A stretch of DNA of 64,000 nucleotides from Mobula hypostoma. Taxonomy: Eukaryota. Location of the stretch: contig NC_086107.1 of assembly GCF_963921235.1 (NCBI RefSeq), positions 111,974,001 to 112,038,000 of the forward strand, written 5' to 3'. The first letter of the stretch is position 1, and the number at the start of each line of letters is the position of its first letter. The translations under genes and the position numbers were made by a program. Under the pieces are notes generated by a model that was not told the origin of the DNA, made no database searches, and saw only the letters and a list, made by a program, of their open reading frames with translations. Positions 1-64,000 of this stretch are shown piece after piece.

Positions 1-494
1 GACTCTATCTGAAGGATTGTGCTGAAAATCTCCAAGGGTTCCAGAGATGAAGTGGAGAGTAGTGTTAACAGAGAGCAAATTGTTACAGGGCATTGGGGTC
101 GGGTTTATAGTCATAGTCATACTTTATTGATCCCGAGGGAAATTGGTTTTCATTACAGTTGCACCATAAATAATTAAATAGTAATATGTAAATTATGCCA
201 GGAAATAAGGTTAGAGCAGGACAAGAGTTCCAGTTGTGTAGTATAGAGAGATGGGCGCAAGAGCAAGATGTATTACAGTGATGGGGAGGTTAAAATGAGA
301 AAAGTGGCGGTTGGGGGGGGGGAATCACCATGAGGGCATGCTACAGTGAAGAGTTCATACATTGAAGAGTTTGATATACAGTAGTGAGCTAATCATGGTG
401 TTACATCGAACAGAGTGCAGAGAGCTTTGCGGCGAAATGTACTGAGTTAATGCTACTGCAGAAAGTGACATAGTGAGGGTATGTCACAATGAGG

Positions 495-1090
495 CGCACA
501 AAATGCTGGTGGAACACAGCAGGTCAGTCCAGATAGATGAAAATGAATGAACAGTCAACGTTTCGGGCCCTTCTTCAGGACTGAGAAGGAAGGGGGAAGA
601 TGCCAGAATAAAAAAGATGGGGGGGAGGACAACTGGAAGGTGATGGGTGAAGCCAGGTGGTGGGAAAGGTTAAGGGCAGGAGAAGAAGGGATCTGATAGG
701 AGAGGTGAGTGGACCATAGGAGAAAGGGATGAAAGAGGAGGAAGTAACAGGCAGATGAGAAGAAATAAAAGGTTAGAGTGGGAAATAGAAAAAAGAGGAG
801 TCGAATTTGTTTACTGGAAGGAGAAATCAATATTCATGCCATCAGGTTGGAGGGTGCCCGGATGGAATACAAGGTGTTGTTCCTCCACCCTGAGGGTGGC
901 CTCATCGTGGCACAATAGGAGGCCATGGACTAATATGTTGGAATGGGAATGGGAATGGGAATTAAAGTACTTGGCCGCTGGGAAGTCCCGCTTGTGGTGG
1001 ATGGCGCGGAGGTGCTGCTGGACCTGCTGAGTTCCTCCCGCAGTTTCTGTGTGTTGCTTTAGATTTCCAGCATCTACAGAATCTCTTGCC
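495..1090 (-). mobile_element. Penelope-like element terminal (pLTR) fragment with an inverted piece
   Basis: Homologous to 1302-1800; carries a hammerhead-like motif at 552-583. Confidence 0.7.
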
Positions 1091-1301
1091 TTTATGCTAC
1101 AGTGAGGGTTTGCTACAGCAAGGGGAGTATTCCAGTGAGGCCAGTTACAGCAAGGTTTTAATCAGAAAGGGTCATCTTTTCACACGGTCAGAAGAGTGAT
1201 CATTAGTTCCAGTTCCATCACGGGCACTGGCCTCCGTAGTGTCCAGGACATCTTCAAGGGGCGATGCCTCTAAAAGGCGGCATCCATCCTTAAAGACCCC
1301 C

Positions 1302-2670
1302 AACACACACAACACGCTGGAGGAACTCAGCAGGTCGGGCAGCATTCGTGGAAATGAACCGTCAACGTTTCGGGCCGAGACCCTTCGTCAGGACTGAAGA
1401 GGGAGGGAGCAGAGGCCCTATAAAGAAGGTGGGGGGAGGGTGGAAAGGAGAAGGCTGGTAGGTTCCAAGTGAAGAACCAGTAAGGGGAAAGATAAAGGGG
1501 TGGGGGAGGGGATAAGCAGGGAAGGTGAAGGAGGAACAGGGGAAAGCACAATGGGTAGTAGAAGGAGGCGGAACCATGAGGGAGGTGATAGGCAGCTGGG
1601 GGAGGGGGCAGACTGAAACTGGGATGGGGGAAGGGAGGGGGAGGGAATTATCGGAAGTTGGAGAATTCAATGTTCATACCAAGGGGCTGGAGACTACCCA
1701 GATGGTATATGAGGTGTTGCTCCTCCAACCTGAGTTTGGCCTCATCATGGCAGTAGAGGAGGCCATGTATGGCCATATCCGAATGGGAATGTGAAGCAGA
1801 GTTGAAGTGGGTGGCAACCAGGAGATCCTGTCTGTTGTGGCAGACGGAGCAGAGGTGCTCGACGAAGTGGTTCCCCAATCTGCATCGGGTCTCACCAATG
1901 TAGAGGAGGTCACACTGGGAGCACCGGATGCAATAGATGACCCCAACAGACTCACTAGTGAAGTGTTGCCTCACCTGGAAGGACTGTTTGGGGCCCTGAA
2001 TGGTGGCAAGAGAGGAGTGTAGGGACAGGTGTAGCACTTACACTTACAGGGATAAGTGCCAGGTAGGAGATCCCTGGGGAGGGACGTTGTGGACCATGGA
2101 GTTGCAGAGGGACAGATCCCTGCAGAAAGCAGAGAGGGGTAGAGAGGGCAAGATGTGCTTAGTGGTGGGGTCATGTTGAAGGTGGCAGAATTTGCGGAGG
2201 ATAATGTGCTGGAGCCGGAGGCTGATGGGGTGGTAGGTGAGGACAAGGGGAACTCTGTCCCTGTTGTGGTAACGGGAGGATAGGGTGAGGGCCGAAGTGC
2301 GGGAAATGGAGGAGATGTGGATGAGGGCATCATTGATGATGGCAGAAGGGAAACCACGAACCTTAAAGAAAGAGGACATTTGAGATGTCCCGGAACGGAA
2401 AGCCTCATCCTGGGAGCAGATACGGCGAGGACGGAGGAACTGAGAATAGGGAATAGCATTTATGCATGTGGAAGAGTAGGAAGAGGTATAGTCGAGGTAG
2501 TTTTGAGAGTCAGTGGGCTTATAGAAGATGTCAGTGGACAGTCTGTCTCCCGAGATAGAGACCGAGAGATCGAGAAAGGGGAGAGGAGTGTCCGAGATGG
2601 ACAAAGTGAGTTTGAGGGCTGGGTGGAAGTGAAAAGCAAAGTCGATGAAATTGACGAGCTCAGCATGGGT
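1302..2670 (-). mobile_element. Penelope-like element (Neptune type), 3' part: RT C-terminus, Cys knuckle, GIY-YIG endonuclease, pLTR; frameshifted
   Basis: ORFs LPFLDLSV...TDIFYKPTDSQNYLDYTSS...AIPYSQFLR; CKCKCYTCPY; VIYCIRCSQCDLLYIGET. Confidence 0.88.
1359..1396 (-). ncRNA. Minimal type I hammerhead ribozyme motif (PLE-associated)
   Basis: Minus strand CAGUC-CUGACGA-AGGGUCUCGGCCC-GAAAC-GUU-GACGG: CUGANGA and GAAA core, stem II GGG/CCC, stem I. Confidence 0.75.
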
Positions 2671-2689
2671 GCATTGTGTTTACGATTAA

Positions 2690-4360
2690 AGACGCCCATC
2701 TCCCTGGATATGCCCTCTTCTCATTGTTACCATCACAAAGGAGGTACAGAAGCCTGAAGGCACACACAACAATTCAGGGACAGTTTCTTCCCCTCTGCCA
2801 TCTGATTTCTGAATGGGCATTGAACCCATGGACACTACCTCACTATTTTTTTATTTCTATTTTTGCACTACTTATTTCATTTAACTATTTTATATATATA
2901 CACTGACCATCATTCACATTTTTCTCTATTATCATGTATTGCAATGTACTGCTGACATAAAGTTAACAAATTTCACAACATAGGCCTGTGATATTAAACT
3001 TGATTTTGACTCTGACCAACAAGAACCTCCACGTTATTTCGTATTTGGCATGAAGATCAGGAAATAAGTGTTCTAATTTGCATTAGCAACACTTCCTAAA
3101 GATTTACAGTGTCATAAAAATTCCAATGAGGTTGCAGTCATTACAAATGTTGAAATTTTCTCTTCCCATAGTGCTGACAATAATAATTCGATTTGACATT
3201 CAGGTATAAAGATCTTACACCTTAGGCACACATTCACATCCTGCCTCCACCACAGGGTTGTGTGTTTAGGTCCCTGCCCTACTCACTTTACACCTATGAT
3301 TGTGCGGCGAAGTACAGCTCCTACACCAGATACAAGTTTGCTAATGACACCACTGTTGTGGGCCGTATCAAAGGTGGTGATGAATCAGCAGACAGGAGGG
3401 AGATTGCAAATTTGGCTGAGTGGTGCCATAACAACAGAGGTCCATGAGCCAGTCTTCATCGGAGGTGGAGAGGGTCAGTAACTTTAAATTCTTGTGTGTC
3501 TCCTGTCCTGGACCCATTACATACTTGTAAATGTAATTGCAAAGAAAGCACAAAAGCCCCTCCACTTACCTTTTCAATGATCCAGATCACCTCAGGGATG
3601 TGCGTGTCCTGGTCATGTGTCCGTTTTGTGCTTGTGTTGAGAAACACACCATCTTTCTCAAAGGCTATCTGCAATGCAGAGGGATATAGAAGGGGAAAAA
3701 TTTTAAAAAACACAACTGAAGTGCGGTTGAGTGAAGGGCAGGAGTCCAATTAGATGTTCATACCATCCCGGGTGTTTAAATTTCCCAGTGTTATTATTTT
3801 CGGAGGACCTGTTCTGGGCCCAGCTTCTATAGATGTATGGTGGAAAACGTATTGATTGACTGCATTACGGCTTGGTGCATCAATGCCTTTGAATGGAAAA
3901 TCCTACAGAAAGTAGCGGATACAATACATAACGACCCAGTACATAAAGGGTAAAGTTCTCCCAACCACTGAGCTACATGAAACACTTTTACATTCTCCAC
4001 TGCATAAAATGCTGTTGTCACCATCCAGGCCAGGTTCTTTTCTCACAGCTGCAATCAGGCAAGAGATAGAAGAGCCTCAGGACCCACACCATCAGGTTTA
4101 ATAACAGTTAATACCCCTCAACCATCAGGCTCTTGAACAAAAGAGGATAATTACACTCACCTATTGAGATGTTCCTACGACCAATGACCTCACCAAGGAC
4201 TCTATCGTGTTGTTTCATGCTTTCGTTATTTGTTGCTATTTATTTATTTGTATTTGTACAGTTTGTTGTCTTCTATGCTCCTGCTCTTTCATTGATCCTG
4301 TTTACAGTTATATATATATATATATATACTCCTTCTGATAAGTTCCCTTTGAACTTTTGA
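2690..4360 (+). mobile_element. Cluster of degraded Rex1/Babar-like LINE fragments, interrupted by host sequence including the 3172-3203 micro-exon
   Basis: ORFs FSLLPSQRRYRSLKAHTT and LYTYDC...[12 protein letters not shown]; boundaries approximate. Confidence 0.6.
3172..3203 (+). CDS. Probable signal-peptide micro-exon ([11 protein letters not shown]), phase 1 to 0
   Basis: ttttctcttcccatag acceptor, CAG|gtataa donor, 32 nt, hydrophobic, phase fits the next micro-exon. Confidence 0.5.
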
Positions 4361-7300
4361 AATCACTCACCACCATTCAGGGCTCTAGGCAGGTCTTTCA
4401 GGTGAGGCAACACTTCACCTGTGAATCTGCTGGGGTCATCTATTGTACTCTGTGCTCCTGATGCGGTCTCCTCGACATTGATGAGATGCTTCATAAATTC
4501 TGGGACCACTTCATCAAGCACCTCCACAAGCAGGACTTCCTGGTGGCCAAACTTTCCCACAAGAATTCCACATCCTCCCATCCTATGTCACCTCTTTCTA
4601 AGGATTTAATTTTATGTTTTTACCAATAGAGCCACCCTACCTCCTCTGCCTACCTGCCTATCCTTTCGATACAACGCGGAAGTTATTCTTTCAGCCACGA
4701 CTCAGAGATGCTCACATCATTCATATCTGCCCATCCCTAACTGCAACTCAAGATCATCTACCTTGTTCCATATACCATATGAATTCAAATACATCACCTT
4801 CAGTCCTGTGTTCATCACCCTTTTTGATGTCATTCCCCTGTTACAGTGAAACTCATCCCACTGACTGCAGTTCTGCCCTATCATCTGCCTGTCCTCCCTC
4901 ACCGTCTCCCTACACACTGCATCTGCTTGTATACCAACTGCCCCATTCTAAGCCCTATCATTCCAGTTTCCAGCCCCTGCCAAATTAGTTTAAACCCTTC
5001 CCCACAGCTCTAGCAAACCTGCCCACAAGGATATTGCTCCCCTTTGGGTTTGGGTACAACCCATCCATTTTGTACAGGTCCTATCTTTCCCAGAAGAGAT
5101 CTCAGTGATCCAGAAATCTGAAATCCTACCCCTACATCAATTCTTCAGCTGTGCATTCATCTGCCAAATCATCCTATTCTTACCTTTACTGGCACGTGGC
5201 AAAGGCAGCAATGCAGAGATTACTACCCTAGAGGTGATGTTTTTCAGCTTTCTGCCTAACTCCCCAAAATCTCTCTTCAGGATTTCCTCCTTTTTCCTAC
5301 CTATGTCATTATGAAAAATGTGAGGTGCTACATTTTGGTAGAACTAATCAAAATAGGACATACATGGTAAATGGTAGGGCATTAAAGGATGTTTTAGAAC
5401 AGAGGGATCTGGGAATAATGGTGCATAGTTCCCTGAAGATGGAATCTCATGTGGATAGGGTGGTGAAGAAAGCTTTTGGTTTGCTGGCCTTTATTAATCA
5501 GAGCATTGAGTATAGGAGTTGGAATGTAATGTTGAAATTGCATAAGGCATTGGTAAGGCCAAATCTGGAGTATTGTGTACAGTTCTGGTCAGCGAATTAT
5601 AGGAAAGATGTCAATAAAATTGAGAGAGTACAGAGGAGGTTTACTGAAATGTTGCCTGGGTTTCATCTCCTAAGTTAAAGAGAAAGGTTGAACAAGTTAG
5701 GTCTTTATTCTTTGGAGCATAGAAGGTTGAGGGGGTGCTTGATAGAGGTGTTTACAATTATGAGGGGATTGATAGAGTGGTTAGACTTTTTCCATTGAGA
5801 GTGGGGAAGATTCAAACAAGAGGACATGGGTTGAGAATTAGAGGACAAAAGCTTAGGGACAACATGAGAGGGAACTTCTTTACTCAGAGAGTGGTAGCTG
5901 TGTGGAATGAGCTTCCAGCAGAAGTGGTTGAGGCAGGTTCTACGTTCTCATTTAAAGTTAAATTGGATAGATATATGGACAGGAAAGGAATGGAGGGTTA
6001 TGGGCTGAGTGCAGGTCGGTGGGACTAGGATAGAGTAAGAGTTCAGCACGGATTAGAAGGGCCGAGATGGCCTGTTTCCATGCTGTAATTGTTATATGAT
6101 TATATTATCATCAATATGTACCAAGACTTATGGCTGCTCACCATTCCACTTTAGAATGATGTGGACCTGACCTGAGACATCCCTGACCCTGGCACCCGAC
6201 CATCCGGGGGGTTTATTTCATGGTCACAGTTATTGCCTTCTGCTCCTTGTTGGAACTCTGTTGATTTTCTGATCCTTAGCATTCTTCTGGGAGTCAAGCA
6301 GTCTTAATTCCAAGATTTCAGTTTATTGTGGAGTACAAACAAACATACAAGTACTAAACAAACTGAATAAGGAGCTGAGAAATGGTGCTAAGAGGGGGAT
6401 CAATGCTAAGGGGTGTAAGTATTGAATCGTATTGACTTTATTTCTTACATCCTTCACATACATGAGGAGTAAAAATCTTTACGTTATGTCTCCATCTAAA
6501 TGAGCAATGTGCAATCATAGTAATTTAAAATAATTTATTTTAAATTTTTAAGTAAAAGTGGCAGGCCGACAAATCCAGGGCAAGCATTAAAAAGGGCCAC
6601 TTTTCAGCATAATTGTATAAGGGCTAAGAGAGTTCTTAAAAGAGCGCCTGAAGGCTTTGTGTGTCAATGCAAGGAGCATTCGTAATAAGGTGGATGAATT
6701 GAAAGTGCAGATTGTTATTAATGATTATGATATAGTTGGGATCACAGAGACATGGCTCCAGGGTGACCAGGGATGGGAGCTCAACGTTCAGGGATATTCA
6801 ATATTCAGGAGGGATAGACATGAAGGAAGGGGAGATGGGGTGGCGTTGCTGGTTAAAGGAGAGATTAACGCAATAGAAAGGAAGGACGTAAGCCGGGAAG
6901 ATGTGGAATCGATATGGGTAGAGCTACGTAACACTAAGGGGCAGAAGACGCTGGTAGGAGTTGTGTACAGGCCACCTAACAGTAGTAGTGAGGTCGGAGA
7001 TGGTATTAAACAGGAAATCAGAAATGTGTGCAATAAAGGAACAGCAGTTATAATGGGTGACTTCAATCTACATGTAGATTGGGTGAACCAAATTGGTAAA
7101 GGTGCTGAGGAAGAGGATTTCTTGGAATGTATGCGGGATGGTTTTTTGAACCAACATGTCGAGGAACCAACTAGAGAGCAGGCTATTCTGGACTGGGTTT
7201 TGAGCAATGAGGAAGGGTTAATTAGCGATCTTGTCGTGAGAGGCCCCTTGGGTAAGAGTGACCATAATATGGTGAAATTCTTCATTAAGATGGAGAGTGA

Positions 7301-10300
7301 CATAGTTAATTCAGAAACAAAGGTTCTGAACTTAAAGAGGGGTAACTTTGAAGGTATGAGACGTGAATTAGCTAAGATAGACTGGCAAATGACACTTAAA
7401 GGATTGACGGTGGATATGCAATGGCAAGCATTTAAAGGTTGCATGGATGAACTACAACAATTGTTCATCCCAGTTTGGCAAAAGAATAAATCAAGGAAGG
7501 TAGTGCACCCGTGGCTGACAAGAGAAATTAGGGATAGTATCAATTCCAAAGAAGAAGCATACAAATTAGCCAGAGAAAGTGGCTCACCTGAGGACTGGGA
7601 GAAATTCAGAGTTCAGCAGAGGAGGACAAAGGGCTTAATTAGGAAAGGGAAAAAAGATTATGAGAGAAAACTGGCAGGGAACATAAAAACGGACTGTAAA
7701 AGCTTTTATAGATATGTAAAAAGGAAAAGACTGGTAAAGACAAATGTAGGTCCCCTGCAGACAGAAACAGGTGAATTGATTATGGGAAGCAAGGACATGG
7801 CAAACCAATTGAATAATTACTTTGGTTCTGTCTTCACTAAGGAGGACATAAATAATCTTCCAGAAATAGCAGGGGACAGAGGGTCCAGTGAGATGGAGGA
7901 ACTGAGCGAAATACATGTTAGTAGGGAAGTGGTGTTAGGTAAATTGAAGGGATTGAAGGCAGATAAATTCCCAGGGCCAGATGGTCTGCATCCTAGAGTG
8001 CTTAAGGAAGTAGGGCAAGAAATAGTGGATGCAATAGTGATAATTTTTCAAAACTCGTTAGATTCTGGACTAGTTCCTGAGGATTGGAGGGTGGCTAATG
8101 TAACTCCACTTTTTAAAAAAGGAGGGAGAGAGAAACCGGGGAATTATAGACCGGTTAGCCTAACCTCGGTGGTGGGGAAACTGCTGGAGTCAGTTATCAA
8201 GGATGTGATAACAGCACATTTGGAAAGCGGCGAAATGATCGGACAAAGTCAGCATGGATTTGTGAAAGGAAGATCATGTCTGACGAATCTCATAGAATTT
8301 TTTGAGGATGTAACTAGTAGAGTGGATAGGGGAGAACCAGTGGATGTGGTATATTTGGATTTTCAAAAGGCTTTTGACAAGGTCCCACACAGGAGATTAG
8401 TGTGCAAACTTAAAGCACACGGTATTGGGGGTAAGGTATTGGTGTGGGTGGAGAATTGGTTAGCAGACAGGAAGCAAAGAGTGGGAATAAACGGGACCTT
8501 TTCAGAATGGCAGGCGGTGATTAGTGGGGTACCGCAAGGCTCAGTGCTGGGACCCCAGTTGTTTACAATATATATTAATGACTTGGATGAGGGAATTAAA
8601 TGCAGCATCTCCAAGTTTGCGGATGACACGAAGTTGGGTGGCAGCGTTAACTGTGAGGAGGATGCTAAGAGGATGCAGGGTGACTTGGATAGGTTGGGTG
8701 AGTGGGCAAATTCATGGCAGATGCAATTTAATGTGGATAAATGTGAAGTTATCCACTTTGGTGGCAAAAATAGGAAAACAGATTATTATCTGAATGGTGG
8801 CCGATTAGGAAAAGGGGAGGTGCAACGAGACCTGGGTGTCATTATACACCAGTCATTGAAAGTGGGCATGCAGGTACAGCAGGCGGTGAAAAAGGCGAAC
8901 GGTATGCTGGCATTTATAGCGAGAGGATTCGAGTACAGGAGCAGGGAGGTACTACTGCAGTTGTACAAGGCCTTGGTGAGACCACACCTGGAGTATTGTG
9001 TGCAGTTTTGGTCCCCTATTCTGAGGAAAGACATCCTTGCCATAGAGGGAGTACAAAGAAGGTTCACCAGATTGATTCCTGGGATGGCAGGACTTTCATA
9101 TGAAGAAAGACTGGATGAACTGGGCTTGTACTCGTTGGAATTTAGAAGATTGAGGGGGTATCTGATTGAAACGTATAAGATCCTAAAGGGATTGGACAGG
9201 CTAGATGCAGGAAGATTGTTCCCGATGTTGGGGAAGTCCAGAACGAGGGGCCACAGTTTGAGGATAGAGGGGAAGCCTTTTAGGACCGAGATTAGGAAAA
9301 ACTTCTTCACACAGAGAGTGGTGAATCTGTGGAATTCTCTGCCACAGGAAACGGTTGAGGCCAGTTCATTGGCTATATTTAAGAGGGAGTTAGATCTGGC
9401 CCCTGTGGCTACGGGGGTCAGGGGGTATGGAGGGAAGGCTGGGGCGGGGTTCTGAGTTGGAGGATCAGCCATGATCATAATAAATGATGGTGCAGGCTCG
9501 AAGGGCCGAATGGCCTACTCCTGCACCTATTTTCTATGTTTCTATAAATAGAACAGTCAATGTAACATAGAAATACACTCAAATCAGTGTGAGTTAATCA
9601 GTCTGATGGCCTGGTGGAAGAAGCTGCCCCCGAGTCTGTTGGTCCTGGCTTTTATGCTTCGGTACCGTTTCCCTGATGGTAGCAGCTGGAATAGATTGTG
9701 TTTGGGGTGACTCAGGTCCCCAATGATCCTTCGGGCCCTTTCCTCACACCTGTCTTTGTAAATATCCTGAATCATGGGAAGTTCACAACTACGAATGTGC
9801 TAGGCTGTCTGCTCCACTTTCTGCAGAGTCTTGCGATTAAGGGAGGTACAGTTTCCATATCAGGCAGAGATGCAATCAGACAGGATGCTCTCAATTGTGT
9901 CCCTGCAGAAAGTTCTTAGGATTTGGAGCCCCATACCAAACTTCCTCAACAGTATGAGGTGAAAGAGACGCTGTTGTGCCTTTTTCACCACACAGCTGGT
10001 GTTTACAGACCACATGGGGTCCTTGGTGTGTGGATGCTGAGGAACTTAAAGCTGTTTACCCTCTCAATCCCAGATCCATTGATGCCAATAGGGGTTAGCC
10101 CGTCTTCATTCCTCCTGTAATCCACAACCAGTTCCTTTGTTTTTGCGACATTGAGAGAGAGGTCATTTTCTTGACACCACTGTGTCAGAGAGATTATTTC
10201 TTTCCTGTAGACAAAATAATAAAAGCTGGTGCCTCTGAAAACCTACCACTTTTATAGGTAAGTCAAAGAAAATACCTTAGATAGTGATAAACCAGTTAAT

Positions 10301-13300
10301 AGGCTACATAATTAAAATTATTGAATCACATGGGTAATGTGCTAATACTTAGCCAATGAGGAATGAGACAAACCATTAGTTTAGCTGCTATACCACTTTC
10401 TGCCAGTGAGGGTGAAAAATACATGAGTTTGTAAAGAAGTACAAATCTTATAAAAAAGTATTAATAAAAAAAATGGTTTCCAACATCCTTTAATTATGGA
10501 ATCCCCTATCACTACTGCACCCCTTTTTCTCCCCCTTCCCTTCTGAGCCACAGAACCAGACCCAGTGGCAGAGACCGGGTTGCTGCAGCTTCCCCCACTC
10601 CCCCCAAGAGTATCTCATGGTATGCTAATTATTAAGGGGAACGGCCACTGGGTTATTCTGCACTGGCTATATTCCCTTTCCTCTCCCAACAGTCACCCAG
10701 GGAGCTGCTGCCTACAACATAGGGGTGACTAACTCCCCATAGCTCTTAACTATCACATCTACATTTTCCTGTATGAGCCTCTCATCCCTCCATTATTCCC
10801 TTCTCCCATGTAGGGATCCTGAGCGAAGGTTGAAATGTGAACTCAAATTCACTCAAACTGCCTGGAGTACTCTCAACTTAACAGAAGACTACTCAATAAA
10901 CCAGTGATGGTTTAATAGTAAGTAGTTAAACTGCAGAGTTTAAATAGTCAGGCACAAGAAAATCTGCAGATGCTGGAAATCCAAAGCAACACACACACAC
11001 ACACACACACAAAATGCTGGAGGAACTCAGCAGGTCAGGCAGCATCTATGGAAATGAATAAACAGTCCTCTGCATCTAGAGAGGATAAGATATGTTATCA
11101 AGGACAGACTCAAGAAATTTGAAAAAATCTGGCAACCATTACTGCTGTATTTGCAGAGACCGACAGCTGAACTAAGTGTTGGGGGCGGTAGGACCTAAAC
11201 AGCACATACGGGAGGGGTGAGGGGAGGGAAGGGCTGGGAAGGGGAAAGGAGACGGAGTGATAGGGTTTCCTTTGCTTTTTACTTGTTTACTTACATTCAT
11301 TTGACTTTCATTATGTTGTTATAAGAAAGAAAAGAAGAAAGAAGCATTGTACTTTAGGACATTGTCAGTTGTACAGTTTGTAGTTAAGCTGATGTTGCTT
11401 CACAATAAAAACATTTAAAACAGAAATGAATAAACAGTCAACGTTTCAGGCCAAGACCCTTCTTCAGGACTGAGAAGGAAGGGGGAAGATATCAGAATAA
11501 AAAGGTGTGGGGAGGGGAAAGAGGCTATCTAGGTGACAGGCGAAGCCAGGTGGGTGGAAAAGGTGAAGGGCTGGAGAAGACGGAATCGAATAGGAGAGGA
11601 AAGTGGACCACGGGAGCAAAGGAAGGAGAAGGGGGACCCAGGAGGAAGTGATAGGCAGGTGAGAAGCAGTGAAAGGTCTGAGTGGGGAATAGAGGTGGGG
11701 AGGCAGAATATGTTCACCGGAAGGAGAAATCGATATTCTGGTACTGCTGACATGGCATCAGTGCTGCTGTACAGTCAGTGAGGGATGGGGCAAAGACTGC
11801 AGAATCTACCAATGTCCTATGTATGACTCCAGTGACAGCCCGTTACACCCAGTACGCACCTCCAGCATAAACCAGTTCATACATTTGGACACGTCAAGAG
11901 GAGGCTACCCTTGGGTGGAGGAGCAACATGTTATATTTCATCTGGGTACCCTCCGATCTAATGGCAGGAACATGAAGTATGTTTTCCATTAATGCTGCCT
12001 GACCTGCTGAGTTCTTCCAGCATTTTGTGTGTGTTGTTTAAGAAGTCAGGTGATATTATGATGGTTTCTAATAGTGGCTTATGCTGAGAAATATACAAAG
12101 GAAAGTAATTTTTGACATGAGATTAAGGACTATTATAATATCTTGTTATTAATGATATTTCTTCATCAACAGGAAGTCATCTGCAGTCAATCTTCCACAA
12201 GTAAGTGCCACCATTTTATTTTGATTTTACGATCATTTCTTTTGGACCCTGCTGCTGAATTAAAAGCTGTGGGAGCAGGAAAGGGAAATGGAGTCAGCGT
12301 TTGAGGCAGATGACATTTCGTCAGAACTGGCAAGTCATAGAAACATGTTTCAAGCTGTAGAAAATAGGGAGGGGTGGAGAGAGAGAGCCGGGGAAATGGC
12401 TGTGAAGGTGTAGCGTGTGAGCAAGTTGGTGTAAACTTAAAGTAGTTTAATGACAAAATGAATCAGAGGGGAACTGCTGAGAAGAAGGAAAATAAAGAGA
12501 GGGGAATCCAATCCAAGACAAGCCATGATGCAATGGCGGAACAGAATTGATGGGCCGTATGGTCTAATTCTGCTCTTATGTCTTATTTAGTGTGATGCCG
12601 TTGCTTACCTGGAAACTAGTAAATGACCCATTGGGTCGAATGACTTCCTTCTGCATCATTGAGCGCTACAGCACAGAAGCTAGCTCTTTGGCCAATCTAG
12701 ACCATGCCAACATGTGCTTCTGCCTGGCCCAATCTACCTGCTCCCATGGCCATTGCCTTTCATGCCCCTTTCACCCATGTGCCTACCCAAACTTCTCTTC
12801 AGTGTCAGAATTGAATCCGCATTTACCCATTCTGCTGGCAGCTTGTTCCACACTCTCACCACCCTCTGAGTGGAGAACTTCCTCTTCAGATTCCCCTGAA
12901 ATACTTCACCTTTCAGCCTTAACCCATGACCTTTAGCTCTAGTCTCGCCCAACCAGAGGGAAAAATGCCTGCATGCCTTCAGCTATCCACACCCCTCAGA
13001 ATATTATATACCTCTATAAAATCTCCCCTCATTCTCCTTATTTAAAGATATATTAAAATAGAAAGTAGGTGTGTCCTGCACATAGCTCAGATAAGAAAGA
13101 ACCCAGAAATCTGAAAGTTTTCATATATTTAATATAAGAATGTGCAATCTTAGTTTTTCTCAAAACCTAAGAGTAGTACAAAGTTGTCCACCTTTTAATT
13201 TTCCCTCTTTAGTATTGATGAGATTTATTTCAGATCCTTTTCTGAAGACCCATATTAGGGTAGACAATTGGCAACAGAAATTAGAATAACCTTTTGGGAA

Positions 13301-16300
13301 CCAAAGGAACAGTGATCGGTGGGACAGATGATCATCATTTTGTATAACATCCACTGATATTTTAAAGACTGTTATCAATAGGAGATCAATAGACCAGTAA
13401 TTACTTGGTAGGACTGTTAGTACTTGTAGGACATAAAACGGAGTTCATGCTTCAGGTCAGTACTTGCCGTGGAGTGGGACGATCACTTTTCCAAGGTCAT
13501 TAACATTGAATAAGAGGAATACATTTAAAACCAGTGACCCAGGTTCAATTCCCACTGCTGCCTGTAAGGAGTTTGTATGTTTATCCTGTGACCGCTTGGT
13601 TTTCCTCCGGGTGCTCCAGTTTCCTCCTCCAGTCCAAAGACTACCGGTTGATAGGTTAATTGATCATTAGGTTAGGTTAGGGTTAAATTGGCGGTTGCAG
13701 GGCGGCACAGTTCAAAGGGCCAGAAGGGCCTACTCTACACCATATCTCAATTTAAAAAAAGATTATTCCTATTATTAAGAGGAAGCTCCAACAGTGCACT
13801 CTTTCCCATGGTCTAAAGTTGAGGTCATAGCCGACACACACAGCAGCCAAAGAACAGCACGCACCTTAAAGAGGACTCACAGCCCAAGAATATTCAGGCT
13901 GAAGGGCATCTTCACACTAATTAACCATCCCTTGGCATTTCCCTTACAAGATCCATCACCAGTCACTGGGCTGTGTGCAGTAAACAAGACAACAAATTCA
14001 TTGATAATTGAATGGAAAAAGCCAAATGATGCAGGAGCCGATAGCTACACCTACAGAATTACAGTCATTAATGTTATCAATAGTCATGAATGGATCAACA
14101 ACACACAAGCAAATGAGACAATATTTACAGTGAGAGGCCTGGATCCTGGAGATCAATACAATCTATCAGTGCAGTCAGTAAATCCGAACAGCAGTTGGAG
14201 TTCTGCTGAGGACTTAATTAACACCACAAGTAAGTAAGACCATAAGACATAGGAGCAGAATTAAGCCATTCAGCCCACGAGTATGCTCTGCCATAATGAA
14301 AGCTTCCGCATTATCTCCTTGTTTTTATATTCTATTCCCCTTGAAATAAAGGCCAACATTGCATTTGCCTTCTTTACCACAGATTCAACCTGTAAATTAA
14401 CCTTCTGGGAGACTTGCATGAGGATTCCTAAGTCCCTTTGCACCTCTGATGTTTGAATTTTCTCCCAATTAGATAATAGTCTGCACTATCATTCCTTTTA
14501 CCAAAATGCATTATCATACATTTCCCAACACTGTACTCCATCTGCCATTTTTTGCCCATTCTTACAATTTGTCTTCCTCAACTCTACTTACCCCTCCACC
14601 TATCTTCACATCATTTGCAAACTTTGCCACAAAGTATTTAAATCACTGACAAACAATGTGAAAAGTAGCGGTACCAATACTGACCCCTGAGGAACACCAT
14701 TAGTTTCTGGCAGCCAACCAGAAAAGGCCCCCTTTATTCCCACTTGCTGCCTTCTGTTGGTCAACCATTCCTCTATCCATGCCAGTATATTTCCTGTAAC
14801 ACCAGAGGATTTTATCTCGTTAAGCAACCTCATATGAGGCACCTTATCAAATGTTTCCTGAAAATCCAAGTAAATGACATCCACTGCCTCTTCTTTGTCC
14901 ACCCTGCTTGTTACCTCTTCAAAGAACTCTAAGAGATTTGTCAGGAAAGATTTCCCTTCACAGAAATCATGCTGACTTTGACTTATTTTATCATTAGCCT
15001 CCAAGTAGCCCAAAACCTCATACTTAATAATGGATTCCAACACTTTCCCAACCACTGCGGTTAGGCTAACTGACCTATAATTTCCTCTCTTTTGACTTCC
15101 TCCCATCTTAAAGCGTGGAGTGACATTTGCAAATTTCCAGTCCTCTGGTACCATGCCAGAATCAAGTGATTCTTGAAAGATCATGACCAATGCATCTGTT
15201 ATCTCTTCAGCAACCTCTTTCAGGACTCTGGGATGTAATTCATCTGACCCAGGTGACTTATTCATCTTAAGACTTCAATTTGCCTAGTACCTTTTCCTTT
15301 GTAATAGCAATAGCCCTCACTCCTGCTCCCTGACTCTTACAGACCTATGACATATAGCTCGTGTCTTCCACAGTAAAGACTGACGCAAAATACTTATTAA
15401 GTTCATCTGTCCCCAATTACTACCTCACCAACATCATTTTCTAGTGGTCCAATATCAACTCTCACCTCCCTTTTATTTTTTATATAACTGAAAAAACTTT
15501 TAGTGTCCTGCTTTATATTATCAGCTAGTTTGCCCTCATACTTCATCTTTTCCCTTCTTATAGCTTTTTTAGTTGCCTTTAGTTGGATTTTAAAAACTTC
15601 CCAATATCCAACCTCCCACTCACTTTTACTACCTTATATGCCCTTTCCATGGCTTTTATGCAGTTCTTCACTTCCCTTCTCAGCCACGGTTGCCTAGCCC
15701 TGCAGTTTGAGAACTACTTCTTCTGTGGGACATATCTATCCTGTGCCTTGTGAACTATTCCCAGAAACTTCAGTCACCTCTGTTCTGCCATTCACCCCGC
15801 CAGTATCACCTTCCAATCCACCTGGGCAAGCTCCTCTCCTATGCCTCTGTAATTACTTTTATTCCATTGCCATACTGACACATTTGATTAATGCTTCTCC
15901 CTCTCATATTGCAGTATGAATTTAATCTTATTATGAACACTGCCTCCTGAGGGTTCCATTATGTTAAACTCCCTAATTAGATCTGGATTATTACACAACA
16001 CCCAATCTAAGATAGACTTTCCTTGAAAAGGCTCAAGCAAAAGCTGGTCTAAAAAGCCACCTTGTAGGCATTCAACAAATTCCCTTTCTTGCAAACTGAC
16101 ACCAACCTGATTTTCCCAATTGCCTTAAATATTGAAGTCTCCTATTACTAATGTGTCATTCATTACCCTAATTACATGCCCTTTCCAGCTCCCTTTGCAA
16201 TCTCAACCCGACATCTTGGCTACTATTTGGAGGCTTCTATATAATTCCCAGAATGTTTTTTTTACCCTTGCAGTTTCTTAACTCCACCCTCAAAGATTCA

Positions 16301-19300
16301 AGATTCTCTGATCCTATGTTACCTCTTTCTAAAGAAGTAATTCCATCTCTTACCGCACCGCATCTCTACCTATGCTTTCCTGCCTGTCCTTTCAATACAA
16401 AGTACATCCTTTGAAGTTAAACTCCCAACTATAACCTTTCAGCCACAACTCAGTGATGCCCACAATGTCATATGGACCAATCCCTAATTGTGCCACGATT
16501 TTTTCCACCTTATTCCACATGCTATGTGCATTTAAGTTTAGCACCTTCAGTCCTGCATTCTTCGTCCATATGAATTTTGCCTCTGTGGCACAACATAACT
16601 CTTCGCTCTGTCTGCATTTGTACCCAATCATTGGCTTGTCCTTCCTTACATTCACATTACATATTACATCATCTACTTGTAAACCAGCTGGCTCATCCTC
16701 AGCTTTGTCATACTATTTCCCATTCCCCCAGCCGTATTAACTTAAACCACTTCCAACAGCTCTAGCAAACCTGACTGCAAGGATATTTGTCCCCCTCAGA
16801 TTCAAGTGCAACCTGTACCTTTTGTACAGGTCCCACCTGCCCTAGAAGAGGTCCCAATTATACAGAAATCTGAATCCCTGCTCCCTGTCCCAATTCTTCA
16901 GCCACACATTTATCGCCAACTTATGCTATTCCTGTCCTCACTGTCACGTGGCACAGTCAGCAATCCCGAGATTACCACCCTTGAGGTCCTGCTTCTCAAC
17001 TTCCTTCCAAATTCCCTGTATTCTATTTTCAGGACCTCCTCCCTTTTTCTACCTATATTGTTGTTACCAATATGTACCAGAATTTCTGGCTGCTCACTCT
17101 CCCTTTTCAGGGTATTGTGGATTCCATAAGGGTCCAAAATTCCATAAGTAATTCCATAAGGGTCAGTAGCTGCTCCAGTGCCTTATCCAATAACAGTTCC
17201 AATGTCTGAACCAGACTGGAGTAACCCTCACTGTGTCTCCTTATTTACCACGCAGAGTTTTGACAGTTCTGAACAAAAGATACATTTTGGCCTCCACTGT
17301 GTGCATGCAGAGGGAGCATAAATGATTAACCTTTTGAGGCCTGACTGCAATGTGCAATGATATCAAAAGGGACAGAACATGAAGGACTAGAACACCAACA
17401 CTCCCACATACTGGGAGCTTTGCCTATGTGAATCCTGAAAGCAATATATTGTATCATTGTCTGAGGCAGACAATAGCAATCCAAGGGCAGCCTGCATGAG
17501 GGTACAAATCAACTAGAATTACAAGGGAGCCACAGCTCATCAAAATATTTATTGGCTGAGGCTTCAGTGACGGCAGTCAAAAGGCAGACTGGATTGGCAT
17601 CAGATTAGCATAGGTGGGGAAAGAAGCTCAAATCCTCACAGTATGAATTTGGAAGATCAAATGATGCTTTAAAAAGCTATACATCCACCTTAACTGATGC
17701 AGAAACTGCTGGTGCATTTCATGCAATGGCAGGTTGTTTAGGTTAAATATCAAAAGGAATTAGTGATTAAAATACATAAGCTAGTCATGCAGATCCAGGA
17801 ATGAACGGTGTATTGTGGAAAATAAAGACATGCTTTTGAGGAATGAAATCTGGCTCATCTTCAATAGGCAGCATGTTGAAACAATTTGTAACAATGTTGA
17901 ACAACTTTCTATGGGATTTATCTGTCCAGCACCTTCCCAATTGCTCCTTGAAATTCCAGCCATTGCTGTTATGCCATCACCCTTTTCTGCTCAACTTTGG
18001 CCAGCTTCTCTCTGATCCCTCCGTAAATCTCTTTACCTCACTGTAATCTTGATATGTCTTATTTTAGCTCCTCCCTCTCAAGCTTCAAGGTGAATTGTCT
18101 CTTACGGGTTCCTTTACCTGAAGCACCCTAATGAAAACTGGTTCATTATGCAACACCCAGAGTATCTAGTGTTGATAGAAATCTCCAACAGTACAGCAGT
18201 CTTTCAGTACACCTTCTCCCATAAGAAAGATTCCATGGAGAATTTAATCATATTTATGCCAGATGATATCAGACATTTCTGTCTAACTGTGAAGTCACTG
18301 AAATGGATTTAGCTGGTCAAAGACAGAGCTGCACGGAGTGAAAATTCATGCCATGCTTTTGACGAATGAAGTTTGGCTCAACTTCAACGAACTGAGTGCT
18401 GGAACAACTTGCAAGACCCTTGCACAATTTGCAACAGAAATTCAAATTCACATTGAGAATTAACGGAATGAAGAATATTGGGATATTGGGAATATTGAGA
18501 TTCCATCCTGATGGCATGAAAATCAATTTCATCTTCCGGGAAAAGAAATTCCACGGTTCCACGGGTGCTGCCCGAACTGCTGAGTTCCTCCAGCGTGTTG
18601 CTTTGACCCCAGCATCTGCAGAGTATTTTATGTTTAAGAAATTCCCTCCTTTTTCTCTTTCTGCTACAGTTCACTCACCTCCCCTATTAGATTTCTTCTT
18701 CTCTAGAACTTTACCTTTCCCAACCATCAGGCTTGAACTATCACTTTCTAGCTATCCTGCTTCCGCACTCCCCCACCTTTTCATTCTGGCATCTTCCTCT
18801 TTCCTTTCCCCTCCTGATGAAGGGTCTCAGCCCAAGATGTTGACTGTTTATTCATTTACATAGGTGCTGCCTGACTTGCTGAGTTCCTCCAGCATTTTAC
18901 ATGTGTTGTTATTGGGATAGGTGTATTAGGTCATAGAATGACCATCACTTAATTTAAAACGCTCTGATATTCTCAAAGTCTCCAGTATTGATAGTATTCT
19001 CCAACAGTGCAGAAGTCTCACAGTATACACTCTCTCATGGGAGGGGCTCCAGGTAGTCTTTAATAATGAATTAAATCTAAGCCAGGTGATGTCAGATATT
19101 TCGGTCTGACTGTAAGATCACCGCTTATCCATACACAGAGCCAAAGAATAGAGCACACCTTCAAAAGGGCACACTATCCAAGAGCAATCAGGATGGAGGA
19201 TGTCTGGCACTAATCAGCCATCCCTTGTCTTTTCTCTTAACAGAACCATCACCAGTCACTGGACTTAATGCAGTAAAGACGACAACAAATTCGTTAACAA

Positions 19301-22300
19301 TTGAATGGATAAAGCCAAATGATACAAGAGCCGTTAACTATACCTACAGAATTACAGTCACTAATGTGATGGACAATGTCATTTGGATCAACTACACAAA
19401 AAAAGGCGAGACAAATTTCACACTGACAGGCCTGAATCCTGGAGTTCAATACAGGCTGTCGGTGCAGTCAGAAACTCCGGAGAGCACACTGAGCTCTCCT
19501 GAGAGGGTGATAATCACCACAAGTAAGTAATTCTGTAAAGGTCAATACTTGCTCCAGTGTCTCAGTCAACAACAGTTCCAATATTATTATATTTTCATAT
19601 TATTGTGTTCTTTATCTTACAGTTTTTTATGCTGTGTTGGATCCAGAGTAACAACTATTTTATTTTCCTTATACTTGTGTACAGGAAATGACATTAAACA
19701 TCCTTGTGTCAAGTAGAGTTACAAGATAGTCACTTCTTCTTGTTCTTTTCCACGCCTTGTGGCGCATCTGGTAACAGCCCCGCCGTTTCTTTCACATTTT
19801 TGTCTGTTTTTTACGAGGTCGAGTTGTTAGTTTGATACTCAACCCAGCAGAGATGGGAAGTGTGCAAGGAGATGGCGAAATTTGAGCCTGGGACCACTCG
19901 TCTCAAGACTGTTGCGGATGTCACTACCCCACTGGCTGGCGATACAAAATAGTCACAGTTCGTAATAATATGTATTGACTGAGGTACAGGTGACGGCAAG
20001 CAGAGGGCATCAGATTCACCCAGCTCAGAAAAGAGTCTCAGGTCTCAGCTCTTCACAACATGGGCCGGGCCGTTTGAGCGATGGTTTAGTACATTATTCA
20101 TCCATCTTAGCTGCTGTATGGACTACAGCTTCATTTCCTTTTTCTTTAATTTAGTTTAAATACAAAAAAGAACTAGAGGTATCAAAAGATGAGAACTAAT
20201 CGTGGGGACCACTTTATCTGCCACAAACGGAACTTCCCGGTGGCCAAAAATTTTAATTCCCATTGGCATTCCAGTTCTGACATGTCGGTCCATGCCCATG
20301 CCCTCCTCTTGTGTCGTGATGAGGCCACCCTCAGCATGGAAGAGAAAACCTTATATTCTGTCTGGGTAGCCTCTAACCTGCTGGCATGAATGTTGAATTC
20401 TCCTTCCCGTAGAAAAACTACCCACTCCCACCACCCTCTTCCTCTATTCCCCACTCTGACCTTGCCCCTACCCTCACCTACCTATCACTTCCCCCTAAGT
20501 CCCCAATACTTTCCCCTTCTCACATGGTCCACTCTCCTCTCTCTTCCGATTCCTTTTTCTCCAGTCCCTTACCTTTCCCATCCACCTGGCTCACCTATCA
20601 CCTTCCTGCCAGCTCCTTCCCCTTCCCCAAATTTCTTTTCCGGCATATTCCCCCTTCCTTCTCAGTCCTGAAGAAGGGTCTTGGCCCGAAATGTCGACTG
20701 CGTTAGATGCTCCATAGATGCTGCCTGACCTGCTGAGTTCCTCCAGCATTTTGTGTGCGTTGCTCTGGATTTCCAGCATCTGCAGATTTCTCTTGTTACT
20801 AATTGTGGTGGTCTGTGATTGAACAGTACGGAGTGAGAGCAATGCTTAGATTTTCAGAAATGAAGTTTGGCTGAACTTCAGCAAGCAGAGTATTAGAACA
20901 ATTTGCAATGTACTTGCACATTTGACAACAGAAATTTAATTTCGTTTTTGAGAATGAAATGAAGAATATTGGGAAAGGTGGGTTAAGTCATAGAATGGTG
21001 ATCACTTAGTTTAACATCCACGAATATTAATGCAGATTTTGATCAAGTTTATGCCAGATGATGTCAGATATTTCTGTCTGACAGTAAGATCACCACTTAT
21101 CCATACACAGAGCCAAAGAATAGCACTCACCTTGAAAAGGTCACACTGTCCCAGAGCAATCATGTTGGAGGGTCTCTCACACTAATTAACCATCCCTTGT
21201 CTTTTCTCTTAACAGATCCATCACCAGTCACCGGACTGTCTATGGTAACCAGGACCACAAATTCATTGACAATTCAATGGACAAAGCCAACTGATACAAG
21301 AGCCTCTTGCTATACTTACAAAGTCATAGTCACTACTCTTACGAATGCTCCCATTGATAACGGAACCACAAATAAAAGTGAGACAACATTCACAGCGACA
21401 GGCCTGCATCCTGGAGATCAGTACAAACTATCGGTGCGGTCAGTAACTCTGAATAACACACAGAGCTCTGCTGAGGAGGTGACAGGCACCACAAGTAAGT
21501 AATTCTGTAAAGGTCAATACCTGCTCCAGTGTCTCAGTCAACAACAGTTCCAATATTATTACATTTTTAATATTCTTATTGTGTTGTTTATCTTACAGTT
21601 TTTTATGCTGTGTTGGATCCAGAGTAACAACTATTTTGTTTTCCTTATACTTGTGTACAGGAAATGACATTAAACTTCCTTGTGTCAAGTAGAGTTACCT
21701 GATAGTCACTTCTTCTTGTTCGTTTCCGCGCCTTGTGGCGCATCGGGTGACAACCTCGCCGTTTCTTTAGCATTTTTGTCTGTTTTTTACGAAGCCGAGT
21801 TGTTAGTTTGATACTCAACCCAGCACAGATGGGAAGTGTACAAAGAGATGGCCAGATTTGAGCCTGGGACCACTCGTCTTAAGACTGTTTCGGATGTCAT
21901 TACCCCACTGGCCAGCGATACAAGATAGTCACAGTTCGTAATAATATATATTGGCTGAGGTACAGGTGGTGGCACGCAGAGGGCATCAGGTTCACCCAGC
22001 TCAGAGAAGAGTCTCAGGTCTCAACTCTTCACAACATGAATTTGGCAGTTCAAGTGATGGTATAGTACGCTATGCATCCATATTAGCTGCTGCATGGACA
22101 ATAGCTTCATTTCCTTTTTCTTCAATTTTGTTTAAATACCAAAAAGAACTAGAGGCATGAAAAGATGAAAACTAATTGTGGGGAAACGAAATTCCACGGT
22201 TTCACGGATGCTGCCGAACCTGCTGAGTTCCTCCAGCATGTTGTGCATGTTGCTTTGACCCCATCATATGCAGAGTATTTTGTGTTTAAGAAATTCCCTC

Positions 22301-25300
22301 TACCTTGCATCTTCCTCTATCCTCACTCTGGCCTCTCACCTCATCTCATCTGCCTATCAACTCCCCCTGGTGCCCCTCCTTCTTCCCTTTCTGCTACAGT
22401 CCACTCACCTCCCCTATTAGATTTCTTCTTCTCCAGAACTTTACCTTTCCCAACCATCTGGCTTCGACTATCACTTTCCAGCTATCCTGCTTCCCCACTC
22501 CCCCACCTTTTCATTCTGGGATCTTCCTCTTTCCTTTCTCCTCCTGAAGAAGGGTCTCGGCCCAAAATGTTGACTGTTTATTCACATGAGCTGTCGGACT
22601 TGCTGTGTACCTCCAGCATTTTACAGGTGTTGTTACTGGGATAGGTGCGTTAGGTCATAGAATGACCATCACTTAATTTTAAATCCTCTGATATTTTCAA
22701 AGTCACCAGTATTGATAGTATTCTCCAACAGTGCAGAAGTCTCACAGTACACACTCTCCCATGGGAGAAACTCCAGGTAATTTTTAATTATATCCATGCC
22801 AGATGATGTCAGATATTTCTGTCTGACTGTGAGGCCAATGCTTATCCATGCAAAGAGCTAAAGAATAGCACTCACCTTGAAAAGGTCTCACTGTCCCAGA
22901 GCAATCATGATGGAGGGTCTCTCACACTAATTAACCATCCCTTGTCTTTTCTCTTAACAGATCCATTACCAGTCACCAGACTGTCTGTGGTAAACAGGAC
23001 AACAAATTCATTGACAATTGTATGGACAAAGCCAACTGATACAAGAGCCTCTGACTATACCTACAAAATTACAGTCTCTAATGTGATGAATAATAACAGT
23101 CAGATCAACAACACAAAAATAGACGAGACAATGTTCACAGTGACAGGTCTGGATCCTGGAGATCAATACGATCTGTCAGTGCAGTCAGTAACTCCAGAGG
23201 ACACACTGAGCTCTCCTGAGGAGGTGATAAACACCACGGGTAAGTAACTCCTGAAGGGACAGTATTTATTTAACCCATCAGCCCTACTGGGGTGTAGGCT
23301 GCCCACAGCAGCTCACCAGATTCCCCCGTCCTGGGCTAGTCTTTCAAGTCATTCCCATGTTTAGCCCATCCTCGAGGATCCTTCCTCTCCCAGGGATGAG
23401 GTCTCTGGAGCTTTGTAGCACTGGGATTTTACAGAATTGCATTGCTAGTCCCCATGTGCACCTCTCCTCCTTTCACAGCCAGGCTTGGGACCATCCATGG
23501 TGGAGTTCGAAGGGACAATGCCTGAACCAGCCAGTAGTGGCGTACTCCTCATGGAACATTTAAAACACTTCAATTCTCTTCTGTACAGTTTTATGAGAAA
23601 ATCGGCTGGTAGGTTGTTCCAAGCATCTTGGGGAACTTACCACAGTTCTTCCGCAGACTTTGGCTGTCTCGCTTCCTTTTGTCTCTCCAGTTAATCCCAG
23701 TCGGACTCAATGATGTTCAGATCAGGGCTTTGCAGAGGCCATACCAGCTGAAATCATATAGAAAATCTAGGTTGGGCTAATTATTCCACATTGCTTTTCA
23801 TCCTTGGGTGGTCACAGAAACAAAACAGAAAGGGAGACTTTCTGATGAACCATCTCAGCCCAAAACTTCAAATCTTTATTCCTCTCCACAGATGCTGCCT
23901 GAGCTGCTGAGTTCCTCTGGCATTTTGTGTGTGTTGTTCTGGATTTCCAGCATCTGCAGAGTCTCTTGTGTTTAAGATCGTCATTCGGTGTCTTGTTTAT
24001 GTTCAGCCCTTTGAAACACTTTTCCAATCAGTGCCATTCTTGTTTCTCCATAGTTGTGTGGATTTCTCAGTTCCTGGTAACTCTGATCCCACCAGACTTT
24101 CAATGGGAAATAAGAGACAGATCTCTCTACATCCTCACCACTCTATCTGTGTCTCTATCTTTCTGTTATATTGTTTTTTCCTCAGATTGATTTTGTGTTT
24201 TATTTCAACTGCACCTGCCTTTGCAGACTCTCCCTGCCTTGCTGGTCAGTGTAAAGTTCACTTCAGTTTGTGTCACCAGAGAGAAAACTGGACTCAGTCT
24301 GTTCCATCCATTTTTTAGTTCCTGATACTATTTCCAACTTCCGCTGCACTGGGAGCACAGGATACACGATCGGGGTGGAGTGGAACGAACCAAAGGGCAA
24401 GTTCACCAGTTTCAAAGCCATTACATACATCGGTGACCGACTATTGATTAATCGTACCATTGGGAAGGACGAGAATGCGCTGAGAGTTGTTAATCTTCAG
24501 CCTGGACGCAAGTACACAATCGAAATCACCACGGTGAGCGGGCAGACATACAGCAAGCAGGAGATCAAGGAATGCTGGACCAGCTCAGAGCGTGAGTATT
24601 CTGAATGCGAATTTTTCCTCCCCCGCTGTTATAGAAACGTAGAAAATCTACAGCACATTACAGGTCCTTCAGCCAACAATGTTGTGCCTACTCTAGAAAC
24701 TGCCTAGAGTTTCTCACCTGCATAGCCCTCTATTTTTCTAAGCTCCATGTACCTATCTAACAGTCTCTTAAAAGCCCCTATTGTATCTGCCTCTACCACC
24801 TTCGCTGGCAATGCATTCATGTACCCACCACTCTGTGTGAAAAAATTACCTCTGACATCCCCCCGTACCTACTTCCCAGCATCTTAAAACTATGTCCTCT
24901 TATGTTAGCCATTTCAGCCCTGGGAAGAAGCCTCTGACTATCTACACCATCAATGCCTCTCATCATCTTATACACCTCTAGCAGGTCACCTCTCATCCTC
25001 CGTCACTCCAAGGAGAAAATGCCAAGTTCGTTCACCCTATTCTCATAAGGCTTGCTCTCCAATCCAGGCAACATCCTTGTAAATCTCCTCTCCACTCTCT
25101 GTAATCCTTCCTGTAATGAGGTGACCAGGACTCAACACAGTACTCCAAGTGGGGTCTGACCAGGGTCTTATACAGCTGCAACATTACCTCAAGGCTCTTG
25201 AACTCAATCCCACAGTTGATGAAGGCCAACACAACATACACCCTCTTAATAACACTGTAAACCTGCGCAGCAGCTTTGAGTGTCCTATGGACATGGATCC

Positions 25301-28300
25301 CGACATCTCGCTGGTCCTCCACACTGCCAGGAGTCTTACCATTAATATCCTAATCATTGTCTTTGAACAGCGAGGCTAGATCAAAAGTTCACCTTTCAAA
25401 GGTGGCAACTTTTCCTGATGGCTCAGTGAGTGAACCCATCACCTGCTGCTCAACAATGCATCACCGCCATGCCTGCCCTTATCCAGAGATGACATCCAAA
25501 TGCCTGCACCTCCTGCCAGTAGTCTGTTCATGATATCTTTGTTTGTTGACCCAAAGTCTCAGCAACCCATAGATGCTGTCCAGCTGCTATTTGATTTATA
25601 CTTTAAAATGTTATTTTATTTAGAGATAAAGTGCAGAGTATGTCCTTCTGGCCCTTTGAGTCGCTTCACCCTAGCAACCCCTAATTCTACCCTAGCCTAA
25701 TTACAGGGCAATTTACAATAACCAATTAACCTACCAACCAGTACATCTTTGGACTGTGGGAGGAAACCAGAGCATTTGGAGAAAACCCATGTATTCCATG
25801 GGGAGGACGTACAGACTCCTTAAAGTTGACTTTGGAATTGAACTCCAAACTTTGACGCCCCAAGCTGTAATGGTATCTCACTAACCACTACAGTATCGTT
25901 TTCTGTTAAAGTACATATAGAATAGTACAGCACAGTACAGGCCCTTCAGCCCACAGTGTTGTGCTGACCCTCAAACCCTGCCTCCCATATATCACCCCAC
26001 CTTAAATTCCTCTAGTATTATCTTAAATTTCACTAGTGTATCTGTCTCCATCACTGACTCAGGCAGTGTATTCCACACACCAATCATTCTCTGAGTAAAA
26101 AACCTTCCTCTAATATCCCCCTTGAACTTCCCACCCCTTACCTTAAAGCCATGTCCTCTTGTATTGAGCAGTGGTGCCCTGGGCTACCCACTCTATCTAT
26201 TCCTCTTAATAGCTTGTATACCTCTATCATGTCTCCTCTCATCCTCCTTCTCTCCAAAGAGTAAAGCCCTAGCTCCCTTAAACTCTGATCATAATCCATA
26301 CTCTCTAAACCAGGCAACATCCTGGTAGATCTCCTCTATACCCTTTCCAATGCTTCCACATTCTTCCTATAGTGAGGCGACCAGAACTGGACAGAGTACT
26401 CCAAGTGTGGCCTAACCAGAGTTTTGTAGAGCTACATCATTATCTCACGACTCTTAAACTCTATCCTTCGACTTATGAAAGCTAACACCCCATAAGCTTT
26501 CTTAACTACCCTATCCACCTGTGAGGCAACTTTCAGGGATCTGTGGACATGTACCCCCAGATCCCTCTGCTCCTCCACACTACCAAGTATCCTGCCATTT
26601 ACTTTGTCCTCTGCCTTGGAGTTTGTCCTTCCAAAGTGTACCACCTCACACTTCTCCGGGTTGAACTCCATCTGCCACTTCTCAGCCCACTTCTGCATCC
26701 TATCAATATCTCTCCGCGATCTTCGACAATCCTCTACACTATCTACAACACCACCAAACTTTGTGTCGTCTGCAAACTTGCCAACCCACCCTTCTACCCC
26801 CACATCTAGGTCGTTAATAAAAATCATGAAAAGTAGAGGTCCCAGAACCGATCCTTGTGGGACACCACTAGTCACAACCCTCCAATCTGAATGTACTCCC
26901 TCCACCACGACCCTCTGCCTTCTGCAGACAAGCCAATTCTGAATCCACCTGACCAAACTTCCCTGGATCCCATGCCTTCTGACGTTGTGAATAAGCCTGC
27001 CCTGTGGAACCTTGTCAAATGCCTTACTAAAATCCATGTAGATCACATCCACTGCACTACCCTCATCAAAGAGGTAGAAGGTGCCTGGTCACCTCCTCAA
27101 AGAACTCTATCAGGCTTGTTAGACATGATCTGCCCTTCACAAAGCCATGCTGACTGTCCCTGATCAGACCATGATTCTCTAAATGCCCAGAGATCCTAAC
27201 TCTAAGAAACTTTTCCAACAGCTTTCCCACCACAGACGTAAGGCTCCCTGGTCTATAATTACCCGGACTATCCCTACCACCCTTTTTGAACAAGGGGACA
27301 ACATTCGCCTCCCACCAATCCTCCAGTACCATTCCTGTGGACAACAAGGACATAAAGTCCCCAGCCATAGGCTCAGCAATCTCTTCCCTCACCTCGTGGA
27401 GCAGCTTGGGGAATATTCCGTCAGGCCCCGGGGACTTACCTGTCCTAATGTATTTTAAGAACTCCAACACCTCCTCTCCCTTAATGTCAACATGCTCCAG
27501 AACATCAAGCTTACTCATATTGTCCTCACTGTCATCAAGTTCCCTCTCATTGGTGAATACCGAAGAGAAGTATTCATTGAGGACCTCGCTCACTTCCACA
27601 GCCTCCAGACACATCTTCCCACCTTTATCTCTAATCGGTCCTGCCTTCACTCCTGTCATGTTTTTGTTCTTCCAATAATTGAAGAATGCCTTGGGGTTTT
27701 CCTTTACCCTACTCGCCAAGGCCTTCTCGTGCCCCCTTCTTGCTCTCCTCAGCCCCTTCTTAAGCTCCTTTCTTGCTACCCTATATTCCTCAATAGACCC
27801 ATCTGATCCTTGCTTCCTAAACCTCAGGTATGCTGCCTTCTTCCACCTGACTAGATTTTCCACCTCACTTGTCACCCATGGTTCCTTCACCCTACCATTC
27901 TTTATCTTCCTCACCGGGACAAATTTATCCCTAACATCCTGCAAGAGATCCCTAAACATCGACCACATGTCCATAGTACATTTCCCTGCAAAAACATCAT
28001 CCCAATTCACACCAGCAAGTTCTAGCCTTATAGCCTCATAATTTGCCCTTCCCTGATTAAAAATTTTCCTGTCCACTCTGATTCTATCCTTTTCCATGAT
28101 AATGCTAAAGGCCAGGGAGCGGTGGTCACTGTCCCCCAGATGCTCACCCACCGAGAGATCTGTGACCTGACCCGGTTCGTTACCTAATACTAGATCTAGT
28201 ATGGCATTCCCCCTAGTCGGCCTGTCAACATACTATGACAGAAATCCGTCCTGGACACACTTAACAAACTCTGCCCCATCTAAACCCTTGGAACTAATCA

Positions 28301-30517
28301 GGTGCCTATCAATACTAGGGAAGTTAAAGTCACCCATGATAACAACCCTGTTATTTTTGCACCTTTCCAAAATCTGCCTCCCAATCTGCTCCTCGGTATC
28401 TCTGCTGCTACCAGGGTGCCTATAGAATACTCCCAATAGAGTAACTGCTCCCTTCCTGTTCCCGACTTCCACCCATACTGACTCAAAAGAGGATCTTGCT
28501 ACATTACCCACCATTTCTGGAGCTGTAATAGTATCCCTGACCAGTAATGCCACCCCTCCTCCCCCTTTTCCGCCCTCTCTACCCCTTTTAAAGCACTGAA
28601 ATCCAGTAATATTGAGAATCCATTCCTGCCCTGGTGCCAGCCAAGTCTCGTAATGGCCACTACATCATAATTCCATGTATGTATCCAAGCTCTCAGTTCA
28701 TCACCTTTGTTCCTGATGCTTCTTGCATTGAAGTACATGCACTTTAGCCCTTCTACTTTACTACCTTTACACCTTTCATTCTGTTTCTCTTTCCTCAAAG
28801 CTTCTCTAAATGTTGTATCTGGCTTTACTCCATGCACTTCTTTCACTGCTCTATCGCTCCCGGGTCCCATCCCCCTTGCAAATTAGTTTAAACCCTCCCG
28901 AACCATGCTAGCAAACCTACCTGCAAGGATATTGCTCCCCCTCGAGTTCAGGTGCAACCAATCCAATCTGTACCGGTCCCACCTTCCCCAGAAGAGATCC
29001 CAACGATCCAAAAATCTAAAACCCTGCTCCCTGCACCAACTCCTCAGCCATGCATTCAGCTGCCATCTCCTCCAATTCTTACCATCACTGTCACGTAGCA
29101 CTGGCAGCAATGCTGAGAACGCCACCCTTGAGGTCCTGTTCTTCAGCCTTCTGCCTAGTTCCCGAAACTCACACTTCAGGACCTCATCCCTCTGATATAT
29201 ATCTGATCAATTTCAAAACTGAAGAGGAAGTTGGATAGGGACATGGATGGGAGGAATATGGAGGGTTATGGTGCTGGTGCAGGTCAATAGGACCAGGCAG
29301 AGTAGTTCTGCACAGAGTAGATGAACCAAAGGGCCTTTTCTGTGCTGTAGTGTTTTATAACTCTATGACTCTATACCAGTTGTGGAGGTTTGAGCATATA
29401 TGAAACTGCTGATCTCCTGGGATTTTCATGCACAATGGTCTCTAGATTTTACAGAGAATGGTGCAAAGAACAAAAAAACATCACTGAGCAGCAGTTCTGT
29501 TGGTGAAAACACCTTGTTAATGAGAGAGGTCAGAGGACAATGGCCAGACTGGTTCAAGCTGACAGGAAGACAACAGTAACTTAAATAACCACACATTACA
29601 ACAGTGGTGTGCAGAAGAGCACCTCTGAATGCACAACACGTTGAACGTTGAAGTGGATGGGCTACAGCAGCAGAAGACCATGAACATACACTCAGTGGCC
29701 ATTTTATTAGGAACAAGGGGCACATAATAAAGTGGCCAGAGTCCACGTATGTCAGTGATAATAAACCTCATTCTATTTCTAAAGCTGATTCAGTCTAATA
29801 AATCAAAATATCAGAAACCTGGGACTGTAGTACAATGAGAAACACTGACTCACAGTAAAGCTGAATTTACAGTCATAGGCTCAAATACATCTATGCACAG
29901 GTGCAATGGAGAACTTCTTTGCAACAGCATCACGGGCAAGTACCAAAGGATTCAAAGTACGTTTATCATCAAAGTATGTATGCAGTATACAACCCTGAGA
30001 TTCGTTGTCCCCATTGACAGCCACGAAACAAGGAAAGCTATGGAACCTATTCATAGAAAAACATCAACTCACCCCCCTTATGCGTAAAAAGCAAATCGCA
30101 ACTGTGTTCAGATCAGCTCAGTGTTCATTATCTGCAGGCCACCCCAATTCAAAGTCGCCAAAAGATAGCAACAGAAAAATGAACGACCAGAAACCAGAAA
30201 ACACAACATAATATGAACTATCACCACTTAAACTTTGCTCTGGCATCATCCTCCGACAGCATCGAGGCAGAAAGAGATCATTCAAGTGCAGTGGCCTTCC
30301 TCCGGCAGCAGTGAGCGAGAGGGAGAGAGTGAGAGAGAGAGGGAGAGTCACACACAGACCCCTTCCTCCGGCAGCAGTGAGCGAGAGGGAGAGAGTGAGA
30401 GAGAGAGGGAGAGTCACACACAGACCCCTTCCTCTGGCAGCAGTGAGTGAGAGGGAGGGGGGAGGAAGAGAGAGAAAGAGAGGGAGAGGGAGAGGGAGAG
30501 GGAGAGGGGGGGAGAGG

Positions 30518-30564
<47 letters not shown>

Positions 30565-33500
30565 TCACACACAGACACCTTCCTCTGACAACAATGAGGG
30601 AGAGAGAGAGAGAGAGTGTCACACACAGACACCTTCCTCCGGCAACAGTTGCTCACCTTCCACACTCGCCTCAAAGTTTTCAATCTTCCTGGAAGCGAGA
30701 TCAGCAAGAAATGGAGTCGATCATGGCATAGCATCAGGTGAGCAGTATTCGCACGAGAAACATCTAAGTAAACGTTTTTTCCGCAAGAAAGGGGGCTAGG
30801 CCACTGCAGTTAGATAACGGCAGCAGCAGTTATGGGGTGAGTGGGGTCTTTTACGCGGATTGGCTCATCCCTTGTTTACCTGATAACATGTCCCAAACTC
30901 CTTCTAGTGGGATAACCATGTATTTTTTCATATTTACAGCCATTATCATTGGAGCGACTGTGGGCCCTCTGCTGGGTCTGATCCTAATTGGAGTATTACT
31001 GTTCTTCTATAGAGTCAGATTTCGGAGGTAAGAGGACTTACTCAGTGATGGTAATGAACGTGTACTGATGGAGATTTAAAGAAACTTGACGATGCCCAAA
31101 CCTTCTCACCACTGATAGCAACACTAACAGATGGAGAACTGCAATTGATATTGTTTCCTGACCCTGGAGGCCTGCCTCACTCAAGTTATGTTGACTTTTT
31201 CCTCTCTTCATTCCGGTGTAAAATGTTTGAAGTATTTTCTCTCCAGTTATTTTTAGAAGAGTATAAGAGAAAATACAAAAATCTGAGGAGCAAAGGGGCT
31301 TGGGAATCCTCATGCAGGATTACCTAAAGGTTAATTTGCAGTGTGAGTCTGTGGTGAGCAAGGCAAATGCAATGTTAGCATTAATTTCAAGAGGACTAGA
31401 ATATAAAAGCAAGGATGTAATGTTGAGACTTTATAAAGCACTGGCCTGACTTGGAATATTGTGAGCAGTTTTTGGCCCTTTGTCTTAGAATGGATGTGCT
31501 GAAACTGGAGAGGATTCAAAGGAGGTTCACAAAAATGATTCCAGGACTGAGTGGCTTGTCATATGAAGAGCATTTGATGGCTCTGGGTCTGTATTCATTA
31601 GAATTCATAAAAATGAGGGGTGATCTAATTGAAACCTATCAAATGGTGAAAGGCTTTGATGGAATGGATATGGAGAGGATGTTTCCTCTGGTGGGAGAGG
31701 CTAAGACCACAGGACACAGCAGCAGCATAGATACCCGTCCTTTTAGAAAGATGAGAAGGCATCTCTTTACCAGAGAGTGGTGAATCTGTGGAATTAGTTC
31801 CACAGGCAGCTGTGGAGGCCAAGTCTTTATGTATATTTAAGGCAAAGGTTGATAGGTACTTGATTGGTCAGAGCATGAAGGGTTATGGGGAGAAGGCAGG
31901 AGATTGGGATTGTGAGGGAAAATGGATCAGCTATGATGAGATGGCGAAGCAGACTCGATGGGCTAAATGGCCTAATTCTGCTCCTACATGTTATGGTCTG
32001 AGGGCCATGTACTTCAGCAACACTTTTTATTTGGACCTGCACCACATACTGATAATCCTACGCTCACTCACCTGTATCTTGGCTAAGTAGACCCTCAATT
32101 TTAGTAAAATTATTTTGTTTCTACATCCTGTCTTGGGCCCATCACTTCCTGTTTCTATAATCCCCTCCAGTCCCAGGATTGTTCAGGATCTGCACTCAGT
32201 GGCTACTTTATTCGGCACACCTGTACACATGCGCATTAATGCAAATATCTTATCAGCCAATCCTGTGGCAGCACTTCAGTGCATAAAAGCATGCAGACAT
32301 GGTCAAGAGGTTCAGTGGCTGGGCTGAAGGTCCAGCTGGAGACTGGCAGTTGGGGCTGTTGATTGAATGGGTGGGGTCTTGGGCATGGAGGAGCCTAGTA
32401 GTTTGGAAAGGGTTAGTTTGTGGCCTATGGCTGTAAAAGGGAGGGGAGGGGTTGAGATTGAAGGAGGAGGGCAGGAGACTGTGGAATACTCCAGAAGTAA
32501 GGGTAGCCAAAAAAGGGGTGTATCAAGTGGAAGACCCGAAGTAATGGGAGACAACAAATTGAAGAAAATGGGTGAATTGGAGGAATTTATAGTTCTGTAT
32601 AAAATTAAAGGTCAGAAGGAAGAGGAAGGAGGATTTAGAGCCCTTAATCCTTTGAAATTGTCAGCAGCATTAGAGAACCAAATAGGTAAAGGATTCCCGA
32701 CCAAGATTTTTTCTAATGGATTGCTGAAAATTTGTTGCAAAGATGTTGACCAATATAACAGTGCTAAAATGGTGGGAAAATTGGTTGTTAAAGTGGAGTG
32801 TATTACTCCATAAGGAAGGGAGTTAGGGGGGTAGTGTATGGTATTTGGTCTGGCATGACTGAAAAGGAAATTTTGGACAATATTAAAGGTGGTCGAGTGA
32901 TTGAAGCCAAACGATTAAAATCAAGAGAAGACGGTGATTGGGATTCTCCTGTTCTTCTGGTTTTTGCAGGTGATGTTCTTCCAACTAGAGTCTATCTTGG
33001 GTGCATGTCTTATCAAGTTAGAGAATACATTAGACCTTCCTTGTGCTGTTATAATTGCCAGAGATATGGACACGTTGCTGGTTCATGTCGAGGTAAAAGA
33101 AGATATATGAAATGTGGAGAGGATCATGATATTAAAGCATGTAAGGCAGCGGTGCCTAAATGCAGTAACTGTGGAGGGGACCATATAGCGGCATTCAGAG
33201 GATGTGAGCATTTTAGTAAGGCAAAGCAGATTCAGGATGTTAGTATCCAACAAAAAATATCATATGCTAAGGCAGTGAAGAAAGTTGATGGAGAGCAAAG
33301 GATAAGTAAAGAAAAAATTGGAATGATGGAGAGTCAGTACATTCTGAGTTCTCCAATTATGGTTCATTCAGGCATGTTGTTGACGACTAAAGAGTCTTTT
33401 TTGGCGTTTGTTGTTGATGTACTGGTTGGGGCCAAAACTACAACCAAGAGGTTGGATATAATAAAAGTAGTTGTTGGAGCTGCCGAGAGATTCCTTAATA

Positions 33501-36500
33501 TAAAACAGATTTTGCCAGAAAAATTACATGAGTATATGACAGACAAACAATCAATGAATACTTCCCAGTTGTCAGGATCAGAGAGTACAGAGGAGCTTTA
33601 TGTGGATGAAGAGGCCAATAATTAGTATTTGGATGTTTTTAATATTACAATGTAATGCAAGAAGTTTATCTGCAAATGGTCAAGAATTAAAAAGATTTGT
33701 TGGAACTTTTAAAGACAAGCCTGATTTGATCTGTATACAGGAGACATGGTTAAAGCCTCATTTAGATTTTGTGATCCCTGGATATGACAGTTTGAGAGCT
33801 GACAGAACAGGCAAATCTGGTGGAGGGTGTGCAACTTTCATAAAAACAGGACTCCAGTTTAGAAGACTTGATTTAACCTTGAAATTGTGGCTGTGGAGGT
33901 TTGGAGCTCTCGTGGTCAAATAACTTCCATTAACTTTTTTAATCCAGGTAATATGATGTTATCAGATTTGGATGAAATTATGAATAAGGTAAGATCCCCA
34001 GTAATCTGGGTGGGAGATTTCGATGCCCATAATCCTATATGGGGTAGTGAAAGTAAAGATAGTAATGGAGTGGTGGTGGAGGAGTTTCTAGATAAATACA
34101 ACATGGTACTGCTAAATGACGGAAGGCCTACAAGATTTAATATTGTAAAGAATATTTGTAGTCACTTAGACTTGTCTATCACTTCCTCAAACTTAGCTAG
34201 GGTTGGGGAATGGGATGTTATGGTCAGATACACAGTAGGAAGTGATCACTATCCTACATTATGTAGATTTGGTAGAAATTTGATAGTAGAAGTTGAGGAG
34301 AGGTCTGCTAGGTATAATTTTTCTTTGGCCCATTGGGATGAGTACCAGGAGAAACCTGTGGATATAATAGAAGAGATTAATAGCGAGAGCTCCATAGACA
34401 ATTGGAATGAATCCCTCTGTTCTGTAATTCATAAAGTTGCTCAGTTGACTATTCTGCTACAGAATGTTCCTAAGGCTTGAGCATTAGTTCCGTGGTGGAA
34501 TAAAAATGGTGATATAGCAGTAAGAAACAGAAATAGAGCTTACAGGAAATTAAGAAAGTACCCAATGTTAGATAATGTTATGGAGTATAAAAAGGAAAGA
34601 GCAGTAGCAAGGAGAGTAATTAAAAATGCAAAGAGGGATAGTTGGAGAAGATTTTGTGGAGCCCTGAGCCCTGAGACACCTATAAAGCAGTTATGGATGA
34701 TCATTCACAGTATAGCAGGGATATATAGGAAACCATCTGTCCCAGCTTTGCTGGAAGGAGATATTGAAGCTGTAACCAATAAGGAAAAGGCTGATATGTT
34801 TGTAGAGGTGTTCCAAGCGTTACACAGTTCTGGAGAGTTAGGTGATTTGAGAAAGGAAATTATGTTAAAGGAAAGTTGGAAATTGGACAGGAGTTTGGAT
34901 GATAATAGCTCCATAAATTTGTTTTTCTCCCTTCAGGAATGGCAGGAAGCTGTCCAATCAGGTTCAAACACTTCTCCTGGTAGGGATGGACTGTGTTATG
35001 AATCGCTTAAGCATTGAGATGGCTCTGTATTAATAGAAATACTAGCATTGTTTAATTCAGAGTGGAAAGAAGGAAAATTACCAGTAGAATGGAAGCATGC
35101 GGTGGTAGTTCCAGTTTTAAAGCCAGGTAAGGACGCGTCTAGTCCTAGTTCGTATCGGCCTATAGCTTTAATGCCAGTGCTTTGTAAAATTATGGAACGA
35201 ATGGTCACCAACAGACTTGTTTATATTTTGGAAAATAAGGGACATTTTGCTGCATATCAAAGTGGTTTCAGAACTGGAAGATCAACAATGGAATCTGTTG
35301 CCCTTTTAGATCATGATATTAAAAAAGCATTTCAAAATAGAGAAGTAATGGTAAGTGTATTTCTAGATATTGAAAGAGCATATGACTTATTATGGAAGGA
35401 TAGCTTATTAATTAAACTCTATGATGCGGGAATTAGAGGTAGAATGTTTAATTGGATCAAAAATTTCCTTAAGGAAAAGACAATTCAAGTAAGAATAGGC
35501 GGAACAAGCTCCAAGTCAGTTAAAATAGGTAATGGTACCCCTCAAGGAAGTGTCATTAGTCCAGTTCTTTTTAAGGTCATGATAAATGATATCTTTGATC
35601 AGGAAGGGACAGGATTTGGCAAATCATTGTTTGCAGACAATGGTGCAATCTGGAAAAGAGGAAGAAACATCGAGTATATATCAAGGCAGCTACAAAAGGC
35701 TTTAAGATCAGTTGAAAACTGGGCTAATAAATGGGGTAACACACATAAAAGTTGCTGGTGAACGCAGCAGGCCAGGCAGCATCTCTAGGAAGAGGTACAG
35801 TCGACATTTCGGGCCGAGACCCTTCATTAGGACTCAAGGGTCTTGGCCCGAAACATCGACTGTACCTCTTCCTAGAGATGCTGCCTGGCCTGCTGCGTTC
35901 ACCAGCAACTTTTATGTGTGTTGCTTGAAATTCCAGCATCTACAGATTTCCTCGTATTTGCAGTAATAAATGGGGTTTCAGGATTTCTGCTTCTAAGTCC
36001 AAATATATGATTTTTGGCTTTAGAAGAAAGATTCCTGATTGTGAATTGTGTCTATATGATTCTCCACTAGAAAAAGTCAAGGTATTCAAGTTTTTAGATG
36101 TCTGGTTTGATGAAAGACTTACTTGGAGGGTTCATATAGATAAAACAATTGGAAAGTGAGAAAGTTTTAAATGTTATGAGAAGTATTGCTGGATGCGACT
36201 GGGGAGCAGGGCGGGAAACTATGTACTTAATATATCTAGCTATGATTAGATCAGTTATTGATTATGGTTGTATTGCTTATGGTTCCACTGCTACGGCAGT
36301 GCTTAGAAAACTAGACACTGTGCAATCCAAAGCACTTAGACTCTGTTGTGGAGCTTTTAGAACATCAGTCCCGGTATTATATATGGAGATGGGAAAGTGC
36401 CTCTACATTTAAGACGAATTCAGTTGGGCCTGCAGTATTGGGCAAAACTAAATGGATTCAATCACAGCTGTTTGCCAAAGTGTCTTTTTTAGGGGAAGTT

Positions 36501-39500
36501 GGAGTGCCAAAGTAAAATTAAAAGATGTCCATTTTTAGATTTGGTTAATAACTGGGCTGTGAAATTGAAACTGACTGAGGAAGACATAGTTGACCAAATT
36601 TGCTTGCCACCCGTCCCTTTTTGGCTCTTGCCGGAACCAGAAGTAGTCCTATTCCTCCTTTTTCAGCTTTAAGGAAGCAGAGCAATTTCATCAGCGTTCA
36701 TCACAAATGAATATTTAAATAATAAATGGGGATCTTATCTGAAGATTTTTACTGATGGCTCAGTGGACCCAGAGAGCAGTAGGCAGGGTTTGGGATGTAT
36801 ATGTCTCAACTTGGAGTTAAGTTTGGTCACCAGGTTTCAGAAGGTGTTTCTATCTTTGCAACAGAATTACTAGCAATCCTCTGGGCTTTATGGTAAATAG
36901 AAGACTCTCAACCATGTAGGGTTATCATCTGTTCAGATTCTGCCGCTGTCTTAGAGGCTATAAAAGGAATAAATCAAAAGCTCATCCTGAAATAGTTATT
37001 GAGATTCTCTTAGTGTTGTTTAGAGTAGGGAAGATGGGTTGTGCAGTTAGATTTTCATGGATACCTGGGCATGCTGGGGTGGAGGGAAATGAAATTGTGG
37101 ATGGCATTGCAAAGTTTTCCTTACAGAGCAGGCAAGTAGAAATTAGAGCTCCCCTAGGCAAAGCAGAATTGAGATGTAGGATTAAAAAAGGTATAGAGAA
37201 TAAGTGGCAGGAGGATTGGAAAAATGAATTAAGGGGCAGGCATTATTTTTCTAGTCACCCACTGGTTAAAAAGGTCTCAGACTGTTACCTTTCAAATCGT
37301 AGAGATCTGGAGAAATTAACAAGACTTAGGTTGGGGCATTGTGGGCTAAACTATTATTCAAAGATAATAGGAAAACATCCTACTGGATTATGTGACCGTG
37401 GTAGTCCAGAGACAGTCCAGCATGTTTTGCTGAGCTGTAATAGATACAAAATTGAAAGAAGCATGTTGTTCAAGAGGCTATCTGGCTTAAATGTACTTTG
37501 GTTTCCTATTAAATCTTTGTTTGCCCATCATGAGAACCAACATCTGATTGAAGAGTTTATTATTCAGTTTATACATGAGACTAGGTTATATTCGAGAATT
37601 TGAGTTCCTTGAAGTTCTATAATTACACATCCTGCAGAGGGCAGTAATCCGCCTAGATGCGTCTAAACCGCCGGAAATAGAAGAAGAAGAACTTCAGTTG
37701 TTGTTCAGACTGAACATCAGAGTGGGGAAGAAATGTGATCTAAGTGGCTTTGACCATGGAATGATTGCTGGTGTCAGATGGGGTAGTTTGAGAATCTCAA
37801 ACTGCTGATCCCCTGGGATTTTCAGTCTTTAGATTAGATTAGATTAGATTGAGGACACGCAGTCCTCTTTTATTATCATTTAGTAATGCATGCATTAAGA
37901 AATGATACAATGTTCTTCCAGAATGATATCACAGAAACACAAGACAAACCAAGACTAAAAAACTTACAAAGTTTGTACAAAAACCACATAATTATAACAT
38001 ATAGTTACAATAGTACAAAGCAATACCGTAATTTGATAGAAGAACAGACCATGGGCACGGTAAAAAAAAATCTCAAAGTCTCTCGAAAGTCCCATCATCT
38101 CACGCAGATGGTAGAAGGAAGAGAAACTCTCTTCCTGCCATGAGCTTCCAGCGCTGCAAACTTGCTGATGCAGCACCCTGGAAGCAGCCGACCACAGCCG
38201 ACTCTTGAGTCTGTCCAAAAATGTCAAGCCTCCGACCAGCCCTCCGACACCGAGCACCAAGCACCATCTCTGCCAAGCGCTTCGACCTCGGCCCCGGCAA
38301 CAGGCAAAGCCAAGGATTTGGGGCCTTCCCCTCCAGAGATTCTCGATCGCGCAGTAGCAGTGGCAGCAAAGCGGGCACTTCAGAAGTTTCTCCAGATGTT
38401 CCTTCGTGCTTCTCATGGCTGTCTCCATCAAATCAGGATTGTGCACGGCATCCTACTTACAAATACGATAGTGTACACAGGGAACGGTGTGAGAAACAAA
38501 AAGACATCCAGTGAGTGGTAGTTCTGTGGGTGAAAATGCCAGACGACAGAGAAAAATAGCCGGAATGGTTCAAGCTGACAGGAAGGCGACAGTAACTCAA
38601 ATAACAACATTACAACAGTGGTGTGCAGGAGAGCACCTCTGTGTGCACAACACATTGAACCTTGAAGAGGATGGGCTACAGCAGCAGAAGACAATGAACA
38701 TACACTCAGTGGCCATTCTATTAGGTACAGGGGGTAGCTAATAACATGGCCACTGAGCGTCTACACTCCCCTAAACTTATCATCCATGGATCAATCTACG
38801 CCTCAAATTCTGGTATTTCTTCCTAAAACTCTCTACCTCTGTTTTTCTTTAGTCCTATAGGACCCAATTTAATATACAGATCAACATCAATTTCTGTTGC
38901 AGAATGTCTTAAGAAATTTTAATATATTACAGTGATAGAAATTGACATTAACAAGTCATTTTTATCATTCCAGGATGAATCGTGAGTCAGAATTTTTATC
39001 AACGATTGCCCTTTCTTCAGCATACAAGTACGTGGATTTTTTTTGTGTTCTTGATGACTTGGGTTGTCTCCCTCCCCTACCTCCACCACTGTCTATGATA
39101 CTGCAGCTGCTGTCTCTCCATCAGTGCTGGCTGTACTCTGAATTACATTGGCCCCTCTCTCTAATTTAATAGCATCTTGCCTGAAGCCCTCCACTGTTCA
39201 GGGGCCGACCAAGGACATTGCTTTTTAGTCATTTACGTGATACGCAAGTCAGAGCGCAACTATGTGGAGAGCAAGCTGCTTCCCATGTAGCAGGCTCCCC
39301 CTCTCCACACAGCTGATGAATCCAGAGGAACGGCAGAGACTGATACATTCAGACACCAGTGGTATTGCAGGGGTTGCTGATCAGCATAGGACTGCCTTAG
39401 GGACTTTAGCTCTAGACTTTTCCTTGGGGTTTGCTCCCCATGAGTGGCTATAGCTGACAGGCAGAGGAGGTTTGAGATGAGTTTTCCTTCTAGATGAGCT

Positions 39501-42500
39501 GCCAACAATGGCTGATGAGTCCCATCTGCCCAAAGTGACTGGTGTTCAGGTGCCAGTAATCCTACTTTGCCCATTCTGCCAGTGTAAATGGTTCCCGCAG
39601 GCTTAGTAACTAAGCCGTGAGTTAGCTACGCCAGAGGCGATTTGAGATGCATACCATTGGGAACATTCAATAGTAGTAGGAGCTATTCGCCACTGCCTTC
39701 CCTGGCTATAACAACCTTACACAGCCACGCAGCTGGTAGCTTGCAGACTGATATTGCACCAAGCAGTGGTATAATGCCCAGTGATATGTGTGTACTATCT
39801 GACCTACTGAATTCCTCCAGCATTTTGTGTGTGTTGCTTTGGATTTCCAGCATCTGCAGAAATTCTTGAGTTCATGATTAAGGGATGAGTCACTGCAAAA
39901 CAGTACAACTGCCCTTGACAACAAGGCCAAAGGCCTTTTGATGGGAGCAAAGAAAGAATGCATGGTCTTGGTCTTTTGTTTCATTTGAAAGATGAGAGAG
40001 AAGGCTAAGACTCTTTTAATATTGCAGAACTTGCTCAAGGTAACACTGAAACATAAGCCTAGAGTTTCGTGTTAGGTTTGCATTGCAGAACCTAATGAGT
40101 CAGCACTAGCTGAGTTAGGGTGAACATCTGAATCAAGTAAAGTCACCTACACTTTGTTTTGCTCCCCAGGCCCATCCCCGTGAGTGAATACAAGAGCTAC
40201 GTGCTGTGCAACAAAAACATTGGCTTTTCTAGCGAATATCGGGTGTGTATGTTTCGTTGAAATATTCACTTCAAACTCCTGAGAACTTGCTTAACTAGAA
40301 AGTGCAGAGCATTGTCAAAGGCAGGTGATGAACACATTGTACAAGTGAATGAGAACTATGGTGGTCCTTGATGAAGTCCTGATGAAGGATCTCAGCCTGA
40401 AATGTCAACTGTTTACTCTTTTCCAGAGATGCTGCCTTACATGCTGAGTTCCTCCAGCATTTTGTGTGAGTTGCAGAGATTTCCAGCATCTGCAGATTTT
40501 GTCATCTAAGGACCATGGTGGGCAGGGACCCACCAGTGCATTACCAATGAATGCAAGTGCAGGTGTGCTGCCCAAGTACAGCCCTTCTCAATCTTTTTAG
40601 TACAAGATCATCCAAGCACTGAACTTCGTTTTGCAACCCCAAATCGATGTAGTCATCATGTCCTTGATTAGCTTCCAATGCAAGTTCAGGTTATATTACA
40701 ATAATATTGTATTACAGCTGGCTCAATAGCACTACAGTTAACATAACGCTTTACAGCACCAGCGGCCCGTTGTCTGTAACGAGATTGTACACTCTCCCCA
40801 CAACCGTGTGGGTGTCTTCCAGGTTTCCCGGTTTCCTTCCACATCCCATTTACATAGGTTAGTAGGTTAATTGGGCAAAGAAGGCTTGTTGGGCTGACAG
40901 GGTCTGTTACTGTGCTATATCTATAAATGAGCATCAAAAGATTGTTAAATAGCGAAACTCTTGCTGATGCTAAGTCCCTTGCTTGCCAATTGAACAGATC
41001 AATAATAATGGATACTCAAGTATCTTTTTCTTCTTCTTGGCCCCTTAGCTCCCAGTGGAGCATAGGCCATCGATGACTTCCTGTCTCCATTGAACTCTGA
41101 TCTGACCTAGTTGCTTGAGGGGGCACCTGGGGTGTCCCCGTTGTCTAATTTCGGCCTCGACGTCTCTCCTCCATGTCCTTTTTCCTTTTTCCTTGGGGAT
41201 TCCATTTTAATGCCTGCCGAGGGATGGTGCTGGTTGGCTTCCTCGAGATGTGGCCAATCCACTTCCACTTCTGTTTGTATCTCTATGGATTCCTGGTTGG
41301 TGTTTTCCCCACAGGGCCTGTCAGTCCATCTGATGTTTAGGATCCTTCTCGGGCACTGATTGATGAAAGCTTGAGGTGTTATTTTCCTGTCTGGTACATG
41401 GTTCCCACACAAAGCCCAAGACAGATAAATGAGCTTTGATGACAAAAGAGAAGTTGGCCATGCAGGATCCTGATGGCTTTCCCTGTGCTGTGCCATGTGC
41501 TCACTCGATGATAAAACCCTTCTCACAAAGTCGATAGTATGGTTGGAGTTCATCAATGTTTTTGTAACCATTGTATCCACTGTACAGGGGATTGGCCTAC
41601 AGAGCTTCACCAGAGCCCTGTTGGCCAGCCTCGCCTGTTTCCACCTCTCGAGACGGGATGTTGAGTTGGAATTTGAGAGGCACTCAAGTATCCTTCCACT
41701 CCACGTTTAATTTTTGCCTTTCCAAGATTGGGGAAGCACTTCCCAGGACATGTACCACCACTTCCGGATGTTCTCCTTCACCCTTGAGGATTCCTTGTAA
41801 TCGGTCCGTGACGTCCTGGATCCTGGCACCAGTGAGGCAACACATGATGATGTATCTGTGAAATTCATTGCCACAGGTGGCTGTGGAGGCCAAGTCATTT
41901 AAAGCGGAGGTTTATAGTGTTACATTTTGTAACTTCAAAACATTAAACTAATTTCAAGGAAGACACAAGAGTCTGGGAACATGGATCTAGCTTCATCTTT
42001 ACTTTTAACAAGGCGCGCACGGATCATGTGGTAGCGTGATGACTTATGTAATTATCATAGTTTTACATATAACCCATAATTAATTATTTAAACAAACAAG
42101 AAAGCTTAATTAACCTATATATATACTAGATCCCTCAAATATTACTTAAATATTAAATACCTAACATATAGGTTCTTGATTAGTCGAGGCATCAAAAGTC
42201 TCAGGAGAATGGGGTTGAGAGGGCTAATAAATCAACCATGATGGAATAAGCAGACTCAATGGGCTGAATGGACTAATTCTGCTCCTACATCTTGTAGTCT
42301 TAAAACTGAAAGTTCTGAAAGACTGCGATTACCTTTGTCAGTTGTCTAATCTGTGGATTGTGATGACTAAGGAGAGGGAGGTTGAATCCCTTTGGTTCCC
42401 CTATAGCTGAAAGTAATCAGGAATTACTTCCTTATTTTGTTACTGTTCCTCATTTAGACAATAGACAATAGACAATAGGTGCAGGAGTAGGCCATTCGGC

Positions 42501-45500
42501 CCTTCGAGCCAGCACCGCCATTCACTGTGATCATGGCTGATCATCCACTATCAGTATCCAGTTCCTGCCTTATCCCCATAACCTTTGATTCTGCTATCTT
42601 TAAGAGCTCTATCCGTCTCTTTCTTGAAAGCATCCAGAGACTTGGCCTCCACAGCCTTCTGGGGCAGAGCATTCCATATATCCACCACTCTCTGGGTGAA
42701 AAAGTTTTTCCTCAACTCCGTTCTAAATGGCCTACCCCTAAATTCTTAAACTGTGGCCTCTGGTTCTGGACTCACCCATCAGCGGGAACATGCTTCCTGC
42801 CTCCAGCGTGTCCAATCCCTTAATAATCTTATATGTCTCAATAAGATCCCCTCTCAGCCTTCTAAGTTCCAGAGTATACAAGCCCAGTCGCTCCAATCTT
42901 TCGATATATGACAGTCCCGCCATTCCAGGAATTAACCTTGTGAACCTACGCTGCACTCCCTCAATAGCAAGAATGTCCTTCCTCAAATTTGGAGACCAAA
43001 ACTGCACACAGTACTCCAGGTGTGGTCTCACCAGGGCCCTGTACAGCTGCAGAAGGACCTCTTTGCTCTTATACTCAATTCCCCTTGTTATGAAGGCCAG
43101 AATGCCATTAGCCTTTTTCACTGCCTGCTGTACTTGCATGCTTGCTTTCAGTGACTGATGTACAAGAACACCTAGATCTCGTTGTGCTTCCCCTTTTCCT
43201 AACTTGACTCCATTTAGATAGTAATCTGCCTTCCTATTCTTACCACCAAAGTGGATAACCTCACATTTATCCACATTAAACTGCATCTGCCATGCATCTG
43301 CCCACTCACCCAGCCTGTCCAAGTCACCCTGCATTCTCATAACATCCTCCTCACATTTCACACTGCCTCCCAGCTCTGTGTCATCGTAAATTTGCTAATG
43401 TTACTCTTAATTCCTTCATCTAAATCATTAATATATATTGTAAACAGCTGCGGTCCCAGCACTGAACCCTGTGGTACCCCACTGGTCACTGCCTGCCATT
43501 CCAAAAGAGACCCGTTAATCACTACTCTTTGTTTTCTGTCAGCCAGCCAATTTTCAATCCATGTCAGTACTCTGCCCCCAATACCATGTGCCCTAATTTT
43601 GCCCACTAATCTCCTCTGTGGGACTTTATCAAAGGCTTTCTGAAAGTCCAGGTACACTACATCCACTGGCTCTCCCTTGTCCATTTTCATAGTTACATCC
43701 TCAAAAAATTCCAGAAGATTAGTCAAGCACCATTTCCCCTTCGTAAACCCATGCTGACTCGGACCAATTCTGTTACTGCTATCCAGATGTGTTGTAATTT
43801 CATCTTTTATAATTGACTCCAGCATCTTTCCCACCACTGACGTCAGGCTAACCGGTCTATAATTCCCTGTTTTCTCTCTTCCTCCCTTCTTGAAGAGAGG
43901 GACAACATTAGCCACCCTCCAATCCACAGTAACTGATCCTGAATCTATAGAACATTGGAAAATGATTACCAATACGTCCACGATTTCTAAAGCCACTTCC
44001 TTAAGTACCCTGGGATGCAGAGCATCAGGTCCCGGGGACCTATCAGCCTTCAGACCCAACAGCCTATACAACACCATTTCCTGCCTAATATAAATTTCCT
44101 TCAATTCATCCATTACCCTAGGTTTTTTGGCCACTTACATCTGGGAGATTGTCTGTGTCTTCCCTAGTGAAGACAGATCCAAAGTACCTGTTCAACTCGT
44201 CTGCCATTTCCTTGTTCCCCATAATAAATTCACCCGCTTCTGTCTTCAAGGGCCCAATTTTGGTCTTAACTATTTTTTTCCTTTTCACATACCTAAAGAA
44301 GCTTTTACTATCCTCCTTTATATTCTTGGCTAGTTTACCTTCGTACCTAATTTTTTCTCTGCGTATTGCCTTTTTAGTTACCTTCTGTTGCTCTTTAAAA
44401 GTTTCCCAATCCTCTGGCTTCCCACTCGTCTTTGCTATGTTATACTTCTTCTCTTTTATTCTTATGCTGTCCATTACTTCCCTTGTCAGCCGCGGCCTCC
44501 CCTTACTCCCCTTAGGATCTTTCTTCCTCTTTGGAACGAACTGATCCTGCACCTTCCGCATTATTCCCAGAAACACTTGCCGTTGCTGTTCCACTGTCAT
44601 CCCTGCTAGGGTATTGTTCCATTGAACTTTGGCCAGCTCCTCCCTCATAGCACCATAGTTCGCTTTGTTCAACTGTAGTACTGACACTTCCGAGTTTCCC
44701 TTCTCCCTCTCAAATTGTAGATTAAAACTTATCATATTATGGTCACTATCTCCTGATGGCTCCTTTACCTAGAGGTCCCTGATCAAATCCAGTTCATTGC
44801 ACAACAGTAAATCTAGAATTGCGTTCTCTCTGGTAGGCTCCAGTACAAGCTGTTCTAAGGATCCATCTCGGAGGGACTCCACAAACTCCCTTTCTTGGGG
44901 TCCAGTACCAACCTGATTCCTCCAGTCTACCTGCATGATGAAGTTCCCCATAACAACTGTAGCATTACCTTTGCGACATGCAAATTTTAACTCTTGATTC
45001 AACTTACACCCTACATCCAGACTACTGTTTGGGGGCCTGTAGATAACTCCCATTAGGGTCTTTCTACCCTTAGAATTTCTCAGTTCTATCCACACTGACT
45101 CTACGTCTCCTTCCTATGTCCCCCCGCACAATGGACTGAATATCATTCTTCACCAACAGAGCCACCCCACCCCCTCTGCCCATCAGTCTGTCCTTTCGAT
45201 AGGACGTATACCCTTGAATATTTATTTCCCAGGCCCTGTCCACTTGAAGCCATGTCTCTGTTATTCCCACAACATCACACTTACCAATTTCCAACTGTGC
45301 CTCAAGCTCATCTACTTTATTTCTTATACTCCGTGCATTCATACATAATACTTTTAGTTCATAACTCCCCTCACCTCCCATATCAATTCCTATTTCACTT
45401 GGCCATACTGTACGATCCCTTCTTGAGCTTTCTGCTCTGTTGATTCTGCTGCCTTTCTTAACTTTTCTTATTCTCACTTTCCCTTTATCTCCATCCTTAT

Positions 45501-48500
45501 ATTTCCAGTTCGTCCCCTCCCCCCCACTACTTAGTTTAAGCACACCCGCGTTGCAGAGGCAAACCTGTGCCAGAATGCTGGTGCCCCGCTTATTAAGGTG
45601 CAACCCGTCCCTTTTGTACAATTCATCCTTACCCCGAAACATACCCCAGTGGTCCAAGAATGTAAATCCTTGATTCCTGCACCAGTTCCTCAGCCACACA
45701 TTCAGATCCATTATCTCCCTGTTCTTGACCACTCCAGCACGAGGAACTGGAAGCAAACCGGAGATAACCACCCTGGAAGTCCTGCTTTTCAGCCTTCTTC
45801 CGAGTTCTCTGAAGTCGCGCTGTAGAATGTCTTTCCTCTTCTTTCCCACGTCATTTGTGCGACATGCACCACCACTTCCGGATGTTCTCCTTCACCCTTG
45901 AGGATTCCTTGTAATCGGTCCGTGACGTCCTGGATCCTGGCACCAGTGAGGCAACACACCATCCTTAAATCCCGCCTGTTGCCGCAGAAACCCCTTTCTG
46001 TACCCCTCACTATGGAGTCCCCTACTACCACGGCTCTGCCTGACTTCTGTCTCCTTGGGTTTGCCTCAGCGCCAATTGTTGATTCACAGAGCCGTCCACC
46101 TCTCAGACTGGCAGTGTCTTCTGTCCCGACAGCTTCCAAGAGGGAGAACCTGTTTACGAGAGGCACATCTCCTGGGGTCTCCTGTATTTCAAGCATCCTT
46201 TCCTTGCTCATCGTCGTCCTCCTACTCTCTTCCTGTATCCTGGGTGTAACGACCTCACTGTAGGTCCTGTCCAGAAAACTCTCGTTGTCCCGGATTAACC
46301 TAACGTCATCCAGTTGCCTCTCCAGTGCTGCAACACGGTCCTTCAGAAGCTGAATCTGGACACATTTTCTGCAGGTGTGGGATCCAGAGGCACCATCAGT
46401 GTTCCAGACCTCCCACATCATGCACACAGCACACTGAATCAGCCTAGCGATCATCTCTTCTCCACTTCTCACCCTCTCCGACTGTGAGGGCAACATTTAT
46501 TACTCGTTTTTACTCTCCCATGAGAAGGTATCAAGGAAAAAGAAACTCGAGAATTAGTCATGAGGGTGTGGAATCGGGTCACACGTTTGTCAGATTAGAT
46601 AAGGCTGGCAGATTTTTTCCTTCCTTCCTTGTTTCATATCGGGGTGTCAGGATCCAAAGTGAGAGCTGATTTCGCTCGCTCTCCGTGATGGTCACTCCTC
46701 TCTCCATGGCGCTGAGGCTATGAAGACTCCCCTGTCTGCTGTGCTCTGTGCCCACTAACATGATGAGCTGGTAAGCGAGGTTTTGGGCCTACTCCAGGCT
46801 GCTCTGGGTTTGAACCTGAGGACTCAATTTGGTTCGGAATGCAAACAAGAGAAAATCTGCAGATACTGGAAATCCGAGCAACATAGACAAAATGCTGGAG
46901 GAATTTACCATTTCCCATCCCCTTGTCCCTCTATCATGTTATCTCTTTGCCCACCCATCTCCTCCCTTTGGTGTTCCTGCACCCACCCCTCGGCTTTCTT
47001 CTTTCTTCCATGGCCTTCTGTCTCTTTCACCAATAAACTTCCCAGCTCTTTGCTTCATCCCTCTCCCTCCAAGTTTCACCTATCACCTGGTGTGTCTCTC
47101 TCTCCCCTCCCCCCCCCCCAGCTTTCAGATCTTCTATCTCAGCCCGAAACGTCGACTGTACTTTTTCCCAGAGATGCTGCCTGGCCCGCTGAGTTCCTCC
47201 AGCGCTTTGTATGTGTTGCTTGGTTCGGAATGCTGTTGTCCGCTTGAAATGTTAGCATGGTTTGTGTCTTTTTCTTTCTCTTGTTCATCGGGTGTTGGTC
47301 TTTTATTTTTATTCTTTTTTTTCTTTAATTGGGTTCCTTTGGGTTTCTTTGAGAGCAAGCAAATCTCAAGGTTGTATACAATCTTTGATGATAACGTACT
47401 CTGAATATATATATCAATCAAAGTTCAAAGTACATTTGTTATCAAATTATACAACCTTGAGATTTGTCTGCTTACAAGCAGCCACAAAGCAGGAAACCCG
47501 CAAGAACCCAATTTTAAAAAAGACAACACCCAATGCGCAGAGAAAGAGAGGAAGAAAACACGAACCATGCAAACGATAAAAGCAATTAACAGCTTTCAAA
47601 ATGAAATTGAGTCCGTGAACCTGAACCCCGGCGAAGCCGGAATAGGCCCACAGATTCGGTCTCAGTTCGTCATATAGCGGGGCAAATCGCCATGAAGCTC
47701 GCAGTCACGAAGTACGTAGTAACCGGAGCAGTCTCACAGCCTCAGCGCCGAGGAGAGCAGTGTAAAACGTCGCAGAGCAGAACCGGCTAAATGTATAGTT
47801 CGATTAAGCATTCTTGTTCATTTAAGTAATTAATTACAGGTTATGAGTATAAATATGTGAATTGCATACCTCATCATGCTACCTCGTGATATGTGCACGC
47901 CTCACTTAAAGTAAACCTAAAGTTAGACCCGCATTTCAGACTCCTGTGTCTGTCTCTGAATTAGTTTAATGTTTTGGAATTACAGGCCATAGCTAGAGCA
48001 CCCAGAGGAAACAGTGCGTTGTCAGAGGAAGATGTGCGAACTTTACTCAGACAGCATCTGAGGTCAGGCTCAAGCAGGTCACTGGAGCTGAGAAGCAGCA
48101 GCTGCAACCGCTGTGCCACTCATAAAGGATTAGCATGACCCGATGGGAACTTGCAGTGAACTGGAAACCGGTCAGCAGCACAGATGCTAACTTTCCTTAA
48201 TTCCCTGTTCTTTAACTGTTTAAAAGTACCAACTTCAATCGAGTCAGAGTCATATATCACTACATCACAGAAACAGGCCCTTTGGCCCATCTAATCCAAG
48301 CCGAACTGTTGTTCTGCCTAATCCCATTGACGCCTCTACCTGGGCCATAGTCCTCTAATCCATGTTAGGATGTGAACTGTCATCTCTAGGTCTCAATTTC
48401 TCTTGCCCTCACACTCCCAGTTCAGCTCCAAGAATCAAGCATCCCAGGTGCTGGAGGTCTGAACTAAAACAGAAAGTGATGGAAATATTGAACAGACCAA

Positions 48501-51500
48501 GCAACTGCAGAGGGAGAAGGAGTGAATTTTTCTGGTCAAACGCATTTGATCAGACGAAGCCTTAGATAAGGCACTGGTCAGACCGCACTTGGAGTATTGT
48601 GAGCAGTTTTGGGCACCTTACCTAAAAAACGATGTACTGGCAATGGAGAGGGTCCAGAGGAGGTACATGAGAATAATCCCGGGAATGAAAGGGTTAATGT
48701 ATGAGGAGCATTTGATGGCTTTGGGCCTGTGCTTGCTGGAGTTAAGAAGAATGGGGGGGGGGGGTATCTCATTGAAAGCTATCGAATATTGAAAGGTAAA
48801 CAAGAGAAAATCTGCAGATGCTGAAAATCCAAGCAACACACACAAAATGCTGGAGGAACTCAGCAGGCCAGGCAGTGTCTGTGGAAAAGAGTACAGTCGA
48901 TGTTATGGGTCGAGACCCTTCATTAGGATCTGTTGAACGGTCTCGGCCTGAAACATCAGCTATACTCTTTTCCACAAATGCTGCCTGGCCTGCTGAGCTC
49001 CAGAATTTTGTGAAAATTGAAAGGCCTAGAGAGTGGAGCAATAATTTAAGACTCGTATCACGTAGAAGTTTGGAAAAACAAGAAATTAAATGTCCAACTA
49101 CAATTAGCCAGCATTGATGGAATCCGGTTGCCCTGATACCGTTTCTCCATGACTGCAATGTCCTGGTGAAACCTTTCACCATGCTTGTCACTGACTGCAC
49201 CAAGATTTGCAGGGAAGAAGTCTAAATGGGAGTGCAGAAAATGAATCTTTAGTGACATGTTGTATTTCATGGTATTGTGTGTTTGAAGCATGTTGTCAAC
49301 CAGCTGCACGTAGTTTGGTGCTCTGTAGTTGCCAAGAAAATTTTCAACAACATCCTTGAATGCCTTCCATGTGATTTTCACTGGTCCCACTAGAAGTTCC
49401 TCAAATTGCCTGTCATTGCTGACTTGTTTGATTTGTAGACCAATAAAAATGCCTTCCTTAATCATGATAATCTGTTACTCTGGGAAACATCTGTCTCAAA
49501 TATCAAAAACCTTAATGGAAGTTTATATCCTTTCTGAATCCTGTCCTGCCATGCAGCATCTGCCCTGCCTAAGCATGTCTGAACAAGATAGAAAACTTTT
49601 CAGCTTACATTGTACAACATTTTAATTTACTTGAATGAGGAATTGAAATAACAAAGAGATGATTTTTTTTTTAAAAAGGCATGCGATAGGAAAATTTTAG
49701 GATGATTTTCATGATCAGCAGTCCAAAATCCGAAAGATACACCCAAACGTTATTCAGGAAGCAAAACCTTTGTTATCCATTGTAATAGGGTTGAAATTCA
49801 AAGGAATATATTCGTTCCTTTATTAAGCAACGAGCAAAACAAACTTGAAGTGATAAAACTAATGAACTAAAACTAATGATATAAAAAATAAACAGGTTTA
49901 ACATAATAAACGTACTTCAGCTTTCTTCAATGTAATTGAACTCTTTTAAGCCACATTAAGCGTAATTAACAGGTCAACAAAAAATCTATCATACCCGGCG
50001 GTCTCTACCTCTAACTGTCTCTAACCAAACTCAGACTGAACTAAAAACAAAGCATGCAGAGGTAACCAACACCCTCTTCGCTTTTACCACACACCCCCAC
50101 CCATGTGACTATCTACCATTATGAACGTACAACGCAAAATACAATGTATATAGAAAACAGATGTGGCTCCTACACGGACAATTCATAAACTCATAGGACC
50201 TACCATCTGAAATGTTAATTCTTTCTCTTCTCTGGCACCATCCAGTGTCAGTAAGTTCCCATGTGTCGTTGCAAGCACAAAACATTAAATGGCGATAAGA
50301 TAGAGACAGCTGACAGCTAGAACAGCAGTACCTGGTTAGTTACTGCTCATTACGTCTTGCTGGCACTTAGGGAAGTAATGAAGTTCCTCCATCTCTGCCC
50401 ATGGCCGTATGCTATCACATATAGATAAAGAAGGATTCTGTAACAATCTGTTTTTGACCAGCCAGGGTTCTTAGCCCTGGAACACTCTTAGCCTGGCCTC
50501 TACCCTCTGACCTGTTTGGCATGGGCGACCCTACCAAGAGACAAAGCATAAAGCCCAGACTCCAGCCAACATGGTTCTCCAGGTCATTGGGGCACACAAG
50601 CTTCCAAATCACGATAGGGTCGTGGTCCTCTTAGAGGAGGAGTATCTGGTCACACCCCACAAAAAGCCAGCACATCTGCCCTCACCCCATCATCCCACCT
50701 TCATAACAGGGATAGGGTTCCCCCTTGTCTTCTCCTACCACCCCCACGAGTCTCCATAATGTCCACCATCTTCAACAGGATCCTATCACAAAGGCACATC
50801 TTTCCCTCCCCTGTCACCTCTCTGTTTTCCGAAGAGATTGCTCTTTGCATGATTTCCTCATCCCTTCCCACTGATCTCCCTCCTGGCAATTATTCCTGCA
50901 AGCGTAACGAGTGCTACACCTCCTCTCTTGCCGTTCAGTCCTTCTGGTTTAGGCAACACTTCACCTGCGAGTCTGTCGGGGACCTCTATTGCTCTCAGTG
51001 TGCCTTCCTCTGCAAAGGTGAGACCCAACACAGAATAGGGACTACCTCATCGGGCATCTTTTAATCTTAGGGAATCTTAACATCTTCCAGCTATCTCCTT
51101 CCAGTCTCATTCCCTCTCCATCACCTACTCTATTTCCCCCTCACCTGATTTCACCTATGACCTGCTATCTTGTAACCCTCTCACCCCCCGCCCTTTATTC
51201 TGGCTTCTTCCCCCTTCCTTTCCAATGATGAAGGATCTCAGCCCGGAACATCAGCTGTTTATTCCTCTTCATAGATGATAACTGACCTGCTGAGTTCCTC
51301 CAGTGTTTTGTGTGAGCTGCTCAAGATTTCCAGCATCTGCAAAATCTCTTGTGTTTTTGCCTGCTACAAGATCATATTGAGAGGAAACTATACCCATAAA
51401 CTTAGCCTCACACTTAGATGCCCAAAAGTAATGTATCAGCTCTGCTTTAGTGTCTTAGGATGAATGAATGGAGGCTTTACTGGGAGGTCTTTCGGTTTTA

Positions 51501-54500
51501 GTTGAGAAGACTCTACCAGACCCCATCTTTTTACTCCAACCCTTCTCCTCCCACCTCCAGCCAGGAGGGCATCTCACACCTCAGGATTTTCTTTTACTTC
51601 TGTTGGCTTCTCTTCAGGGTTCTCCTTCTGGTTCCTTGTAGGGTTACAATCGCAAAAAGGCATTCATTGCTACACAGGGACCCCTGCCGGATACAGTGGT
51701 AGACTTCTGGCAAATGATTTGGGAGCAGAAGTCAGAGGTCATTGTGATGCTGACCAAATGTGTGGAGCACAATCAGGTGAGTCCCTAGTTTTTATTTATT
51801 CTACGTTATTTGGAGATACATCGTGGAAAAAACCCTTCCAATCATTCAAGCTGTGCTGCCCAGCATCCCCAACAACCACCAATCTAACCCTAACTTAATC
51901 ATGGGTCAATTTACAATGACCAATTAACCTACCTGCTATGTCTTTGGACAGTGGGAGGTAACTGGAGCACCTGGAGGAAACATCATGAATTGCATGAGGA
52001 GGGCATACAGAGACTCCTTACAGAGGACATCAGAATTGAACTCACCACTCCGATGCCCATGCCATTAATAGCACTGTGCATCATCTACTCTTCAGTAAGG
52101 TCTTCTAATATACAGTAACAAACTACAACGAATTCACAGCAAATCAAATTATATGCACATTTATTATTTGCAAGGGAAGGTCTACCTCCATTAAGTCATT
52201 GGAAAGTAGCTTCAATCTTCTCGCTCAAAACAAACCATTTTTTTTTTACTTTTACAGAGACCATAATTCATCACTTTCATATCTTTGAGGTTGTTCCATT
52301 TCATAATGGCATTCCCTCCCCATTGGCATCTGTGGCATCAGTTCTTTAATCCATAGAAACGATAGAAAAACTACAGCACAGAAACAGGCCTTTTGGCCCT
52401 TCTTGGCTGTGCCGAACCATTTTCTGCCTAGTCCCACTGACCTGCACATGGACCATATCCCTGGTCCATGTGCAGGTCCATACACCTCCCATCCATGTAT
52501 CTGTCCAATTTATTCTTAATAGAAACCATAGACATCTTTAAGCTGTCGTGGGAGGGGGCACTTCTTCCCCCCTGCTCCCCCATGACAGCTGTGTCGTGTC
52601 TTTCTCTGTTATCAAAATACTCCCTGCTATAAACTCACCCCTACTATAAAACCCACAGACTTCCATTCAAATCAGGAGCCTCTTTGAGAGGGTGTGTGTA
52701 CGAAGAACATCTCCACAGCCCATTATGTCATAGTGTTCAGGGCAACAATGAAGGTCCTCCATCTCTGATGGTGTTCAGGGCTTCCTTCATCATGTCAGTA
52801 GCTCAGTTTTCACTACTATCAGTCATGCAAGTCCTGGGTGGAGACTCAGCAATACAATCACACTCAGATGTGAAAGGAATACCCATTGCTGTTTCCTTAA
52901 CAGTTTTTTGGACCAGTCAGAGTTGTTAACCCAGAGCTGAACCTCCGAACCTGGAGGACCAGTGGACCAGTCTTAGTCTGGCCTCTATCCTTTGACCTGT
53001 TTGACATGGGTGACCCTACCATGAGCCAAAGCATAAAGCCCTGACTCTAGCCAACATAGCTCTCCAGGTCACTGAGGCATACAAGCCTCCAAAGCAGGAA
53101 AAGACGTGGTCCTCTTGGAGGTTATAAATCTGTGGCAGTACATAATTCCAGAATTGAACCTACGTCCCCACAGCAGTATGTAGTAAACTGGTGATGCGTT
53201 AGCTGAACAGGTTGGGTAGCTTGTGTACAATTCTTGGCTTGATGGATCGAGCAGCCTGATTCTGCTGCTTTGCCTTATTAAACCATGAGCTTTCCAGATC
53301 TGTTTCACTTTTTTCATTTTGTTGTGGGAAATCAGGTTCATGGGTTCAGTGAGTGGGAACAGGAGAGACCCGTTACCAGTAAACACACACAAAATGCTGG
53401 AAAAGCTCAACAGGTCAGGCAGTATCTATGGAAAAGAGTAAACAGTCGACGTTCGGGTTGAGACCCTTCATCAGGGCTGAGAAGGAGGGGCGATGACGGT
53501 AGAATAAAAAAAGTGTGGGGAGGCAAAAGAGGCTAGCTGGAAGGTGATAAGTGAAGGCAAGTGGTTGGGAAAGGTCAAGGGCTGGAGAAGGAAGAATCTG
53601 ATAGGAGAGGAGAGTGGAAAATAGGAGAAAGATTTCCAGAAAGCAGGTTAACTATTTATTTACAAGACAAGACAGACACTAAACAGTTAGTAAACCCTTC
53701 AAGCAAACTCAGTTACAAATACTTATCTAAACTGAGTGTCCAAAGGATCAGGACAAAGCAAACGTGAAACATACACACAGTGTCAAATGTCTATCTAATG
53801 TGTGTACTCGGGCCCTTTGCACTGCAGCTCGCCTCCCTCCCCCCACTGTCTACCGTATCCATGGCAACCTAATCTAACTGCTCCACTATGACCCAAGAGG
53901 AAAAGAGAACGCGTGCTAGATCTAAACCCTAGCGGCTTTGTGACGTCATTAGTAAAGAAGCTAGTGGGAGGGGCTGCAATGCTTCTTACACGAGCCAATT
54001 CCTGCCTCCCACGGGGGAGTGGGTAAGTTAAGACACGTACTGCAACACATGCCCAATATTAATCTGTGATGACGCAAACATATAATATCAGAGAATTGGT
54101 ATATCGGACAACTGCTGATACCCAGTGTGGTCCAAACTCAAAGCAGCCATCAGGGGATATGCAGTGGGGATGCAACTCTTACTTTATATAATTTTGCATG
54201 TTATATTACCTATCCATACTTTAACCTCTAACTTCATATTTTATATTATTCTTTACTCTTTAAAATTGTTAAATGTTATTGCTTTTTTGTTGCATGTCGC
54301 ACCCCAACCAACACACCACAGAAATTCATAACTCATGTCATGGAAATAAAGTTGATCCTTGAAACTTGATTTACCTGCATCTCTCTACTTCACCAAAATC
54401 AGGGATGAGATATCATGTTCCTCTGAAGCTTTTCCTTCCCTTAGTTGCTTCAGTATCCAGCAAAATGGTGAGGGGCAGACTGAGGCAAATCTTTCCCATC

Positions 54501-57500
54501 CAGAGAACTTAATGTTGAATGGCATCTAGAACATGCCTGCTCAGAGTCTGGTGGTTGTCTTGTCGTGTCTAATGATGACAGGAGACCTGTGCGGAAAAGT
54601 TTTAGAAGTGGAAATGCCATTGCATTGGGACAGTTCCACTCCCTTGACCTCAGAAGTCCGGGTCCAGTCCCACCACCCAAAACATGCCCGCTTCACACTG
54701 TTACTGTCGGGAAGGATGTACAGAAACCTGAAGGCACACACTCAGTGATTCAGGAACAGCTTCCTCCTCCTCTGCCATCTGATTTTTAAATGGACATTGA
54801 ACCCACCTTACTACTTTTATATTTCTGCTTTTTCTTGCACTACTTATTTTAACTTAACTAATATAACTAATATATAACTAATGTAACTCAGTTTATTCTC
54901 TATTAAATTTATCATGTATTTCATTGTACTGCTGCCGTAAAGTTAACAAATTTCACAACATTTGTCAGTGATATTAAACTTGATTCTAATTGTGAAGAGT
55001 AGTTAGGAGACGTTTGACCCTGGAATCTTCCAACTTGGAGGCCAGAGTGAAACTACTTGGTTGCGTTTAGTACCGTGGCTCACTGGGAAGAGGATTGCAA
55101 AGCCAGCTCCTAGTCCGATTAGTCCCCTAATCATTCTTTTAACTGTTTTGTTTCCAGGACAAATGCGAAGAATACTGGCCAAAGGATAACGACACTGACA
55201 TCTACGGAGACTTCACAGTGAATGTCATTTCACTAAGCCGCTGCCCTACTTGGACAATCAGGGAACTTAATATCAAAAAGGTGAAGAGTTATTTACAAAG
55301 AGACCACCATGGAGAACTAGCTGATTGCTGACTGAGACTTTATAAGGCATTCCAAACAGGAGAAAGTCTACAGATGCAGGAGGTCAAAGTAACACGCACA
55401 AAAAGCTAGAGGAACTCGGCAAACCTGGCAGCATCTATGGAAAAGAGTAAACAGTTGACATTTTGGGCTGAGACCCTTCATCAGGACTGGACTTTTTTCC
55501 AGCCCTGATGAAGGGTCTCGGTCTGAAACGTCAACTGTTTACTCTTTTCCATAGATGCTGCCTGGCCTGCTGAGTTCCTCCAGCATTTTCTGTGTGTTAC
55601 TTTAAGGCATTGGTCAGACTGCACTTGGAGTATTGTGAGCTACTTTGAGCCCCTTACCTAAGGAAGGAACGTGCTGGAGAGGAACCAAAGGAGGTTCAGG
55701 GGAATGATCTTGGAAATGAAAAGGAATCATTCTGGGAATGAAGAGCATTTGATGGGCCTGGACCTGCAATTACTGGAATTTAGAATGAGGGGGGATCTCA
55801 TTGAAACCTATCGGATATTGAAAGGCCTAGAAAGAGTGGACATGGACAAGATGTTCCTTCAGTGGGGGAATCTAGGACCAGAGGGCACAGCCTCAGTACA
55901 GAAGGTCGTCCCTTTGGAACGGAGATGAGGAAGAACTGCTTCAGCCAGAGGTTAGTGAATCTGTGGAATCCATTGCTACAGGTGGCCGTGAAGGCCAAGT
56001 CACTTAAAGTGGGGGTTAATAGGTTCTTGATTAGTCAGGGTGTCAAAGGTTATGGGAAGAAGGCAGGAGAATAGGGTTAAAAGAGATAATAAATTAGCCA
56101 TGATGGAATGGCAGAGCCATTATGGATGGGCTGAATGGCCTAATTCTGCTCCTATGTCACAGAGTCACAAGAGTGATAGAAAAGTACATCAAACGAACAG
56201 GCCCTTCGTCACGTCTAGTCCATGCCAAACCATTTAACCTGCCTACTCCCATCAACCTGCGCCAGGACCATAGCCCTCCATATCCCTACAATTCAGGTAC
56301 CTATCCAAACTTCTCTGAAGCATTGAAATCGAGCTCGCGTGGACCATTTGCACTGGCAGCTCATTCTGCACTCTCATGACTCTCTGAGTGAAGAAGTTTC
56401 CCTTTGCGCTCCCCCTAAAGGTTTCACCACTCTTAACCCACGAGCTCGAGTTGTAGTCCCATCCAAGCTCAGTTGAAAAAGCCTGCTTGTGTTTAACCTA
56501 TCTATACCCGTCATAATTTTGGATACCTCTATTAAATCTCATCTCCATCTTAGTAACATAGAAACATAGAAAATAGGTGCAGGAGTAGGCCATTCGGTCC
56601 TTCGAGCCTGCACCGCCATTTATTATGATCATGGCTGATCATCCAACTCAGAACCCCGCCCCAGCCTTCCCTCCATACCCCCTGACCCCCGTAGCCACAA
56701 GGGCCATATCTAACTCCCTCTTAAATATAGCCAATGAACTGGTCTCAACTGTTTCCTGTGGCAGAGAATTCCACAGATTCACCACTCTCTGTGTGAAGAA
56801 GTTTTTCCTCACCTCGGTCCTAAAAGGTTTCCCCTTTATCCTCAAACTGTGACCCCTCGTTCTGGACTTCCCCAACATCGGGGATTTTATACGTTTCAAT
56901 CAGATCCCCCCTCAATCTTCTAAATTCCAACAAGTACAAGCCCAGTTCATCCAGTCTTTCTTCATATGAAAGTCCTGCCATCCCAGAAATCAATCTGGTG
57001 AACCTTCTTTGTACTCCCTCTATGGCAAGGATGTCTTTCCTCAGATTAGGGGACCAAAACTGCACACAATACTCCAGGTGTGGTCTCACCAAGGCCTTGT
57101 ACAACTGCAGTAGTACCTCCCTGCTCCTGTACTCGAATCCTCTCGCTATAAATGCCAGCATACCATTCGCCTTTTTCACCGCCTGCTGTACCTGCATGCC
57201 CACTTTCAATGACTGGTGTATAATGACACCCAGGTCTCGTTGCACCTCCCCTTTTCCTAATCGGCCACCATTCAGATAACAATCTGTTTTCCTATTTTTG
57301 CCACCAAAGTCGATAACTTCACATTTATCCACATTAAATTGCATCTGCCATGAATTTGCCCACTCACTCAACCTATCCAAGTCACTCTGCATCTTCTTAG
57401 CATCCTCCTCACAGCTAACACTGCCACCCAGCTTCGTGTCATCCGCAAACTTGGAGATGCTGCATTTAATTCCCTCATCCAAGTCATTAATATATATTGT

Positions 57501-60500
57501 AAACAACTGGGGTCCCAGCACTGAGCCTTGCGGTACCCCACTAGTCACCGCCTGCCATTCTGAAAAGGTCCCGTTTATTCCCACTCTTTGCTTCCTGTCT
57601 GCTAACCAATTCTCTATCCACATCAATACCTTACCCCCAATACCGTGTGCTTTAAGTTTGCACACTAATCTCCTGTGTGGGACCTTGTCAAAAGCCTTTT
57701 GAAAATCCAAATTTACCACATCCACTGGATCTCCCCTATCCACTCTACTAGTTACATCCTCTTCTATGTTCCAAGGAATAAAGTCCTAACCTATTCGATC
57801 TTTCCTTATAGCTCAGGTCCTCCAGACAGAGCAACATCTTTGTAAATTTCCTCTATTCCCTTTGAACATTACTTACATCTTTCCTGAGGGTAGGTAACCA
57901 ACCAAAACTGCACACATTACCCCAAATTAGACCTCACCAATGTCTATACAACTTCAACATAACATCCAGTCTCCTGTGCTCAGTACTTTGATTTATGAAG
58001 ACCAATGTGCCAAATGCTTTCTCTATGACCCTAACTACCTCAGACGCCACTTTCAGTTAATTATGGGCCCGTATTCCCAGATCCCTTTGTTCTACCACAC
58101 TCCTCAGTGCCCCACCGCTCACTGTGTAAGGCCTACCCTGGTTGGTCCTACTGAAGTGCAGCATCTCCCACATGTCTGCATTAAATTCTGTCTGCATTTT
58201 TCAGCCTTTTTGCCTGCCGGTCCATATCCCGCTGCAAGCCATGATAGCCTTCTTCGCTGTCAGTACAGCCTCAGACTTGGTGTCATCCACAGATTTGCTG
58301 ATCCAGTTAACCACATTATCATCCAGATAGTCATATGATCACAACTATCAATTCAATTGAAAATAACCCAGATGTAACCACAGGAAAACTAACCAAGATC
58401 CTCCCAAACATTATACATTTGTCTCAAATTGTTCAGATATCTACCATCATGGAGGAGATGCAAGAGCCTGAAGACACACACTCTATGATTCAGGAACAGC
58501 TTCTTCCCCTCCGCCATCAGATTTCTGAATACTTTATACATTATTGTCGCCAAACAATTGATACTAGAACGTACAATCATCACAGTGATATTTGATTCCG
58601 TGCTTCCCGCTCCCTGGATTACAAATATTAAATATTAAAAATATTGAAAATAGTAAAAATTAGTAAATATTAAAAATTTAAATTATAAATCATACATAAA
58701 AAATAGAAAAATGGAAAGTAAGGTAGTGTAAAAAAACTGAGAGACAGGTCCAGATATTTGGAGGGTACGGCCCAGATCCGGGTCAGGATCCGTTTAGCAG
58801 TCTTATCACAGTTGGAAAGAAGCTGTTTCCAAATCTGGCCGTACGAGTCTTCAAGCTCCTGAGCCTTCTCCCGGAGGAAAGAGGGATGAAAGGTGTGTTG
58901 GTTGAGTGGGTCGTGTCTTTGATTATCCTGGCAGCACTGCTCCGACAGCGTGCGGTGTAAAGTGAGTCCACGGACGGAAGGTTGGTTTGTGTGATGTGCT
59001 GCGCCGTGTTCACGATCTTCTGCAGCTTCTTTTGGTCTTGTACAGGACAACTTCCATACCAGGTTGTGATGCACCCTAGAAGAATGCTTTCTACGGTGCA
59101 TCTATAAAAATTAGTGAAGGTTTTAGGGGACAGGCCAAATTTCTTTAGTTTTCTCAGGAAGTAAAGGCGATGGTGGGCATTCTTGGCAGTGGACTCTGCT
59201 TGGTTGGACCAAGTCAGGTCATTTGTGATATTGACCCCGAGGAACTTTAAGCTTTTGACCTGTTCCACTTGCGCACCACCAATGTAAATTGGGTCGTGCG
59301 GTCTGCTACTCCTTCTGAAGTCAACAACTTATTCCTTCATCTTGCTGACGTTGAGGGATAGGTTATTTTCTTCGCACCATGCCACCAGGTTCTTAATTTC
59401 CTCTCTGTACTCAAACAGAGAGGAAATTAAGAACATTGAACCCATGAATATTTCCTCAGTATTTTCCCTCTCTCTTTGTAACTTACAGTTACAATTTTAT
59501 AGTTTTTTCTATTATGAATTGCATTGTACTGTTGCCACAAAGCAACAAATTCCATGACATGTGCTGATGATATTAAACCTGATTCTAAATAGGATCAGAA
59601 TCAGTATCAGGTTTAACATCACTGGTATATGTTAAATTTGCTGTCTTTGCGGCAGCAGTACAATGAAATGCATAATAAAAGAAAATGTGAATTACACTTA
59701 TGTATATATCCTGGAGGAACTCAGCAGGCCAGGCAGCATCTATGGAAATGAATAAACAGTCGACGTTTCAGGCCAAGATTCTTCATCAGGACAGGAAAGG
59801 AAGAGAAGAAGTCAGAGTAAGAAGCTGAGGGGAGGGGAGGATGAAGTACAAGATGGCAGGTGATAGGTGAAACCAGGAGAGAGGGAGGGAATGAAGTAAA
59901 GAGCTGGGAAGTTGATTGGTGAAAGAGATAAAGGGCTGGAGAAGGGGGAATCTGATAGGAGAGGACAGACCATGGAAGAAAAGGAAGGGGGGAGCAATGC
60001 AATACACAATAATAGAGGAAAAGAACTGTGAATTAAAGTAAATATATAATAGTTAAATTAATTAAGTAGTGCAAAAATAGAAATAAAAATAGTGAGGTAG
60101 TGTTCATGAGTTCAATGTCCATTCAGAAATTGGATAGCAGAGAGGAAGAAGCTGTTACTGAATTGTTGAGTGTATGTCTTCAGGCTCCTGTACCTCCTTC
60201 CTGATGGTAGCAATAAGAACAAGGTTTGACCTGCGATGGGGGTCCTTAATGTTGGATGCTGCCTTTTTGATGCATCACTACTTGAACTGTCCTGGATACT
60301 ACAGAGGCTAGTGCCCATGATGGAGCTGACTAAGTAGACAACTCTGAGTAGACAACAGACAACTCTGTAGCTTATTTCGATCCTATGCAATGCCCCCCTC
60401 CCCTATACCAGACAGTGATACAGTCAGTTAGAATGCTTTCTATGGTACATCTGTAAAAATTTGTGAGTGTCTTTGGTGACATACCAAATCTCCTTAAATT

Positions 60501-63478
60501 CCTAATGAAGCCTAGCTGCTGTTGTGCCTTATTTTTCTGATTCTGATTCTGATATTATTTGTATATACATGAATCATTTCCTTAAGGAGCTTGTTTCAAT
60601 TACTTCTCATTTACACACTGCAATATGATTTCTATGGATCTGTTTTGAATTTATCCCAGCACTCCTTCTATCTGCCATCAATTATCCATCAATTGTTCCA
60701 AAGCTCTCACTGCCCACACCTAATGATGCCTTTCTTGAATGATTTGGCTAAAAGTCCATAGCCAACATTGCTTAAGCAAATTAGCTGGTCATTATCACAA
60801 GCAGGAGAAAATCTGCAGATGCTGGAAATCCAGAACAACACACAAAATTCTGGAGGAACTCAGCAGGTCAGGCAGCACTTGTGGAAAAGAGTAAACAATT
60901 GACGTTTCACAACGAGACGCTTTATCAGGACTGGAAAGGAAGGGGGAAGGAGTCAGAATAAGGTGGGGGCAGGGGAGGAAGAAATACAAAGTGGCAGGTG
61001 CGAGGTGAAGCAGGGGGAGGGGTTGAAGGAGCTGGGTTGAAAGGTTCAATTTAATGCCAGAGAAATGTATACAATATACATCCTGAAATCCTGAAGTTGA
61101 TTAGTAAAATACAACCTGTCCATCACATCCCTCTAATGCTCCCCCTTCCTTTTCTTCCATGGTCTGTCCTCTCCTATCAGATTCCCCCTTCTCCAGCCCT
61201 TTATCTCTTTCACCAATCAACTTTCCAGCTCTTTACTTCACCCCCTCCCCGTTTCCTAGTTTCACCTATCACCTTCCATCTTGTACTTCTTCGTCCCCTC
61301 CCCCCACCTTCTTACTCTGACTTCTCCCCTTCCTTTCCAGTCCTGACGAAGAATCTTGGCCTGAAATGTCGACTGTTTATTCACTTCCATAGATGCTGCC
61401 TGGCCTGCTGCCTCCCTCCAGCATTTTGTGTGTGGTACTTTGGATTTCCAGCATCTGCAGACTTTCTTGTTTTTCTCTTTCGCCAGATATTTAGTTCCTT
61501 AGTTGGTCATTGCCTGTTTTATTGTTCCTGCATTTTACTTCCCACTTGTGGTGATTGGTTGTCCACTGTACCCGACAATGACAGTTTTTTGAAACCGGTG
61601 CAGGAGTTTTTGAAGTGGAAAAGCCACTGCACTGGGGCAGTTCTGAACTGCAGGCGTCTGGGTCCTGTGGTACGATCGGTCATCACAAACTGGAGTCTTC
61701 TGTGGTTGCAGTGGATGACTATGACTTCTCCTGTGCCTTGTCATGCCCTTCGCTCTCCATGGAGCATTGCAAACCCAGCTTCCTGGCTGCTGAATCTCAG
61801 TGTTACTCTCATCTGCCCAGTCCTCTAGAGCTGAGTGTTCATGCTAGGTCAGGCATGTCCCTTTCTTACCAGGGTATAAGGCCTGCCGGCCACCCTCACC
61901 CAGTTTAGCCCACCTGTTGAAGCGGTGTACCAGGGTGTCAGCAGCTACTTGGAGCCACAGGGGACCAAAGAGCAGTGATCTGCCCCAGAATGGACACCAC
62001 GAGCCCTTTCTCTGTTGATAAAGATGCAGATAACACCACTGCTGTTGGTAAAATCTCAGGTGGTGATGAGGAGGCATACAGCAGTGGGATAGATCAGCTG
62101 GATGACAGGTGTCACCACAACAACCTCCTACTCAGTATCAGCAAGACTGTGGACTTCAGCAAGTGGAAGTCAGGAGAGCACACAGTAGTTGTCATTGAGG
62201 GGTCAGCAGAGGAAAGTGTGCACAGCTCTAAGTTCCTGGGTGTCAACATCTCTGAGGATCTCTCCTGGACCAAACACATTGAAGATATCACAAGGAGAGC
62301 ATGCAAGCAGCTCAACTTCCTTAGGGTTTGTTAACAAAGACTCGTGCAAATTTCTATAGACGTATGGTGCAGATCATTCTTATTGTCTGGTGTGGAAGCC
62401 CCAGTGCACAGCATCACAAGAGGCTGTAGAGTGTTGTAGATTCAGCCAGTTCCATCAGGGCACAACCCTCCCCTTCATCGAGGCCATCTTCAAGAGAGGC
62501 TGCCTCAAGAAGGCACCATCCATCATTACTACAGGAAGGATGTAGATACTATAGAGAGAGCGCAGAGATTTACAAGGATGTTGCCTGGATTGGGGAGCAT
62601 GCCTTATGAGAATAGGCTGAGTGAACTTTGCCTTTTCTCCTTGAAGTGACGGAGGATGAGTGGTGACCTGACAGAGGCATATAAGATGATAAGAGGCATT
62701 TTGATCATGTGGATAGCCAGATGCTTTTTCCCAGGGCTGAAATGGTTAACACGAGGGGTCATAGTTTTAGGTGCTTGGAGGTAGGAACAAGGGGGATGTT
62801 AGAGCGGTGGGTGCATGGAATGCACTGCCAGCAACAGTGGTAGAGGCGGATACAACAGGGTCTTTTAAGAGTCTCTTAGGTAGGTACATGGAGCTTAGAA
62901 AAATAGAGGGCTATGCAGTTAGGTAATTTTAGGCAGTTTCTATAGTAGGTTACATGGTCGGCACAATATTGTGGGCTGAAGGGCCTGTAATGTGCTGTAG
63001 ATTTCTATGATTCTATGATTAAAGACCCTCACTACCCAGGATATGCCCTCTTCCTGTTACTACCATCCGGGAGGAAGTACAGGAGCATGAAGACACACAC
63101 TCAATAATTCTGGTACAGCTTCATCTCTTCCACCATCAGGTTTCTGATGGGCTCATGAACCCTCATTATTCCACATTATTTTTTTAAATTTCAAGTTTCT
63201 TGTTTGCTTTCATGCTGCACTGCTGTCGCAGAGTGATGAGCTTCAAGTCATCTACCACAGTGACAATGAGCCTGACTGTGATTCTGAGTCTGTGACTGAT
63301 GCTTTGCCTTCTTCGCTTAGGCTGGATCCTCAGAGTCACGTAGAGTCACCCAGTTCCAATTCACTTGCTGGTCAAACCAGAGTATTCCTAAGACCACAGA
63401 GAACCTGCTGCAGTTCCACGGGATGATCCGGAATTACCTCAACAAAGGTCAGGGAGGAGTTCCTGTCGTACATTGTAG
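3172..63478 (+). CDS. PTPRJ-like: R3-subtype receptor-type protein tyrosine phosphatase gene (PTPRJ/PTPRH-like), multi-exon, partial at both ends
   Basis: Chain of AG/GT-bounded, phase-compatible exons encoding signal-like peptide, 5 FN3 domains, TM helix, wedge region and PTP motifs ([32 protein letters not shown]). FN3-only ectodomain is R3 architecture; TKCVE/KCEEYWP resemble PTPRJ. Orthology not established. Confidence 0.88.
4570..6230. mobile_element. CR1 ORF1/ORF2-junction fragment (minus) with a nested CR1 3' fragment (plus, about 5312-6100)
   Basis: [19 protein letters not shown] on minus; [11 protein letters not shown]...[13 protein letters not shown]...FFTQRVV on plus. Confidence 0.75.
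6550..9545 (+). mobile_element. CR1 LINE, 5'-truncated in the ORF1 region but with intact ORF2; ends in TTTCTATG-like tail
   Basis: 932-aa uninterrupted ORF plus 3' UTR cctactcctgcacctattttctatgtttctat; nested inside a Rex/Babar remnant. Confidence 0.95.
6657..9455 (+). CDS. CR1 ORF2: APE endonuclease plus reverse transcriptase
   Basis: VGITETW, MGDFN, SDH (APE); [46 protein letters not shown] (RT). Confidence 0.95.
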   Translation: MCVNARSIRNKVDELKVQIVINDYDIVGITETWLQGDQGWELNVQGYSIFRRDRHEGRGDGVALLVKGEINAIERKDVSREDVESIWVELRNTKGQKTLVGVVYRPPNSSSEVGDGIKQEIRNVCNKGTAVIMGDFNLHVDWVNQIGKGAEEEDFLECMRDGFLNQHVEEPTREQAILDWVLSNEEGLISDLVVRGPLGKSDHNMVKFFIKMESDIVNSETKVLNLKRGNFEGMRRELAKIDWQMTLKGLTVDMQWQAFKGCMDELQQLFIPVWQKNKSRKVVHPWLTREIRDSINSKEEAYKLARESGSPEDWEKFRVQQRRTKGLIRKGKKDYERKLAGNIKTDCKSFYRYVKRKRLVKTNVGPLQTETGELIMGSKDMANQLNNYFGSVFTKEDINNLPEIAGDRGSSEMEELSEIHVSREVVLGKLKGLKADKFPGPDGLHPRVLKEVGQEIVDAIVIIFQNSLDSGLVPEDWRVANVTPLFKKGGREKPGNYRPVSLTSVVGKLLESVIKDVITAHLESGEMIGQSQHGFVKGRSCLTNLIEFFEDVTSRVDRGEPVDVVYLDFQKAFDKVPHRRLVCKLKAHGIGGKVLVWVENWLADRKQRVGINGTFSEWQAVISGVPQGSVLGPQLFTIYINDLDEGIKCSISKFADDTKLGGSVNCEEDAKRMQGDLDRLGEWANSWQMQFNVDKCEVIHFGGKNRKTDYYLNGGRLGKGEVQRDLGVIIHQSLKVGMQVQQAVKKANGMLAFIARGFEYRSREVLLQLYKALVRPHLEYCVQFWSPILRKDILAIEGVQRRFTRLIPGMAGLSYEERLDELGLYSLEFRRLRGYLIETYKILKGLDRLDAGRLFPMLGKSRTRGHSLRIEGKPFRTEIRKNFFTQRVVNLWNSLPQETVEASSLAIFKRELDLAPVATGVRGYGGKAGAGF
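9546..10210 (-). mobile_element. Rex1/Babar-like LINE fragment (its 3' end continues at about 6420-6545, split by the CR1)
   Basis: [27 protein letters not shown]...[10 protein letters not shown]. Confidence 0.7.
11068..11422 (+). mobile_element. L1/Tx1-like 3' fragment with 17-bp TSD
   Basis: TSD gaaatgaataaacagtc at 11051-11067 and 11423-11439; encodes LERIRY...[17 protein letters not shown] and A-rich end. Confidence 0.65.
11435..11472 (-). ncRNA. Minimal hammerhead ribozyme motif (PLE-associated)
   Basis: Minus strand CAGUC-CUGAAGA-AGGGUCUUGGCCU-GAAAC-GUU-GACUG. Confidence 0.68.
12173..12200 (+). CDS. Micro-exon EVICSQSST, phase 0 to 1, probable end of signal peptide
   Basis: tttcttcatcaacag acceptor, strong A|gtaagt donor, 28 nt, joins in frame to the first FN3 exon. 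Confidence 0.65.
13508..13760 (+). mobile_element. V-SINE (HE1-like); other copies at about 25620-25895 (-), 40715-40925 (+) and 51805-52080 (-)
   Basis: B-box-like ggttcaattccc and V-domain ttttcctccgggtgctccagtttcctcc. Confidence 0.7.
13951..14229 (+). CDS. FN3 exon 1 (279 nt, phase 1-1)
   Basis: PSPVTGL...SLIIEWKKP...YTYRITV...[15 protein letters not shown]; many N-x-S/T sequons; A|gtaagt donor. Confidence 0.92.
14238..17120 (-). mobile_element. Degenerate CR1 LINE (ORF1 3' end plus fragmented ORF2)
   Basis: [15 protein letters not shown]...[13 protein letters not shown]...[22 protein letters not shown]. Confidence 0.9.
19244..19522 (+). CDS. FN3 exon 2 (279 nt, phase 1-1)
   Basis: ctcttaacag acceptor, gtaagt donor; SLTIEWIKP...[12 protein letters not shown]. 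Confidence 0.93.
19735..19940 (-). mobile_element. tRNA-derived SINE with GAA-rich tail (co-duplicated copy at about 21710-21915)
   Basis: Minus strand starts gccagtggggtagtgacatcc...ggctcaaat (A/B-box-like) and ends agaacaagaagaa. Confidence 0.55.
20663..20700 (+). ncRNA. Minimal hammerhead ribozyme motif, sense to the host gene
   Basis: CAGUC-CUGAAGA-AGGGUCUUGGCCC-GAAAU-GUC-GACUG; perfect stem I. Confidence 0.72.
21216..21494 (+). CDS. FN3 exon 3 (279 nt, phase 1-1)
   Basis: ctcttaacag acceptor, gtaagt donor; SLTIQWTKP...[12 protein letters not shown]. Confidence 0.93.
22961..23239 (+). CDS. FN3 exon 4 (279 nt, phase 1-1)
   Basis: ctcttaacag acceptor, G|gtaagt donor; SLTIVWTKP...[12 protein letters not shown]. 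Confidence 0.93.
24319..24591 (+). CDS. Membrane-proximal FN3 exon 5 (273 nt, phase 1-1)
   Basis: ttttttag acceptor, C|gtgagt donor; [10 protein letters not shown]...VEWNEPKG...[17 protein letters not shown]...CWT. Confidence 0.92.
24632..25345 (-). mobile_element. CR1 3' fragment
   Basis: [11 protein letters not shown]...[14 protein letters not shown]. Confidence 0.8.
25913..29190 (-). mobile_element. CR1 LINE (second subfamily): ORF1 C-terminus and broken ORF2
   Basis: [47 protein letters not shown]1 DWLHLN. Confidence 0.92.
29395..29740 (+). mobile_element. Tc1/mariner-derived non-autonomous fragment
   Basis: Same family as 32193-38760; cactcagtggcc...ttattagg terminal motif. Confidence 0.55.
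30295..30645. repeat. 66-bp minisatellite (about 5 units) with embedded (GA)n expansions
   Basis: Unit starts ccttcctc at 30295, 30361, 30427, 30578, 30632; pure GA run at about 30520-30560. Confidence 0.9.
30940..31027 (+). CDS. Transmembrane exon ([30 protein letters not shown]), phase 1 to 2
   Basis: tatttacag acceptor, AG|gtaaga donor; hydrophobic helix followed by basic stop-transfer residues. Confidence 0.9.
31330..31995 (+). mobile_element. CR1 3' fragment
   Basis: EYCEQF...[14 protein letters not shown]...RGDLIETY. Confidence 0.8.
32317..37692 (+). mobile_element. Near full-length Nimb/I-clade LINE: ORF1 (zinc knuckles) and ORF2 (APE-RT-RNase H-Cys), degenerate
   Basis: [14 protein letters not shown] and [66 protein letters not shown] (RNase H); (GAA)n tail; TSD ttcagt at 32311-32316 and 37693-37698. 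Confidence 0.88.
35738..35963. mobile_element. Fold-back Penelope-derived mini-element inside the Nimb RT
   Basis: About 87-bp inverted arms; 13-bp TSD taataaatggggt at 35725-35737 and 35964-35976. Confidence 0.85.
38974..39027 (+). CDS. Juxtamembrane exon ([18 protein letters not shown]), phase 2-2
   Basis: tttttatcattccag acceptor, AA|gtacgt donor, 54 nt, in frame between TM and wedge exons. Confidence 0.72.
40170..40242 (+). CDS. Wedge-region exon ([24 protein letters not shown]), phase 2 to 0
   Basis: ttttgctccccag acceptor, CGG|gtgtgt donor; resembles the PIxVxxF...GFxxEY segment that precedes RPTP catalytic domains. Confidence 0.85.
41030..41746 (-). mobile_element. RTE-clade LINE remnant, internally deleted
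   Basis: [19 protein letters not shown]-rich 3' tail near 41030. Confidence 0.6.
41918..42166. mobile_element. Solo LTR (249 bp) inserted in a CR1 3' fragment
   Basis: TGTTA...TAACA termini; 5-bp TSD tatag at 41913-41917 and 42167-42171; diverged inverted copy at about 47791-47985. Confidence 0.75.
42457..46493 (-). mobile_element. Near full-length CR1 LINE: ORF1 (CxxC zinc finger plus SGNH esterase) and ORF2, frameshifted
   Basis: CAVC...[23 protein letters not shown] motifs; (CTATTGT)n tail; possible TSD cattta. Confidence 0.93.
46843..47219. mobile_element. Penelope-derived insert with inverted ends
   Basis: TSD ttggttcggaatgc at 46829-46842 and 47220-47233. Confidence 0.8.
48797..49015. 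mobile_element. Fold-back Penelope-derived mini-element in a CR1 fragment
   Basis: Inverted arms; TSD attgaaagg at 48788-48796 and 49016-49024. Confidence 0.78.
49035..49782 (-). mobile_element. Chapaev (CMC superfamily)-like DNA transposon, internally deleted
   Basis: Transposase C-terminal signature [43 protein letters not shown]; family assignment from recalled motif, not from a search. Confidence 0.62.
50660..51355 (+). mobile_element. Degraded Penelope-like element fragment (GIY-YIG region plus pLTR)
   Basis: gatagggttccccttgtc...; [11 protein letters not shown]; homologous to 1302-2300. Confidence 0.7.
51642..51776 (+). CDS. PTP domain exon ([45 protein letters not shown]), 135 nt, phase 0-0
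   Basis: Classical PTP motifs 4-6; ccttgtag acceptor, CAG|gtgagt donor. Confidence 0.96.
55158..55280 (+). CDS. PTP domain exon ([41 protein letters not shown]), phase 0-0
   Basis: KCxxYWP motif 7; tttccag acceptor, AAG|gtgaag donor. Confidence 0.95.
55352..55602. mobile_element. Fold-back Penelope-derived mini-element carrying two opposed hammerhead motifs
   Basis: TSD taaggcatt at 55343-55351 and 55603-55611, inside a CR1 3' fragment (about 55333-56155). Confidence 0.8.
55500..55537 (+). ncRNA. Hammerhead motif, partly degenerate (opposite-strand partner at 55452-55489)
   Basis: CAGCC-CUGAUGA-AGGGUCUCGGUCU-GAAAC-GUC-AACUG. Confidence 0.5.
56555..57761 (-). mobile_element. 5'-truncated CR1 of the same young subfamily as 6550-9545, nested in an older CR1 fragment
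   Basis: 307-aa ORF almost identical to the C-terminus of the 932-aa ORF; short internal deletion near 56880. Confidence 0.93.
58540..59412 (-). mobile_element. Rex1/Babar-like LINE 3' fragment
   Basis: [14 protein letters not shown]...[11 protein letters not shown]...[10 protein letters not shown]...SGRRLRS...[10 protein letters not shown]. Confidence 0.82.
59711..61470. mobile_element. Cluster of Penelope pLTR fragments (59711-59999 -, 60796-61040 -, 61137-61470 +) with Rex fragments between
   Basis: Family motifs and hammerhead-like cores. Confidence 0.7.
61338..61375 (+). ncRNA. Hammerhead motif with weakened stem II
   Basis: CAGUC-CUGACGA-AGAAUCUUGGCCU-GAAAU-GUC-GACUG. Confidence 0.5.
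61990..63290 (+). mobile_element. Rex1/Babar remnant with a nested CR1 3' fragment (about 62530-63020)
   Basis: [18 protein letters not shown]1 tail atttctatgattctatg. Confidence 0.65.
63321..63478 (+). CDS. PTP domain exon with WPD-loop position and start of the catalytic motif ([13 protein letters not shown]...VPVVHC), phase 0 to 2
   Basis: cttcgcttag acceptor, TGT AG|gtaagc donor splitting the HCSAG motif at its usual intron position. Confidence 0.94.
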
Positions 63479-64000
63479 GTAAGCATCTCCTTTGTTCAGT
63501 CTTTACGGACTTCAATTCTCAGTTAAGGGTATGTCTTAAAAGGCCCATCAAGAGTCTTACTACTGCTCTGTTATGAGCTACACTTCCTTTTCTTCCAGCC
63601 TTTGCTCTGCTGACTCTTCATTTATAGAACATAGAATACTACAGCACAGTGCAGGCCATTCAGCCCACAATGTTGTCCAACCTTATAATCTAATCTAAGA
63701 TCAATCCAGCTCTTCCATATTTATATCATCCATCTCCCTGTCTAAGAGATTTTTAAATGTCTCTAATGTATCTGTCTCTATGGCCACCTCTGGCAGGGCG
63801 TCCCACACTCTCCCCACCCTCTGTTTAAAAAAAATCTCACCTCTGACATCCCCTATACGTTTCTCCAATCATCTTAAAATTACGCCCACCCCCCTTCTGC
63901 TTCAGCCATTTCCACTCTGGGGGAAAATGTATCTGGCTACCCATTCAACCTATGCCTCTTATCACCTTGTACACCTCTGTCCAGTCACTTCCTTCACTCC

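Follow-up and report, generated by a model that had tools for sequence, protein, structure and literature searches.

The R3-type receptor phosphatases PTPRH (SAP-1) and PTPRJ (DEP-1) share a layout of FN3 repeats outside the cell, a single helix through the membrane and, on the cytoplasmic side, one PTP domain with a C-terminal tail carrying a YxN motif. In the sections of PMC5336234 on which we draw, the YxN motif is defined, the YxN tail of R3 receptors is described as binding Src-family kinases, and the aspartate of the WPD loop is given as conserved in all vertebrate R3 proteins analysed there except PTPRQ. The functional roles of KNRY and WPD in PTPs are treated in portions of PMC7320164 and PMC2638020. 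A receptor domain in which both elements are affected has been described in the D1 domain of PTPRU, a pseudophosphatase that, according to excerpts of Hay et al. (2020; PMC7320164), is inactive and still binds substrates; its phosphotyrosine-recognition loop forms no pocket and its WPD is altered.

Here we describe, in the devil ray Mobula hypostoma, the gene of a small PTPRH-like receptor phosphatase of R3 type, which differs from PTPRH and PTPRJ in being without PTP motifs 1-3 (KNRY, RVxL, DYINA) and in having the WPD aspartate replaced (WSN). RefSeq names the product "PTPRH-like," and PDB matches of the manta ortholog fall on the domains of PTPRJ, PTPRB and PTPRH (E 1e-75 to 1e-89). The likeness to PTPRU D1 is partial: PTPRU still has its loop residues, in disordered form, within an intact fold, whereas in the devil ray gene the loop and two strands are deleted, and this in one species only. 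Moreover, PTPRU is a conserved R2B receptor with tandem domains, while the devil ray receptor is R3-type with a single PTP domain. We found no paper on this gene, and the main text of the mobulid genome preprint contains no occurrence of "PTPR" or "phosphatase."

Architecture of the Gene

The analysed window comprises 64,000 nucleotides of one strand (GCF_963921235.1 NC_086107.1:111974001-112038000), and its features are collected in Table 1. RefSeq isoform X1 of M. hypostoma (698 aa; P0129) served as the reference protein, with isoform X2 (P0125) beside it. All 11 of its exons that could be located here are 100% identical to P0129 and have canonical splice sites (AG/GT); none shows a shifted frame, an early stop codon or a damaged splice site, the marks of a unitary pseudogene. 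The first exon of the RefSeq models (18 codons) has no match within the window, and the last exons lie beyond it, at C45:112042087 and C45:112051757, where they were seen as tblastn matches only. The R3 layout is preserved: FN3 repeats alone make up the ectodomain (four Pfam fn3 stretches in P0129, E 1e-44), a single membrane helix spans 397-425 in the model, a single PF00102 stretch covers residues 469-664, and the tail, whose exons are outside the window, carries a C-terminal YxN motif within HTYPNDTGHFYESI, keeping YPN and YESI. The intact FN3 exon left unused by the RefSeq models belongs to direct-repeat family D1. Its homologue in the Hemitrygon ortholog (P0127) is the first FN3, and by eye it resembles FN1 of that protein.

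Table 1. Features of the devil ray PTPRH-like locus, in window positions.
Feature	Position	Strand	Basis
Second coding exon, signal-peptide end (EVICSQSST)	12173..12200	+	Exact match to P0129 residues 19-27; AG acceptor, GT donor
Intact FN3 exon, unused by M. hypostoma RefSeq models	13950..14228	+	tblastn, 52-63% to P0006 FN3 repeats
FN3 exon, first FN3 of RefSeq models	19244..19522	+	Exact match to P0129 residues 29-120; canonical splice sites
FN3 exon	21216..21494	+	Exact match to P0129 residues 122-213
FN3 exon	22961..23239	+	Exact match to P0129 residues 215-306
Membrane-proximal FN3 exon	24319..24591	+	Exact match to P0129 residues 307-397
Transmembrane exon	30940..31027	+	Exact match to P0129 residues 399-427; identical to P0006
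Juxtamembrane exon	38974..39027	+	Match to P0129
Wedge exon, ends ...GFSSEYR, TAT CGG/gtgtgt, phase 0	40170..40242	+	Match to P0129
Intron, 11,399 bp, at site of two exons in relatives	40243..51641	+	No remnant of 56 codons
Broken LINE in intron	41107..46496	-	ORF remnants, split into at least 7 pieces
LINE reverse transcriptase (RT)	43358-44134	-	Within broken LINE
LINE endonuclease and GDSL esterase	45070-45891	-	Within broken LINE
Exon GYNRKKAF...CVEHNQ, PTP motifs 4-6, ttgtag/GGT TAC, phase 0 at both ends	51642..51776	+	Match to P0129
Exon DKCEEYWP..., motif 7, phase 0 at both ends	55158..55280	+	Match to P0129
Exon with degenerate WPD loop and P-loop start (VVHC)	63321..63478	+	Match to P0129

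Absence of Two Exons from the PTP Domain

A preceding sequence-only reading of this DNA had proposed that two PTP exons are missing between the wedge exon and the next recognisable exon, both flanks being in phase 0, and that vertebrate relatives have two exons at this position. Both premises hold. Both flanking exons are indeed in phase 0 and bounded by canonical splice sites, and in a larger paralogue lying in tandem the corresponding region is encoded by two exons of 91 nt and 77 nt, with phases 0/1/0. Because of these sizes, only the joint loss of both exons keeps the frame, and because the flanks are in phase 0 and the lost exons total 168 nt, a join of 40242 to 51642 is in frame. The loss of "roughly 55 aa" from the catalytic domain that had been estimated stands as an in-frame loss, its size being 56 aa and its content PTP motifs 1-3; the manta ortholog (P0006, XP_072129080.1, 754 aa) is longer than P0129 by exactly this number. 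Likewise, the Pfam Y_phosphatase profile (PF00102, 234 positions) is matched from 1 to 233 in P0006 but only from 36 to 233 in P0129, so that the fold is not covered end to end in the devil ray protein.

The predicted join is present in isoform X1 (...EYR/GYNRKK), and isoform X2, which skips the exon encoding motifs 4-6, reads ...EYR/DKCEEY. The join is thus already part of the public RefSeq gene models, a point that the earlier reading missed; these comprise three in-frame isoforms with RNA-seq and protein evidence and no low-quality flag. In a run that we presume to be RNA (X9; it and X16 were taken as RNA by guess, no run being on record as RNA), a contig over the juxtamembrane exon has a depth of 313.5, against 16.1 in DNA run X1, and X9 contigs 100% identical to intronic sequence reach a depth of only 4-9. 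A read-contig layout of four runs over 38900-55400 yielded tables swamped by repeat joints, and among the joints and loose ends listed (beyond which there were 7,509 further joints and 16,295 further loose ends) neither the 40242^51642 junction nor exon-containing loose ends appeared.

The claim that no segment between the flanks encodes KNRY, RVxL or DYINA was borne out by four kinds of search. Motif regular expressions (KNR[YF], [DN][YF][IV][ND]A and similar) had zero matches in six frames of 40243-51641. A tblastn search of the whole window with P0006 as query (E<=10, word size 2) recovered nothing for residues 470-525, while every other exon was found at 84-100% identity. Smith-Waterman alignment of those residues in six frames gave a top score of 41, inside a LINE ORF, and an HMM of 56 columns built from eight homologs, compared with 3,884 stop-to-stop peptides of the window, reached at most 7.9 bits (E 0.64), on the minus strand at 12922-12978 and outside the intron interval. 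The neighbouring 45-aa exon, taken through the same HMM pipeline as a positive control, scored 105.9 bits (E 1e-31) at 51642. Across the whole assembly (3.48 Gb, 200 contigs) the 56 residues gave 12 matches and no near-identical copy; the top ones, 48-49% identical, lie in other RPTP genes, and the two exons of the tandem paralogue match at 53% and 75%.

The 11.4-kb Intron

The intron had been called nearly all transposon. It does contain LINE remnants and most depth bins are at repeat level, but at least about 2.3 kb is single-copy in DNA run X1, from the same organism (40243-40404, 40450-41058, 47922-48287, 49702-50546 and 51330-51641). A first look through the assembly gave 5,518 candidates for the LINE RT piece; of the 40 scored, one is the piece itself at 100% and the other 39 are 95-97% identical. 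Because its relatives are this similar, the LINE would be near or older than the species split, and dating it near or before the split therefore has no bearing on whether the LINE caused the deletion. As a side observation, one short contig of a second organism (organism B), beside a repeat, runs on for 63 letters past 41069, a possible lead to a breakpoint.

Orthologs in Other Rays

The 56 residues are kept in the manta protein P0006 and in the stingray proteins P0127 (Hemitrygon) and P0126 (Hypanus), with 83-100% identity among them, and are missing from the devil ray gene. In other respects these orthologs resemble it: they have four to five FN3 domains, their WPD, P-loop and Q-loop motifs are degenerate in the same way, and their cytoplasmic identity to the devil ray protein is 98% for manta and about 79% for the stingrays (manta versus stingray, 81.6%). 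DNA contigs of organism B, collinear with the single-copy intron parts and flanks, differ at 75 of 3,915 bases (1.9%), and at position 38976, in the juxtamembrane exon, carry C where the window has T, which changes Met to Thr, as in P0006; the two Mobula proteins differ in this residue. Because the first FN3 exons of these two proteins differ strongly (about 60% identity), orthology is not one-to-one along the entire gene model. Polarised substitutions in the PTP part number three derived in the devil ray, none in manta and three unassigned, too few to indicate relaxed constraint.

Erosion of the catalytic machinery extends beyond the devil ray. The general-acid Asp of the WPD loop is lost in the small paralogue of all four rays examined (WPN or WSN), a point absent from the earlier reading: WPDHGVP has become WSNQSIP in both Mobula proteins and WPNQSVP or WPNQNVP in the stingrays. 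All four proteins also have VHCSSGSGRTG for VHCSAGVGRTG and QSEALY for QTESQY, the large paralogues being canonical. The HCX5R signature itself survives (VVHCSSGSGRTG, with Cys and Arg kept and two positions off the canonical AGVG). Of the elements expected in a competent classical PTP, motif 1 (KNRY) is found neither in P0129 nor in the window or the assembly, and the general acid is gone as well. The WPN/WSN change is thus common to stingrays and mobulids, and the loss of the pocket wall is seen in the devil ray lineage.

In the AlphaFold2 model of the ortholog, the deleted part corresponds to the end of a helix (465-469), short helices (476-483 and 486-489) and strands (504-506 and 518-524). 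For the devil ray protein the remaining fold is still drawn, at lower confidence. AlphaFold2 tends to draw the family fold despite deletions, and the mean pLDDT of the retained PTP part (about 76 in the devil ray versus about 83 in the manta ortholog), like the values below 50 at join residues 465-477, is accordingly weak evidence.

Origin of the Loss and State of the Receptor

We consider it probable that a recent, lineage-specific genomic deletion in an otherwise intact gene has produced a phosphatase-dead receptor whose fitness value is uncertain. A deletion in the devil ray lineage, presumably after its split from the manta lineage, would have removed two adjacent exons, sized 91 + 77 nt by analogy with the paralogue, or 56 codons, and with them the end of the N-terminal helices, the phosphotyrosine-recognition loop (KNRY) and the strands with RVxL and DYINA. 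The spliceosome would then join 40242 to 51642 in frame, and the product would retain its four FN3 domains and membrane helix as well as the Cys-X5-Arg loop and, at the C terminus, the YxN tail, and would be without both the pocket wall that holds phosphotyrosine and the WPD general acid. Such a protein is almost certainly not a tyrosine phosphatase, and its PTP-like domain is most likely destabilised. The gene may survive for functions of its ectodomain or tail, or may stand at the first step of pseudogenisation.

It is improbable that the species, or the other haplotype, does have the exons and that they were dropped or collapsed in a repeat-rich intron. A LINE family abounds in the intron, with copies in the thousands at 95-97% identity, short contigs cannot bridge 11.4 kb, unitig depth in DNA run X1, about 16 up to 48287, is about 11-12 beyond 49702, and the assembly is presented in the cited portion of the mobulid genome preprint as a single haploid representation, with which a heterozygous or individual-specific deletion would be compatible. 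Against this, the window contains no N, the 200 contigs hold no near-identical copy of the exons, contigs of DNA run X1 match both exon-intron borders at 100% (39839-40404 and 51330-51924), and the RefSeq isoforms are in frame, unflagged and backed by RNA-seq and protein evidence. That the exons are present but diverged beyond recognition, or sit elsewhere in the gene, is extremely improbable: nothing was found in its support, the best HMM match being the minus-strand one at 7.9 bits, and at 1.9% neutral divergence even unconstrained exons would still be about 98% identical to the ortholog, while the control exon was recovered with ease and both window and assembly were negative.

Rather unlikely, in our judgement, is that the truncated protein is a maintained non-catalytic receptor, the outcome of converting a PTPRH paralogue in stages to a scaffold or decoy acting through its FN3 ectodomain and YxN site. 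The gene is transcribed in the presumed RNA run and its remaining exons and splice sites are intact; because the general acid was lost long ago, yet 81.6% cytoplasmic identity was kept between manta and stingray, a non-catalytic role would already have existed. The tail still has YPN and YESI, and the sections of PMC5336234 and PMC7320164 used here supply, respectively, Src-family kinase binding by R3 YxN tails and substrate-binding pseudophosphatase receptors such as PTPRU. However, the deletion takes core strands and not just a loop, the annotated isoform X2 drops the next PTP exon too, all three of the polarised PTP changes (3/3) fall on the devil ray lineage, and the event is too young, at 1.9% divergence, for intactness to prove selection. 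The fuller version, in which a myliobatiform R3 paralogue became non-enzymatic stepwise (first the acid, then, in the devil ray lineage, the pocket wall) and is expressed and selected as a scaffold or decoy for the neighbouring active PTPRH-like receptor, we likewise hold to be unlikely. The present selective state of the gene we can only infer; the present data do not separate a novel receptor from a decaying paralogue, and we incline to a PTP domain that is dead or decaying.

Read as a recent deletion, the locus offers a clean natural in-frame loss of two exons that takes substrate recognition out of a classical PTP domain, in a paralogue already without its catalytic acid, and that is dated between two congeneric rays differing by about 1.9%; beyond this, the lesion is of an ordinary, lineage-specific kind. 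For annotation, XP_062919469.1 and XP_062919471.1 ("PTPRH-like") should not be read as active phosphatases.

The Tandem Large Paralogue

The large PTPRH-like paralogue (P0121/P0131/P0132; 1,606-1,708 aa) lies directly upstream on the same chromosome (C45:111.879-111.949 Mb). It has related FN3 exons (81% to the window exon at 19240), and its exon phases agree with those of the small gene; its catalytic motifs, unlike those of the small gene, are fully canonical. The cytoplasmic parts of the two are about 56-60% identical, and that of the small paralogue has evolved about twice as fast. Active large paralogue, acid-less ortholog, and acid-less and pocket-less form make up a natural series that could be used to ask which functions still require a receptor pseudophosphatase domain. 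The FN3 repeats of the small paralogue resemble those of this neighbouring active receptor.

The Small PTPRH-Like Gene and Its Models

The plus strand of the window carries a receptor tyrosine phosphatase gene. In database searches, the translated exon downstream of the gap was 100% identical to P0006, a manta (Mobula birostris) protein 754 aa long and named "receptor-type tyrosine-protein phosphatase H-like", and the FN3 exon at 19240, used as a query, returned Mobula hypostoma (devil ray) proteins of the same name, which form a cluster of three isoforms: X1 (P0129, 698 aa), X2 (P0125, 653 aa) and X3 (P0130, 629 aa). P0129 mapped to the window over 11 exons at 100% identity, with AG/GT borders throughout and neither stops nor frameshifts, which identifies the window as the small PTPRH-like locus of M. 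hypostoma. The window lacks the first 18 codons and the last two coding exons of P0129, the latter lying 4 and 14 kb past its end in the assembly. In the RefSeq models, coding begins with an exon (MNPFNRHQLLLLTLILTW) that was found neither at 1-12172 nor elsewhere in the window, where only a look-alike (60%, 12143-12199) overlaps the second exon region; this puts the promoter over 12 kb before exon 2. P0129 joins the exon ending at 40242 directly to the one starting at 51642, and P0125 additionally skips the 51642-51776 exon, again in frame. According to passages of the mobulid assembly preprint, RefSeq annotation was built on project RNA-seq and protein alignments.

Features of the small paralogue and its surroundings (window coordinates)
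Feature	Position	Strand	Remarks
Exon upstream of gap	40170-40242	+	ends ...GFSSEYR, phase 0, TAT CGG/gtgtgt
Exon downstream of gap	51642-51776	+	starts in phase 0, ttgtag/GGT TAC
Broken LINE	41107-46496	-	reverse transcriptase, endonuclease and GDSL esterase domain; at least 7 ORF pieces
Inverted LINE copies	8304-9545; 56558-57761		96-98% identical (880 and 325 nt)
Unused FN3 exon	13950-14228		intact, open frame
Intragenic duplications	18644-19899; 21033-22791		FN3 exon plus flanking intron, 81-93% identity
Exon with altered WPD loop and start of P-loop	63321-63478

Absence of a 56-Residue Catalytic Segment

The sequence-only reading held that two PTP exons, bearing the KNRY and DxxRV/DYINA motifs, appear to be missing between the exons flanking the gap and that the frame is kept, and both points stand. 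Between the flanking exons, P0006 has 56 extra residues (470-525, SLEEVG...KNRY...RVKL...DYINASYMP), which is the length difference from P0129 (754 - 698 = 56), and both flanking exons are in phase 0. No part of the window codes for this segment. Motif regular expressions found no match in the six frames of the interval; tblastn of P0006 against the window likewise returned nothing for it while matching all other exons at 84-100% identity, and Smith-Waterman alignment yielded only chance scores (at most 41) in LINE ORFs. A hidden Markov model of the 56 columns, built from 8 homologs, reached at most 7.9 bits against 3,884 six-frame window peptides, whereas the neighbouring exon, as a control, scored 105.9 bits. 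Across the whole M. hypostoma assembly (3.48 Gb, 200 contigs) the residues had 12 matches, the best 48-49% identical and in other RPTP genes, and with matches of 53% and 75% to the exon pair of the large tandem paralogue. None of the 200 contigs carries a near-identical copy, and the lost exons are therefore not merely misplaced; nor was a close version found in M. hypostoma proteins of 414-1,320 aa, the large paralogue having its own, different version.

The expected arrangement of two exons at this position is indeed seen in that paralogue, 85 kb upstream, where the segment is split over exons of 91 nt (SLANIG...NIFP plus one base) and 77 nt (...DAARVKL...NYINASYMP) in phases 0, 1, 0. Loss of either exon alone breaks the frame; only joint loss (168 nt) preserves it.

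The interval itself (40243-51641) had been described as nearly all transposon, which holds for the majority of depth bins, at repeat level, but not for about 2.3 kb of single-copy sequence. Its broken LINE belongs to an abundant and fairly young family (5,518 first-look candidates in the assembly), of which the 39 copies scored besides the self-match were 95-97% identical. The inverted LINE copies that bracket most of the gene are related to it at 76-81%.

Orthology and Timing of the Loss

Contigs from four runs were aligned on window positions 38900-55400. Those of DNA run X1, from the same organism as the window, matched its single-copy parts at 100%, except for one at 49702-50546 with 5 differing letters, and exact matches span both exon-intron borders (39839-40404 and 51330-51924). 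We consider it very improbable that the gap is an assembly or haplotype artefact.

Contigs of DNA run X5, from a second organism (B), were collinear on the single-copy pieces 38900-39294, 39839-40391, 40451-41069, 47922-48287, 49712-50396, 51330-51782, 53957-54357 and 54958-55400, differing from the window at 75 of 3,915 bases (1.9%). Organism B has C at 38976, which turns a Met codon of the juxtamembrane exon into Thr, the residue of P0006. Given this collinearity and the shared Thr, P0006 comes from the orthologous locus, which places the loss, whether completed or still segregating, on the devil-ray side. The comparison with relatives proposed earlier agrees: beside the manta, the stingray orthologs P0127 (Hemitrygon) and P0126 (Hypanus) retain the segment. 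The devil-ray/manta split itself is very recent. At 41059-41132, the organism B contig over 40451-41069 continues with 63 letters unlike the window, beside the LINE remnants at their low-coordinate end, possibly a structural difference between the two species.

Catalytic Motifs of the Paralogues

Rays have two tandem PTPRH-like genes, the large canonical one lying directly upstream (C45:111879055-111949434). The large paralogue (1,514-1,708 aa) has WPDHGVP in the WPD loop, VHCSAGVGRTG in the P-loop and QTESQY in the Q-loop; the small one has WSNQSIP in both Mobula and WPNQSVP or WPNQNVP in stingrays, VHCSSGSGRTG and QSEALY. These changes, also present in P0006, P0127 and P0126, point to a small paralogue that in mobulids and stingrays is a conserved R3-type receptor, probably devoid of normal catalysis. 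Cytoplasmic identity between Mobula and Hemitrygon is 91.1% for the large and 81.6% for the small paralogue. Because WSN/WPN is shared by Mobula and stingrays, the general-acid Asp was lost before their split; it is described as kept in all vertebrate R3 receptors analysed except PTPRQ (PMC5336234). That loss being older than the deletion, the latter struck a domain that by then was probably either a poor enzyme or a pseudophosphatase.

Consequences for the Protein and Its Fate

P0129 covers positions 36-233 of the 234-position Pfam PTP profile and P0006 positions 1-233. The KNRY tyrosine is described as stacking on the substrate ring and fixing the pocket depth that selects phosphotyrosine (PMC7320164, PMC2638020). 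The residues lost in the devil ray are modelled by AlphaFold2 in the manta protein as the end of a helix (465-469), two further short helices (476-483, 486-489) and two strands (504-506, 518-524). In the devil-ray model pLDDT falls below 50 at the join (465-477), and its mean over what remains of the PTP domain is about 76 vs. about 83 in manta (means from 10-residue blocks); since AlphaFold2 is prone to restore the fold of a family even where residues are deleted, this is only a weak sign that the PTP-like domain may be destabilised.

We judge it highly likely that the deletion is real and that activity has been lost, the devil-ray product being a receptor without phosphatase function whose PTP-like domain is damaged. 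That it is instead maintained as a non-catalytic receptor seems rather unlikely. The gene is transcribed, as judged from the presumed RNA run X9, whose depth was 313.5 on the juxtamembrane exon vs. 4-9 on 100%-identical intron contigs, and it is otherwise intact, both of which speak for retention. For decay speak the loss of core strands of the PTP domain, an annotated isoform that omits a further PTP exon, and the substitutions in the remaining PTP sequence, where the two Mobula proteins differ at 6 positions: 3 changes are assigned to devil ray, 0 to manta, and 3 are unresolved. In FN3 domains 2-4 the tally is 5 vs. 4; with about 1% divergence per branch, all these numbers are small. The C-terminal tail retains a YxN motif (YPN), which in R3 receptors is described as being phosphorylated and as docking Src-family kinases (PMC5336234).

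The sequence and the exon join are already in RefSeq. We found no paper on the small PTPRH-like gene in the literature searched, and the main text of the mobulid preprint contains neither "PTPR" nor "phosphatase." Events of both kinds, lineage-specific exon deletion and receptor pseudophosphatase, are known already, and this gene adds one more example.

The FN3 Arrays

The FN3 array of the small paralogue is under remodelling. The first FN3 domain of the Hemitrygon ortholog matches the unused FN3 exon, which all three RefSeq isoforms of M. hypostoma omit. That of the manta protein is matched at no more than 62% in the window and so lacks a close counterpart there. The intragenic segmental duplications correspond to repeat families D3, D5, D8 and D9. 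In the large paralogue, FN3 exons form a near-identical run at about 2.3 kb spacing; the score was the same for five of them (132.6 bits, 78% identity with the query), suggesting a recent expansion of its exon array.

Follow-up and report, generated by a model that had tools for sequence, protein, structure and literature searches.

The R3 receptor phosphatases PTPRH (SAP-1), PTPRB, PTPRJ, PTPRO and PTPRQ are described as having FN3 repeats, one transmembrane (TM) helix, one PTP domain and C-terminal tyrosine motifs, a plan shared by the gene studied here, copy B of a tandem pair in the ray Mobula hypostoma (PMC5336234). The WPD Asp is reported in all vertebrate R3 members of that survey except PTPRQ, which reads WPE (PMC5336234). 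Copy B differs from the R3 phosphatases in lacking the WPD Asp and in carrying HCSSGSGR and a Gln266>Leu change.

Each of HD-PTP (PTPN23) and IA-2/IA-2beta (PTPRN, PTPRN2) is an ancient, single gene of different architecture, whereas copy B is a lineage-limited tandem duplicate adjoining an intact sister, copy A. Like copy B, these proteins keep the catalytic Cys while the Ala at Cys+2 is replaced, and HD-PTP further shares the Ser at Cys+2 and an altered WPD loop (PMC2661844, PMC2638020); this Ala>Ser change is reported to silence HD-PTP (PMC2661844). PTPRU, too, is a receptor PTP whose WPD and PTP loops are altered; competition with an active paralogue over binding partners has been suggested for it (10.1101/805119). 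It is unlike copy B in being of the R2B type with two PTP domains, in reading WPE and GSRQ, and in recruiting substrates via D2, which is absent in copy B. R3-like proteins of Ciona and acorn worm, with WSV, WPQ or WPI loops, resemble copy B in R3 architecture and in a non-acidic WPD position, but they are placed near PTPRQ and described as having no predicted tail tyrosine sites (PMC5336234); copy B arose within a ray PTPRH-like clade and has kept its tail tyrosines. The paired receptors Siglec-11/16 and CEACAM1/3 have, like A and B, similar ectodomains and divergent cytoplasmic parts, and the Siglec-11/16 likeness is ascribed to gene conversion (PMC5701461, PMC5112662). Paired receptors set inhibitory against activating motifs, whereas the contrast between A and B would be that of an active and a dead phosphatase. 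A shared ligand and opposed output are conjectural for A and B.

The WPD-loop exon of copy B

The window analysed here is a 64,000-nucleotide stretch of the M. hypostoma assembly (NC_086107.1, positions 111,974,001 to 112,038,000). Copy B (Table 1) encodes four FN3 repeats, a single TM helix and then one PTP domain, and the intact tandem copy A lies ~85 kb upstream.

Table 1. Features of copy B, numbered from the first letter of the window and continued beyond its end.
Feature	Position	Strand	Remark
Exon 1 with ATG	~360 nt before window start	+	
Short exon 2, end of signal peptide	12173..12200	+	
Extra open FN3 exon	13951..14229	+	AAG acceptor; unused in the three RefSeq isoforms
Three FN3 exons	19244-19522, 21216-21494, 22961-23239	+	span 19244..23239
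Membrane-proximal FN3 exon	24319..24591	+	single counterpart in copy A
Transmembrane exon	30940..31027	+	
Juxtamembrane exon 1	38974..39027	+	
Juxtamembrane exon 2	40170..40242	+	PTP domain start; phase-0 donor
Intron without two exons	40243..51641	+	56 aa: KNRY loop, DxxRVxL, DYINA
PTP exon	51642..51776	+	missing from RefSeq isoform X2
PTP exon	55158..55280	+	KCEEYWP motif
WPD-loop exon	63321..63478	+	158 nt; AG/GT splice ends intact; ends HC + AG of split Ser codon
WPD-loop codons WSNQSIP	63369..63389	+	TGG TCA AAC CAG AGT ATT CCT
His-Cys, catalytic cysteine kept	63471..63476	+	CAT TGT
Intron start	63479..64000	+	runs off window end
Exon beyond window	68107-68242	+	HCSSGSGR (Ala>Ser, Val>Ser, Arg kept) and MVQSE
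Last exon beyond window	77760-77897	+	Leu at Gln266 equivalent, three-tyrosine tail, stop

A sequence-only reading of the window had noticed WSN in place of WPD with the catalytic Cys kept. This was confirmed, as both motifs lie in one cleanly spliced exon, and the next exon downstream completes HCS-SGSGR and MVQSE. The WPD-loop exon matches profile positions 129-176 of Pfam Y_phosphatase (E 7.8e-07) and also matches a RefSeq PTPRH-like protein of M. hypostoma. The copy A counterpart, TGG CCA GAT CAC GGC GTT CCT, differs in five codons, WSNQSIP is identical in the M. birostris copy B protein, and each of 11 words sampled from the exon was present in 5 read runs, 4 of them possibly from the source of the window DNA, which supports the WSN letters. 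Hence, a base-call error behind WSN is very unlikely.

There is only the slimmest chance that the oddity has an ordinary source, either the inactive D2 domain of a receptor phosphatase with tandem domains or a mistake in base calling or assembly. The 52-aa exon taken alone does score best on LAR/PTPRS D2 domains, and a second PTP domain is found ~85 kb upstream. However, signal peptide, FN3 and TM exons of copy B's own separate the two PTP domains, the RefSeq models are separate single-domain proteins, and the motif is common to four species. D2 and error were thus both rejected as the source of WSN.

Copies A and B are both named PTPRH-like in RefSeq. As PTPRJ (E 7e-89) and PTPRB (5e-83) outrank PTPRH (4e-75) among the single-domain PDB matches, the PTPRH label is not proven by sequence. 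DNAAF3-, troponin-, PPP6R- and TMEM86-family genes, which neighbour PTPRH in human, also lie on this contig arm.

Active-site changes across rays

Both copies were present in all four myliobatiform rays found (M. hypostoma, M. birostris, Hemitrygon and Hypanus), and every species yielding an A protein (4/4) also yielded an open B. W[SP]N, HCSSGSGR and MVQSEAL were shared by 8/8 B records from the four species, whereas WPDHGVP and MVQTExQ were read in copy A and in every outgroup record whose motif was readable. The loss of the general acid (Asp>Asn), His>Gln and a Gly loss are common to Mobula and stingray B, while Pro>Ser and Val>Ile in the WPD loop occur in Mobula only. Because the two stingrays read WPN, Asp>Asn is, as judged from these four species, the older change and Pro>Ser is Mobula-specific; the cross-species conservation at issue in the sequence-only reading therefore extends to the Asn and not to WSN itself. 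P-loop Ala>Ser and Val>Ser and Q-loop Gln>Leu (Gln266 equivalent) were further found in B of all four species, as was a three-residue juxtamembrane loss. The catalytic Cys and P-loop Arg were retained in all 8 B records; M. birostris, Hemitrygon and Hypanus also keep KNRY and the equivalent of Gln262. At 124 sites the 12 non-B sequences do not vary; of these, copy B changed 7/21 catalytic-loop and 8/103 other sites (one-sided Fisher p 0.004, with loop borders chosen after the alignment was seen).

The KNRY and DYINA exons of copy B were absent from the M. hypostoma assembly, in the intron listed in Table 1, while both are present in copy A and in the copy B proteins of other species. Skipping the two exons keeps the reading frame. 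All three RefSeq isoforms go without these core PTP exons and one skips a third exon; the splice sites at the cytoplasmic exons are intact, and the evidence for copy B expression consists of the RefSeq gene models.

Three interpretations had been offered from the sequence alone. A pseudophosphatase gains in strength, as the P-loop, Gln>Leu and His>Gln changes now add to Asp>Asn in four species. The Phe182, Ala217 and Ile219 residues of PTP1B line the pTyr ring, and their equivalents in B of the other species are Gln, Ser and Ser. Together with an HD-PTP model in which Ser at Cys+2 gives poor pTyr contacts (PMC2661844), this disfavours a natural substrate trap that would shield pTyr proteins from A in the style of PTP1B D181A. 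Asp-loop mutants are described as holding substrate or product (PMC10267100), and the Cys, Arg, Gln262 equivalent and KNRY of three species would suit such a trap; in the M. hypostoma assembly, however, the usual pocket is impossible with KNRY absent, and we regard this reading as improbable.

Asn cannot act as a general acid. Activity on another substrate, such as a phosphoinositide, or a slow single-turnover enzyme holding phosphocysteine appears more doubtful still. The Cys and Arg kept throughout and the polar new pocket residues fixed in four species are consistent with it, and PTPRQ is a precedent for a WPD change shifting the substrate (PMC5336234). However, PTPRQ is still acidic (WPE) whereas B has no acid, so that the proposed PTPRQ-like specificity found no support; HD-PTP, PTPD1 and PTPD2 are reported to be without lipid activity (PMC2638020, PMC2661844), inactive D2 domains are said often to retain the Cys (10.1101/805119), and the M. 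hypostoma form is short of 56 domain residues. Both a substrate trap and a lipid phosphatase are less likely than a retained pseudophosphatase.

Constraint on copy B

In the tree, all B sequences grouped together (100/100) with A as their sister group (99/97), the stems being 0.31 for B and 0.12 for A. The Mobula B branch was ~3.6x that of Mobula A (0.13 vs 0.036). The stingray PTP domains were identical at 252/259 sites in B and 242/259 in A. The A-versus-B dN/dS was 0.51 (bootstrap 0.33-0.79). The cytoplasmic part of B showed 77 changes and 0 stops against ~5 expected (P ~0.005-0.01), in a test that drew on annotated proteins, whose frames are necessarily open.

It is conceivable, if unlikely, that B is a duplicate heading to a pseudogene, at least in devil rays, with passive ectodomain conversion and a frame kept open partly by luck. 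The long Mobula branch, the exons missing from the assembly and isoforms, and the juxtamembrane loss in all B fit this idea. Against it stand the intact splice sites, the in-frame nature of the two-exon loss, stingray B being better conserved than stingray A, the open B wherever A was found, and changes that concentrate in the catalytic loops rather than the fold.

We consider it reasonably probable that B, a tandem duplicate of a gene for an R3 receptor phosphatase with one PTP domain, is catalytically dead and has been retained beside its intact twin. With no acid in the WPD loop, Ser at Cys+2 and the Gln266 equivalent gone, B very probably has no meaningful pTyr phosphatase activity. Selection would then keep B for a non-catalytic job, which is probable for the clade and an even call for M. 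hypostoma. B is possibly decaying in devil rays, where looser constraint on the PTP fold may have ended in the in-frame exon loss of the M. hypostoma assembly; the long Mobula branch and the two absent exons both fit decay. The Val>Ser change lies at Cys+4, presumably the site at which a Thr was placed in PTPRK. Such a Thr in the PTPRK PTP loop is reported not to lower activity (10.1101/805119), and PTPN23 has been treated as a phosphatase acting on FYN (PMC5710140), so that sequence-based 'dead' calls are disputable.

Ectodomain likeness and possible role

The A-B dS was 0.098 for the membrane-proximal, last FN3 exon and 0.49 for the four PTP exons (Fisher p 1.7e-4), and the three other FN3 exons had dS of 0.08-0.14 to their closest copy A repeats. 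FN3 repeats clustered by species (12 changes vs 33.3 shuffled); no such clustering was seen by copy (10 vs 11.7). As the ectodomain exons are far closer (dS ~0.1) than the catalytic exons, the data suggest that the two ectodomains were homogenised by gene conversion.

Considering these results, copy B is likely to serve as an enzyme-dead decoy or scaffold alongside active copy A. In the least certain step, conversion that keeps the FN3 repeats of B like those of A might let B bind the same membrane niche as A or the same outer partners and leave these phosphorylated. The tyrosine-rich B tail might stay phosphorylated and recruit SH2 proteins, so that B would oppose A or dampen its effect. Gene conversion can also be a passive process in tandem neighbours, and it need not imply a shared ligand. 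Neither the intact copy A nor the homogenised ectodomains had featured in the sequence-only reading.

Copy B is a single-domain R3 receptor gene

The sequence-only reading had reported a WSNQSIP loop in place of WPDHGVP together with a kept catalytic Cys, and all of these bases were recovered in the WPD-loop exon of copy B, a PTPRH-like receptor phosphatase gene. The peptide of this exon matched positions 129-176 of Pfam Y_phosphatase (E 7.8e-07) and was identical to part of a Mobula hypostoma protein that RefSeq names 'receptor-type tyrosine-protein phosphatase H-like'. When the exons of copy B were mapped with the M. birostris protein on the window plus 200 kb on each side, the gene began some 360 nt ahead of the window and ended about 14 kb past it. 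Besides a signal peptide it has five FN3 exons, four of them used and one open but unused, as well as a transmembrane exon, two exons for the juxtamembrane part and a single PTP domain. Extracellular FN3 repeats with one transmembrane helix (exon map, Pfam labels and model) and a single cytoplasmic PTP domain, followed by a 30-aa tail and a stop codon, make copy B a single-domain R3 receptor by architecture. Foldseek on the models confirmed the FN3 and R3 PTP folds and added nothing further. The lone WPD exon scored best against LAR-family D2 domains; the D2 domain of a tandem RPTP was rejected as its identity, since signal peptide, FN3 and transmembrane exons of the gene's own precede the PTP domain. 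Copy A, the tandem twin directly upstream on the same strand, has many more FN3 repeats than copy B and carries the canonical motifs WPDHGVP, HCSAGVGR and MVQTESQY.

The first repeat of M. birostris copy B is different, so that turnover of FN3 content is evident between the two Mobula species. The introns of copy B are repeat-rich, as shown by very high read depth.

Coordinates of the features discussed (window positions, or whole-contig positions on NC_086107.1)
Feature	Position	Scale	Remark
Unused open FN3 exon, copy B	13951-14229	window	AAG acceptor; skipped by all three RefSeq isoforms
Region searched for the KNRY and DYINA exons	40001-52000	window	covers the gap in copy B
Gap in copy B (intron)	40243-51641	window	
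Part of the intron before the WPD exon	62000-63140	window	decayed LINE-type repeats in appearance (by eye)
WPD-loop exon, copy B	63321-63478	window	158 nt; AG and GT ends
WSNQSIP codons	63369-63389	window	TGG TCA AAC CAG AGT ATT CCT
His-Cys codons	63471-63476	window	CAT TGT
Last exon, copy B	112051760-112051897	contig	beyond the window
Ectodomain of copy A	~111.879-111.918 Mb	contig	tandem array, 2328-bp period
Another R3-type WPD exon	56.86 Mb	contig	
PPP6R, troponin and TMEM86 families	36-57 Mb and 81-112 Mb	contig	each family in both parts

Active-site changes extend beyond the WPD loop

The exon downstream, whose inspection had been proposed as a check, reads HCSSGSGR and MVQSE; in the last exon, Leu stands at the Gln266 equivalent. 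In total, the WPD loop shows Asp>Asn, His>Gln and Gly>Ser, the P-loop Ala>Ser at Cys+2 and Val>Ser at Cys+4, and the Q-loop Gln>Leu at the second Gln, while Cys, Arg and the equivalent of Gln262 remain unchanged. Copy B hence departs from an active classical PTP at the general-acid Asp (Asn in 8/8 B records), at HCSAGxGR despite its Cys and Arg, and at the Gln262 and Gln266 pair, in which only the first Gln is retained.

In PTP1B, D181A is reported to make kcat five orders of magnitude lower (PMC10267100) and D181E to cost about three (PMC2638020); the latter source also describes a water, linked to loop closure, that is coordinated by Gln262 and Gln266. Ser at Cys+2 is given as the cause of HD-PTP inactivity, and S1394A restores activity (PMC2661844). 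The PD[F/H]G motif is described as the switch of the loop in simulations (PMC10336961). As counterweights, activity stayed intact when Thr was put in the PTP loop of PTPRK (10.1101/805119), and PTPN23 has been treated as active on FYN (PMC5710140). Because we found no literature on an Asp>Asn general-acid mutant (D181N) of a phosphatase, what Asn in particular would do is judged from chemistry and from the results with Ala and Glu.

The earlier proposal of a pseudophosphatase was thus strengthened insofar as copy B departed from the motifs expected of an active PTP and the damage proved wider than first reported; the inactivity itself is predicted from these motifs. A natural substrate trap, the second earlier proposal, would combine the kept Cys and Arg with loss of the general acid; set beside the changed pocket residues and, in the M. 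hypostoma assembly, the missing KNRY loop, it appears improbable. We regard an enzyme with an altered substrate as very improbable: the Cys and Arg would be available to it as well, but the suggested parallel with PTPRQ fell away, the loop being WSN or WPN and not the WPE of that phosphoinositide phosphatase.

Copy B is conserved among four ray species

Four species, M. hypostoma, M. birostris, Hemitrygon akajei and Hypanus sabinus, yielded B proteins; A-type or single-copy proteins came from all four and also from sawfish, electric ray, three skates and three sharks. Among 45 records scanned, all eight B records contained W[SP]N, HCSSGSGR and MVQSEAL, 34 non-B records contained WPDHGVP, and three sawfish isoforms gave no motif match. 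Conservation of WSN across species, also proposed as a check, held for the Asp>Asn change, which is common to all B. It did not hold for the Ser: WPN is the stingray reading, which makes D>N the older of the two changes and leaves P>S confined to Mobula. The observation is genuine, holds across species and goes further than the sequence-only reading had described. Sequencing error was rejected as the origin of WSN, and the chance that the altered gene is an artefact is negligible in view of the eight concordant records.

In a tree of 18 proteins, which left out extra isoform records and a teleost match, the B sequences formed one clade (100/100; four species), sister to A (99/97) inside myliobatiforms, with a stem of 0.31 for B vs 0.12 for A. 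We then considered the 124 PTP sites unchanged in 12 non-B sequences. Changes in all four B affected 7/21 of these sites in the WPD, P and Q loops vs 8/103 elsewhere (one-sided Fisher p 0.004, with loop borders set after the alignment was viewed).

The stingray pair was identical at 252/259 positions in the B domains vs 242/259 in the A domains, and between Mobula and stingrays B was 82-83% identical and A 89-90%. Because branch lengths were 0.034 for B vs 0.058 for A in stingrays and 0.13 vs 0.036 in Mobula, constraint on copy B seems to have persisted in stingrays and relaxed in devil rays. The B cytoplasmic region showed 77 changes among the four species and no stop codon vs about 5 expected if neutral (P 0.005-0.01), a comparison made on annotated proteins, which are open by definition. 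An open B was obtained from 4/4 species that gave an A. The A-vs-B dN/dS of 0.51 (bootstrap 0.33-0.79; 183 codons, M. hypostoma genome) includes the early burst. Taken together, signs of purifying selection were positive for the B clade and weak for Mobula. That copy B is simply a decaying duplicate would suit the long Mobula branch; set against the stingray identities and the lack of stops, we consider it unlikely.

Two PTP exons are missing from copy B in the M. hypostoma assembly

Two exons that encode KNRY, DxxRVxL and DYINA (56 aa) were not found in the region covering the gap in M. hypostoma copy B. Within 464 kb around the window only copy A's own exons were recovered, and the best-scoring candidates genome-wide were only copy A's exons and distant PTPs. 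Both exons are skipped in 3/3 RefSeq isoforms, and the frame holds across the gap because both flanking exons are phase 0. In this assembly and its RefSeq isoforms, M. hypostoma copy B thus lacks the KNRY pTyr-recognition loop of active classical PTPs, while both exons are kept in copy B of M. birostris and of both stingrays. AlphaFold modelled the PTP core at moderate confidence whether the 56 residues were included or left out (mean pLDDT 74.0 and 74.2; 18-19 sequences) and so did not discriminate between the two forms.

Ectodomains of the two copies are homogenised

The membrane-proximal FN3 exon, which is single in each gene, gave an A-B dS of 0.098, whereas four PTP exons gave 0.49 (Fisher p 1.7e-4; M. 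hypostoma genome). Three further B repeats lay at dS 0.08-0.14 from their nearest A repeats, values biased low as best pairs among 8 A exons, and the unused B repeat at 0.28. In the 60 nt upstream, FN3 exons were 87-95% alike and PTP exons 66-79%. FN3 dN was at or above dS in A-B pairs. At the protein level, two Hypanus B repeats were identical to A repeats and two more were 95-96% alike, nearer than to B of other species, which may be an assembly artefact. Among 57 FN3 repeats the species label clustered (12 changes vs 33.3 when shuffled, 0/200 as low) and the A/B label did not (10 changes vs 11.7, 79/500 as low). The dS contrast and the FN3 tree thus both show homogenised ectodomains in these neighbouring genes. 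The same pattern is described for paired receptors (PMC5701461, PMC5112662), and it is also produced by passive conversion between tandem genes.

In the copy A array each unit pairs one full FN3 exon with the remnant of a half-repeat. Several copy A repeats are identical at the protein level, pointing to recent expansion.

Cytoplasmic tail and possible role of copy B

A YxN motif is preserved in the tail, the first site being YPN or YQN in 4/4 B; the second site is YES in place of YEN, and a YQxV site is also present. An ITAM was rejected, as YESI and YQVV are 5 residues apart and the ITAM consensus has a wider spacing. The Mobula tail ends in S-E-Y-Q-V-V-V, which we take to match the ITIM-like consensus and a hydrophobic C-terminus, and the stingray tails in N-E-Y-Q-A-V-I. 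Phosphorylation at YxN and binding to Src-family kinases are reported for R3 tails (PMC5336234).

Copy B is most likely a receptor without enzyme activity that has been retained for some non-catalytic function, as judged from its motifs and conservation. Classical PTPs predicted to be dead are already known, and copy B would work like HD-PTP, IA-2 and PTPRU, although it belongs to none of them. Through its near-matching FN3 repeats it may have partners or a membrane niche in common with copy A, would fail to dephosphorylate the partners so held, and would signal or compete via its tail. Because mammalian PTPRH is reported as mainly intestinal, where it tunes epithelial cytokine output (PMC9900141), a gut-surface role is plausible by analogy.

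More tentatively, rays may possess a paired-receptor system of active and enzyme-dead phosphatase copies, with gene conversion holding their ectodomains similar, such that one ligand or microbe would meet a phosphatase and also a scaffold with a phosphotyrosine tail; through a Cys>Ser copy, Rhinoraja apparently arrived at the same design independently. Interest would be higher if this paired-receptor reading holds and modest if copy B is merely decaying in devil rays. If naturally fixed, such an active and dead pair with closely similar ectodomains would offer a ready-made experiment on the roles of R3 receptors without catalysis. It would also inform the origin of pseudoenzymes, with active-site loss first and then loss of part of the fold in one species.

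In the skate Rhinoraja longicauda, six isoform records of one PTPRH-like gene show Cys>Ser (HSSAGVGR) with WPD intact, and a close sister record keeps HCSAG. This one-base change in one assembly hints at a second, independent dead twin.

Family name and genomic neighbourhood

We found no paper on this gene in searches on PTPRH in cartilaginous fishes, duplication, positive selection and FN3 paralogues, which covered mostly non-subscription literature and main texts only. A survey of the R3 family reports the WPD Asp in every vertebrate member analysed except PTPRQ, and its main text does not contain the word 'shark' (PMC5336234). The name PTPRH for copy B is that of RefSeq, and PDB scores favour PTPRJ. 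Synteny marker genes lie 2.5-30 Mb from copy B on the same contig arm; presumably they correspond to the human PTPRH neighbourhood, and such long-range synteny fits the PTPRH name. The other R3-type WPD exon on this contig may represent PTPRJ. The doubling of the PPP6R, troponin and TMEM86 families in two separate parts suggests that the contig is a fusion of two paralogous ancestral chromosomes.
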